Assembly: GCF_006345805.1 (NCBI RefSeq)
Contig: NC_043003.1
Span: 8,990,001-9,054,000 of the forward strand
DNA length: 64,000 nucleotides
From: Octopus sinensis
Lineage: Eukaryota
Direction of reading: 5' to 3'
The position numbers and the translations under genes are program-made. Positions 1 to 64,000 of the stretch are shown one piece after another (position 1 is the first letter of the stretch; each line of letters opens with the position of its first letter). The notes below the pieces were generated by a model. The model was given only the letters and a program-made list of their open reading frames with translations, did not search any database and was not told where the DNA came from.

Positions 1-357
1 TTATCAACCACATGGTTCCAGGTTCAGTCTCACTGCACGGAACCTTGGGTAAGTGTCTTCTACTATAGCCACGAGCCAACCAAAGCTTTGTGAGTGGATT
101 TGGTTGACAGAAACTGAAAGAAGCCAGTCGTAGTATATATATGTATGTGTGTGTATTTGTGTGTCTGTGTTTGTCCCTCCCCACCATCGGTTGACAACTG
201 ATGTTGGTGTGTTTACATCCCCGTAACTTAGCGGTTTGGTAAAAGAGACCGATAGAATAATTACTAGGCTTACAAAGAATAAGTTCCGAGACGGATTTGT
301 TTGACTAAAGATGGTGCTCCAGCATGGCAGCAGTCAAATGACTGAAACAAATAAAGG
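1..357 (+). mobile_element. tRNA-derived SINE, family A (truncated by window edge)
   Basis: Family A consensus: GGTTC B-box, CCTTGGGCAAGTGTCTTCTACTATAGCC, internal (TA)/(TG)n, tail ATGACTGAAACAAGTAAAAGAG. Confidence 0.85.
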
Positions 358-689
358 AAATAATTTCAGTACTGTTTCTTCTCTGTTCACGTATAACCAG
401 TCAGAAGCTCTAAATAGGATCACGTTGGCGCCACCAATTTGTAGAGAACCATTCTTGTCACCTCACATCACATGGCTCTTTCCAAATTGGTGATCCTGAT
501 GTGATCCTATTTAGAGCCTCTGATTAGTTATACGTGGCGGGGGAAATCGAGTAGGAGACATTGTGCCAGTACCAACCAATCAGAGTAGTGGACACAACAA
601 GATCCAAATAGCAGCCAAAGGCTAGCTGTTCCCTGCTACGTTTGAATGCACTTATATGTAATAAATGAGAGAGAGGAATTTCACCTGAG

Positions 690-903
690 TCTATGGGTCC
701 AGTGATACAAACTTTATATTCTAAAGTTGTCCGAATTGAAACCTTTCACAAAAATTTCATGTTAATTCATGATGATTTATGTTAATTTATGTTCCAGACA
801 CCAGCTTAATCATTAGTTATTTCATGAAATTTTTCATTATTTTTTAAATTAATTGAAACAAAAGCAGTGTATTCCAACAGAAATATGCTAACAAAAGGGC
901 TTA
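690..903. mobile_element. Degenerate piggyBac-like MITE related to the 49.7-50.6 kb family
   Basis: Reverse complement starts TTAAGCCCTTTTGTTAGCATATTTCTGTTG and follows the same body. Confidence 0.55.
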
Positions 904-1315
904 ATTACTTACATTCGTCACCATTCTCTGATAACGAGTTTAATTATAGTAATTTACTATTTGTAGATGGCACTACTACCGGGTCCATGCTTTCTCTGAC
1001 TATCAGTTGTGAAGTTCTATAAATATTACCATTTTTCATTCATTTGTCAATTAAACTCCTTTAAGCATTTATTATTCACTAACCCCTTCACATCATGACC
1101 CCACAGTGTCATAGATGGAGTGTGTGCTGCCCAGGGAGAACCATTGACTTTGCTCCCCATTTTACAGGCTTATACATCAGACCCAAAAGTGATGCTCCCC
1201 ACACCATCCTATAAAAGTGTCCCCTGGAGCAGGTCACACTTCTTGCCTGTCTGCCCCCTGGCTACGTAACTGTGACCACAACAATCAATCACTTCAATAT
1301 TTAATATTTCATACT

Positions 1316-1749
1316 TTTAGCATTTCGAGTGTGATCGTTACCAGCGTCGCCTTACTGGCACTTGTGCCTGTGCTAGTAGGGTGCCAAGAGCACCATCCGA
1401 GCGTGATCATTGCCAGAGCAGCCAACTAGCTTCCATACTTGTGGCACGTAAAAGGGCACCATTCGAGCGTGATCGTTACCAACGTCGCTTCACTGGCATC
1501 TGTGCCGGTGGCACGTGTAAAAAGATTTGAGCGAGGTCATTGCCAGTACCGCCTGACTGGCCCCCATGCCGGTGGCACGTAAAAATCACCCGCTACACTG
1601 GTTGGCATTAGTAAGGGCATCCAGCTGTAGAAACTCTGCCAGATCAAGATTGGAGCCTGGTGCAGCCATCTGGTTTGCCAGCCCTCAGTCAAAATCATCC
1701 AACCCATGCTAGCATGGAAAGCAGACGTTAAACGATGATGATGATGATG
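1316..1749 (+). mobile_element. Retroposon family C (66-bp VNTR + conserved 3' domain + (ATG)n tail)
   Basis: Repeats of GGTGGCACGTAAAAAGCACC..., then AAGGGCATCCAGCTGTAGAAAC ... CCATGCTAGCATGGAAAGCAGACGTTAAACGATGATG. Confidence 0.85.
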
Positions 1750-2034
1750 TTGTGAGGGTTGGTGACAGGAAGTGCATCCAGCCATAGAAAATCATATATT
1801 CTTTTATCTTTTACCTTCTTACTTGTTCCAGTCATTAGCTTGCAGTCATGCTGGAGCATGACACTTTTTAAAGTTTTTAGTTGCAGGTGTGGCTGTGTGG
1901 TAAGTAGCTTGCTTACCAACCACATGGTTTTGGGTTCAGTCCCACTGTATGACACCTTGGGCAAGTGTCTTCAACTATTGCCTCAGGCCAACCAAAGCCT
2001 TGTGAATGAATTTGGTAGACGGAAATTGAAAGAA

Positions 2035-2228
2035 GGACAAACAAGGACAGACAAACGGATTAAGTCGATTATATTGACCCCAGTGCATAACTGGTACTTA
2101 TTTAATCGACCCTGAAAGGATGAAAGGCAAAGTCGACTTCGGTGGAATTTGAACTCAGAACGTAACGGCAGACGAAATATCGCTAAGTATTTCGCTCGGC
2201 GTGCTAACGTTTCTGCCAGTGTATCGCC
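2035..2228 (-). mobile_element. SINE family B monomer fused to a family A head (1886-2034, +)
   Basis: Matches family B consensus, reverse strand. Confidence 0.85.
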
Positions 2229-2852
2229 TTCATAAAAGAATCAAAGAATCACCTTTAAAACCCTGGTATTTGTTCTGTCAGCCTCTCTGAATCTGAAATG
2301 CTGAATCTATGGCCAAACAACTTTGATGGCATGCTGTGAAAGTGTACAACGTCGTCGTGGTGTTGGAGCGGAAGACGACGGAGCATTGATCTGGCTGTCA
2401 TTCACCATCACTGACTCATCTCCTGCTCCTGTTAATTTCTGACTCATTTCGCTCTCCCTTCGTATGACTCTCCCTACGTTTTGCTCTCCGTCTGTTGATG
2501 CTGCAGCTGTAACATGATGCTGCTGATAACGTTTGTTTGCCTTCTTTTCTTTCCTTTCTTTCTTTTGCTGCTGTTGATGGCCACACTGTCGTCTGTTGCT
2601 GCTGCTGCTGGTCTCATTAATACTGCTGCTGTCAGTCCATTTGATGTTCCTCTTGTTTCTCTAGTTGAGGTTGTTGCTGTTGTTGTTGGTCAAGTTGATG
2701 CTGCTGATGATGATGCTGCTGTTGTTGCTATTCTTTGTTTTGTTATTACTAGTGTCACATGGGTTGATCTCCTACTACTGTTGTTTTTGTTGTGGTGATG
2801 ATGATGATGATGGTAGTCTTGTTGCTGGTGGTGATGATGATGGTCATGGTGG

Positions 2853-2907
<55 letters not shown>

Positions 2908-3395
2908 AACGATTGTGGTGGTGGTGGGTGATGGTTCAGTAATGTTCAGTGGTTTGAAGGTGGCGAGCTGGCAGAATTATCAAAACACTGGACAAAATGC
3001 TCAACAGCAAAATACTGCTAAGCATTTCACCTGGCATGCTAATGTTTCTGCCAACTCGCTGCCTTAAATATCTTTCCTACTGTAAGCACAAGGCCTGAAA
3101 TTTTGGGAGAGGTGGAGCCAGTTGATTAGATCAACCCCAGTACGCAACTGGTGCTTAATTTGTCAACCCCGAAAGGACGAAAGGCAAAGTCGACCTTGGC
3201 AGAATTTGAACTCAGAACGTAAAGATAGATGAAATACCGCTAAGCATTTTACCTGGCATGCTAACGTTTCTGCTAGCTCAACACCTTTTGCATATTTATA
3301 TATTAAGTTAGACACAAGCTTGAGCTAAAATCTATGCAAATGTGCATCTAGAAACAAGTATGTTTACACATGGAAGCCATAACAGTCCATTATTA

Positions 3396-3790
3396 CAGAT
3401 GTGGCTGTGTGGTAAGAAGTTTATCTCCCAATCACATGATTCCAGGTTCAGTCCCACTATCTGGAACTGTTGGGAGGTAGCTTCTAGTATAGCCTGGGTC
3501 AATCAAAGCCTTGTGAGTTGATTTGGTAGATGGAAACTGAAAGAAGCCTGTTGTACTTGTGTTTTTGTGTGTGTGTCTGTGTTTGTCCCTCGCCACTACT
3601 TGCTAACCGATGTTGGTGTGTTTATGTCCCCGTAACTTAGCAGTTCAGGAAAAGAGAGCAATGGAATGAGCACCAGGCTAAAAAAAGAAAAAAAGAAAAG
3701 TACTGGGGTTGATTTATTTGATTAAAACATTCTTCAAGGCCGTGCCCCAGCATGGCCACTTTCTGATGACTCAAACAAGTAAAAGTAAAA
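3396..3790 (+). mobile_element. SINE family A, diverged full-length copy
   Basis: Head GTGGCTGTGTGGTAAG through tail CAAGTAAAAG. Confidence 0.8.
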
Positions 3791-3864
3791 ACAAGTAATG
3801 GCAACATGAGACAATGTCTGAATTTGTCAGTATTCTGACTAAGAACTCTGCCATTATTACTAAA

Positions 3865-4430
3865 GCAGTCACCATCACCACTGACATCAACACCATCACT
3901 GACACCATTACCACTATCATCATCATCACCATCATCATCACCACCAACACTACCATTACCACCATCATCACCATCACCACCATCATCACCGACACCACCA
4001 CCACACCACCACTACCACACCACCAACACCACCACCATCCCCACCAACACCATCACTATCATCACCAACACAACCACCATCATCACCGACACCATCACCA
4101 CCACAAGACCACCACCACCATCACCACCAGCACCATCACTATCACCACCACCACCACCAACACCACCAACACCACCACTAACCCTGAAACGACCCGCAGT
4201 AATCCCCAAGCTTCACCTCTCAGCTCACTATTTCCACGAATGTCGAATGTCGCGATAACCATAAAAATATTTTTACCGAAACTAACGCCACCATCATTTA
4301 CTGTTATCACCACCACCATCATCATCGTCATTACCGCTACCAATACTACAACTGTCCCAACCACCCTCATCAATACTTATATTTACTGTTAACCACCACC
4401 ACCACCACCACCACCACACCACTACTACCA
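3865..4430. repeat. Compound (CAC/CAT/ACC)n microsatellite
   Basis: Seen directly; explains the poly-T/H/I ORFs. Confidence 0.95.
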
Positions 4431-5329
4431 TAATCGTTATTAGTATCACCTCTTTGACCTCTCTCTACCCCCGTAGCCAATACTATGTCTGTTTACATTA
4501 GCACTGCTAATGTATAATGTTAGTATAACATTATGCTGTATGTAGCAAGCACCCGTCTGCAAATCATCTGCAGTGTTCTGTAGAGGTCTGCTACCCTGTT
4601 TTCATGACAAGGGGGTGCTCCCCAGCTGTCATAATTCTGCATTGCACAACACGTTCATTGTTTTCTGCAGCATCGGTTTGCGTATCCGATGGACTTGCAT
4701 GCATCGTTCTGCTGAAAGCAGACCTTTCTCTCTCTCTCTCTGTCTGTCTCTTTCTGTTTCTCTCTCTCGCTCTCGCTCTCTCTGTCTGTCTCTGTTTGTC
4801 TTACTCTCTCTCACTCTCTCTCTCTCTCTCCCTCGCTTTCTTTCCTTTTCAAATGTACATGCGCATACACATATGTAAATACACTCACACACACACACTC
4901 ATGATCATGAATCCGGACGAAATCATACACTCGCGCATTAACGTAGATTTTCACTCATAAGTACACATTCCACATGTGTGTAGTTGTAATCACGCACATG
5001 CACACACACACACACACACACACATGTGTATATGCTCATCCATAAGCACACACAAACACATGCACATACGCATACACACACGCACACAAAGATACATGTG
5101 TATTGCTCATGCATAAGCACACATACACACATGTACGCACACATACACACATACATACATGCATGCACACACACACAAAGCTACATGTGTATGTGCTCAT
5201 GCATAAGTACACGCATACACACACATGCATGCAGACATACGCAAACACAAAGATACATGTGTGTGTGCTCATGCATGTGCACACACACACACGCACACAT
5301 ATACACACGCGCACACACACATACACGCA

Positions 5330-5770
5330 TACATGTAAGAAGATATTCGTTATCTTTTACTTTCTGCTTCTTTTAGTCATTGGACAACGGCCATGCTGGA
5401 GCATAGCTCTGAAGAACTTTAGTCCAAAGGCTTGATCCCAGTTAAATTTGTTACTTATTCTATCAGTCTCTTTTGTGAACTGTTAAGTTTTGGGGATGTA
5501 AACACACCAACACTGGTTGTTTGGTGGTGAAGGAGGTATGACAAACACACACACACACATGCATGCACACACACGGATGCACCCACGCATGCATGCACAC
5601 ACACACACATGTATGTATATACACACAGTTTCCTTCTATCAAATTCAATCATAGGATGTTAATCAGCCTTGTACTATGGTAGAAGACACTTGCCCAAGGT
5701 TCTGTGCGGTGGGATTGAACCCAGATCCCATGTAGTTGCAAAGCATATTTCTTAACCAGACAGCCATACT
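5330..5770 (-). mobile_element. SINE family A, diverged
   Basis: Reverse complement of tail, body and head. Confidence 0.7.
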
Positions 5771-6411
5771 TGCCATTGTCATTTTTGTTTATGAAATTTC
5801 ACACGCAAAGCATCAGTCAATCGGAAGTCTGCGAGAAGACTTCCTGCCCAAGGTGCCGTGTGTTGGGACCAAACCGGGAACCATGTGGTTTTGAAGTGAA
5901 TGTTTTCCCCACACAACCTCACTCATTCTTTAATCTTCAAAATATCAAGCTGGGCAAAATGCGTATTGGTATTTCATCTGTCTCTACGTTCTGAGTTCAA
6001 ATTCCGCCAAGGTCGACTTTGCCTTTCATCCTTTCAGGGTCAATAAATTAAGTACCAGGTATGCACTGGGGTCGATGTAATCGACTTAATCCCTTTGTCC
6101 TTGTTTGTCCCCTCTATGTTTAGCCCCTTGTGGGCAAAAAAAAATAAAAAATCAAGTTGTGACACAAGCCAATGAGAGAATATCTTTCTCTGGGTGTTTG
6201 ATCTACTAGAAATCACAGCTAAATCTCTCCCATGTCACACACCATCATCTTACTATAGAAGAATACACTGGACCATGTTGTTCCCACAGCCGGAACATCT
6301 TTTACACTTTGTCTAATCAAATAATTGATGCAGACCCAAGCAACAACAAGTTGTGAAATGGTGTTTTCTCAGTCAACAAAGATGTATGAAGTTATTTTTA
6401 TTTGGTAATAA

Positions 6412-6786
6412 GGCGCAGGAGTAGCCGTGTGGTAAGTAGCTTGCTTACCAACCACACGGTTCTGGGCAAGTGTCTTCTACTATAGCCTCAGGCCAACCAA
6501 AGCCTTGTGAGTGGATTTGGTGGACGGAAACTGAAAGAAGCCCGTCGTATATATATGTGTGTGTGTATGTGTGTGTGTGTTTGTGTGTGTTTGTCCCCCT
6601 CTGTCACTTGACAACTGATGCTGGTTTGTTTACGTCTCCGTAACTTAGCGGTTCGGCAAAAGAGACCGATAGAATAAGTACTAGGCTTACAAAGAATAAG
6701 TCCTGGGGTCGATTTGCTTGACTAAAGGCGATGCTCCAGCATGGCTGCAGTCAAATGACTGAAACAAGTAAAAGAGTAAAAGAGAG
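6412..6786 (+). mobile_element. SINE family A (B-box region deleted)
   Basis: GGCGCAGGAGTAGCCGTGTGGTAAG ... AAAAGAGTAAAAGAG. Confidence 0.85.
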
Positions 6787-7342
6787 TGAAGAGTAATCTA
6801 GAGACATAGTCTTACTAAATCACAAATAACAGTTCCTCGTATTATTTCACCAATACCCTGTACGCCATCAATCACCTGTGTCTTTCATGACTTAGGTAAA
6901 AATTAACCGTTTGTTAGATGCATCACTTATTAATTAATGTAATAGACAAAGAAAGGAAATGGAGACTGGACAGCAAACAGGATAGAACATGCCAGCCACG
7001 GCTCTCTGTATTACTAAATACAAGAAGATATACTGCATCTGATGGCATAAAAGATGCTTGGACATATTAGATGCACAGGTATATTTGACGCACCTCAATT
7101 TCAGCTGGGCATATTCAGGTAAAAAAAATTATTTTAGTATGTTAAAGCTTGTAATATTTAAAGCAGTCTAGCAGTAGATTAGAAAACATTGTGAAAGTAC
7201 CTTAACTAATGTTTAAGTAGCACTTTGGCAAAAGAAACTAAGAGAATGGTGCTCAGGTTTCTATAAAAAGACAATATGTTGTTGGTCTGTTCTGCTAAAC
7301 CTTTCAAGGCAGTTTGCCAGTTTAGCTTCTGTCCAAAGATTG

Positions 7343-7588
7343 AAATGACTAAGAGAATAAAATGACTAAAGATGAAGAATAAAATGACTAAAGTGACTAA
7401 AAAGGACTAAAAATGACTAAAACGACTAAAATGGCTAAAGATGGCTAAAATGACTATAATGACTAAAAATGACTAAAATGAATAAATGATTAAAAGAATA
7501 AAATGAATAAAAAGGACTAAAATTGACTAAAAGAATAAAATGACTAAAAATGATTAAATGAATAAAATGTGTAAAAGAATAAAATGAA
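7343..7588 (+). repeat. Degenerate ~10-bp minisatellite (AAAATGACTA / AAGAATA)
   Basis: More than twenty imperfect units read directly. Confidence 0.9.
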
Positions 7589-8190
7589 AGACACTTGCCC
7601 AAGGTGCCACACAGTGGGACTGAACCCAGAACCATGTGGTTGGTAAGCAAGCTTCTTACCACACAGCCACATGTACTGTCTTTTGATGAAATGGCTTTTG
7701 GTTGTAGGTCTGTTTTATCACATCTAACTTACAACTCCACAACCACAGGTACCTACATACTTTCCTATAGAGCAGCTATCCACTCACCTTTATGGCTCTT
7801 CCATTAGTTACCTGAGACTATACCTGTCTAAATTAGCTCTGACCTGCTCTCTTTCTCAGTTTGATCCTGCTTCTTAAAAGACTATTATGGCTATTAATTC
7901 CTGTTAATTACCTAATGGTTCACAGGTAGATCCAAAGACGTTGCAACGAGAAGGTGAAAATGAGCTGATTAGTTGAGAAGAGCAACAATTGCTCTGTCAA
8001 CAGCCATGACAACAACAACAACAACTACTACAACAACAACAACACCGGGGCAGCAACCATGTAAACAGATTGGATGTTTATTAACAACAGCATTGCTGTA
8101 CATTGTTAACACAGATGTTTCTTAATGCAGTTTCTTTGAAAGTAAACTCCATCTGTTTCACTCTGAACCTACATGTGTGTGTTTGTGTGT

Positions 8191-8455
8191 GAAGGTGCGT
8201 GGCTTAGTGGTTAGGAGCATTCGGCTCACGATTGTAAAGTCGTGAGTTCAATTCCTGGCGACACGTTGTGTCCTTGAACAAGACACTTTATTTCAATTTC
8301 ACGTTGCTCCAGTTCACTCAGCTGGCAAAAATGAGTAGTACGTTAAGGGTACACGTGTCTGTGGAGTGCTCAGCCACTTGCACGTTAATTTCACGAGCAA
8401 GCTGTTCCGTTGATCGTATCAGCTGGGACCCTCGTCATTGCAACCGATGGAGTGT
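8191..8455 (+). mobile_element. SINE family E variant
   Basis: tRNA-like head GGTGCGTGGCTTAGTGGTTAGG, CCTTGAACAAGACACTT segment, family E 3' end. Related heads at ~23872, ~31150-31412 (-), ~46975, ~56340-56557 (-). Confidence 0.75.
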
Positions 8456-9184
8456 TCCCCAGTGTGTGTGTGTGTGTATGCATACACTGAGACATACTTG
8501 CATACAGGTATGGGTGTCTTGCCATTGTATCAGGTTTGTAAACAAGCATCTTTACTTTAAGGTGCCACCTAGTCAGATTGGACCCAAGACCAGGTGGTCT
8601 GGAAGCAAGCTTCTTAAACACTAAAGACATTATGTAATTCCTGATGCATATCCAGCAGCATGAGCATTTCCTGTGTATGATGACATCAGGTAGCCACTGA
8701 ATGTAGAGGAGCTTTGCATAACATTCTACGAAGCTTTTACCCAAGTCTTATTTAACTATATATATATATTATATTAGAGCGAGAGAGAGTGAGAAAGAGA
8801 GAGAGAGGGACTGACAAAGAGAAAGAGTGAGAGAGAGAATGACAAAGAGAAAGAATGAGAGAGGGAGAGAGAAAGAGAGGGAGAGAGAGAGAGAGAGAGC
8901 CGTAACCTCTATGTACAAAAGGTTAAGTTATATAACTTCTTAATTATTCTTTTACTTAACAGTATTTATTTTGATTTTATAAATTTATATATATATATAT
9001 GTTTTATGGTTTGACAACCTACTATAAACATAAATGTATATATTACGCTATATACCATAAAACAAATAAACATACACCATAAACACACATGTTCTCCTAC
9101 GCATTCATGCTCTTCACTTGCAACTCTACTTGTTAAAAACTGGTTTTAGGAATTTTCGAAGCTGTTTCAATTTATGAGTTACAG

Positions 9185-9465
9185 TTATATTATTATCATC
9201 ATCGTTGTCATCATTATCGTGATCATTGTCAATATTGTCAGTTGTCATCATCATCATCATTGTCGTTGTCATCGTCATCATCACCACCACCACCACCACC
9301 ACTGCCATCATCATAATCATCGTTGTCGTCATCATCACCATTACCATCATCACCACCACCACCACTACTACCACCACAATCATCGGCATCATCATCATCA
9401 TCATCACCACCATCATCATCATCATCATCATCACCATCACCACCACCACCACCACCACCATCATC
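9185..9465. repeat. Compound (CAT/CAC)n microsatellite
   Basis: Seen directly. Confidence 0.95.
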
Positions 9466-10769
9466 AAAGTGATGAGCTGGCAGAATTGTTAGCGCCTCAT
9501 GCAAAATGTTTAGTGGGCATTTCTTCTGGGTCTTTGTGCTCTGAGTTCAAATATGACCAAAGTCGACTTTGCTCACCATCCTTTCTGGGGTTTTGTAAGC
9601 TGCATACACGTGAGTGTTGTCTTCAGCTCCATCTGCAGCTTCTGGTCATCATGGAATGAGAATGAAGGGACATGGCTGTTTTTGGCATTTTTGGTCACAG
9701 TACAGTTTGGCACTGAAGGTATACACACACTCACACATACAGAAATATGTGCATACAAAGAGAGAGAAGGAAAGAGAGAAAGCGAGAGACATTGTATTTG
9801 TTAATTGAATATGATTGACGTAAAAACTTTTCCTCTCTTCAGATGCATAAAGAGAAATATGTCCACACACATAAACAGAGGCGGGGAGAGACATTACACA
9901 TACTTGCATACACACACACACACACACACACAACTAGATGTTCACACACACGAACAAATAGTGAGAGAGAGATGCAGTGAACAACAGAATCAGAGAAACA
10001 TGAAGACGTCTGATGTCAAATAAGTCAGCATCGAATCAGTGAGGCTAAACAGTGGTGGTGGTGGGGTGGGGGTCAAAATGGCTGTCCCAGAATGTCTCAT
10101 ACTCCAGTCTTTTGCAGCATTCAAAAGGCTGGGTTTTAGCTTTCAGCTTCCTTTTGGTACATTCTTGCAGTGTCATTTCTTGTTCTTCATGTGAAAAACA
10201 TTTGGGTGCAACTTGGTGCAGATTCTCATTGCATTGATGCAACTGCCTTATTTTATTGCATCAGAATACAAAAGATTTGGTTTATGCTCTCATGTATATT
10301 TTATTAGGGATAACGTGCATGCTGTCAGGACAGGCTCCAGTGATGCATAAACTCAGCACTGATGCCAATTAGCAGCGCTACATCATGTCCAGTCATCTAA
10401 AATCGAATATATATATATCTATATATATATATACATACAAAGTAAGAAAGGGTTTATGGGTGTAACCCACTAAGGGATAGTATTTGTCCAATATACTGTT
10501 GGTAAAGTACCCAGATTCTTAATACATAAATGTTTTTAATTGCAATGCAATTAAGTCATTTATTGTATTAAACGGGTGAAGGTAAAGAAATATTTTTACC
10601 GTTAATTTATAATACAAATAAGAAAATGGAGAAACAAATTTGGTTTGTTCATCAACTTTCGGATATTAGAATTTTGGATTATTTATTCATATGTATATAT
10701 ATATATATGTACACAGACATGCCGGAAGTAAATAGACAACTTTACTTTTCAAAAAATCTTTTATTTCAT

Positions 10770-11136
10770 ATTAATTGGTTGAAGGAGAGGTTTTCTTCTA
10801 GCTGCTCATCCATAATACCCAAGCTTATGCAGATATATAACACATGTTCTTGGACTAACTTTTAGCTGTTTTGCAATGTCAGAAGCCTTCAAACGGGGTT
10901 TGTTTTCCACAATTCTCTTCAAACAGTGAAGCTTCCTTTCCCAGGGCCCAGGTCAGCCGAGAATCTGTTGATTCTTTTCCTTGGCTTTTGAATTGCACTA
11001 TAATTCTATTAACAGTAGCAAGAGGAATTTAAAGATTTTCGGCAATTTTTCGCTGGCTAAGACCAGCCTCAGATTACCCAACAATACAACCTCTTTGAAA
11101 ATCTCACAGTTCTGCTGAATTTTTTGTGCGTGTCAT
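10770..11136 (-). pseudogene. Decayed Tc1/mariner transposase, N-terminal DNA-binding region
   Basis: Minus-strand translation [54 protein letters not shown], then after a frameshift LKRIVENKPRLKASDIAKQLKVSPRTCVIYLHKLGYYG*AARRKPLL. This is the typical Tc1 paired HTH and ARRKPLL motif; no DDE domain or TIRs found. Confidence 0.85.
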
Positions 11137-11459
11137 GGTTACTCCTTCGCAAATGTTTGATATAATGGCACCTGGAATGAAAAAGAATCATTACATTGTA
11201 AATTCTGCACCACTGAGGGTGGATAAAATAAATACCAGTTATGTACTGGGGGTTGATGTAATTGTCTTACCCCTCTTTCCCCAAAATAGCTGGCCTTGTG
11301 TCAAAATTTGCAATTGATATCATTTATCTGTATCAGCCTAATCAATCGTAATCTATCACAGCACTCCATCCCATTATAACCACACACGCACACATGTTAC
11401 AGCCAATCAGTCATTCACATACAAGAAAGCATACAACGATCGCCCAAGTCCAATTTATA

Positions 11460-12105
<646 letters not shown>

Positions 12106-12519
12106 GTGTGTATATAATTTACTTTACAACACACTTGAAACAAGTTTGTTAAATGCCCTCTCTTGCGACTTTGATTGCGTCATAAAACCCCCCCCGGAGC
12201 GTAAGTGAGATCTTCAGCTTTTATGATTACTCCTTATAAAACCTTTATTATCTCATTCAAGTCATTAATATTGCTCTGACGTGTTTTACTGTGCCTATAA
12301 ATTTACACGGCCGGGTGTTAGCAAAAGCTTGAGATTTGTTTATGTTTCTTTAAGTCTCTATACATACATACGTATTCATGTATCCCAGACAGACATATAC
12401 AGCCATAAACACACACATACAATCCTACACATACACACATATGATTTTTATTTTCTTGTGTGTCGTATTGGCTTTATTTGGCTATAGAATATAGATGACC
12501 GTTATTATTGTGATTGAGA

Positions 12520-13285
12520 GCATGCTGAGCGAAATGCTTAGCGGTATTTCGTCTGCCGTTACGTTCTGAGTTCAAATTCTGCCGAGATCGACTTTGCCTT
12601 TCATCCTTTCAGGGTCGATAAATTAAGTACCAGTTACGCACTGGGGTTGATATAATCGACTTAATCTGTTTGTCTGTCCTTGTTTGTCCCCTCTGTGTTT
12701 AGCCTCTTGTGGGTAGTAAAGAAATAGGTATTTCGTCTGCCGTTACGTTCTGAGTTCAAATTCTACCGAGGTCGACTTTGCCTTTCATCCTTTCGGGGTC
12801 GATTAGATAAGTACCAGTTACACACTGGGGTCAATATAATCGACTTAATCCATTTGTCTGTCCTAGTTTATCCTCTCTGTGTTTAGCCCCTTGTGGGTAG
12901 TAAAGAAATAGGTATTTCGTCTGCCGTTACGTGCTGAGTTCAAATTCTACCGAGGTCGACTTTGCCTTTAATCCTTTCAGGTTTGATTAAATAAGTACCA
13001 GTTACACACTGGGGTCGATATAATCGACTTAATCCGTTTGTCTGTCCTTCTTTGTCCTCTCTGTGTGTAGCCCCTTGTGGGCAGTAAAGAAATAGGTATT
13101 TTGTCTGCTGTTACGTTCTGATCTCAAATTCCACTGAAGTCAGCTTTGCCTTTCATCTTTTCGGGGTCGATAATATAAGTACCAGTTATGCACTGGGTCG
13201 AACTAATCGACTGTCCCCCTCCCCCCCCCCCCGTCCTAAAAAAAAAAATTTGAGGCCATGTACCTATAGTAGAAAGGATTATTAC
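12520..13285 (+). mobile_element. SINE family B concatemer (four bodies, 184-bp period)
   Basis: GGTATTT unit starts at 12543, 12727, 12911, 13095; each has GAGTTCAAATT (B-box-like; degenerate in the last unit) and GTCGACTTTGCCTTTCATCCTTTC core. Confidence 0.9.
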
Positions 13286-13859
13286 TGTGATTGGGTCAGG
13301 CTTACCGGTATGCTAGTTTGCCAATGGTGGATTAGAAGGATTCTGAATTATATTGGATTCAAATTCCGGTGCAGGTTCAACAGTTTTGAGGGAGGGTGTA
13401 AGGGGATCACATGGATCTCAGTGCTCAACTGGTGTTTAACCTATTGACCCCCAAGAGCATGAAATGCAAAGTCGACCTTGGTGAAATTTGAACTCAGAAC
13501 CTGAAGATGGATGAGATGCCACTAAGCATTTTGTCCAACATGTTAACGATTCCATCAACTCACTGCCTCAATTATTTCTGATTTTGGTTTCAAATTTTAG
13601 CGCAAGGCCAGCAATGTTGAGGCTGGGTTAAATCAATTACATTAATCCCAGTGCATAACTGGTACTTATTTTACCAACCCTGAAAGGATGAAAGACAAAG
13701 TTGACCTTGACATACTATAAAGAACCCTCGTGTATAAGGAACCCCCTTTTTATTGGGGCTTGAAATTTGGAAAAAGGGTTTTGTAAAGGATTATAATACT
13801 ATCCATGTATAAGAAACTCCCATATTTTTTTAACCTAATTTTTGACATAAAAGGGTTCC

Positions 13860-14247
13860 GGAGTGGCTGTGTGGTAAGTAGCTTGCTTACCAACCACATG
13901 GTTCTGGGTTCAGTCCCACTGCATTGTACCTTGGGCAAGTGTCTTCTACTATAGCCTCAGGCCAACCAAAGCCTTGTGAGTGGATTTGGTTGATGGAAAC
14001 TGAAAGAAGCCTGTTGTATATATGTATGTATGTATATATATATGTATGTATGTATGTGTGTGTGTATGTTTGTGTGTCTGTGTTTGTCCCCCAACATCGC
14101 TTGACAACCGATGTTGCTGTGTTTACATCCCCGTAACTTAGAGGTTTGGCAAAAGAGACCGATAGAATAAGTACTACACTTGCAGAAAATAAGTCCTGGG
14201 GTCGATTTGATTGACTAAAAGGCAGTGCTCCAGCATGGCTGCAGTCA
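13860..14247 (+). mobile_element. SINE family A
   Basis: Matches family consensus. Confidence 0.88.
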
Positions 14248-14951
14248 TATATAAACTTTACTTAACTTTCCCTTTTCACTTTGTGAGAAACTCTCTGTCT
14301 TCTTTATGAATTCATTTAGTTGGAGACAAAATTTTGTTTGCTCTTCATTTTACAAGAGCAAATCCTGTCAAGTTTTGACATTATTATTTTTAAAAAAAAC
14401 TAAATTTTAATTTCTCCATTTCACAGATCTTTTATGGTACAATAGTGACATTGTAGCACACAGTCAACAAAGCTGGAAAATATCTGATATCGTTGAATTT
14501 ATAGGTCATTTCTAAGTACTAATATTGATTTATTTTCTTCAGCTTTGTTTTATCAAAACATCTGTGGAGGAAAAATATAATCATTAATTTCCTATGTTGC
14601 TAATATATTTGATTTTTAAAAAAATGTTTTCTTGAGCCCCAGATCATAAAGCTGGTTACCAGGTTTCAGGTCAGGGCAGGTGTAGGGGTGCACACCATTG
14701 TAGCTCATTACCGCATTCACCTTTTGTTAGTATATTTCCCGGGTCCTCCTGGTGACCTGTCAAGCAGAGTACCTGTCAGTCCCCTTCATGAGTTACCATG
14801 GAAGTGTTTTAAATCAGAGTGTTTTATTAACTCCCCGTTAGTATATCTTCACAGGTCGCCTTTCTACACCTTTCGACATCTTTTTGATAATAGAGGCTAA
14901 ATTTCCTTAAAAAACGAAAAGTGTTCACATCAGATATTATAACCATAGATA

Positions 14952-15028
14952 TAGTGTGTCCCAGATTAACTATCTTTGAATTAAATATAGATACTTAATT
15001 GATCGATGGTAAATTCTGGGACACCCTG
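14952..15028. mobile_element. Very short Tc1/mariner-type MITE
   Basis: TA|TAGTGTGTCCCAGA ... TCTGGGACACCCTG|TA. Confidence 0.55.
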
Positions 15029-15100
15029 TACAAAAATGCTTCTGGTTACAACTAGAACCACTTTGATCACAGGTCTTCTCAATTAGGGCTGATTTGAGGT

Positions 15101-15493
15101 TATTCTCTTTTATTCTCTTTTACTTGTTTCAGTCATTTTGACTGCGGCCATGCTGGAGCACCGCCCTTGATCGAGCAAATCGACCTCAGGACTTATTCTT
15201 TTTGTAAGCCCAGTACTTATTCTATCGGTTTCTTTTGCCGAACCGCTAAGTGACGGGGAGGTATACACACCAGCATCGGTTGTCAAGCAATGATAGATGG
15301 ACAAACACATACATATATATATATATACATATATACGACAGGCTTCTTTCAGTTTCCGTCTACCAAATCCACTCACAAGGCATTGGTCGGCGCGGGGCTA
15401 TAGCAGAAGACACTGGCCCAAGATGCCACGCAGTGGGACTGAACCCGAAACCATGTGGTTGGTTAGCAAGCTACTTACCACACAGCCACTCCT
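15101..15493 (-). mobile_element. SINE family A
   Basis: Matches family consensus, reverse strand. Confidence 0.88.
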
Positions 15494-16330
15494 TTCGTTA
15501 ATGAATTTCTTGGTTATCTTACAATCCTAATAGTTTATCATATTAGATTGAATATGAATCTCAATTTAGGCTTATTGGTCGGTTAAAAACGCCAAAAAAT
15601 CATTCTATTCCTGTAACCCATTTTTCTAAATAAGATACAAATCTTCCATTTTCTCCTCAACAGTTTAAAATTTTTTTTAATTTGTGAGCAAAACTGAAGA
15701 GATCCCAGTTTATTAATGGACACGTAACACGTTTGCCTGAATAAATTTTAAAAAAATATTTTCTTATACGGCAAAATAACTTTTCATAACACTGCGTAGT
15801 AAACAACGAAGAGGGAATAACTACGGTGAGATTAGTTAGTAATTAGAAGAGAGTTATCTACCTTATGTTAATTGCAGTTTTTAAAGCCTTGTTCGTCTAT
15901 CTCGATGCAATAAGTTCAGTTTTATCAATTACAATTGGTATATTAGAGTAAAAACAATACAACATACATTAATAAAAAGAGAAAGAATCTATGTGTGTCC
16001 CTCTCTCTCTTAAACTATGTATGTATATAAAAGCACAGTATTCTGTGGAATTGAATGTAAAACTATGGTTAAACTAGATTAACAGAGTTACATAAAGAGA
16101 AAAGTTTTTTGGCTGGAATTTTGAAAAAGATGTTGATGGGATGAGAGATATTGAAAGCTATCCGTATTTTTCTGGACAAGAGGGAGAAATAATGTGAAAA
16201 ACCATAAGTGTGTGTATAATATATACATAAATCTATGTTCATATATATATATATATATATATGCACATCTATGTTCATATGTATGCATATATGTAATGTA
16301 TGTATATATGTATGTGTACAAACGCACACG

Positions 16331-16728
16331 CATAGGTGTGGCTGTGTGGTAAGAAGTTTGCTTTCCAACCACATGGTTCTGGGTTCAGTCCCTCTGCTTT
16401 ACACCACGGGGAAGTTTCTTTTATTATAGCATCAGGTCTGTAGCATTGTGAGTGGAGTTGGTAAATGGTAACTGAAAAAGCCTATCGAATATACATACAG
16501 AAATATATATATATATATATGTTTGTGTCTGTGTTTGTCCCTCACTGCCACTTGACGATTGGTGTTGGTGTGTTTATGTCCCTGTAACTTAGCAGTTTGG
16601 CAAAACAGACTAATAGAGGAAGTACTATGCTAAAAAACGAAAATACTGGAATTAATTCATTTAACTAAAAATTCTTTAAAGCATTGTTTCAGCATGGTCA
16701 CAGTCTAATGACCGAAACAAGTAAAAGA
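16331..16728 (+). mobile_element. SINE family A, diverged
   Basis: Matches family consensus. Confidence 0.8.
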
Positions 16729-16933
16729 CAGAATATATATGTGTGTTTGTGTGTATATATATATATATATGTATGTATGTATATACGTAGTGCTGAATAT
16801 AACTTTGTGTTACATTTGAGTTAATTATGATACATGTGTAATGTAATTCCTGTTCACTTTACACATAAAATCAGATACACACATGTATATCTCTCTCTCT
16901 CTCTCTCTCTCTCTCTATGTGTGTGTCTGTGTG

Positions 16934-17017
<84 letters not shown>

Positions 17018-18842
17018 TGTATGTATACATATATATATATATATATATACATATATACATACACACACATGCATACATATAGACACATATATGTATATGT
17101 ATGTATGCTGTATGTGTGTATACTAGCTGTGAATTGATTTTCTCTATGTTTACTAATGAATATTATCCAGATGGTACTCTAGCATTCTGTGTGTGTGTTT
17201 GTGTGCGTGCGCGCACGTGTGTGTGGTGTGTGTAAAGGTATGTAAATACACATAGACTTATATACATATATATCGATATTGATTCACACACACACACACA
17301 CACTCACACAAACAAACATAAGCATTAATATTAATATAGACTTATTCATACACAAACACCCACACGTTCTTCTGCTGGCTTCAGTTAATAAATTGCAGTA
17401 ATTCTGGGTTGCTTTCTTCAAGGGTTTAGCGGATTCCATCAAACTGGAGGTGCTTGGGACGGGCTTATTACAGCTTTGTTTTATTGATCTCTATTTGTCA
17501 AACCACTAGCTCGCATGAGGTAAAGAGACACAACATAAGCAACGTCAGATTTTTAGGGTGATGTAATAATAAGCATAAAGAAATTAGGGTTTCCGCAGTG
17601 TTTCTGTGTACCAGCTTCTATAAACAAGGCATTGGTCAAGCGAATGTTATAGGAGAAGCCGTTATTGCCCATGTGCCGCACATTGTGGAAAAGCTGTTAA
17701 TTGCCCATGTGCCACACATTGCAAATGAAATCTGAATACCACGTGGATGTAAACTGAATTTGTTAACAAAACAGCCAGATGTCTATGTCTGTATGTATGT
17801 CACCATGTGTCTGTGTATATATGTATGTGTGTGGATGTATTCATATGAATGTATGTACATATGTGTATATGGTGAATTGCGTAGACAGAAGTACATGTAC
17901 ACACATAATAATAAAAAATAAAAAAACCCACCCACATGAAAGTGAAGTAGACGAAGGAAGAGATACAGAGCGAAGTGGAAAAGTTGAATAGAGAAGGAGA
18001 GGAGGGAATGGAGAGCGGTAGAGAATGGAGTGCGAAAGGGGTAGGAGCAAACAAGGAGGCTGATGTGACTAGAGAAAAAAAAAAGAGTGAGGGAGAGTGT
18101 GAGATGACAGAGAAAGAGTAAGAGAGGGAGAGCGAGAGATAGAGAGGGCGGACAGAAGCTTAGTTCCATGTGAGGAGCGTTGTGGGGATGAATTTATATA
18201 GCGGTTCGTTGAAGCCTTCTGTAACATTTTAGACAGTGTTTCGAAAGATAGCATTGGACCAGGATTAATGATCAAATGGTAAATATCGTACTGGTTTTCC
18301 TTTCAAATCTACATGCACATGTATAAACATGTATACATAATAACACAGATATATTTTTTTTGTTTTCATTAAAACAGTCATGTTTATATAAACATGGTAG
18401 CATTATGTTGAGCTGTTCAGTTTTACACACATGCATGCGGATGTACACACGTACACACCTTAGCATACCCATACAAAAGCATACATGCATATATGCATAG
18501 ACAAGGATATGTATGTAGGTGTATGTATATTCATATACATACATTTATGTGTGTGAATATATACATACATACACATGTATATATATATATTTATACATAT
18601 ATATATGTATATAATATGTATATGTATGTATATGAATATATATAATATATATATATATATATATGAATATATATATATAATATATATATATATAGATGTA
18701 TGTACATATACCTAAGTATATATGCATATATATTATATATATATATATAGATGTATGTATGTATATGCATTTATATATATATATATGTTATATAAATGTA
18801 TACACATATATCTACATTTATGTATGTATGTACATGTATATG

Positions 18843-18875
<33 letters not shown>

Positions 18876-19629
18876 GTTTGTTTCTTCGTAATTTATGCAC
18901 TGAAGCCATCAGTTTTGGTTAATTCCTACAATCGACCCCAATGCATGACTGGTACTTTATTGACTCAGGAAAAGAGAAGCTTGACCACAGCAGGATTAGA
19001 ACTTAGAACATAAAGTTTTGAACGAAATGCTACCATTCATTTACACATTCCTCCAGAAACACACAAAACAATCAGAATGCAATCTGATTTCTAACGCATA
19101 CTTGTCAACAACAGAAACATCACACACACACACACACACATACAAACACACACATGCATTCTTGCACAGACACACATGCACTCTTGCACACACACACACA
19201 CACATCACACTATATATTATATATAAGCAAATGTGTATATTCCGAAGCTCAGTTACATGTATACACTGTTTATTTACGTACACAGGTGAACACATCTTAG
19301 CGAGCATGAATCTTTGAATATAGACAGGTGTGAAACACTCCCTCCCCCACCCTCACCACCGCCACCACCACTGATGTACTTGTGCAAGCTCAGTTGTGAC
19401 TGTGTGGTAAGAAGTTTGCTTTCCAGTCACATGGTTCTTGGTTCAGTCCTACTGAGTGGCACCTTGCGCTACTTCTATAACCTCGGGCTGACCAAACCTT
19501 GCGAGTGGATCTGGTTGACAGAAACTGAAAGAAGTCTGTTGTATATATGTATGTATGTGTGTACATATATATGTGTGTGTGTGTATGTATATATATATAT
19601 TTATATATATATGTATATATATATATATG

Positions 19630-19661
<32 letters not shown>

Positions 19662-19713
19662 TATAGTATGTATGTATGTATGTATATATATATGTGTGTG
19701 TATATATATGTTA

Positions 19714-19811
<98 letters not shown>

Positions 19812-19860
19812 CACACACACATACACACATACATACATACATACATACATACAAACATAT

Positions 19861-20105
19861 AATGTTGGTATTATGCAAAAGTGTCGTTATTCCAAAACAT
19901 TGCTTTTTCAGAAAACAAAAAAAACAGTTTTACCATTCCATAGCAAAACCATTGTTCTACATTTTGGATGTCTTGGTATCTGAAGCAGCTGGAGATACGA
20001 TAGTTTGACCAAAAGAACCGGTTATTGCAAGCAAAAATAAAGATTGAAAGAAACACACATTTGGCCAAATTCGGACATACCATAGTTTAACATAATACCA
20101 ATGAT
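19861..20105. mobile_element. Possible TA-flanked MITE
   Basis: Terminal inverted match TTGGTATTATG / CATAATACCAA between (TA)n tracts. Confidence 0.4.
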
Positions 20106-20484
20106 ATATATATATATATACTAGTAGGAAAGCCTTCTTTTTTCTATCGAGGGCTTATGTGTCCCTTTATTAGACTATTTTCATTAGTCATTGCACGGTG
20201 ATTGCCATAAACTTTAAGATTACATAAAAATACCATTATTATTATTTACAGGATTGTAAATTGTGGCACCATAATAAAAGGCCATTCACACCGAAAGCAT
20301 ATAAGAAAGTTTGTTTACACAAACATCTGCTTTCCATGCTGGCATATACATACATATATAATAAATATATATATATATGTAGATACATGAATTATATGAT
20401 ATATATTATATATATATATTGGTAAAAATGGTAAGATAACAAAAGAAAGAAAGAGACCACAATATTATGTAAATAGAGGAAATT

Positions 20485-20705
20485 TATCTGTAAAAGTAAT
20501 ATGTGACAATTATTTGGTAGCCAAGATAAAACTCTGAGTTTCGGATGTCGGGACGGAAACTTCCCTTTGTATAACGGTCTTTTTTCATAGCATTTTTCCG
20601 ATGGCTGGATAACTGAAGAGATGGTGGTGTGGATTTCCACTTCGGCATCCAAAACTCAGAGTTTTATCTTGGCTACCGAATAATTGTCACATATTACTGT
20701 TACAG

Positions 20706-20708
<3 letters not shown>
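20485..20708. repeat. Inverted repeat, ~63-bp arms, Penelope-like
   Basis: TATCTGTAAAAGTAATATGTGACAATTATTTGGTAGCCAAGATAAAACTCTGAGTTTCGGATG versus its reverse complement at 20643-20708. Confidence 0.8.
20608..20668 (+). ncRNA. Hammerhead motif with mutated core (GAAAC to AAAAC)
   Basis: GATAA-CTGAAGA-GATG...CATC-C-AAAAC-TCAGAGT-T-TTATC; the opposite arm of the same inverted repeat retains GAAAC. Confidence 0.6.
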
Positions 20709-20741
<33 letters not shown>

Positions 20742-21974
20742 TATAAATGTATAAATATATATATATAAAATCAAGTTAGGGAGACAATACCTCACACTCA
20801 CATATTTATGTGTAGACATAAACACACACATATACATACATACATACATACATGCATACATACATACATACATACATACCTATATATATATGTCCAACAC
20901 ATACCAGCATAGAGCACCTTGCTGATGTCAATAATGATAATGATGATTACGACGTGTGTGAATGTGTGTCGAAGCTAAGTCCATTACATAATCCTGCCCT
21001 TTTATAGTACCTATACGCACGGAGTACAGCTAAATAGAACGAGGTGTATATTGTTAAGCGGTGATGACAAAACATGAACAGTGTCAGTTGTCTGTATTGA
21101 CACATTGTTGATGTGAGCACACACATACACACACACATACACAGATGATGGGTGGCAGATTTAATCATTTGTCCAGGTGGACCCTGGCAGGCTTTTCTTG
21201 TTTGTCGAGTCGGTTGCAGGAATTTTGACCAGGTGTTTAACCTGAGAATAACTTCTTCCTACCAGTCTTGGAGGCTATAAAAGCATGTCATGGGTCCTGC
21301 ATCGACCATGAAAATATGCACGCATACGTACAGAGATATATCATGCATACGTACATACTTACATCTATACATACTTACATCTATACATAATTGCATATAT
21401 ATATATATACAGATACATGCATACATACATACATACATACATACATACATACATACATGCATAGATACATGCATGCATACATACATAGATACATATATAC
21501 ATACACTCACGCATACATACATACATACATTTATACATACATATACATGTACATACATTCATACATGCGTGCATAGTCATATATACATATACACGTCCAT
21601 ACATACATACATACATACATACATTCATACATATACACATATATACATATATGCATATATCCATACAGGCTTATACACATACATGCAATTATACATACAT
21701 ATATGCAATATATGCAATAATACACATGTACATGCCTGCAATAATACATATATACATACATGCATGCATTCATATGTACATGAATATTATACATACATAC
21801 ATTACATACATGCATACATACACACATACATGCAAGCACACATGTAATTATATATATGTATAGCAACTTGGATTTCTAATCCATGCAAGTCATATCTGTG
21901 GTGCACACAAATATGCATGGCATGCACACATTCATTCGAACAGACACATATATGTCTATGTATGTATATGTATG

Positions 21975-22019
<45 letters not shown>

Positions 22020-22141
22020 TTAATAAGGGTGAGAGAATTAGATACTAATTTAATAGTATACCTATTCAACACCAAGTGGCCCAGTGCCCCGAGAAACCTG
22101 GATTATTATAATATTTTATAATATATTATAATATTTTATAC

Positions 22142-22375
22142 AAAAATAAATATAAGAGAGTAGTCACTATGTGGCTCACTCTAGCACTAGTAAATCCAAA
22201 AGGTTTCAACCACAAAAATACATGTTTCCCATGAAAGTCAGTACGATTGTTAGCTCACACGAACAGGGCAAATAACAATCGTACTGACTTTCATGGGAAA
22301 CATGTATTTTTGTGGTTGAAACCTTTTGGATTTACTAGTGCTAGAGTGAGCCACATAGTGACCACTCTCTTATAT

Positions 22376-22383
<8 letters not shown>
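22142..22383. repeat. Near-perfect palindrome: 111-bp arms, 20-nt loop
   Basis: Arms 22142-22252 and 22273-22383; I count one mismatch. Confidence 0.95.
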
Positions 22384-22428
<45 letters not shown>

Positions 22429-22510
22429 GTATATATTATAATCTATGTATTTATGTATGTAGTGTATGTACATATATATATATAAATATATGTATCTATA
22501 TCTATATTGA

Positions 22511-22545
<35 letters not shown>

Positions 22546-22698
22546 ATATATATATATATATATACTTACATACATACATTATATATATATATACTTACAT
22601 ACATACATGATATATATATGTATATATACATAAGATTACAACTCTATACAAATCATGCTTGTTGTCTGATACTAGGGCAAACTACGCGTGTACACACA

Positions 22699-22730
<32 letters not shown>

Positions 22731-24196
22731 TATACTCCTACACATGCACATATACATGCGCATTATCTAATATTTATTTCAAAGTGACAGCTGGTTCTTT
22801 CTAACAATTATGTTCTGCCGTCATCATTTCAGTTGTTTAACTGTAGTAGTAGTAGTAGTAGTAGTAGTAGTCGTGGTGGTGGTGGTGGTGAAGGTATTAT
22901 AATAATAATAATAATAATAATTATTATTATTATTATTAGTAGTAGTAGTAGTAATAGTAGTAGTTGTAGTAGTATTTGTTGATGTTTATGTCATCGCAAC
23001 TACTGTTGTCTTTCATTTTCTGTCATGTGTGGGTGGTACTGTAGCCAGTTATACGGAAATAAGGGGTGGGCTGGGCCGATTGATACAATGGCTACAGTAA
23101 CAGGCAAAAGTACCTAGTAACACTTTGTTGTATATCTCTATGTCCCGAGTTCAAATCCAGCTCACTTTGGCATTCCCTTTCATTCTTCATTATTATCATT
23201 AATGTCATCAAAATGGTGAGCTGGCAGAGTCGTTAGCATGCTGGACAAACTCATTAACAACTTTTTGTCCATCCTTGTGTTCTGAGTTCAAATTTTGCTG
23301 AGGCTGACTTTGCCTTTTGTTTTTCCTGGGTTTGATAAACTAAGTAGAAGCCAAGCACAGGGGTTGATATAATTGTCTAAGGCTTTGGTTAGCCCCCAGG
23401 GCTATAGTAGATGACATTTGCCCAAGGTGCCACACAGCGGGACTGAACTCAAAGCCAGCCATTCTTGTACCTAGTAATGTAAATGATATTGTAGATATGA
23501 AGTTGTGAATGAAAAGAATCTAGCTGTGGAGTCAAACGGAATTGAATGAGTCAATGAATGAGCCAGTATTTGGTTGCTTGATCTGCTAAAAGTAGTAGCC
23601 AAACCATTTTCAAATCACAAACCATTGTCTGAGTAAAAGACCCGTTAATGATGTGTTGTACAAGTGGCATCTGACAACAAAAAAGATGACGTATTTGGCA
23701 ACCTGGATTATGAATTAAAGATCATCTACACCTACAATTTTTCCTTTCCTTATACTTAGTTTATTGTTTTTGCAAATACTGAATATATATTTTTTTATAT
23801 ATATTCTTTACTTAGACTGTACTGGCAGACTTGGATGTTAGACATCCCTTTGAAGGATTTCGGTCCTCAAAGGTGCATAGCTTAGTGGTTAGGCTGTTGC
23901 TCTCATGATTGCGAGGTCGAGGGTTTGATTCCCAGTCCAGGCATTGAATTGTGTTCTTGAGTAAAGCACTTCATTCCACGTTGCTCTGCAATCATTTCAT
24001 CATTTGACATGTGGCACATGGTGCACCTGTACAGGTAAGGTCGATCTGATGGAGGGAGTGAGTGAGCTTACGTCTAACAAACATTTGATCACTATGAACA
24101 AATCCATCTGTGTGGTTGTTCGGTAAGAAATTGTTGAACCCTCCTATGTCATCTAACGATGGGAGCGTCCGTCATATATATATACACACACACACA

Positions 24197-24472
24197 TGCG
24201 AGGTCCAACATCTGAAAAATCCTTTCTCACCAGTTTGTCATATATATATATATATATATATAGGGAGAATTCACAAAAAAAAACAAAAGATGAAGACAGG
24301 TGGTGTAGACAACAAACAGGTGTATTATTATAGCACTTGGGAAGTAAAAAAGTTTTTAATGTTTCGAGCCTATGCTCTTCCACAGAAAGAAACAACAAGG
24401 AGAGAAAATAAAGAATGTGTAGTGGTTAATGGCAAAGTGGTGAGAAAGGATCTTCAGATGTTGGACCTCACA
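24197..24472. repeat. Inverted repeat (~44-bp arms) enclosing (TA)n and a Penelope-like fragment
   Basis: GAGGTCCAACATCTGAAAAATCCTTTCTCACCAGTTTG / CAAAGTGGTGAGAAAGGATCTTCAGATGTTGGACCTC. Confidence 0.75.
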
Positions 24473-24480
24473 GAGGAGAT

Positions 24481-24706
24481 TGTCCTCTCTGTGCTTAGCC
24501 CCTTGTGGGTAGTAAAGAAATAGGTATTTCGTCTACCGTTACGTTCTGAGTTCAAATTCCGCTAAGGTCGACTTTGCCTTGCATCCTTTCAGGGTCAATA
24601 AAATAAGTACCAGTTATGCACTGGGATTGATGTAATCAACTTAATCCCTTTGCCTGTCCTTGTTTGTCCCCTCTGTGTTTAGCCCCTTGTGGGTAGTAAA
24701 GAAATA
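24481..24706 (+). mobile_element. SINE family B, partial dimer
   Basis: Tail...GTAAAGAAATA|GGTATTTCG junction as in the other arrays. Confidence 0.85.
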
Positions 24707-26004
24707 ATTAAAGTAATCCAGAGTGGGGAATGTATACATGACAGAATCTTGGAAACTGATCTTATAAGTCTCTGGCCCAGGTAGAAACCTTGATCCTTTC
24801 CTTTTGATGTATGTTTACATATATATATATATGCTTGTGTCTTTGTGGTTTTGTGTGTCTCTGATGCTTGACAACTGGTTCTGGTATATCCAGGGTCCTC
24901 TGACCTAGTAATTCACCATATGAGACTGATATACTAAGAACTTGACATTATATAAAAAAATAAGTACTGAGATACATTTTTTTCAACTAAAACCATTCCA
25001 GTTGGTGCTCCAGCATGGCCACAGTTCAATGACTGACACAATTTAAAAATATAAAGAATAGAAAGAGTATTATTACAGCTTCTCTTGTCGTCACTAGTCT
25101 TTCCTTATTGTCATTGTCTACGTCATCTGCTCATCACCAGCATCATCATCATCGTCATCATCATCGTCATCTTCATAATGATGGTGGTGGTGTCAATGAC
25201 AATGTAATGAGGACTTTTACTACCATCACCATCACCATCACCATCATAATGTCCAAGTGCATTCATTAATGAGCTATTTTTCCCCACTCAATTACTAATT
25301 CTAACCATAAATGAATTTCTTTATTGCTTTCCAAATAAAGCATGTAAGGTGGTGGAGGAGGTGGTGGTGTGGTGGTGGTGGTGGTGGTGGTGGTGGATTA
25401 TATTGTAATGAGAGGTTGTGGGAGAGGGGTGTGCGGTGCAATGCGGTGATAGTGTGAGTAAAGAAATGGGACAGGGTTGCGAGAGACTGGATTAGCTATA
25501 CACCAAAAATCGGTTGTAAATTCACACATACATAGACACCTGCAATCATGTTTTTGCACACACACACACACACATGCCTACACACACATACACGCATGCA
25601 TGCACACACAAAGACAGGCATAACACAGCATAACAGATTTATATGAAGAATCTGAATAAAATGGTTAGCACATTGTTCTCTCTTTCTCTTTCTCACGTAC
25701 GCAACACCCACAACACTTATATAATAACCCAACATGAGCCAACATGGCTCTACTGCTAGAAATAGCAGCTAGATATCCCACATACCAAGCTAAAAGTGCG
25801 TTCAATCCCACTGCGTGGAACTTTGGGCAAGTTTAGCTTTATGCCATAAAGCTAAACCTTTTATGGACAGGAAACCTTTCGGCTTTATGTTTTTTCACAA
25901 ATGATATATATATATATATATACGTGTGTGTGTTCCATTTTGTTCACACACACGCACACACAAACACACAGTTTGAAGTATGTGTACATATGTATGTATA
26001 TATA

Positions 26005-26410
26005 TCATCATCATCATCGCTTAACGTCCACTTTCCATGCTAGCATGGGTTGGATGATTTGACTGAGGACTGATGAACCAGATGGCTGCACCAGGCTCCA
26101 ATCTTGATCTGGCCGAGTTTCTACAGCTTGATGCCCTTCCTAATGCCAACCACTCCGAGAGTGTAGTGGGTGCTTTTTACGTGCCACCAGCATGAGAGCC
26201 GGCCAGGCGGTACTGGCAACGGCCACGCCCAAATGGTGTTTTTTTACATGCCATCGGCACAAGTGCCAGTAAGGTAACACTGGTAATGACCACACTCAAA
26301 TGGTGCTTTTTACGTGCCACTGGCACGGACGCCAGTTAGCCGCTCTGGCAACGATCACGCTCAGATGGTGCTCTTAGCGCTCCACTAGCATGGATGCCAG
26401 TCATCGAATT
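26005..26410 (-). mobile_element. Retroposon family C
   Basis: Same architecture, three VNTR units. Confidence 0.85.
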
Positions 26411-26433
26411 TTATTTCAGTCATTTTGAATTAA

Positions 26434-27050
26434 CCCTTTTGTATTTAATCCAGCCATATCCAGCCCAAATATTCTATATCTTTATATATAAAAGTGAGGT
26501 TGTGTGCTGTCTGTCTCCTACGATTTAGATTCCTAACTACTCCCACATTTTGCGGTGCAGTTTAACCAAAAACTGGGTATCTTATAGTCGTGATTCATAT
26601 CAAACCCTTCTGGGTATTAGCGCACGTCTACGATGAGTCTACGATTTAAAAAAAAATTTACCAGCAATTTTTCCCATTTTTAATGCATTTTTGGCATATA
26701 TAAGGGAAGTAACTCTCTAAAAATTTATTATTAAATCTCAGAACGTAAAAAGCTACAGTAACACTCCCCCTTTGTGGTTAGCCATATTGAGATGGCTATT
26801 ATACTTTACATCTCTAAAAATGCTTATATAGTTATTTCCCTTACAAACCCGAGCAACACCGGGCGATACTGCTAGTATTTTATATTTGAACTAGCCATAT
26901 CTAGCCTCTCACACCTAACCTACATTGACATTCTAAAAAGAAACAATCACATCATTGAAACCTCAAAGCTATAAGATAATGTATGATTAATTCAAAACAA
27001 TTTGATTGAATATGTATTACATTTAACAGAATAATCTGAACAGTAAAGGG
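26434..27050. mobile_element. piggyBac-like MITE interrupted by a Helitron-type insertion
   Basis: TTAA|CCCTTT ... AAAGGG|TTAA; body shared with copies at about 38750-39210, 49215-49320 and 57595-57825. Confidence 0.75.
26479..26875 (+). mobile_element. Non-autonomous Helitron-type element
   Basis: A|TC start (TCTTTATATATAAAAG), subterminal hairpin CCCGAGCAACACCGGG, ends CTAG|T, no TSD. Confidence 0.8.
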
Positions 27051-27643
27051 TTAATCATGTATTATCTTGTAGCTTAATAATTTCAGAGATGTGACATTAG
27101 TAATTTTATCAATGGTGTTGACTGAAGAGACATTTTCAGAAAGCACCACATGATACTTGCTCAACATACTTGGCAAAGTAATTAATAAAAAAAACTGACC
27201 TAGTATTATGAATGGTTCTGCTGCTGTGTGTCTCCCTTTCGTTTGTCTCACTCTCGCTCCATCTCTATTTGTACTTTTCCTATATTCAGATATACAAAGT
27301 ATATTCACGTATAAGCATAGTTTTTAGTATCAGAGCTGCAGCATGGCTGAATGGTTAAGAAGCTTGCTTCCTGTCAACATTGTTCTGTGTTCAATTCCAC
27401 TGAGTGGCAATGTGACAAGCGTCTTCCACTAAAACCCCATGTTGACCCAATATCTTGTAAGTGTATTTGATTGACAGAAACTAAAAGAAACCTGTCACAC
27501 ACACACATATCAGACAGGTATGTGTGTGTGTATATACACACACACACACATACACACACACACACACACAAATATATATATATATATATATAAATATCAG
27601 ACAGGTATGTGTGTGTGTATATATATATATAGTTATGTCATGT

Positions 27644-27685
<42 letters not shown>

Positions 27686-28264
27686 GTTATGTCATGTTAC
27701 ATATATATATATACACATACACACACATTTTATATATAAAGCCTTTTGAATAAAATTAGGTTGATGGAAACTGTGCAGAAGCCTGTTGGCTAGGTTCATA
27801 ATCATTATAATTATCATATAATACCCACTCTTCCATGCTTGAGTGGGTCAGATGGAATTTGTTGAGGCAATTTTCCTATAGCTATATGCCCTTAATATAT
27901 TGCCATGCCAATCCTTAAATAAATCTTCAGAGTTTTGCATTAAGGTTCGTGATTGCTGATGCCTGTAAACATTATGCAAGAAGGGAAAGAATTTGGTTGA
28001 TCAAGTGACTGAATCTTCATCATTGAGATCCATTAATTACCATCTTTGATGGCATACGAAACCAAGATTTTGCTTCCAAGATAATCTGTCAAAAAATCAC
28101 TCCAGGTTCTATATGTAAAGTTGGGTCTCTCGGAATCTTTTTTTCTTGAATAAATGCTGTTGAAATTGGTGTGTGTCTAATACGCCTCTGTGACTTTTGT
28201 GTCATCAATATCAAACTTACTCCACATGTATCAGTCCCTCTTGTTGGTTTTCGCCTGACTAGCA

Positions 28265-28602
28265 CTTGTGTTGGTGTCACGTGAAAAAAAAAAGCATTTG
28301 AGCGAGGTCGTTGCCAGTGTCGCTGGACTGGCTCCTGTGCAGGTGGCACATAAAAAGCACCATTTGAGCGTGGCCATTGCCAGTACCACCACACTGGCCC
28401 TTGTGTCAGTGGCACGTAAAAGCACCCACTACACTCTTGGAGTGGTTGGCATTAGGAAGGGCATCCAGCTGTAGAAACTTTGCCAGATCAGATTGAGCCT
28501 GGTGCAGCCTCTGGCTCACCAGTCCTCAGTCAAACCGTCCAACTCATGCCAGCATAGAAAGCGGATGTTATACGACGATGATGATGATGATGATGTTGAT
28601 GA
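28265..28602 (+). mobile_element. Retroposon family C
   Basis: Same architecture, two VNTR units. Confidence 0.85.
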
Positions 28603-28829
28603 AGAGAGAGCAGTGCATGCCATCAAAGTGATACTGGGGTACAAATATATACGACACCCAGTATGTTCATCTTCTTGACTACCTGTCTGATAAAGGTACA
28701 CTAGGCACATACATCACAACCATATGTACGCTACATGATCTCATATCAAGATAAACAGTGCATGACTTTGCAGGTGGGACCCAGTTAGAATTTTCTTCAG
28801 GCTGAGTAACCCAGCCTGCTCAGAAAGCT

Positions 28830-28834
28830 TATTA

Positions 28835-28889
<55 letters not shown>

Positions 28890-28933
28890 TATTATTATTA
28901 TCATTATTATTGTTATTGTTATTGTTATTATTA

Positions 28934-28985
<52 letters not shown>
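28830..28985. repeat. (TAT/TGT)n microsatellite
   Basis: Seen directly. Confidence 0.95.
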
Positions 28986-29229
28986 GGTGATGAACTGGCA
29001 GGATCATTAGCATTTGGGACAAAATGCTTAGTGGCATTTTGTCTGTATTCATTTCAGAGTTCAAATTGCGTCGAGGTCGACTTTGCCTTTCATCCTTTCA
29101 GGGTCAATAAAATAAGTACCAGTTACACACTGGGGTCAATTTAATCAACATATGCTCTTCCCCAAAATTGCTGGCCTTGTGCCAAATTTTGAAATCATCA
29201 TCATCATCACCATCGTCACCATCATCATC

Positions 29230-29261
<32 letters not shown>

Positions 29262-30867
29262 TACCATGAAATTCATTTACTTGTTCATTTATAAAAAATT
29301 AAAAAATGAAAAAAAAAAGTATCACTCATTTGCAAAAACAAAATTTATTTTCATTTTTCTCTCTCTTCATACTTTGTTCCATTTCAGAGGGGTACCGAAA
29401 AATATAGTGACTCTCGGTTGGCAGAGGGAAACACTCCGAAAAGTCTGAACTGGTTAGATGAACCTTATCGTGACAGTGCAATAAACGATGTAATTATGTT
29501 GGCCATTGTTCATTGCCATTTTACTCCACTGGATTTCTCAACAATCTCTTCTTGCCTCAATGTTTAACCACCTCTGCCATTTAAGTCCGCGGTCTCTTAT
29601 ATCTATATTTTCTCATGCTCCTCTTTCTCACCAACACTCATTGCTTACATCTTTTCTTTTCTTTTATAACTACTTCTACTACAAACTAATATTATTATTA
29701 TTTTTATTTTTCTGCCATTCTTTCTTCTCTTCATCTTGTTCTCTATTTCTGAATCGTTCTTCTGTATCTGTTGGTCCTCTATAAATTCTTTAACCATTCA
29801 CTCACTGCTAGTCTGTTCTTCATTCTCTTACCCTCTCTATCCTTCAGCGTTTGCCTTCCGTATCGATATATCTATCAATCTATCTCTTTGTTTATTTGAT
29901 TCTCTCCTTATCTATCGCTTTATCTAACCTACCAACTAACCCTAACTAAATGTCGGCCACTTTTATTTAGCTAACAAATCATTTATTTCTTCTATTTTCT
30001 AGTTATTTATTTTTTAGCACATATCTTCTCTTGCAATTCAATTCTTACTAACATTTGCTTTATGGAATTGCCAAATTCTTGCCTTGTCTGCTTTCTGTTA
30101 CTCATTGGCATTATAAACATTTGTTGTTGAAGCCATGTTGTTCCTATGTTGTTGACTTTGGTTATGTTTTTTTTTTTTTAATTTCTGTCATATTACCAGG
30201 TAACCTACCAACCAGGTGATCAATCAAGCAATCATTAACCTCAAGAACATTTTGTTTGATTACTTTTTTTTGAAGATTATTTGTGTTTTTTATGTTGAAT
30301 GTTTTATAAAAAGAAGTCCAATTCCTTTGTAAACTGAATTTCAAAACCAGTTTCAATTCTTAATTGTGAAAGAAATCTTACATCGTTAATTATTTTTTGG
30401 TAATGATTTCAACATTCCACTGTTTTAAGTCTGCAAGAGTTTATAGTTCTGTAAGAAATAATTATTTGCAGTTTAGTGTTTTGGACATTTTAATGCAAAT
30501 TCCATCGCATTTGTTTTTTATTCCATCAAAATTTATAAAATAAGAACCAGTGTTTATAAAAGATTGAGTTAATCCAATCGACTGTATTGACCACCTATTG
30601 ATTACGTAGGCGTGTGCACAGCTGTACGTGCATATGCACGAACTCACATGCATCAGTATTTATATGTATGAGTGTGTGTGTGTGTGGTGTCTAACTCATT
30701 TTGTCTGTTTCTCACAATAAATATGATCATCATCATCATTGTCATCATCATTTTATGTTCCCCTTTACTTGCTAGCAGGGGTTGGATTCAGTTCTATATT
30801 TAAGAGATGAGGAATTATGTACATTATTTACAAATGATGGATATTTGTCCTCATCTTGTTTGTTGTT

Positions 30868-30913
30868 AACACAACGTTTCGGCTGATATACCCTCCAGCC
30901 TTCATCAGGTGTC
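30868..30913 (-). ncRNA. Minimal type-I hammerhead ribozyme motif
   Basis: GACAC-CTGATGA-A-GGCTG(GAGGGTATAT)CAGCC-GAAA-CG-T-T-GTGTT: stem I 5 bp (one GU), stem II 5 bp, palindromic stem III AACGTT, GUU triplet. Confidence 0.75.
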
Positions 30914-31029
30914 TTGGGGAAATTTTGAACATGGGTTCTCATTACTAAGGTGACCTTGATAATAATAATAATAATAACAACATCAAAAAATACCTTAGGT
31001 ATGAGAACCCAGGTTTGAAATTTCCCCAA

Positions 31030-31075
31030 GAAACCTGATGAAGGCTGGAGGGTATATTAGCCGAAACGTTGTGTT
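31030..31075 (+). ncRNA. Minimal type-I hammerhead ribozyme motif (one stem I mismatch)
   Basis: GAAAC-CTGATGA-A-GGCTG(GAGGGTATAT)TAGCC-GAAACGTT-GTGTT. Confidence 0.65.
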
Positions 31076-31819
31076 AACAACAAACAAGATGAGGACAAAT
31101 ATCCATCAATTGTAAATAATGTAAATAAGGGGTTGGCTTGTTCAACAGGAAGTGAAAAGCCTGATAAAGGTAAAGTAAAGTTACCTTCTTGTGTCATGCT
31201 GACTTGTCAGGGCCTGTTTCCTGGTTTCATGGCTTATAAATTCCGCACCTAGATGGAACGCCAGTCTGTCACAAGATTACTCGTTTTTGCCAGCTAAGTA
31301 GACTGGAGCAACATGAAATGAAGAACACAACCCATCGCCTGGTCCAGGAATCGAAACCACAACCTTACGATCATGAGTCCAACACCCTAACCACTAAGCC
31401 ACATACCTCCACATATTGATGAACCCGAGGGTGGCCCTAAGTCCCACTGTCTGCTTTGGTATGATTTCTGCAGCTGGATGCCCTTTCTAATACCAACCAC
31501 TTTACAGGGTGTACTGGGTGCATTTCATGTGGCACCAGCACTGGTGAAATCACCAAGTACCCACAACCCACAAAACCAGGGCCCCTCAACTGAGTGGGGT
31601 ATAATATTGAAGGATGTAAAACTACGATAGAAGGACTGGGACAGGTGTCTTGCTGAAGGGGTGAATAGATGGCTTCCCCTTCTGGAAAGAAAGGGAGAGA
31701 GGGGGAGGAGAGGGAGGGGTGAGACCAAGGTGTAAGGTGAATATGAGAGAAAGAATAAGGATAGAAGATCAGACAAAGTGGATGGGTAGATAAGCATGAC
31801 AGAGTGTGAAAAGACTAAG

Positions 31820-32430
31820 GTGGTGAGCTGGCAGAAACATTAGCACGCCGGGCGAAATGCTTAGCGGTATTTTGTCTGCCGTTACGTTCTGAGTTCAAAT
31901 TCCGCCGAGGTCGACTGTGCCTTTCATCCTTTCGGGGTCGATTAAATGAGTACTAGTTACGCACTGGGGTCGATGTAATCGACTTAGTCCGTTAGTCTGT
32001 CCTTGTTTGTCCCCTTTGTGTTTAGCCCCTTGTGGGCAGTAAAGAAATAGGTATTTCATCTGTCTTTACGTTCTGAGTTAAAATTCCTCCAAAGTCGATT
32101 TTACCTTTCATCCTCTCAGGGTCAATTAAATAAGTACCAGTTATGCACTGGGGTCGATATAATCGACTTAATCCATTTGTCTGACCTTGTTTGTCCTCTC
32201 TGTGTTTAGCCCCTTGTGGGCAATAAAGAAATAAGAAACATTAGCATGCCGAGTGAAATGCTTAGCCGTATTTCATCTGTCTTTACTTTCTGAGTTCAAA
32301 TTCCATCAAGGTCGACTTTGCCTTTCATCCTTCTGGGGGTTGATAAATTAAGTACCAGTTGTGTACTAGGGTTGATCCAATCGGCTGGCCTCCTCCCAAC
32401 AAAAAAATTTCGGGCCTTGTACCTCGAGTA
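31820..32430 (+). mobile_element. SINE family B trimer
   Basis: Head GGTGAGCTGGCAGAAACATTAGC; units at 31866 and 32050; third unit restarts at 32234 and ends with the alternative tail. Confidence 0.9.
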
Positions 32431-32650
32431 GATAAGCGTGACAGAGTGTGAAGAGAGTGTGACAGCTAATTGGAAATGGGGATTGAGGTGGACACAGTGA
32501 ACATCACCTTGGAAGGAAATAAGAGTTCTGCTAAGTGAATGCAGTATAGTGAGGGTAAGAATTAAAGGTAAAATAAAATTACAAGGACTACTTCATGGTA
32601 ACTGTTGCTGCTTCATGTAGAAATCTAGGCAAGCAGGGTCACAATCACCA

Positions 32651-33070
32651 CTCTTTACTCTTTTACTCTTTTACTTGTTTCAGTCATGTGACTGTGGCCA
32701 TGCTGGAGCACTGCCTTTAGTCGAGCAAATCAACCTCAGGACTTATTCTTTGTAAGCCTAGTACTTATTCTATCGGTCTCTTTTGCCGAACTGCTAAGTT
32801 ACGGGGACGTAAACACACCAGCATCTGTTGTCAAGCGATGTTGGGGGGACAAACACAGACACACAAACACACACACACACACACACACATATAATATATA
32901 CACACGTATATACGACAGGCTTCTTTCAGTTTCTGTCTACCAAATCCACTCACAAGGCTTTGGTCAGCCCGAGGCTATAGTAGAAGACACCTGCCTAAGG
33001 TGCCACGCAGTGGGACAACACGGAACCATGTGGTTGGTAAGCAAGCTACTTACCACACAGCTACTCCTAT
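32651..33070 (-). mobile_element. SINE family A
   Basis: Matches family consensus, reverse strand. Confidence 0.88.
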
Positions 33071-33483
33071 GCCTACCACTGTGATAACAAAATGAACAAT
33101 GGTTGAAATTTTTTGGAACCATTTGTTTTCTACTCGTACGTAACATCGTGCAGGTGTACTACATGTATATACAAATGTATGGCAAGTGTACACCTGCACA
33201 ATGTTACGTACGGGTAGAAAATAAATAGTCTTTGTTATCACAGTGGTGATTGTGACCCCGCTTGCCTTGATTTCTCCATGAAGCAGCAACAGTAGAAAAA
33301 ACTTTGTTGGTTCATCATTCTAGAAGCAGCAGAAAATTGGCCACACTGGTACAAAGCCACGTTTGCAGTAACATGACATAGGGACCCCACCCCTTTTTCT
33401 GAAAACAAAACAACCTTGATCCCAGATACAAACCGGAAGTAACTCAGTTCCGACAAGTTGTGTAAACTAATACTAAATAGTTG

Positions 33484-33860
33484 TGGCGCTCTGTCAGTTA
33501 CGACGACAAGGGTTCCAGTTGATCCGATCAACAGAACAGCCTGCTCGTGAAATTAATGTGCAAGTGGCTGAGCACTCTGTAGACATGTGTACCCTTAACG
33601 CAGTTCTCGGGGAGATTCAGCATGACACAGGGTGTGACAAGGTTGGCCCTACGAAATACAGATACAACAGAAACAGGAAGAGTGAGAGAAAGTTGTAGAG
33701 AAGGAGTACAGCAGGGTTTGCCACTACTTCCTGCCAGAGCCTCGTGGAGCTTTAAGTGTTTCCACTCAATAAAGCCTCACAACGCCTGGTCTAGGAATCG
33801 AAACTGCGATCCTATGACCGCGAGCCTGCTGCCCTAACCACTGGGCCATTGCGCCTCCAC
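33484..33860 (-). mobile_element. tRNA-derived SINE, family E, full length
   Basis: Head GGAGGCGCAATGGCCCAGTGGTTAGGG ... GTTTCGATTCC; 3' GATCGGATCAACTGGAACCCT. Confidence 0.88.
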
Positions 33861-34386
33861 ACTAAATAGTAATACAGTAGACTTATCGCTGGAGATAACA
33901 ATAAGATTTGCTGTGATAATGTGCTTTGGCATTTCTTTCATAGCTTAAGAATATTTCATTTTTAGTTTCCTCTAATAGATCTATGTCTGCTGCCTGAAAC
34001 TAAATTTAAATGCTTGACCCATAATCATAAAAGCAGCAGTTAAAATCTTGACCACTTATGTGGATATATTATTACAAGATTTGTTGACTTTGGCGATCTG
34101 GAAGCCTGCGTTGACCTTGGCAAGGTTTCAAACTCAACTCAACCGACTATCAATTATCTTGTAAATGAAACGGTCTGATTGGCTCTTGGCCAATTTAACT
34201 GTATTATTCTTAGCTTAAATCTAGCGCCATTACAGCTAATTAAACTTTACCATTCATTCGGCTCTCTTCTCTTTGTAATTCCATCTGTGTGGATGTTGTC
34301 ACAGTATTTCAAACTCTGGTACTCAGTTTTTGGCTGCTGTTTTATGGCAAGTTTGTTGTCTTAACCCCTTCCTTACTATATTTCTC

Positions 34387-34762
34387 TGGAATCGCAATGC
34401 CCAGTGGTTAGGCCAACAGACTTGTGGCCGTAGGATCGCAGTTTCGATTCCCTGACCGAGTGTTGTGAGTGTTTATTGAGTGAAAACACCTAAAGCTCCA
34501 CGAAGCTCCAGCAGGGAGTGGTGGCAAACCCTGCTCTACTCCTTCTCTACAACTTTCTCTCACTCTTCCTGTTTCTGTTGTACCTGTATTTCAAGGGGCC
34601 AGCCTTGTCACACTTTGTGTCATGCTGAATCTCCTCAAGAACTACGTTAAGGGTACACATGTCTGTGGAGTGCTCAGCCACTTACACGTTAATTTCACGA
34701 GCAGGCTGTTCCATTGATTGGATCAACTGGAACCCTCATCCTTATAACCGATGGAATGCCAC
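34387..34762 (+). mobile_element. SINE family E, full length
   Basis: Same consensus as 33484-33860, opposite orientation. Confidence 0.85.
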
Positions 34763-35025
34763 TATATTTCTGATGAAATACGTATTTCCTATGTGTTCAC
34801 TAGCGTAGCTAGACTGTATGCTGCCTGGGGCAGCCCTTCCATTTGCCACCACCGGACCTCACAAAAACACTTATTGCCTACAGTAAACCCAAAAATGCTG
34901 CCTGGGGCACACTGCCCCTACCACCTCAGCCTGCTACGCTAGTGTATGTATTTCAGTCTATTATGTAAAGAATTAAGACTGGAAGAAAATTTAGCAAAAC
35001 AACTGGAAATTTTCATTAATAAGAG

Positions 35026-35060
<35 letters not shown>

Positions 35061-35062
<2 letters not shown>

Positions 35063-35464
35063 TTTTATTCTTTTATTTGTTTTAGTCCTTTGACTGTGGC
35101 CATGCTGGAGCACTGCCTTTTAGTTGAACAAATCGACTCCCAAGACTTAGTCTTTGTAAGCCTAGTACATTTTCTATCAGTCTCTTTTGCTGAACCGCTA
35201 AGTTACGGGGACATAAACACACTAGCATCAGTTGTCAAACGATGTTGCGGGGGGGGGGGGGGACAAACACAGACACACAAATACAAACACACATATATTT
35301 ACATATATACGATGGGCTTCTTTCAGTTTCTGTTTACCAAATCCACTCTCAAAGCTTTGGTCGTCTCGAGGCTATAGTAGAAGGTACTTGCCCAAAGTGC
35401 CATGCAGTGGGACTGAACCCAGAACCAAGTGGTTGGTAAGCAAGCTACTTACCACACAGCCACT
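35061..35464 (-). mobile_element. SINE family A
   Basis: Matches family consensus, reverse strand. Confidence 0.88.
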
Positions 35465-35647
35465 AATTATATATATATATAAGAAATTAGAATGAGAAAT
35501 GAAACTTCATTAGCTTAAAACTGTGCTGCTGTTTTTGCTCCAAGATGCAGTGGACTCATAGTTGAGTGCCCGCGCATCACCTTAGAGTGTCAACGAAGCT
35601 TCAAATAATTTTATTTGGGGAAACATAAAATTCCACTTCATGTCTGA

Positions 35648-35728
35648 AGCTCTGATGAAGCCATAGGGTAAAGCTCAAGCATTCAACTATGAGTGCATTG
35701 CATCTTATAGCAGAAACAACTGTAAGCC
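35648..35728 (+). ncRNA. Hammerhead motif with long stem II
   Basis: GCT-CTGATGA-A-GCCATAGGG...TCTTATAGC-A-GAAAC-AACT-GT-A-AGC. Confidence 0.55.
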
Positions 35729-35784
35729 AATGAAGTTCATAACATAATTGCTCATTCCTTTGTCATTCTAAGTAATTAAGAAAT

Positions 35785-36170
35785 AGTGGCTGTGTGGTAA
35801 GTAGTTTGCTTACCAACCACATGGTTCTGGGTTCAGTCCCACTGTGTGGCACCTTGGGCAAGTGTCTTCTACTATAGCCTTGGGCCAAACAATGCCTTGT
35901 GAGTGGATTTTGTAGATGGAAACTGAAAGAAGCCTGTCGTATATATGTATATATATGTGTGTGTGTCTGTGTTTGTCCCTCCAACATCACTTGACAACCG
36001 ATGCTGGTGTGTTTGTGTCCCCGTAACTTAGCGGTTCAGCAAAAGAGACTGATAGAATAAGTACTAGGCTTACAAGGAATAAGTGCTGGGGTCGATTTTG
36101 TTCAACTAAAGGCGGTGCTCCAGCATGGCCACAGTCAAATGACTGAAACAAGTAAAAGAGCAAAAGAGTA
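35785..36170 (+). mobile_element. SINE family A
   Basis: Matches family consensus. Confidence 0.88.
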
Positions 36171-36695
36171 TCCCCAACAAAAGTGGGAAACCACTGCAGA
36201 AACCACAGTCTGTAATAACTCTAACAAAGACACAAACAACAATCACATTTACAGCAATGAAAACTGATAGAGGATAATAGAAGATGTTGTGGCTTACACT
36301 TTCAGGTTTAGTTAATGTCCAATAGATTCTTTTAGAAGGCTTTACAATGGGCGGTCCTGGTAGTATTAAGTTATATATATTCTAATCAGTTATATATATA
36401 TTCTAATCGTGATTAGTTATATATATTCTAATTACGAGGATATTGCCGGACTGGTAATATTGGTCAAACCAAACTGGAAGTATCAGCAACGTGAAGTTTG
36501 GCTTTACTTCAGTTTGCCATCGGCTATTGACAAAACACACTGGCAAACACCAGAAATAGTCATCAGATTCTGGAAGAGATACATACGAAAGTGAGCAATA
36601 AAAACGGTCTCTGAAGCAACAACAAAAAAAAAGCATAAGATAAAATAAATTCGAGGCAGAAGCAATACCATTGTCTAACACAATAGCAATAACAA

Positions 36696-37085
36696 GTCAG
36701 TAACCCTTACTGTGTTACATCTAGCTCAGTATCTTCTCCTGTATTATGACTAACTCAATACTTTCTAGCTCAGTACCTCCTACCATGTGAAAACTAGCCT
36801 AGTATCTTTTACTGTGTTACAACTAACTCAGTACCTCTTATGGTGTTACATTTAACTCAGTACCTCTTGTTGTGTTACAATTAGCTCAGTACTTCCTGCT
36901 GTGTCACATCAGTATCTCCTATTGTGTTACAATTAGCCTAGTGCCTCCTACAATGTTAAAACTACCTCAGTATCTCTTCCTGTGTTACAACCACCTCAGT
37001 ATCTCTTCCTATGTTACGACAAGTCCAGTACCTTCTACTGTATCAGAATTATCTCAGTATTTCCTACTAAGTCAGTATTTCTTAG
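36696..37085. repeat. Degenerate ~30-bp minisatellite (CTCAGTACCTCTTACTGTGTTACAACTA-like)
   Basis: Recurrent CTCAGTA / TGTGTTACA motifs at ~30-bp spacing. Confidence 0.75.
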
Positions 37086-37341
37086 AACAGCCAGAGGCAA
37101 ACTGTGACCCATGGGACATACTGGATGGCACATCTAACGAAAAATTACTTTGAATCTTTCAGCAGTGAGTCCTGCTTCGTGATGAGCCATGTCTCATCCA
37201 GCCAGCTTCTCAAAAAAGATTGCTCGTGCCTGAACTAGTATTAGCTCAGTAACTCATGCTATTGAACTAATTTTAAGGTTGTTCAATTTCCTAGAAATAG
37301 CAGCAAAATCTCCCTTAAATGACACATTATACCATCTATGA

Positions 37342-37617
37342 CAGTGGTTCTCAACCGTTTTCTTTTTTTACCCATGGGCTCATTTGGTTCCTATTTTACT
37401 CAAGTGGACCCGACTCCCTCCCCAATGGCCACTCAATGTTTAAAAATTCCTGTTATGTTTTGATAATTAAATATTATTACGAAATTGTATTAAAAAAATT
37501 GTTAAATTATTTTGTATATTGTAGAATTATAACTGGTTTAATGTACATAAATTTTAACAACAAATTCTTATATTGGGCTCCTCCAAGGGTCAGAAGGATG
37601 TTTGTTGAGAACCACTG
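37342..37617. mobile_element. hAT-type MITE
   Basis: TIRs CAGTGGTTCTCAAC / GTTGAGAACCACTG; perfect 8-bp TSD ATCTATGA. Confidence 0.9.
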
Positions 37618-38007
37618 ATCTATGATAAAGGAAGACATGTTAGAAAATGTCCTTGATAGAAGAAATGAAACAAATGATAAGATGGTCATGGTTGGAGTGT
37701 CTTTGTACATAACTTGGAGTGTCTTTCTTCTGTGAGAACAATAATTATAGCTATAATGACACCACCAAGGACACAAGAAGGTTAGTTAAACCTGCAAGAA
37801 CATCAGTGTTGTCCTTAAGCAACGTGTAATATGATAGCACAATCATAAAAATAATAATAGCAATAACAATTTGGCCTTCAACTACAATAACATCAATAGC
37901 ATTAAAAATTCAAAGTACTGAACAACAAGAAAAAGCAAAAAAATCACAAAAAAAATCAATAAAATGCAGTATATATAGATCTTGGCTATAGAATCAACAT
38001 TAATATA

Positions 38008-38189
38008 GGCGTAGGAGTGGCTGTGTGGTAAGTATCTTGCTTACTAACCACATGGTTCCAGGTTCAGTCCCACTGCATGGCACCTTGGGCAAGTGTCTTC
38101 TACTATAGCCTCGGGCTGACCAAAGCCTTGTGAGTGGATTTGGTAGACGGAAACTAAAAGAAGCCTGTCGTATATATGTATATAATATA

Positions 38190-38235
<46 letters not shown>

Positions 38236-38468
38236 TATATATATATATATATATATGTATATGTTTGTGTGTCTGTGTTTGTCCCCCCAAAATCGCTGGA
38301 CAACCGATGCTGGTGTGTTTATGTCCCTATAACTTAGTGGTTTGGTAAAAGAGACCGATAGAATAAGTACTAAGCTTACAAAGTATAAGTCCCAGGGTCG
38401 ATTTACTCGACTAAATGCAGTGCTCCAGCATGGCCACAGTCAAATGACTGAAACAAGTAAAAGAGTAT
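38008..38468 (+). mobile_element. SINE family A, full length
   Basis: GGCGTAGGAGTGGCTGTGTGG head, expanded internal (TA)n, tail. Confidence 0.9.
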
Positions 38469-38784
38469 AATATAAAAACATGAACACTGCCATACTGTCT
38501 TATGCTCTTAACTTCGGTATGTATTGAGTCCAACAGAATAGTGAAATGTTTACATTATACTGGAGTATTTTATGAACCTGGCTTCCAAAATGATAGTATA
38601 TATCATCATCATCATTTAGCGTCCGCTTTCCATGCTAGCATGGGTTGGATGATTTGACTGAAGTCTGGCGAACCAGACTCCAATTTGATCTGGCAGACTT
38701 TCTACAGCTGGATGCCCTTCCTAACACCATATATATATAATTATTTCATGTATAAACCAGCCCAAATCTGGCCCAAATATTCTT

Positions 38785-39008
38785 TTTTCTTTATTGCCCA
38801 CAAGGGGCTAAACATAGATGGGACAAACAAGGACAGACAAAGGGATTAAGTCAATTACATCGACCCCAGTGCGTAACTGGTACTTAATTTATCGACCCCG
38901 AAAGGATGAAAGTCGACCTTGGTGGAATTTGAACTCAGAACATAACGGCAGACGAAATACCGCTAAGCATTTCGCCTGGCGTACTAATGATTCTGCCAAC
39001 TCGCTGCC
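38785..39008 (-). mobile_element. SINE family B monomer inserted in a piggyBac-like MITE
   Basis: Matches family B consensus; MITE sequence GCCCAAATATTCT / GCTCAAATATTCT on both sides. Confidence 0.85.
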
Positions 39009-39235
39009 TTAAATATTCTGGCTCAAATATTCTATCTGTTTTATGTTCAAACCAGTCAGATCCAGCCTCTCACACCTACCCTACAATGTCATTCTAAACA
39101 CAAACTCTTATGTCCTCGAATTCTCAAAGCTGCAAGGTTATGCATGACTAATTCAAGACAATGGCAATAAATAAGTGCTATGTTTGACAGAATAATCTGA
39201 ATGGTAAAGGGTCAAATCTCAGTTTTCATGTTTAT

Positions 39236-39570
39236 CGTCATCATCATCATCATCATTGTTTTATGTCTGCTTTCCATGCTGGCATGGGTTGGATGGTTTG
39301 ACTGAGGACTGGCAAACCAGAAGGCTGCACCAGGCTCCAGTCTGATCTGGCAAGGTTTCTACGGCTGGATGCCCTTCCTAATGCCAACCACTCCAAGAGT
39401 GTAGTGGGTGCTTTTTACATGCCAACGGCTCAGGAGCCAGTTGGGGGGTACTGGCATCGACCACATTTGGATGTTGCTTTTTATGTGCCACTGGCACAGG
39501 AGCCAGTCAGGCGGCACTGTCATCGACCAATGCTTGAATGTTGCTTATTATGTGCCGGCGGAACTGGCAT
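39236..39570 (-). mobile_element. Retroposon family C
   Basis: Same architecture; further partial copies at ~38605-38725 and ~40385-40600. Confidence 0.8.
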
Positions 39571-40083
39571 CAGCCACGACTACAATTTGTCATTTAATGT
39601 CCATTTTTCATGCTGGCTTGGGTCGGAACAGGTTGACAGGATCTGGTTAGCCAGAGGGCTCTGTTGAGCTCCATATCAGGTTTGGCATGGTTTCTGCAAC
39701 TAGATGCCATTCCTAATAGTAACAACTTTACAGTGTGCATTGGGTGCTATTTATGTGCCACTACCGACACTTGTGGAGGTGCCGAGTAACTTGTGAAATG
39801 GGAAAGAACAAGAAGGGGGAAGAAGAGGGAAAGAGAAAACTCACTTGACTAAGTGGGGGTCGGTATTTGAGTGGGTGGAGAGGAGATTCTGCTCTGAAAT
39901 GCAGTACATGCATTCCAGCACTAAGAGAAGGTACTTGTGCATGTGTGTGTGTGTGTGCGTGTGTGTGTGTGTGTGGTGTGTGTGTGTGTGTGCGAGTGTG
40001 TGCATGCAGGTGTGTGTGTGTGAATGTGTGAGTATATATATATATATAGATGTATATATATGTGTGTGTATATATATATATTT

Positions 40084-40280
40084 ATTTATTATATTAAGGG
40101 CTTTACTACACGTAAATGCCTCGTGCAATAAGGGTCTCTTAAAGTCAAAATTACTTTAATAAATATACAGTGTACTGACAGCGAGGGAATGTAACTTGGA
40201 AGTTGTCAAATAGTTTTGACTTTAAGAGTCCCTTATAGCATGAGGCATTTACATGTAGTAATGCCCTTAATATAATAAAT
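40084..40280. repeat. Inverted repeat, ~70-bp arms, 57-nt loop
   Basis: ATTTATTATATTAAGGGC...CTCTTAAAGTCAAAATTA versus TAGTTTTGACTTTAAGAG...GCCCTTAATATAATAAAT. Confidence 0.85.
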
Positions 40281-41283
40281 GTATTTATATTTAAAGGGAA
40301 TAATTATATATTTTGTATAAATTTTTCCCTTAAGGGGTTTTTCATGCTTTATCATACTTGATAAATTCTTATATAGATTTTATACCTATCGTCGTCATCG
40401 ATTACTATCTGTTTTTCATGCTGGCATGGGTTGGACTTTTTGACTGAGGTCTGGAGGGCCAGCTGCTACACCAGGCTCCAGTCTGGTCTGGCAGAGTTTC
40501 TACAGCTGGATGCCCTTCCTAATGCCAACCACTCCGAGAGTATAGTGGGTACTTTTTACATGCCAACGGCTCAGGAGCCAGTCAGGCGGGCTTGGTAATG
40601 AACATGTTCGGCGACGTGTTGTGTTCTTGAGCAAAACACTTCAATTCATGTTGCTCGAGTCTACTCAGCTGGCACAAATGAGTTTAGCTTGCGAAGGACT
40701 GGTATCCCATCCAGGTGGGGAACTTTTATGCCATGAAACCAGGAAAGCAGCCCTTGTGAGTCAACATTACTTGAGAAAGTTACCAGTTAGCTTTACCTTC
40801 ACTTTTTTCCTGCAGAATTACTGACCCTGAACCCTGTAATGGACAGGTGTCCATTTCAGGAAGGGTTTGGATCTCTGTCCCTTATACACCACAGAAAGCT
40901 GGTAACCATCTTTATGAGCCACAGGGCTTAAGAAAAAAACAGATACAAAAGCTTCTGGTGCATCTAGAAACCTCTTCCATTCAGTCTCCTTGTTAAGGGA
41001 AAATTCTCAATATACTGCTAGACCGTAAAATACAGCATGCACCTCTGGAAAAACAAAAACAAAACAAAACAAAACAAAACAAAAGAGACGCTGCATGTGC
41101 ATTTTAGCATTAACATGTTGCATATGCATCCTTACTGTCCATTGTACAAGCCTCTCTCTCTCTCTCTCTCTTCTCTGGTACTTTAATGATGCATGTGTCT
41201 TGCTTGAGTCTGCGCATTTTATTTTTTTGTTTAAATGAGCTGCATTGCATCAGATTCAGCAACTCTCCTGCTGATGTTGTGCA

Positions 41284-41323
<40 letters not shown>

Positions 41324-41542
41324 GCTGCAATATCAAATGTCTCTGCCAACTGCAAGATGTTATCTTTTGTCTATTTTGGAACATTTTTTTTCATATTATA
41401 TATGCAATCTATGCATATATATATATATATATATATAATATATATATATATATATAAATATATATACGTGTTCATTTTATAATGCGTATACATACATATG
41501 TATATATATATATGTGTATATATATATATATATATATTTAAA

Positions 41543-41586
<44 letters not shown>

Positions 41587-41598
41587 ATGTTATGGTGA

Positions 41599-41631
<33 letters not shown>

Positions 41632-41694
41632 TATATTGTGTTCTTTTCATATGTGTATATGTATGTAGGTATATATGTTCTTTTTATAATATGC

Positions 41695-41727
<33 letters not shown>

Positions 41728-42335
41728 TATGTGTGTGTATATATATGTATATATATATTTCATATAATTTATAATATCATTTCATTTTTTTATACATTTT
41801 TATATATTTTTATAATTTTGTATTTTACCATTTGTGTTTTATTCCTAGACATTATAAATGCACATAAAGTATGTATATGTGTGGAATTGTATGAATATAT
41901 AACTATCCTGTTGTGATGAACGTGTATGGACATATACGTGTATACATACATGTGGTGTGCACATGTGTATACACGCATTGATGCACGTACATACATGCAT
42001 ACATACATACATACATGCGTACATACATATGTACATACATACATGCGTACGTACACTCTGATATAATGGTTTATATGGTATCTATACACCCAAGAAAGAA
42101 GAGCAGAAACTGCGAAGTAGCTTTCTATTATTTATTGCAGCAGATAAAGTTGGCATTTGATGATAATGACTGGGAATTTCTCACCATGCATGTAGCATCA
42201 CTCTGCAGAAATGATTTTAACATGGAGGAAACATATTCCTGCTTACATGCACAAACACTCAGATGCACGCAGAAGTACATACACATGCTTGTTCATAACA
42301 GCATGTCTATGCGTGTGTTTGTACGAATGTGTATA

Positions 42336-42703
42336 TCATCATCATCATCATCATCATCATTTAGCGTCCGTTTTTCCATGCTAGCATGGGTTGGACGGTT
42401 CAACTGGGGTCTGGGGAGCCCGAAGGCTGCACCAGGCCAGTCAGATCTGGCAGTGTTTCTACAGCTGGATGCCCTTCCTAACGCCAACCACTCCGAGAGT
42501 GTAGTGGGTGATTTTATGTGCCACCGACACAGGTGCCAGACGAGGCTGGCGAACGGCCACGCTCGGATGGTGTTTTTATGTGCCACCGACACAGGTGCCA
42601 GATGAGGCTGGCGGACGGCCACGATCGGATGGTGTTTGTTATGTCCCCAAAGCACGGAGGCCAGTCTATGCGGTACTGGCTACGGCCACGTTCGGATGAT
42701 TTT
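42336..42703 (-). mobile_element. Retroposon family C, subfamily shared with 51431
   Basis: Shared diagnostic tail TTCAACTGG-GTCTGGG-AGCCCGAAGGCTGCACC. Confidence 0.88.
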
Positions 42704-42934
42704 AGTATATATATATATATGTGTATATATGCATTTATACACACACACACGCACATATATATATATGCATATATATATGTTCTTTACCTTTAAATTACCT
42801 ACGACCGTATACCTTACAACGAGGGCTATACATAGTGAGGTAATACACCAGGAGTGCCTACAGATATGCTTATCCCTTAGATGGTTGCATAACCTCTAAC
42901 TTGTATCTTGCTTATATATATATATATATATATA

Positions 42935-43195
42935 CTTTATTTGAAGCAGCAGAAAATTCAACAAAACCTGTTACTCTGAGTTTCACGTTCCCGTTCGTCA
43001 GACAGTTTTTGCTATATATATATATATATATATATATACCGGAGTAAACACGTAAATGTGAAACAAGGTGGAAAAAAGAGTACTCAAATACCAGTGGTAG
43101 AGTAATATGCTTTATTTAAAGCAGCAGAAACTTCAACAAAACCTGTTACTCTGAGTTTCATGTGAAACTCAGAGTAACAGGTTTTGTTGAATTAT
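42935..43195 (-). mobile_element. Penelope-like tandem repeat plus inverted truncated copy
   Basis: Direct repeat of GCAGCAGAAA-TTCAACAAAACCTGTTACTCTGAGTTTCA at ~42945 and ~43121; perfect 29-bp palindrome at 43132-43191. Confidence 0.7.
42968..43005 (-). ncRNA. Minimal type-I hammerhead ribozyme motif, intact core
   Basis: CTGT-CTGACGA-ACG(GGAA)CGT-GAAA-CTC-A-GAG-T-A-ACAG: stem I 4 bp, GNRA-capped stem II, palindromic stem III ACTCAGAGT, GUA triplet. Confidence 0.8.
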
Positions 43196-43733
43196 ATATA
43201 TATATAGATGTACATATATATATGTGTATATAACATCAACATCACCAATACCACCACCAATACTGTCACTATCATCACCACCACAAGCACTGTCACCAAT
43301 GCCACCACCAACAACAACAACACTGTCACCACCAACATCACCACCATCACCACCCACCAATACCACCATCCTCATTGCTCCAGCATCTACTTTTCCATTG
43401 CTTTTATGGGTCAGATAAGATTTGTTGAGACATGATTTATGGTTTGTTTTTGTTTTTCTGCACTAAATACTCTTCCTACAGCTCACCCTCACCCCCACCA
43501 CCATATCTGTTCCCAAACAAAGTAATATTTTCTCAGAGACAAGACAAGTTTTCACAGAAGATTGCAAACAGACATCATCATTTGTATATGACACTGAAAT
43601 TTGTTTACAAATATTGCATTGTGATAAGACTCAGTGACACTTCCACACACAAACACATTCACACATACACACACATACATACATACATACATACATACAT
43701 GCACATACACATACATACATATATATGTATATA

Positions 43734-44127
43734 TTCTTTTATCCTTCTATTCTTTTACTTGTTTCAGTCATTTGACTGTGGCCATGCTGGAGTACTGCCT
43801 TCAGTCAAACAAATCAACCCCAAGACTTATTCTTTGTAAGCCTAGTACTTATTCTATCAGTCTCCTTTGCCAAACTGCTAGGTTACGGGGACGTAAACAC
43901 ACCAACATCGGGATAAACACAGACACACACACATACATGCATACATATATGTATGTATGTATGTATGTATATATATATATATATGACAGGCTTCTTTCAG
44001 TTTCTGTCTACCAAATCCACTGACAAGGCTTCAGTCGTCAAGACAGTTGCCCAAGGTGCTACACAGTGGGACTGAACCCAGAATCATGTGGTTGGAAAGC
44101 AAGCTTCTTACCACATAGCCACTCCTG
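43734..44127 (-). mobile_element. SINE family A
   Basis: Matches family consensus with internal deletions. Confidence 0.8.
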
Positions 44128-44143
44128 TGTCTATATACATGCA

Positions 44144-44174
<31 letters not shown>

Positions 44175-44293
44175 GTGTATGTATATATGTATGTATATAT
44201 ATATATAGTCAATTTAGGGTAGCAAAAAATTCAATAGAAATTTATCGCAACCAGCGGTGGACGAGTGACCTGTTGGGATCACTCCTAAATCGT

Positions 44294-44355
<62 letters not shown>

Positions 44356-44492
44356 TAATTAGATTCTATTGTTAAAGTTATTAGCAATAAATTAGTTATA
44401 CTTCAACAATATCCAACATATTTAAACAATTTTTTGGATACAATTCCTAATAATATCTAATACACACATACATACGTCCATGCACACACTCA

Positions 44493-44524
<32 letters not shown>

Positions 44525-44974
44525 GAAGTGACTGAACAAATGAAAGAAAGTAGCACTTGTCATATTTGATAAAAGTTTCATATATTTTTAATGATGGTTT
44601 CAACATCACACAATCTAAAGTTTCATGTGTGCATAGAACATACCCCTCTCATCAGACGCTAGGAGCAAATATATAGATTAAACAACAATCTTTTCAGTTT
44701 CTGTTTTCCAAATTCACTCACAATTACTTGGTAAGACTGGGGTAAAAGAGACTTGCCCAAACTGTAGTGCTGTGGGATTGAACCTGAAACCACATAGTTG
44801 AGAAGTAAATCTCTCAACCACACAGCTCACACATCTGGGACATTGATGTTGATATACATGCTGATATTTTTGACCACATCTAAAACTAGGTCATCCACCT
44901 AATAAGTAAAGATTTTTTTCATCAACACATGTCAATCCCTGCCTCATAAACACACATGTTTCTCTGGCAGTATC

Positions 44975-45188
44975 AGTAGCACGCTGGGCGAAATGCTTAG
45001 CAGTATTTCGTCTGCCGCTACGTTCTGAGTTCAAATTCCGCCGAGGTCGACTTTGCCTTTCATCCTTTCGGGGTCGATAAATTAAGGACTAGTTACGCAC
45101 TGGGGTCGATATAATCGACTAAATCCATTTGTCTGTCCTTGTTTGTCCTCTCAGTGTTTAGCTCCTTGTGGGTAGTAAAGAAATAGGT
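44975..45188 (+). mobile_element. SINE family B monomer
   Basis: Matches family B consensus. Confidence 0.88.
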
Positions 45189-45232
45189 TTCTCTGTTTTG
45201 CCAATTTTTGTCCATTTTTTTTCCTTCTACAG

Positions 45233-45518
45233 CAGTGGTTTCCAAAGTGGGTGGTCCTCCCCACTCCTGGGGGTGGTGGAAAAAGGTCCAGAGGGGGATG
45301 TTGAAGAAAATTAGTGCGATAATAGAATGTAAACAACGACAAAATAATAGGTTAATTAGGTTAGTTTTTTTTTGTGAAATACAATTGCTTTGAATATGCT
45401 ACAGAGAGCGTTCTATGTTTGTGGTGTGGCGCATGGGAGAAGGACGGGGGAGGGGGCGATAGGGATGGGGACTGAGTGCCAAATGGGCAGCAGCCCTAAA
45501 AAAGTTTGGGAACCACTG
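45233..45518. mobile_element. hAT-type MITE
   Basis: TIRs CAGTGGTTTCCAAAGT / AGTTTGGGAACCACTG; 8-bp TSD TTCTACAG / TTCTACAC (7 of 8). Confidence 0.85.
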
Positions 45519-45558
45519 TTCTACACCTACTAAAAAAAAAAAAAAACTTATTCTTATA

Positions 45559-45930
45559 GGCGTAGGAGTGGCTGTGTGGTATGTAGCTTGCTTACCAACC
45601 ACATGGTTCTGGGTTCAGTCCCACTGCGTGGCACCTTGGGCAAGTGTCTTCTACTATAGCCTCGGGCCGACCAAAGCCTTGTGAGTGGATTTGGTAGATG
45701 GAAACTGAAAGAAGCCCATCGTATATATATATATATATATGTATGTTTGTGTGTCTGTGTTCGTCCCCCCAACATTGCTTGACAACCGATGCTGGTGTGT
45801 TTACGTCCCCGTAACTTAGCGGTTCGGCAAAAGAGACCAATAGAATAAGTACTAGGCTGCCAAAGAATAAGTCCTGGGGTTGATTTGCTCCAGTATGGCC
45901 GCAGTCAAATGACTGAAACAAGTAAAAGAG
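45559..45930 (+). mobile_element. SINE family A, young full-length copy
   Basis: Near-consensus with CpGs retained. Confidence 0.9.
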
Positions 45931-46637
45931 TCGAAAAAAAAGAGAGAGAGAGAGAGAGTTCTGTTCTGGAATAGATAAGTGCAAGTGTCCTTACACTTGG
46001 CATGTCTATCTCCCTCCCTTTTGTTATTCCTATTGTGTCTCTCTAACCTCGCCATCCCACACTCACTGTTTTGTTCGGTCTTTTGTTCCTCAAGAAGTAC
46101 AATCATTTGAAATTCTCTCCCTGCCCAGATTTCCTGCAGACACTGACATATGGCAGATGTTCAGTCAGCTGCTTCCGTCCTGTCTTCTCTCATACATTCT
46201 ATGAAGAGCATTCGCCTTTTACCGCTCTCACTTTTTAACAATTTATTTATCAAAATTAACTGGGAATTGATTCAGTTATTTTCCTCGTTAGCCACCGCTT
46301 TGCATTGGTTCCATTTGTTCCACAGAACATATGTATCCTAAAATAAGTAAATGAGTGGAAACTTTATCGGTGAGTGTGTTAAATTATAAGGCACTAAAAG
46401 AGAATGACTCTCCCCAGTACTAGGCTTACAAAGAATAAGTCCTGGGGTCGATTTGTTGGGCTAAAGGCGGTGCTCCAGCATGGCCACAGTCAAATGGCTG
46501 CAACAAGTAAAAGAGTAAGAGAGAATATGCTTCAACACACAAACTCACATAAAGAATCTGGCAAACCAAATCCCAAAACGATATATATATATATATGTGT
46601 GTGTGTGTACGTATGTATATATGTGTGTGTGTGTGTG

Positions 46638-46686
<49 letters not shown>

Positions 46687-47323
46687 TGTGTGTGTGTAAT
46701 TATTTTAACAATGGATTGCAATATCAGTAGAGTTTTGATAAAGTACAATGTAATATTTGGTTATATATTCTTTTATCTTTTACTGGTTTCTGTCCTTGGC
46801 CTGTAGACTGGCACCACCTTCAGGGCCTCATTGTTGATCAGATTAACCCCAGTGCTTCAGTACTTATTTTTGTCTGGTCCTTTTTTTTTTCATTTTGTAC
46901 ATTTTTAAAAATTGGCCAAGTTATTATAATTGTTTCTGCACTGGTCTTGTTTTATTTGTTGTTGTTGTTGCGTCAAAGTGAAAGTGTGTGGCTAAGTGGT
47001 TAGAGTATTTGGTTCTGTAAAGTTGTGAGTTCGATTCCCGATGGTATGTTGTATCCTTGAGCAAGACACTTTATTTCACATTGATCCAGTCCACTCAACT
47101 GGCAAAAATGAGTGTAAGCTGTGTAAGCTTTTCAACCACACAACAATCACGTCTGTGCCTCTGTGTCTAGCCATGGGGAAATATTATCTTGCTTAGAAAC
47201 AGGTGAGGTGTTGGCAACAGAAGGGGCATCCAACTGTAGAAAACCTACCCCAACAAATTCCTTTCTGGCTAATGCAAGCCTGGAAAAGTGGACTGTATAT
47301 GACGATGATGATAATGATGATGA

Positions 47324-47382
<59 letters not shown>

Positions 47383-47459
47383 CATACACAGGCGAGTACA
47401 TACGTGCAAAACAAGGTTGAAAAAATAGTACTCGAATACCAAAGGTAGAGTAATATACA

Positions 47460-47609
47460 TTTTATTTAAAGCTGCAAAATTATCACAGAAGTGTTACTCA
47501 GAGTTTCACGTTTCTCGATGTCAGGCAGTTGTGATGAATAACTGTCTGACAAACAGGAAAATTAAACTCTAATTAATGCTTCTGTGATAATCTTGCAGCT
47601 TTAATAAAA
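47460..47609. repeat. Degenerate inverted repeat of the same Penelope-like family as 42935
   Basis: TTTTATTTAAAGCTGC...GTCAGGCAGTT / AACTGTCTGAC...GCAGCTTTAATAAAA; decayed hammerhead cores on both arms. Confidence 0.65.
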
Positions 47610-47618
47610 AGTATATAA

Positions 47619-48003
47619 TCTCTATATATATAAAGCTGAAGTTGTCTGTGTATGGCAGGTTTGGTAGTCTTCAACTAAAACTATCTCCTCCGAGACCTTG
47701 CGGCGCAAGTTGACCAAAATTGAAAGTATGATAGAAGAAGGCTTTCTCTTCCTTCCATAGAATTCAAATTGGATCATGTTAACATCAAAAATTATTTACA
47801 TCAAAAAGGTGCTTTTTTTCTATGAAAATTCCTATTTTTTACGATTTTTTGACTGCTGTATCGTCACTTTTAGGTGTATTTCAACCAGAAAAATGTTCAC
47901 TTAAAGAGAATAACAAGCTACATAATGCAGAATTTTTACTTTTCAAAAATTCCAATTCTAAAGGGTCGAAACAAACCCGAGCAATGCCGGGTGATACTGC
48001 TAG
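47619..48003 (+). mobile_element. Non-autonomous Helitron-type element (same ends as 26479, different body)
   Basis: A|TCTCTATATATATAAAG ... ACCCGAGCAATGCCGGGT-GATACTG-CTAG|T. Confidence 0.8.
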
Positions 48004-48256
48004 TTGTTATATATAGTTGAAGATCATGGTGTATCTATTCCAAAAGTTACAAGACTTTATTGATTATGAAAAAATTTTGTTTTTATAATTTTTATAATTT
48101 TCTATTATATTTATACTTGAATAAAAAGTTCCGTGTTGTCTTATATTTATGAATATTTCGTTTTCTGTTTTAAAAAGTTTCACCTCTATATACCCAAATA
48201 TACAAACATAGATTTTGAAATCTCTGAAAGTTCTCTTTTATATTTTATTTTCACAG

Positions 48257-48440
48257 ACGCCGTCATCACTTGCTGAAGATGTTTCCAGTAGTGCAGTTCT
48301 TACACGGTTGGATGGGGATGGCCTCGTGGAACGAGGGAACTGGAGTGGACGGTTCGATTTCCTCATGTCCTTATTGGGGTATTCCGTGGGTCTCGGCAAC
48401 GTGTGGAGGTTTCCCTACCTAGCATACAGCAACGGAGGGG
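48257..48440 (+). CDS. SLC6 exon A (N-terminus + TM1): [11 protein letters not shown]...[37 protein letters not shown]
   Basis: Acceptor ttttattttcacag|ACG, donor GGGG|gtaagt; ends in phase 1; no usable ATG before TM1. Confidence 0.93.
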
Positions 48441-51400
48441 GTAAGTTATCTCCCTTGCACTCATTCACTCATTTTGTTTTTTGCTTCCTTATTATTCTCT
48501 CCCTTTATATGTTGTGCAAATAGCAGAGTGGTTGGTTGGCCTGTTAGAAATAGCAGCCAAATCCTCCTAATATCACACTTTACTGTCAAAGAAAATGTGA
48601 AGACGTTATTGGAGAATGTCTCAGACGTATTATGACTGAATAGAAGATGGAATGATCATGGGTGCGATAAATTTGATATAGGTCTGCTCATTCAACGCTG
48701 ATCTAGTGTCAAACAACAGCACGAAACAATAACAACGTTACAAATAGTTACTGGAACATTAAGATACACACACACAGAGTTGGGGTGTGGAGGCGCAATG
48801 GCCCAGTGGTTAGGGCAACGGACTCGCGGTCGTAGGATCGCGGTTTCGATTCCCAGACTGGGCGTTGTGAGTGTTTTTTTGAGCGTAAAAAACCTAAAGC
48901 TTCACGAGGCTCCGGTAGGGGCTGATGGCGATCCCTGCTGCACTCTTTCACCACAACTTTCTCTCACTCTTTCTTCTGTTGGCCTGCTTGCTTAGCCAGC
49001 GGGGTGGCGTCATTTGAAGGCTAAAACAATGCGAAGCGCATTGTGACCAGCGATGTGTAGCAACATCTGATGCTACACATCCACTCACAAGGCTTTGGTC
49101 GACCCGAGGCTATAGTAGAAGACACTTGCCCAAGGTGCCACACAGTGGGAATGAACCCGGAACCATGTGGTTGGTAAGCAAGCTACTTACCACACAGCCA
49201 TGCTTATTTTTAAAATGATATTGCTGGGTACATACGAGAAACCAGATCTGGCTGATTGAAGCATAAAATCAGTAAAATATTTCAGCTGGATCTGACCAGT
49301 TTAAATGCTAAAGGATTAAACATCATTTGTATAATTCGTTCCCTTTTCTCTCACTGTTTCTCTCTCTTCTACCAGTCTCACTTTATGTCTGTTTCTCTTT
49401 GTTTTAGGGGCGTTTCTTTTCCCTTTTATATTGATGTTGATATTAATTGGAACACCACTGATGTTTATGGAGCTTGCTTTCGGCCAGTTTGCATCTCTGG
49501 GTCCAGCTGCTATCTTCGACCGATTCTGTCCTTTATTTCATGGTAAGTACAATATATTTTCAAACTGTTATATCTTAACATGTTTATGATGTTGATGTTA
49601 ATACTGATTATGATGTTGATCGTCATCACCACCTTGATCATGATGACAATTATGATTATGATGATGACTGATGTTAACCCTTTCATTACTGTATTTATTT
49701 TGAGATGCTCTGTGTTTCTTTCAATTACTTTATATATAACAAAGAATTTAGTAAAATAACTTGGTTATCATTAAGCTAGTGTTAGGAACATAAATCATGA
49801 CTAAGGTTTGATGGAAGATTTTAATTCAGAACATGAAAACAAGATATTTGTACTCAGAGCCAGAGCCGGTTTCAGAATTGTTTTTCTATTATATATTTTG
49901 ACACTTTTGTTACCATATTTCTGTCGAGATGCTCTTTGTTTCTTTCAATTACTTTAAATATAACAAAGAATTTAGTAAAATAACTTAGTTATCATTAAGC
50001 TAGTGTTAGGAACATAAATCATGACTAAGGTTTGATGGAAGATTTTAATTCAGAACATGAAAACAAGATATTTGTACTCAGAGCCAGAGCCGGTTTCAGA
50101 ATTGTTTCTCTATTATATATTTTGACACTTTTGTTACCATATTTCTGTCGAGATGCTCTTTGTTTCTTTCAATTACTTTAAATATAACAAAGAATTTAGT
50201 AAAATAACTTAGTTATCATTAAACTAGTGTTAGGAACATAAATTGTGACTAAGGTTTGGTGGAAGATTTTAATTCAAAACTTATGAAAACAAGACATTTG
50301 TACTACAGAGCCAGAGGCGGTTTCAGCTGGATTGGTATCAAAAGGGTTAAGAATTGTTTCTCTATTATATATTTAACCCTTTTGTTACCATATTTCTGTT
50401 GAGATGCTCTATGTTTCTTTCAATTAATTTTAAATATTACAAAGAATTTAGTAAAATAACTTGGTTATCATTAAGCTAGTGTTAGGAACATAAATTGTGA
50501 TTGAGGTTTGGTAGTAGATTTTAATTCAAAACTTATGAAAACAAGACATTTGTACTCAGAGCCAGAGCTGGTTTCAGCCAGGTTGCATCAAAAGGGTTAA
50601 TCATGAGCATCAGAATAAGGATAATGAAGATAATGATGAACAGATGAACTTAGAAGCTATGAGATTCTATACAGTGATGTGAGCATGAATATGTTGATCT
50701 ATACACACACATACGCATGTAGTTACACTTAGACATACTGAAACACATTATGAAAAGGATGTGTGAATGAATAAATATATTTACGTAAGCTCAAAAGTTC
50801 ATGTCAACTGATATATATACCTAAACGTGAATATACATTTTTTTACATGATGATCATCATCATCGTTTAACGTCCGCTTTCCCTGCTAGCATGGGTTGGA
50901 CGATTTTGACTAAGGGCTGGCGAACCAGATGGCTGCACCAGGCTTCAATCTTAATCTGGCAGAGTTTCTACAGCTGAATGCCCTTCCTAACGCCAACCAC
51001 TCCGAGAGTGTAGTGGGTGCTTTTATGTGCCACCGGCATGGAGCCAGTCAGGCGGTACTGGCAATGGCCTCGCTCGAATCTTTAACACATGCCACCAGCA
51101 CAGGTGCCAGTAAGGCGATGCTGGTAACGATCACACTCGAATGGTGTCTTTTACATACCACCGGCATGGAGGCCAGGTAGCCGCTCTGGCAATGATCATG
51201 CTTGGATGGTGCTCTTACCTAAATTCAAATTCATTCTGCCATAAAAATAGCAAATTGAAACAATGGAATTCTTTTAATCTCTTGTCTTAATGGTTTATCC
51301 TTTATATTGGGAATCTGTATGGTCATCTGCTTACGAGGAGAGCGGTTTATTTCATTGACCGATTAAATAGAGTTGTTTGAAATGGCCATAATGCACTGAT

Positions 51401-54400
51401 ACCTGGACATCCTTGTTACTCAGGTGCTTTATCATCATCATCATCATCATCGTTTAACGTCCGCTTTCCATGCTAGCATGGGTTGGACGGTTCAACTGGA
51501 GTCTGGGAAGCCCGAAGGCTGCACCAGACCAGTCAGATCTGGCAGTGTTTCTACAGCTGGATGCCCTTCCTAACGCCAACCACTCCGAGAGTGTAGTGGG
51601 TGATTTTATGTGCCACCGACACAGGTGCCAGACGAGGCTGGCGAACGGCCATGCTCGGATGGTGTTTTTTACGTGCTACTGGCACGGAGGCCAGTCAATG
51701 CGGTACTGGCTACGGCCACGTTCGGATGGTTTTCGTATGTGCCACCGGCACTGGTACCACAAAGCTACAAATTCCATTAATGTTTGTCGAGTTTGCTTTT
51801 GATTTTGTCCATTTTGTCCATTTTGTCCATTTATATATATATTCCTGATCATACACTCTCAGACATTACCAAACATTCATCTAAAAATTTGAATTTGCAA
51901 TTAAGGAATACGAAGAAGATTCATTCCTCTTTCTTCATATTTTAATCTCTTTATCTTATCTCCTCAGATCAGTTCATCCTTGTGTGATGTTTTGTGTGTG
52001 TGTGTGTGTGTGTGTGTGCTTGCTTACTGCTCTGTTTTAGTGTTTGTCTTCCTCCATGTCTGTTGTTTGTTTACCAATATCTTCGTTGATCTCCCTAAAT
52101 TTGAATTAAATTTTTGCCTAATTTTCTGACATCTTTTCAGTCTTGTTTTTTGATGATGACCTTTTCTTGTTGCTGTTGTTTTTTTGTTTGACAACTGCGA
52201 TCCTCATTCTTTCATTAATTCTTTCTTTCTTTCTTATCTTTCCATACTATTTTTACTCTCGTTCTTTCAACCACCACCACCACCACCACCACTACCACCA
52301 CATTAAAATCAACATCATCACCATCGACACCATCTCCCTCTCCCTGCCAATAAAACAAGGATATCCAACTCTACTGCCACTACCAAGCTGTGACAAAAGT
52401 TATAATCGCTGTCACTACCATCAACACCACAATCGTATTCACCCCACCCTCCACTATCACCACCATCACCTCCACCAGCAGTACTGCCACCATCACCACC
52501 ACCATCACTTCCATTATCACCATCACCACTACCACCATTACCACCATCACCACCACCATCACCATAATCGCCACCATCACCACCACCATCACTACCACCG
52601 CTACCACCACCTATTTCTTTACTACCCACAAGGGGCTAAACACAGAGAGGACAAACAAGGATAGACAAATGGATTAAGTCGATTATATCGAACCCAGTGC
52701 ATAACTGGTACTTATTTAATCGACCCCGAAAGGATGAAAGGCAAAGTCGACCTCGGCGGAATTTGAACTCAGAATGTAACGGCAGACGAAATACGGCTAC
52801 GCATTTCGCCCGGCGTGCTAACGCTTCTGTCAGCTCGCCGCCTTTACCACCTCTACCACCACCACCACCACCACCACCACCATCACCACCACCACCATCG
52901 CCACCAAAACCACCCCTCCCCCCACCATTACCATCATCATCAACAACATCACTGAACTACCATCACCATCACCCTTTTTTTACTGTTCCTTTTTTTTTCT
53001 AGGTCTTGGTATTGCCATGATATGTGTATCAAGTCTGGTGGCTGTCTACTACACAGTAATTATAGCCTGGACAATTCTGTATCTGTTCATGTCGTTTACA
53101 TCGGAACTTCCTTGGGAAACCTGTGGAGAAGAATGGAGAACACAATGTAAGTGGAAGGATCTTTTAATTATGTCTTTATATGATTTATATGTGAAGGCTC
53201 ATGGCTCAGTGATTAGAGAAGGGGTTGGTGAACAGGGGTAAAAATGAAATTCTTGAGGGTATGTGGATTCATTAGGCATGAGTGAAATTATATAAAACAC
53301 ATGCCTTTCATCCTTTCGTAGTCGATAAATAAAGTACCAGTTGAGTACTGGTGTCGATCTAATCAACTAGCCCCCTCCTCCAAAATTTCAGGCCCTGCAC
53401 CTAGAGTAGAAACGATTATTATTATTGAGTTAGAGAGCAGTGCATGCCATCAAAGTGACACTGGGGTAAAATATACAAAGCCCAGTATACCCATCATGAC
53501 TACCCGTCTGATAAGGGTACACTAGGCACATGCATCACAACCATATGTGTGCGACATGGTGAGCTCATATCACGATAAACAACACATGACCTTGCAGGTG
53601 GGGCTCAGTTAGAATTTTCTTCTCACCCATGTTTCCAGAGGTGAATTATTTGAATCCCAAAGAATTCCTCACAACACATGGCTATGATGTTCTCCCACTA
53701 CTTCCGCTCATGATCAGAGATGCACATATCATCGGCCAGAAAGGGACATGCTCAACTGGTTACTGTCAAGCAAATCTGTGGTATTGAGCAGAATATTTGC
53801 TGTAGCCCATCTTTTATACCAAGACAAAATAGTGTACATGGTAACACTTCCAATCAGTTAAGATCAGAAGCCACGAGAGCCACTGCCTGGTACAGTATCA
53901 GAGCCTTTATTATTATTATTATTATTATCATCATCATCATTATTATTGTTATTATTATTATTGTTGTATTTTTTGTTTTGCAGTTTGTTACTCTTTCAAA
54001 GAAGCAGACGCTTGTGCCCAAATAAACGGCAGTGTATATTATAATCAAACTTGCTTCAACGCGACGTATGCTGCATCAGAAAACATAGTAGAACTTGCCA
54101 AAAATTCATCAATACGACATGTTCCAGCTCAAGACTTTTTTGAGTAAGTTCATCAACCTTAGCTATTATAGGTTTGTTTGTTCCTTCTCGAGCCATGCCT
54201 GGCTCATAAGGGCTGGTTTCCCGGTTTCCTTGGCGTATAGGTTCCCCTTCTGGATAGGACGCCGCTCCGTCGCAGGTGAGCTGCAAGATGCAGGAGGAAA
54301 AAGTGAGAGAAATTCGTGGCGAAAGAGTCAGCAGAAGTTCGCCATTACCTTCTGCCGGAGCCGCGTGGAGCTTAGATGTTGCTAAGCTCTTGGCAAAATT

Positions 54401-57400
54401 TGATGTAGATTCTCTTCTCAACTCTCTCGGCTCAATGATTACATGCTACACACTTTCCTTCCAAGCACTGCTGTGAACAGCAGAAGTGAGCTACAACATT
54501 AAAATTTAGTGTGCATGCATGGTAGAGTTGAAAGTCTATCTGTGCCAAGTGACTTCACTCTGTATGATTTAGTTTCATTGCTATGGCAACAGTCCGGATA
54601 CTTATGGATCAGACCATGTATATACATACATATATATATCAAATAAGTACCAATTGAAAATTGGAGTTGATGTAATTGACTTACCTCCTCCCCAAAATTG
54701 CTGGCCTTGTGCCAAAATTTGAAACCATTACATATGGAGGGGCACATATTTGGGGTACCATCTTTTTTTTATTCCTTTATTTGTTTCTGTCATTGGACTG
54801 CAGCCATGCCTTGTGAGTGGATATGGTAGATGGAAACTGAAAGAAGCCTGTCGTATATATGTATATATATAAGTGTGTTGTCCCCCCCAACATCACTTGA
54901 CAACTGATGCTGGTGTGTTTACGTCCCCGTAACTTAGCGGTTCGGTAAAAGAGTCCGATAGAATAAGTACTAGGCTTACAAAGAAGTCCTGGGGTTGATT
55001 TGCTCAACTAAAGGCGGTGCTCCAGCATGACCGCAGTCAAATGACTGAAACAAGTAAAAGAGTATATGCGTGCGTGTGTGTGTGAACATAGAGTATGATG
55101 TTCACCGTTAATGTTCAACGTTGTTAATTGCAGGCGCCATGTCTTGAACATATCTTCTGGTATTGAACACTTGGGTGATATCAGGTGGCAGGTTGTCCTC
55201 TGTCTTCTTTGTGCATGGACTTTGACGTTTTTCTCTCTCAGCAAAGGAGTGAAATCAACAGGAAAAGTAAGTCACTCTCCATCTTTGCACTTTTCGATTT
55301 ATATATGCATCATTGCTGCTTTTTTTTATGTATTCCTTCCTTCCTCCCTCCCTCCCTCCCTCCCTCCCTTACTCCTCCCCCTCTCTTCCTTCCTTCCCTC
55401 CTTTCCTGCCTTCTTCCCTCCCTCCCTCCTCCTCCCCCTCCCCTTCCTTCCATCCTTCCATTCTCCCTCCCTCCCTCCCTTCCTCCCTCCTTCCCTTCTT
55501 CTCTTCGTTCCCCCTTCTTCCCTTCCTTCCTCCCTTCTTCCCCTCCTTCCTCCCTTCCTTTCTTCCTCCCTTCCTTCCTTCCTTCCTTCCTAAATCCCTC
55601 CCTCTCTCCCTTCCCCCCTTCCTTCCTTCCTTCCTTCCTTCCTTCCACCCACCCTCCTGCGGAGTTTCAGGCTTTGTACCTATTGTAGAAAGGAATACTT
55701 AGCCTGGTAATAACTGTCTTGAGAAACTGAGGAACTTTAAGCAAAAGAATTGGAAGAAATATAACAATCACTTTACTGATGACGATGACAATGATGACAA
55801 TAATATTCACAACAGAACTGATGATTATTTTGCAGTCTGTATTGAAAATAAGGAGCCAGTTAATGTTGAGATGATATGGAATACAGTGGAACCTTTAATT
55901 TGTCTCTGAAGGCTGTTCATCATCTGAAGTGCTTGTAAACCAAAACGATTTTTCCCATAAGAAATTCGAGAAATGGCACAACATATTCAAGCAGGGATGT
56001 ATACTGAGTGAAAACTTAAAGTCTACACCAACTGATGTTCCCTGGTGGTACTCCCAGCTTGTCGCCAACTGTTGTCTTCTTCTTCCAATCAGGACTCACG
56101 CCATTAGCCACAAAGAATATTCTCTAATTTGAGCCTACTCTAAGCTACTTAGAGTGCGTTTGGCAACTTGAAGATCCACCCACCACACGCGATAGACTGG
56201 CGGTTGCATGGGCGCAAAAGCTACGTTGTTATCCTCATTCCGTAAACGGTGGCTTTTAACGGGTGGAGAGCTGAACCATCCTGGGGTACAGAGGATTCGC
56301 AATCTAGACTAGGGTCTGAAAGTTTACCACACCATACTGGGTTACACCATGGTTCCTCTGCTTTGTGGCAGAAGTAGGAAGAACGAGTGAAAGTTGTGGT
56401 GAAAGAGTACAGCGGGGTTCACCACCCATCCCCGCTGGAGCCTTGTGGAGCTTTGGTGTTTTTGCTCAATAAACACTCACAATGCCAGGTCTGGGAATCG
56501 AAACCACGTTCTTATGACCATGAGTTCACTGCCCTAACCACTGGGCCATTGTGCCTCTGCCAACTGTTGTTGTCAGCTTGTATTTTTGTTATTCAAAACA
56601 CTGTTCATCACCTGAAATATTTTATGTTTGAGAAATTGTTCATAAACCATTTGTTCGTGATGAGAGATGTTTGTAAATCTAGACTCCACTGTATAAAGTT
56701 GTAAGCAAGTAAAAATAATTAAAATCATCTTTTAAAACTTCTTTTTACAGGTGGTGTACTTCACTGCACTATTCCCCTATGTTGTACTTTGTATCCTGTT
56801 TGTTCGAGGTGTGACGTTACCTGGTTCAATGAAAGGAATTATATTTTACGTCACTCCAGAGTTCCACTTATTAAAATCTGCTAAGGTATGTTGGATTTAA
56901 TTTCACTTCATAAGCAATATTTTCACAAATGTATATTCTTTGCACATAATGAATTTTTATTCAGTTAACCAACTCATTGCAACATCAGTGATTTGTCAGT
57001 CAGTATTTTAGTAGATTTTATCTTTTCATGCGGTTGCTAATGGATACTTGCTGCTGATGAAGACCAAAGAGGTAGAAATGCACATTTAGCTAAACCACCA
57101 CTGCGGCTGGATGACTTCTTCCTGCTGCTCATATGTTTTTGCATGTTTTTAACAGAGTGCATCTGCAAGAGATATTATCTCAGGACAAATACTGCAGTTA
57201 ATTTGGTTTTTCAGTTTCTATTGACCAAATCCACTCACAAGGCTTTGGTTGGCCTGAGGCCATAGTAGAAGACACTTGCCAATGGTGCCATGCAGTGGGA
57301 CTGAACCTGGAACCATGTGGTTGGGAAGCAAGCTTCTTACCACACAGCCACTCCTATATACATATATATATATATGTGTGTGGCCTGCTCGCTTAGCCAG

Positions 57401-58351
57401 CGGGGTGGCATCATTTGAAGGCTAAAACAATGCGAATGCATTGTGACCAGCGATGTGTAACAACATCTGATGGTCTGGTCGGTCACGTGATATATATATA
57501 TCACTCAAACGTATATACATACACATATATGATGATGACTATATATATATTTGAGAGCACAACGCAGATATATTGTCATAATTTCAGATCTTATTAACCT
57601 TTTAGCATTTAAAACGGTCATATCTGGCCCAAGTATTCTACTAATTATATGTTCGAACTGGCTAGATTCAGCATCTCATACCTACCCTGCAATGTCATTC
57701 TAAAAATAAAAAATCCAATCACATTTTCGAAATCTCTAAGCCATGAGATAATATGCATGATCACTTTTGTAAAATGTGAATGAATAAGCATTACATTTGA
57801 CAGAGAAGCTGAATGCTAAAGCTAATGTGTTGGGCCACAGAGCAAGGTACATAACTCTGTTTGCTCCAGATTTTCAAACTCAGTTTTAAATTATCTCCAC
57901 ATTTCTATTTCTACTTTATGGTTAGCAACAAGTGTCCTGCCATAAAAAAAAAACAAAAACAATTGGTCTGACAATAAATCATTCCATGAGCTGGCAGAAA
58001 TGCTTAGCGGTATTTCGTCTGCTGTTACAATATATATATATATATATATATTTCGTTTTTGGATTTGGTCTGCAAGATTCTTTATGTGAGTTCGTGTGTT
58101 GAAGCATATTCTGTTGTACCTGGGAAGACTCATTTTCTTTTTGTGCCTTATAATGTAACACTTATTTCTTTTTTTTTTTTTCCTAAAAAATTTTCATTGT
58201 GTCTTGCAACCTTTTCAAGACTATTGAAAAGGTTGCAAGACGCAATGAAAATTTTAGGAAAATAAAAATAAGAAATAAGTGGAAATTTTACTGGTGAGTG
58301 TGTTACATTATAAGGCACAAAAAGAAAATGACTCTCCTTAGACACAACAGA

Positions 58352-58411
<60 letters not shown>

Positions 58412-60849
58412 TATATATGTTGTATAACCCATGCCAGAATGGAAAACGGACATTAAAGGATGATGGTGATGATATACATGTATATCTGAAGAAGCTATAA
58501 GGTGATGCACTATATCTCATAGCAGAAACAGCTGTAGACCAATGCATTTCCCTACATAATTTCTTGTTACCTTGTCATTCATTTACTTTTATTTTACTCT
58601 CAGTTCTCAACTGATGCTTTTTTGTCTGAAGCATTCGTATATTGAGTTCTAACACCAGGTTGTTAGTTTTGCTATGCATGAATGAAACATTAAAATACTT
58701 ACCTGTCTTATCATTTATGCATTACAGGTGTGGAAAGAAGCAGCTGTGCAAATATTTTTCTCACTTAGTCCAGCCTGGGGCGGACTGATAACACTTGCCA
58801 GTTATAACAAGTTCCATAACAACTGTTATAAGTAAGTATATCACCTTGTTTCTTTATTTTTTACTTGTTTCAGTCATTTGACTGCGGCCATGCTGGAGCA
58901 CCGCCTTTAGTCAAGCAAATCGACCCCAGGACTTACTCTTTGTAAGCCTAGTACTTATTCTATCGGTCTCTTTTGTCGAACCACTAAGTTATGGGGACGT
59001 AAACACACCAGCATCAGTTATCAAGCGATTTTGGGGGGGACAAACCCAGACACACAAACATATACACACACATACATATATATGTATACATATATACGAT
59101 GGGCTTCTTTCAGTTTCCGTCTACCAAATCCACTCACAAGGCCTTGGTCGGCCCGAGGCTATAGTAGAAAACACTTGCCCAAGGTGCCACGCAGTGGGAC
59201 TGAACCCAGAACCATGTGGGTTGGTAAGCTGGCTACTTACCACACAGCCACACCTGTGCTTATCTTTTACCTGTTACGTGTTTCAATCTTTGGGCTGTGG
59301 CCATGCTGGGGCACTGTGTTGATGGGTTTAGTTGAACAAATTGATCCTGTGCCTATTTTTTAAAGTTTGGTCTTTAGCACTAATTCTGTTGTTCTCTTTG
59401 GTTGAACTGCTAAGTTAAGAGGATGTAAACAAACTGACATGAGAGATTTGAGCTCTGGCACTACATTCATGTGGTTTGACTATCACAGGAAAGAATTTCA
59501 AACATATTTCCAAGCTGAGCCAACTGGCAAGAGATACTCTGGTCAGGCTAAGGATGATATGGTGGGATAATATCAATACAGTAATTCCTCGACTATTGCG
59601 GGTGTACCCTTAACATAGTTCTCAGGGAGATTCAGCATGACACACAATGTGACAAGGCTGGCCCTTTGAAATACAAGTATAACAGGCTGTTCCGTTGATC
59701 GGTTCAACTGGAACCCTCGTCGTCGTAACCAACGGAGTGACAACTATGAATATGTGTGTATACATGTGTGAATGCATGGATGAATTAATGATAAAGGGTG
59801 TCATTTGTCCTCTTTCAGTGATCTGTGTGTGTGTGTCTGTGTGTTTGTGCATGTGTATGCATACTTCATAAACTTAGCAGATTTAATCTCTCTGTCAAAT
59901 TTTGAATTCAACAAATGTGTTTTTGTCTTTTCCTTTCCTTCAGAGATGCATTGATTGTATCAATTGGCAACATTTGTACCAGCATTTTCGCTGGTTTTGT
60001 TATATTCTCTATCATTGGTTACTTGGCAAATGAACTCAATATGCCGGTTGACAAAGTTGTTGATCAAGGTTAGTCTATCTTTATTTATTTCATGCTGTCT
60101 TTTCTACTGCTGTTTGTTATGATTTTTTTTGTCATAATTGTTATTGTGTGTGAAAGGTCAATCTGCTGCACCGTTAAGCATAAATTGAAGGTCAAGAGTT
60201 TATCAAAACAAAAATACCTACCTAATGTACTGAATTCAAGCACAGTATATGCTAGGAATAAGAATCATATGGGAATGGTTTACTGGGGTAATCCATGAAT
60301 AAAAGTTGGTGTAAATATTTTGAACATTGTAAACAAGTAGTTTACAAACTAACATAAGCCATGAGCAGCAATATATTGTTTAGTAAAGTGTTAAACACCT
60401 GTGGTATGCAAATTAATTGCTTCAGTTCTCTGTAGCTACAGGTTTTGTTGAGTAAAAAGCTCCCCTGATGGTGCCACATAAAAAGCACCCCTGATGGTGC
60501 ACCATAAAAGCACCTGTGCTAGAGTTATGTAAAAGCACCTGTGCTGGCGCCATGCTAAAAACACCCAGTACATTCTGGAAAGTCATTGGTGCTGTGAAAG
60601 ACATCCAGCTGTAGGAAACATCCCAAAGCAGACACTGGAGCATGGTGCAGTCCTTTGACTCATTTGATCCTTGTCAAACTGTCCAACTCATGCTAGCATG
60701 GAACATGGGTGTTAAACGATGATGATGATAATGATGTGTGTGTAATGTCACTCTCTCTACCCCTCTCTCCATTTATGTGAGTGATCATCTATTTATGTTT
60801 GTATGTGTAGTGGTTCTCTCTCTGTTTATGTGTATCTAGTTATGTTTGT

Positions 60850-60896
<47 letters not shown>

Positions 60897-61235
60897 GTGT
60901 GTATTTCTGCATCCACACATGCATGCATGTGTGGATGCATTTTCCCCCAGTGTCAAAAAATACTGTCACCAAAACAGGTGAAACATCCTCTCAGCCACAC
61001 CAAATCGTCAATGCCCAAGCAGGTGTGCCCATTCGCCTCACTTGACACGCACAGTGGCACACAATACAGGTACATCTTGAGCGACATTTTAATTTTATGC
61101 ATTCAACCTTCTATTTTGCCAGGTGCTGGTTTAGCATTCATTGTATACCCTGATGTTGTAACCAGGTTACCAATATCTCCATTATGGTCCTTCCTCTTCT
61201 TCTTCATGCTGTTGACTCTTGGAATGGGCAGTGAA
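48257..61235 (+). CDS. SLC6/NSS Na+(/Cl-)-coupled amino-acid transporter, glycine transporter (GlyT1/GlyT2)-like; partial spliced CDS of 9 exons, TM1-TM8, 5' and 3' exons missing
   Basis: Exons of 184+135+144+160+133+135+104+125+113 = 1233 nt join in frame without stops; all introns GT-AG with matching phases. Motifs: [86 protein letters not shown]. Gly at the TM1 monoamine-Asp position and Trp in TM6 point to the glycine-type subgroup; exact orthologue not assignable by eye. Confidence 0.95.
48787..49075 (+). mobile_element. SINE family E head with alternative 3' part
   Basis: A- and B-box-like head; 3' part GCTTAGCCAGCGGGGTGGC...CATCTGATG also seen at ~57380-57480. Confidence 0.8.
49408..49542 (+). 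CDS. SLC6 exon B (TM2): [45 protein letters not shown]
   Basis: gttttag|GG ... CATG|gtaagt; 135 nt, phase 1-1. Confidence 0.95.
49674..50600. mobile_element. Four-unit tandem array of a piggyBac-like MITE
   Basis: Anchor GAGATGCTC at 49702, 49926, 50150, 50401; TTAA-CCCTTT and AAAGGG-TTAA ends at 49674, 50350, 50373, 50600. Confidence 0.85.
50854..51218 (-). mobile_element. Retroposon family C
   Basis: Same architecture, three VNTR units. Confidence 0.88.
51431..51756 (-). mobile_element. Retroposon family C
   Basis: Same architecture. Confidence 0.88.
52270..52970. repeat. (CAC/CAT)n microsatellite interrupted by a family B SINE
   Basis: Seen directly. Confidence 0.9.
52611..52842 (-). 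mobile_element. SINE family B monomer within a (CAC/CAT)n tract, 160 nt upstream of exon C
   Basis: Matches family B consensus, reverse strand. Confidence 0.9.
53003..53146 (+). CDS. SLC6 exon C (TM3, start of EL2): [48 protein letters not shown]
   Basis: ttttctag|GT ... CAAT|gtaagt; 144 nt, phase 1-1. Confidence 0.95.
53984..54143 (+). CDS. SLC6 exon C2 (EL2): [54 protein letters not shown]
   Basis: Absent from the ORF track. ttttgttttgcag|TT ... TTTGA|gtaagt; 160 nt, phase 1-2, exactly bridging exons C and D; supplies the second conserved EL2 Cys. Confidence 0.92.
54808..55064 (+). mobile_element. SINE family A, 5'-truncated, ends 69 nt before SLC6 exon D
   Basis: GCCTTGTGAGTGGAT ... CAAGTAAAAGAGTA. 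Confidence 0.88.
55134..55266 (+). CDS. SLC6 exon D (end of EL2, TM4): [44 protein letters not shown]
   Basis: ttgcag|G ... AAA|gtaagt; 133 nt, phase 2-0. Confidence 0.95.
55333..55646. repeat. Polypyrimidine (CCTT/CCCT)n tract
   Basis: Almost purine-free on the plus strand. Confidence 0.95.
56751..56885 (+). CDS. SLC6 exon E (TM5): [45 protein letters not shown]
   Basis: ctttttacag|GTG ... AAG|gtatgt; 135 nt, phase 0-0. Confidence 0.96.
57050..57090 (+). ncRNA. Decayed hammerhead motif in SLC6 intron E-F
   Basis: GCTG-CTGATGA-A-GACC(AAAGA)GGTA-GAAA-TGCACAT-T-TAGC. Confidence 0.5.
57208..57356 (-). mobile_element. SINE family A, 5' half
   Basis: Reverse complement of head to GAAACTGAAA. 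Confidence 0.8.
57595..57825. mobile_element. Degenerate piggyBac-like MITE (26434 family)
   Basis: TTAACCTTTTAGCATTTAAA ... TGAATGCTAAAG; shared internal motifs CCTACCCT-CAATGTCATTCTAAA. Confidence 0.6.
58106..58355. repeat. Long fold-back inverted repeat (5-nt loop) in SLC6 intron E-F
   Basis: ...GTGTCTTGCAACCTTTTCAA-GACTA-TTGAAAAGGTTGCAAGACGC...; outer arms also match. A split copy of this family lies at ~46340-46590. Confidence 0.85.
58477..58547 (+). ncRNA. Hammerhead motif (intact core, weak stem I) in SLC6 intron E-F
   Basis: CTGAAGA-A-GCTATAAGG...CTCATAGC-A-GAAAC-AGCT-GT-A; perfect palindromic stem III ACAGCTGT; same family as 35648. Confidence 0.55.
58728..58831 (+). CDS. SLC6 exon F (TM6): [34 protein letters not shown]
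   Basis: attacag|GTG ... TATAA|gtaagt; 104 nt, phase 0-2. Confidence 0.96.
58851..59254 (-). mobile_element. SINE family A, full length, starts ~20 nt after SLC6 exon F
   Basis: Matches family consensus, reverse strand. Confidence 0.9.
59944..60068 (+). CDS. SLC6 exon G (TM7): [41 protein letters not shown]
   Basis: tttcctttccttcag|A ... CAAG|gttagt; 125 nt, phase 2-1. Confidence 0.95.
60450..60735 (+). mobile_element. Older family C relative with shorter repeat units
   Basis: Repeats of GGTGCCACATAAAAAGCACC and the same (ATG)n-type tail. Confidence 0.65.
61123..61235 (+). CDS. SLC6 exon H (EL4, TM8): [38 protein letters not shown]
   Basis: ttttgccag|GT ... GAA|gtaagt; 113 nt, phase 1-0. 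Confidence 0.95.
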
Positions 61236-61278
61236 GTAAGTTGCTTTGGCTTCTACTTTTTAACTATTTTATTTGAAA

Positions 61279-61662
61279 CTAGCAGTATCGCCCGGCGTTG
61301 CTCGGGTTTGTAAGGGAAATAACTATAAAGCATTTTTAGAGAGTTATAGCAAAAAAATGCATTAAAAATGGAAAAAAAATTATAGTAAATTTTTTTTAAA
61401 TAGTTGACTCATCGTAGACATTTTTAGAGAGTTACTTCCCTTATATAATAGCGAAAAATGCATTAAAATAGAAAAAAATGATGGTAAATATTTTTTTTAA
61501 TCGTAGACTCATCGTAGACACGCACTAATACCCAGAAGGGCTCGATATGAATCACGACTATAAGATACCCGGTTTTGGTTAAACTGCACCACAAAATGTG
61601 GGAGTAGTTAGGAATCTAAATCGTAGGAGACAGACACACAACCTTACTTTTATATATAAAGA
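61279..61662 (-). mobile_element. Non-autonomous Helitron-type element, same family as 26479-26875
   Basis: Reverse complement of the same termini (A|CTAG-CAGTATCGCCCGGCGTTGCTCGGG ... TTTTATATATAAAGA|T) and body. Confidence 0.8.
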
Positions 61663-61680
61663 TTATCTTGTAACAGTTCA

Positions 61681-62088
61681 GAGCCAGGGATTGGCTCCCA
61701 TGCTGGTGGCACGTGAAAAGCACCATTTGAGCATGATTGTTGCCAGTGTCGCCCTTCCGGCACATGTGTCGGTGGCACGTGAAAAACAACATTCGAGCGT
61801 GGTCGTTGCCAGTGTCGCCGGACAGGCTCCCATGCAGGTAGCACGTAAAAAGCACCTTTTCAGCATGGTTGTTGCCAGAACTGCCTGACCAGCCCTCATA
61901 CTGGTGTCATGTAAACGCACCCACCACACTCTGTGGTTGGCGTTAGGAAGGGCATCCAGCTGTAGACACTTTGTCAGATCAGATTGAGCCTGGTGTAGCC
62001 TCTAGCTTGCCAGTCCTCAGTCAAATCGTCCAACCCATGCCAGCATGGAAAGTAGACACTAAACGATGACGACGATGATGATGATGAT
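61681..62088 (+). mobile_element. Retroposon family C
   Basis: Unit starts at 61705, 61771, 61837, 61903 (66-bp period). Confidence 0.88.
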
Positions 62089-62544
62089 AGATACATATAG
62101 ATATATATTCATAGATGGATAGATAAATGATAGAAAATGAAATCAATGATATCCTTTATTTAAAATCGCTACAATTGTTTTGTCGTATTTTTACAGTCAA
62201 ACCGTCCAACCCATGCCAGCATGGAATGTTGATGATGATGATGATGATGACATATGCATACATATTTATATTTATACACATAATTGTACATTTAGCTACT
62301 TATCATCTAAAATCATAGATGAATTTGTCAGTGGGCAGCTTAGCTTAATGATAAAGCACTTAGTCGGAGTTTTTGAGGTATGTGGGTTTGTGTCTCATGG
62401 CTGGTTGTTGACAAATTTTTCTGCTTGGTAAGAGTAATTTGCCCAGTATTTCTGCTGTTCTAATGGCAATTCTGTGTTTGAAAAAATATCATCTAATATG
62501 TACTGTTGAATACACAATTTGACGCATTTAAAAACAAATGTTAG

Positions 62545-62893
62545 TTTGTAGTAAAGATTGTTTGCCAACTTAAAATGGCATTCCTGGTTTAGGACGAATG
62601 TTGCTGTAGTTTAGCCCCAGGAGACATCGTCTCCAGCTGGCTACATGATACGATCTGTGTCTTTAAATTTTCAAACAAGGGAATCTAGCACCCCCACTCA
62701 GCTAAAAGCAATATCTGTGTATCGTGCTTTCTGGGTTATTTCCCTTCATCAGCACAGAATAATTGCTAGATTCCTTTGTTTGAAAATGTAAGGACATGTA
62801 GCCAGCTGGAGACGATGTCTCCTGGGGCTAAATTACAGCAACATTCGTCCTAAACCAGGACTGCCATGTTATGTTGGCAATCTTCACTACAAA
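62545..62893. repeat. Inverted repeat, ~130-145-bp arms, 73-nt loop, downstream of SLC6 exon H
   Basis: TTTGTAG...CCTGGTTTAGGACGAATGTTGCTGTAGTTTAGCCCCAGGAGACATCGTCTCCAGCTGGCTACATG versus its reverse complement at 62764-62893. Confidence 0.9.
62714..62758 (-). ncRNA. Degenerate hammerhead motif in the loop of an inverted repeat
   Basis: TCTGTG-CTGATGA-AGGG(AAATAA)CCCA-GAAA-GCACGA-T-A-CACAGA; stem I 6 bp, stem III not paired. Confidence 0.45.
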
Positions 62894-63224
62894 GTACTGT
62901 TCCTGAATATCTCACATTGTGAGATTTAAAAATAGTAATTTTCCAAAATGTTAGTTTGTTTATATTTACACACAGAGTTATACATACGTCAGTATATACA
63001 TACATACATACATGCATACAAACAGACAACGAGTGGACAATTGAAAGAAAAGGGCACTTAACATATTTAGTATGAGCTACAAGTATTGTTTAAAGTTTCT
63101 TGATTCAGTTCCCAGCTACCTCAAGTTTCGCATTTAAGCCATCATCAGACAATGGCTTAACAGGCCAAAGCTTCAAAGTCATGGTCAACATTATTCTTGT
63201 TTAAGAATAGCTAAATATATATAG

Positions 63225-63470
63225 CCTTGACTGGCTTCCGTGCCAGGGGCACGTAAAAAGCAGCAACTGATTATGGCCGTTGCCAGCCTCGCCTGGCACC
63301 TGTGTCGGTGGCACATAAAAAGCACCCACTACACTCATGGAGTTGGCGTTAGGAAGGGCATCCAGCTGTAGAAACACTGCCAGATCAGACGAGCCTGGTG
63401 CAGCCTCCTGACTTCCCAGACCCTGGTCAAACTGTCCAACCCATGCTAGCATGGAAAACAGACGTGAAAC

Positions 63471-63504
<34 letters not shown>
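63225..63504 (+). mobile_element. Retroposon family C
   Basis: Same architecture. Confidence 0.85.
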
Positions 63505-63541
<37 letters not shown>

Positions 63542-63640
63542 CACAAACATATACACACACATACATATATATATAATATATATAATATATATACACAAAC
63601 ATATACACACACATACATATATATATATATATACATATAT

Positions 63641-63800
63641 ACGACGGACTTCTTTCATTTCTTCCGTTTACCAAATCCGCTCAAAAAGCTTTGGTCGACC
63701 CGAGGCTATAGTAGAAGACACTTGCTCAAGGTGCCATCCAGTGGGACTGAACCAGGGACCATATGGTTGGTAAGCAAGCTACTTACCACACAGCCACACC
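63641..63800 (-). mobile_element. SINE family A, 5' half
   Basis: Reverse complement of head. Confidence 0.8.
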
Positions 63801-63843
63801 TATATATATATATCATATATATAATATATATAATATATATATA

Positions 63844-63897
<54 letters not shown>

Positions 63898-63898
63898 C

Positions 63899-63932
<34 letters not shown>

Positions 63933-63952
63933 ATAATATTATATATATATAC

Positions 63953-63984
<32 letters not shown>

Positions 63985-64000
63985 ATATATATAATATATA

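What the first reader, a model, noticed from the sequence alone, without database searches (positions are those of the whole stretch)
54808..59254. Inverted SINE pair hugging exons D-F: circRNA or exon-skipping geometry with an endless reading frame
Seen: a plus family A copy ends 69 nt before the exon D acceptor, and a minus copy begins ~20 nt after the exon F donor; they are closely complementary over ~250 nt outside the microsatellite. Exons D+E+F = 372 nt, phase 2 at both ends. Back-splicing gives ...TAT AA|G CGC CAT... with no stop around the circle and an in-frame ATG at 56829. Skipping gives GA|A in frame, deleting TM4-TM6. Established: inverted Alu-like pairs drive back-splicing, and ADAR antagonises it. 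Caveat: SINE density makes chance pairing plausible, though this proximity to both splice sites is striking.
Basis: partly seen in the sequence, partly recalled or inferred. Interest (0 to 1): 0.7.

Follow-up and report, generated by a model that had tools for sequence, protein, structure and literature searches.

The report
Inverted SINE pair bracketing three exons
Two young copies of a very common octopus-type SINE lie in opposite orientation just outside three exons of an SLC6 transporter gene. The layout can promote circular RNA or exon skipping, but it looks like two chance insertions, and no expression data could be checked.

Summary
The sequence observation is correct. A 5'-truncated plus copy (54806-55062) and a full-length minus copy (58845-59263) of the window's commonest SINE bracket exons D-F of an SLC6 (GlyT2/PROT-like) transporter gene. 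The plus copy ends about 71-74 nt before the exon D acceptor. The minus copy starts 13-27 nt after the exon F donor. The arms can form about 248 bp of RNA duplex, and this survives in a fold of the whole 5.8-kb stretch. Exons D+E+F total 372 nt, the circle has no stop in the native frame, and skipping is in frame.

The pair does not look selected. Each arm is about 4% from the family consensus. Their 7.6% mutual divergence equals the sum, they share no derived changes, and complementarity stops at the SINE ends. The family has 26 copies in 64 kb, and 18 inverted pairs bracket exons of this gene. Random re-placement gives such a pair in 61% of trials. Only the closeness to both splice sites is rare (0.3-0.8%). 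The endless frame applies to about one exon block in three.

The likeliest outcome is intronic dsRNA that ADAR hyper-edits, with back-splicing or skipping as a minor by-product. No RNA data were reachable. It is an ordinary new instance of a known kind, of low interest.

The parts
54806..55062 (+). Family-A SINE copy on the sense strand. It is 5'-truncated (consensus positions ~119-402, no tRNA-like head) and lies in intron C-D. It ends ~71-74 nt before the exon D acceptor and forms the upstream arm of the duplex.
   Evidence: blastn with the full copy; alignment of 14 copies; 3.6% from the window consensus; inverted-repeat blocks.
58845..59263 (-). Family-A SINE copy on the antisense strand. 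It is full length (head, body, internal TA/TG microsatellite, conserved tail) and lies in intron F-G. Its tail starts 13 nt after the exon F donor and its complementary part 27 nt after. It forms the downstream arm of the duplex.
   Evidence: 4.0% from the window consensus.
55134..55266 (+). Exon D (133 nt). It encodes the end of extracellular loop 2 and TM4 of an SLC6 transporter. Its acceptor has a weak pyrimidine tract (gttgttaattgcag|G).
   Evidence: Splice sites and translation; tblastn of SLC6 homologues; Pfam SNF. TM assignment is from my knowledge of SLC6 topology.
56751..56885 (+). Exon E (135 nt), encoding TM5. It contains the in-frame ATG at 56829-56831, which has a weak initiation context (T at -3, A at +4).
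58728..58831 (+). Exon F (104 nt), encoding TM6 ([10 protein letters not shown]...SYNKF). Its donor is AA|gtaagt.
53984..54143 (+). Exon C (160 nt, extracellular loop 2 with N-X-S/T sites). This is the donor used in the skipped isoform.
59944..60068 (+). Exon G (125 nt, TM7). It has a strong acceptor (ttttcctttccttcag|A) and is the acceptor used in the skipped isoform.
   Evidence: end corrected from 60069 to 60068 by reading the donor AAG|gttagt.
57209..57355 (-). Head-only fragment of family A in intron E-F. It shares only ~35 nt with the plus arm and is a weak competing partner. Pairing with it would bracket D-E (268 nt, not a multiple of 3).
45556..45927 (+). Full-length plus copy 13 kb upstream. 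It is an even longer partner for the minus arm (405 nt aligned, 85%) if it lies in the same transcript. The exon at 48257 starts with an acceptor, so upstream exons must exist.
59264..59434 (-). Older, diverged SINE of a related subfamily. Its A-rich tail abuts the 5' end of the young minus copy, so the young copy probably inserted into that tail.
   Evidence: (68% identity).
54770..54806 (-). Reversed SINE-tail fragment directly 5' of the plus copy. It can form a local ~35-bp stem with the plus copy's own tail, making it a small competitor within the same intron.
   Evidence: alignment row 54760_55075.

Best explanation
Two independent, fairly recent retrotransposition events placed copies of the window's most abundant SINE in opposite orientations in introns C-D and F-G of an SLC6 (glycine/proline-transporter-like) gene. 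This much is shown by the sequence. In the pre-mRNA the two copies can pair into a ~250-bp, ~92% matched duplex that loops out exons D-F. That is predicted thermodynamically. In an octopus-type transcriptome the main fate of such a duplex is inferred to be promiscuous A-to-I hyper-editing by ADAR, which weakens the pairing, followed by ordinary linear splicing. Back-splicing of 58831 to 55134 (a 372-nt circle), and/or skipping of D-F with the excised lariat then circularised, would be a minor and probably non-adaptive by-product. The stop-free circular frame follows from arithmetic on coding exons and is not evidence of a coding circle.
For: - **Independent insertions:** the arms are 3.6% and 4.0% from the consensus of 12 window copies. 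Their pairwise divergence is 7.6%, which is the sum. They share 0 derived substitutions, and 5 of 17 private changes are at CpG. Complementarity stops at the SINE boundaries, and the plus copy lacks the head that the minus copy has.
- **Abundance:** 26 copies or fragments (13 plus, 13 minus) make up 11.5% of the window. This matches the 11.6% SINE content reported for O. vulgaris (PMC13282606).
- **Many similar pairs:** 18 inverted pairs of at least 70 nt bracket exons of this gene. A bracketing pair arises in 61% of random re-placements.
- **Duplex strength:** 248 intermolecular bp, -435.5 kcal/mol, ddG -303, longest uninterrupted helix 48 bp. In the MFE of 54144-59943, 242 bp are retained.
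- **Published context on editing:** octopus shows the strongest hyper-editing signal among 19 species, mostly in neighbouring inverted repeats, and ADAR unwinds nearly all copies of such transcripts (PMC5625713).
- **Published context on circRNAs:** circRNAs in O. vulgaris are at overall low levels, with 296 high-confidence cases in 18 tissues (PMC9699675). The presence of an inverted pair does not by itself mean that a circle is produced (PMC4201285).
Against: - The closeness to both splice sites is rare under uniform placement (P = 0.003-0.008). It would be rarer still if insertions near splice sites are normally purged.
- This pair is much closer to its splice sites than the other 17 pairs, and it is the energetically dominant long-range structure. 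Measurable back-splicing or skipping therefore cannot be dismissed.
- No RNA data were available, so both the ADAR editing and the splicing outcome are inferences.
- The window consensus may not be the true source sequence of the subfamily, so the ages are approximate.
Confidence: 0.75

Rival explanations
1. The pair drives production of a real, reasonably abundant 372-nt exonic circRNA (exons D-E-F) by intron-pairing back-splicing. ADAR activity may tune it by tissue, so that low ADAR gives more circle and less transporter mRNA.
For: - The duplex is long and stable and is the dominant long-range structure.
- The arms lie 74 and 27 nt from canonical splice sites, which is tighter than chance in 99% of re-placements.
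- No strong competitor of the same family lies within either flanking intron.
- Exon D has a weak acceptor.
- Inverted repeats of 30-40 nt suffice for circularisation in reporter constructs (PMC4201285).
Against: - circRNAs are few and at low levels in octopus (296 in 18 tissues; PMC9699675), although inverted SINE pairs must be very numerous.
- The arms contain low-complexity microsatellite and G-U pairs, both of which can inhibit circularisation (PMC4201285).
- The upstream arm is transcribed 3.8 kb before its partner, so intron C-D may be spliced out first.
- The arms show no sign of selection.
- The minus arm has an alternative, longer partner at 45556-45927.
Confidence: 0.15
2. The duplex mainly promotes skipping of exons D-F. 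This gives an in-frame mRNA for a transporter that lacks TM4-TM6 and is either regulatory (for example dominant negative) or simply a loss-of-function isoform.
For: - The skip junction is in frame.
- The exon C donor and exon G acceptor are strong, while the exon D acceptor is weak.
- Looping-out by complementary introns is a known route to skipping, and skipping and circularisation are linked through an exon-containing lariat (PMC4479058, listed; the mechanism is from my own knowledge).
Against: - Removing three TM helices, including the TM6 substrate and ion site, would invert the topology of TM7-12. The product is therefore most likely misfolded. This is an inference from SLC6 topology.
- No transcript evidence exists.
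- The ADAR and kinetic objections raised against the circRNA rival apply here too.
Confidence: 0.08
3. The circle is translated by rolling-circle translation from the ATG at 56829, producing concatemers of TM4-TM6.
For: The 372-nt circle has no stop in the native frame and has one in-frame ATG. Rolling-circle translation of infinite-ORF circles has been shown with synthetic circles in human cells (PMC4639774).
Against: - The stop-free frame is automatic. It applies to 8 of 28 exon blocks of this gene.
- The ATG has a weak context.
- No IRES or other initiation element was found.
- The product would be a repetitive, hydrophobic, membrane-inserting polypeptide.
- This reading requires that the circle exists in the first place.
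Confidence: 0.01
4. The two arms come from an inverted segmental duplication, or from gene conversion that maintains complementarity, and not from independent SINE insertions.
For: The arms are among the more similar pairs in the window (rank 6 of 66).
Against: - Homology ends exactly at the SINE boundaries.
- One copy is 5'-truncated and the other is full length.
- The internal microsatellites differ in length.
- The plus arm is closer to copies at 32655 and 45555 (6.2%) than to its partner (7.6%).
- The arms share no derived substitutions.
Confidence: 0.01

Closest known systems
Alu-pair-flanked human circRNA loci (ZKSCAN1, HIPK3, EPHB4; Liang & Wilusz 2014, PMC4201285) and the general intron-pairing model (Jeck 2013; Zhang 2014; Ivanov 2015, cited from my own knowledge)
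   Same: Inverted copies of an abundant ~300-400-nt SINE sit in the introns immediately flanking a block of 1-3 exons. The splice sites are canonical, the predicted circle is a few hundred nt, and ADAR is expected to antagonise the pairing.
   Different: No back-splice junction has been observed here. The SINE is an octopus-type family with an internal microsatellite and is unrelated to the 7SL-derived Alu. The arms are unusually close to the splice sites (74 and 27 nt). The host lineage has exceptionally high ADAR activity and few circRNAs.
Hyper-edited intronic inverted repeats in octopus (Porath et al. 2017, PMC5625713)
   Same: Neighbouring inverted copies of a repeat lie in one pre-mRNA and form a long, nearly perfect dsRNA. 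This is the class of structure that accounts for most hyper-editing.
   Different: Editing at this particular locus was not and could not be examined here.
Infinite-ORF circular RNAs translated by rolling circle (Abe et al. 2015, PMC4639774)
   Same: The circle length is a multiple of 3, has no stop codon, and contains an in-frame ATG.
   Different: Those were designed circles. Here the property follows from joining coding exons, and there is no evidence of either a circle or translation.
SLC6A5 (GlyT2), SLC6A7 (PROT) and SLC6A9 (GlyT1) transporters
   Same: These are the best solved-structure matches (E 4e-141 to 7e-129). Pfam SNF scores 515 bits.
   Different: Orthology was not established. 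Only 9 exons (about 411 aa, TM1-TM8 region) lie in the window, and the N- and C-termini were not found.

Membership tests
Dispersed SINE family ('family A', octopus-type, presumed tRNA-derived) | Many dispersed copies in both orientations with a common consensus and defined ends | tested here: met
   26 copies or fragments in 64 kb, 13 on each strand. Alignment of 14 copies shows a shared head, body, internal microsatellite and conserved tail GACTGAAACAAGTAAAAGAG.
Dispersed SINE family ('family A', octopus-type, presumed tRNA-derived) | 5' head derived from a tRNA (A and B boxes for RNA polymerase III) | tested here: inconclusive
   A B-box-like GGTTCAGTCCCAC and an A-box-like TGGCTGTGTGGTAAG are visible. 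However, ARAGORN finds no tRNA and Rfam gives no tRNA match even at E<=10 on 58800-59300.
Dispersed SINE family ('family A', octopus-type, presumed tRNA-derived) | Target-site duplications flanking each insertion | tested here: inconclusive
   Flanks of 11 copies were inspected. No clear duplications could be read, because the A-rich tails and microsatellites obscure the ends.
Intron-pairing (complementary-sequence) circRNA locus | Inverted complementary sequences in the two introns that immediately flank the circularised exons | tested here: met
   248 bp, -435.5 kcal/mol, retained in the fold of the full 5.8-kb stretch.
Intron-pairing (complementary-sequence) circRNA locus | Canonical acceptor upstream and donor downstream of the block | tested here: met
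   ttgcag|G at 55134 and AA|gtaagt at 58831.
Intron-pairing (complementary-sequence) circRNA locus | Observed back-splice junction reads or an RNase R-resistant product | not testable with these tools
   No RNA-seq access. The protein database holds no close cephalopod homologue of this gene (best hit 65% identity), so assembled transcripts could not be screened. The published octopus circRNA list is not among the supplementary files held.
Infinite-ORF (rolling-circle translatable) circRNA | Length divisible by 3, no in-frame stop, in-frame start codon | tested here: met
   372 nt, 0 stops, ATG at 56829. The base rate is 8 of 28 exon blocks.
Infinite-ORF (rolling-circle translatable) circRNA | Evidence of translation (junction-spanning peptide or ribosome footprint) | not testable with these tools
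   No such data available.
SLC6 / sodium:neurotransmitter symporter (Pfam SNF, PF00209) | Match to the SNF profile above the curated cut-off | tested here: met
   515 bits against a cut-off of 27 for the 411-aa exon concatenate. Exons D-F alone score 186.5 bits and cover profile positions 161-284. PDB best hits are GlyT2, PROT and GlyT1.

The most novel reading that the evidence does not exclude
The SINE pair acts as an ADAR-gated splicing switch in a neural transporter gene. Where ADAR activity is high the duplex is edited apart and full-length mRNA is made. Where ADAR is low the duplex holds, and exons D-F are looped out into a 372-nt stop-free circle and/or skipped, which lowers transporter output. 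In the extreme version, the circle is translated round and round.
Probability: 0.03. Interest if true: 0.6.

Novelty: new member of a known kind. Interest (0 to 1): 0.2.

Why it matters
If the circle or skipped isoform were shown to exist and to respond to ADAR, this would be a clean natural test case in a cephalopod. The open question is how extreme RNA editing trades off against repeat-driven back-splicing. The locus has a very compact, well-defined geometry in a neural transporter gene.

As it stands it is one of an estimated order of a hundred similarly tight inverted-SINE pairs in a SINE-rich genome. That figure is my rough extrapolation from a per-locus probability of about 0.5%. The locus mainly illustrates how readily such geometries arise by chance.

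Tried and rejected
- **Protein database search.** I searched the large protein database with exons D-G to find cephalopod transcripts or isoforms. The best hit was only 65% identical and there was no close homologue. Searches with back-splice or skip junction peptides were therefore not worth their cost and were not run.
- **Published circRNA list.** I looked for the O. vulgaris circRNA list. The supplementary text gives only the total of 296, and the list itself is not among the files held.
- **Metagenome scan.** I scanned with a degenerate pattern for the exon F end plus donor, hoping for another octopod. It returned only a distant relative (L001, 78-85% nucleotide identity in exons, short introns, no SINE A) and a more distant SLC6 gene (L002). 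This says nothing about whether the SINEs are conserved among octopods.
- **tRNA origin of the head.** Rfam and ARAGORN gave no support.
- **Target-site duplications.** I tried to read these to prove independent insertion, but they could not be resolved.
- **Segmental duplication or gene conversion.** Rejected as the origin of the arms.
- **Competing partners.** The head-only minus fragment at 57209-57355 shares only about 35 nt with the plus arm. The local reversed-tail stem at 54770-54806 spans about 35 bp. Neither displaces the long duplex in the MFE.
- **A paper search that failed.** The term 'SINE' mostly matched 'sinensis' in the A. fangsiao genome paper, so that result was of no use.


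Full report
**Observation**

The region was read directly and searched for inverted repeats. Three collinear blocks pair 54808-54876 with 59074-59142 (69 nt, 90%), 54878-54984 with 58937-59043 (107 nt, 93%), and 54984-55059 with 58859-58934 (76 nt, 95%). The break between the first two blocks is an internal TA/TG microsatellite of different length in the two copies.

The exon bounds were checked by translation and splice-site inspection:

| Exon | Coordinates | Length |
|---|---|---|
| D | 55134-55266 | 133 nt |
| E | 56751-56885 | 135 nt |
| F | 58728-58831 | 104 nt |
| D+E+F | | 372 nt |

- The back-splice junction reads TAT AA|G CGC.
- Read over two turns of the circle, the native frame has no stop, while the other two frames have 14 and 16.
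- The ATG at 56829 is in frame.
I measure 74 nt (71 to the tail end) upstream, and 27 nt (13 to the start of the SINE tail) downstream.

**The gene**

- tblastn of database homologues places nine exons between 48257 and 61235 on the plus strand.
- Their concatenate scores 515 bits on Pfam SNF/PF00209.
- It is closest to solved GlyT2, the proline transporter and GlyT1 (E 4e-141 to 7e-129).
- Removing them deletes the TM6 substrate and ion site, and it removes an odd number of helices. A skipped product would therefore most likely be transport-dead and misfolded (inference).

**The repeat**

- Searching the window with the full minus copy finds 26 copies or fragments, 13 on each strand. They make up 11.5% of the window.
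- Published SINE content for Octopus vulgaris is 11.6% (PMC13282606).
- An alignment of 14 copies shows a head with B-box-like GGTTCAGTCCCAC, a body, an internal microsatellite, a C-run and a conserved tail.
- Tools did not confirm a tRNA origin for the head. That part rests on the motifs and on the literature on octopus SINEs (Ohshima and Okada 1994, cited in PMC4824008).
- The plus copy is 5'-truncated at about consensus position 119. The minus copy is full length.

**Are the arms special?**

- Outside the microsatellite, the plus arm differs from the window consensus at 3.6% of sites and the minus arm at 4.0%.
- They differ from each other at 7.6%, which is the sum.
- They share no derived substitution, and 5 of the 17 private changes fall at CpG sites.
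- The plus arm is closer to the copies at 32655 and 45555 (6.2%) than to its partner.
- Homology stops at the SINE ends.
- This is the signature of two independent insertions of a young subfamily decaying neutrally. It is not the signature of duplication, conversion or selection for pairing.
- Using the published calibration for O. vulgaris (JC 0.065 at about 18 My), about 4% suggests roughly 10 My. This is only a rough inference. It predicts that one or both copies may be lineage-specific.

**Pairing strength**

- Co-folding the arms gives 248 intermolecular base pairs and -435.5 kcal/mol. That is 303 kcal/mol better than the arms folded alone. The longest uninterrupted helix is 48 bp.
- When the whole 5.8-kb stretch from the exon C donor to the exon G acceptor is folded, 242 of these pairs remain.
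- The small local competitors are the reversed tail fragment at 54770-54806 and the head-only copy at 57209-57355. They do not displace the long duplex.

**Chance**

- Re-placing the 26 copies at random 20,000 times gives an inverted pair that shares at least 150 nt and brackets an internal exon in 61% of trials.
- Both arms lie within 200 nt of their splice sites in 5% of trials.
- A pair as tight as the observed one occurs in 0.3-0.8% of trials.
- In the real sequence, 18 inverted pairs of at least 70 nt bracket exons of this gene between 44 and 64 kb. The D-F pair ranks fourth by score but is far closer to its splice sites than any other.
- The minus arm also has a longer potential partner at 45556-45927.
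- The closeness is therefore the one unusual feature. At about 0.5% per locus, a SINE-rich genome with tens of thousands of genes should still hold on the order of a hundred such cases (my extrapolation).
- The donor-side closeness has a partial mechanical explanation. An older, diverged SINE (59264-59434) lies at the same site, and the young copy appears to have inserted into its A-rich tail. Such tails are favoured targets for LINE-mediated insertion (from my own knowledge).

**The endless frame**

Any block of coding exons whose total length divides by three is stop-free around the circle. After correcting exon G to 125 nt, 8 of the 28 internal blocks of this gene qualify. Among the 18 real inverted pairs, 5 bracket such a block. 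The ATG has a weak context. Rolling-circle translation has been shown for designed circles (PMC4639774), but nothing here points to it.

**Likely mechanism**

- The established model is that pairing of flanking intronic repeats brings a downstream donor near an upstream acceptor. Repeats of 30-40 nt suffice.
- Efficiency depends on repeat content, on slow splicing of the flanking introns and on the exons themselves. The mere presence of a pair does not predict a circle, and ADAR is expected to oppose it (PMC4201285).
- In octopus, hyper-editing is the strongest among the species compared. It is concentrated in neighbouring inverted repeats, and most transcripts of such regions are edited (PMC5625713).
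- circRNAs are at overall low levels in octopus, with 296 high-confidence cases in 18 tissues (PMC9699675).
- I therefore rank ADAR hyper-editing of an intronic duplex, followed by normal splicing, as the main fate. Back-splicing or skipping would be a minor by-product.
- My estimates are about 15% that a circle is made at a level worth calling real, about 8% for a meaningful skipped isoform, and about 1% for translation of the circle.

**What could not be done**

- No RNA-seq data and no other octopod genomes were reachable.
- The protein database contains no close homologue of this gene (best hit 65% identity).
- A metagenome scan returned only a distant relative with the same intron positions, short introns and no SINE A.

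**Verdict**

The sequence description is accurate. The locus is an ordinary instance of a well-known geometry, formed by chance insertions of an abundant SINE, and is notable only for how tightly the arms hug the splice sites. Function is unproven and improbable. Interest is low.

Noticed in passing
window 58106-58355 (intron E-F): A ~125-bp near-perfect foldback hairpin, with RNA MFE -136 kcal/mol and z = -20 against shuffles. It is flanked by (TA)n runs, and partial copies occur elsewhere in the window (for example 46515-46596). It looks like a MITE-like foldback repeat and is a second strong dsRNA in the same pre-mRNA.
   Followed up: partly
window 55320-55650 (intron D-E): A ~330-nt CT-rich (CCTT)n-like tract begins about 55 nt after the exon D donor. 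On the transcript it is a long pyrimidine tract that could bind PTB-type splicing repressors. No test was made.
   Followed up: no
window 59264-59434: An older, ~32% diverged minus-strand SINE of a related subfamily. Its A-rich tail abuts the 5' end of the young minus copy, and tail-like sequence also lies between the young copy and the exon F donor. This suggests the young SINE is nested in the older tail.
   Followed up: partly
window 54770-54806: A ~37-nt reversed SINE-tail fragment lies directly 5' of the truncated plus copy. Its origin is unclear. It does not fit twin priming, because the inverted piece is the 3' tail.
   Followed up: partly
window 44000-64000: 18 inverted-repeat pairs of at least 70 nt bracket exons of the SLC6 gene. 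Examples are 44964-45188 with 52609-52833 (225 nt, 91%, around exons 1-2) and 51431-51701 with 63224-63491 (272 nt, 87%).
   Followed up: yes
window 58848-58872: The reverse-complemented SINE tail creates a strong acceptor-like motif (tttctttattttttacttgtttcag) 41 nt after the exon F donor. Every minus-strand copy of this family carries the same motif, so the family may be prone to exonisation or may act as a splice-site decoy.
   Followed up: no
L001 (JAAUYG010008427.1), 3717 nt: A metagenome-collection contig that encodes a distant relative of the same SLC6 gene. Exon F is 97% identical at the protein level and 85% at the DNA level. Intron positions match for exons E to H, introns are 0.7-1 kb, and there is no SINE A. 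The source organism is unknown.
   Followed up: partly
window 48257: The first SLC6 exon found (TM1) begins at an acceptor and has no upstream Met, so at least one more 5' exon lies upstream. It was not located. Whether the SINE copies at 45.5-46.5 kb are intronic depends on this.
   Followed up: no
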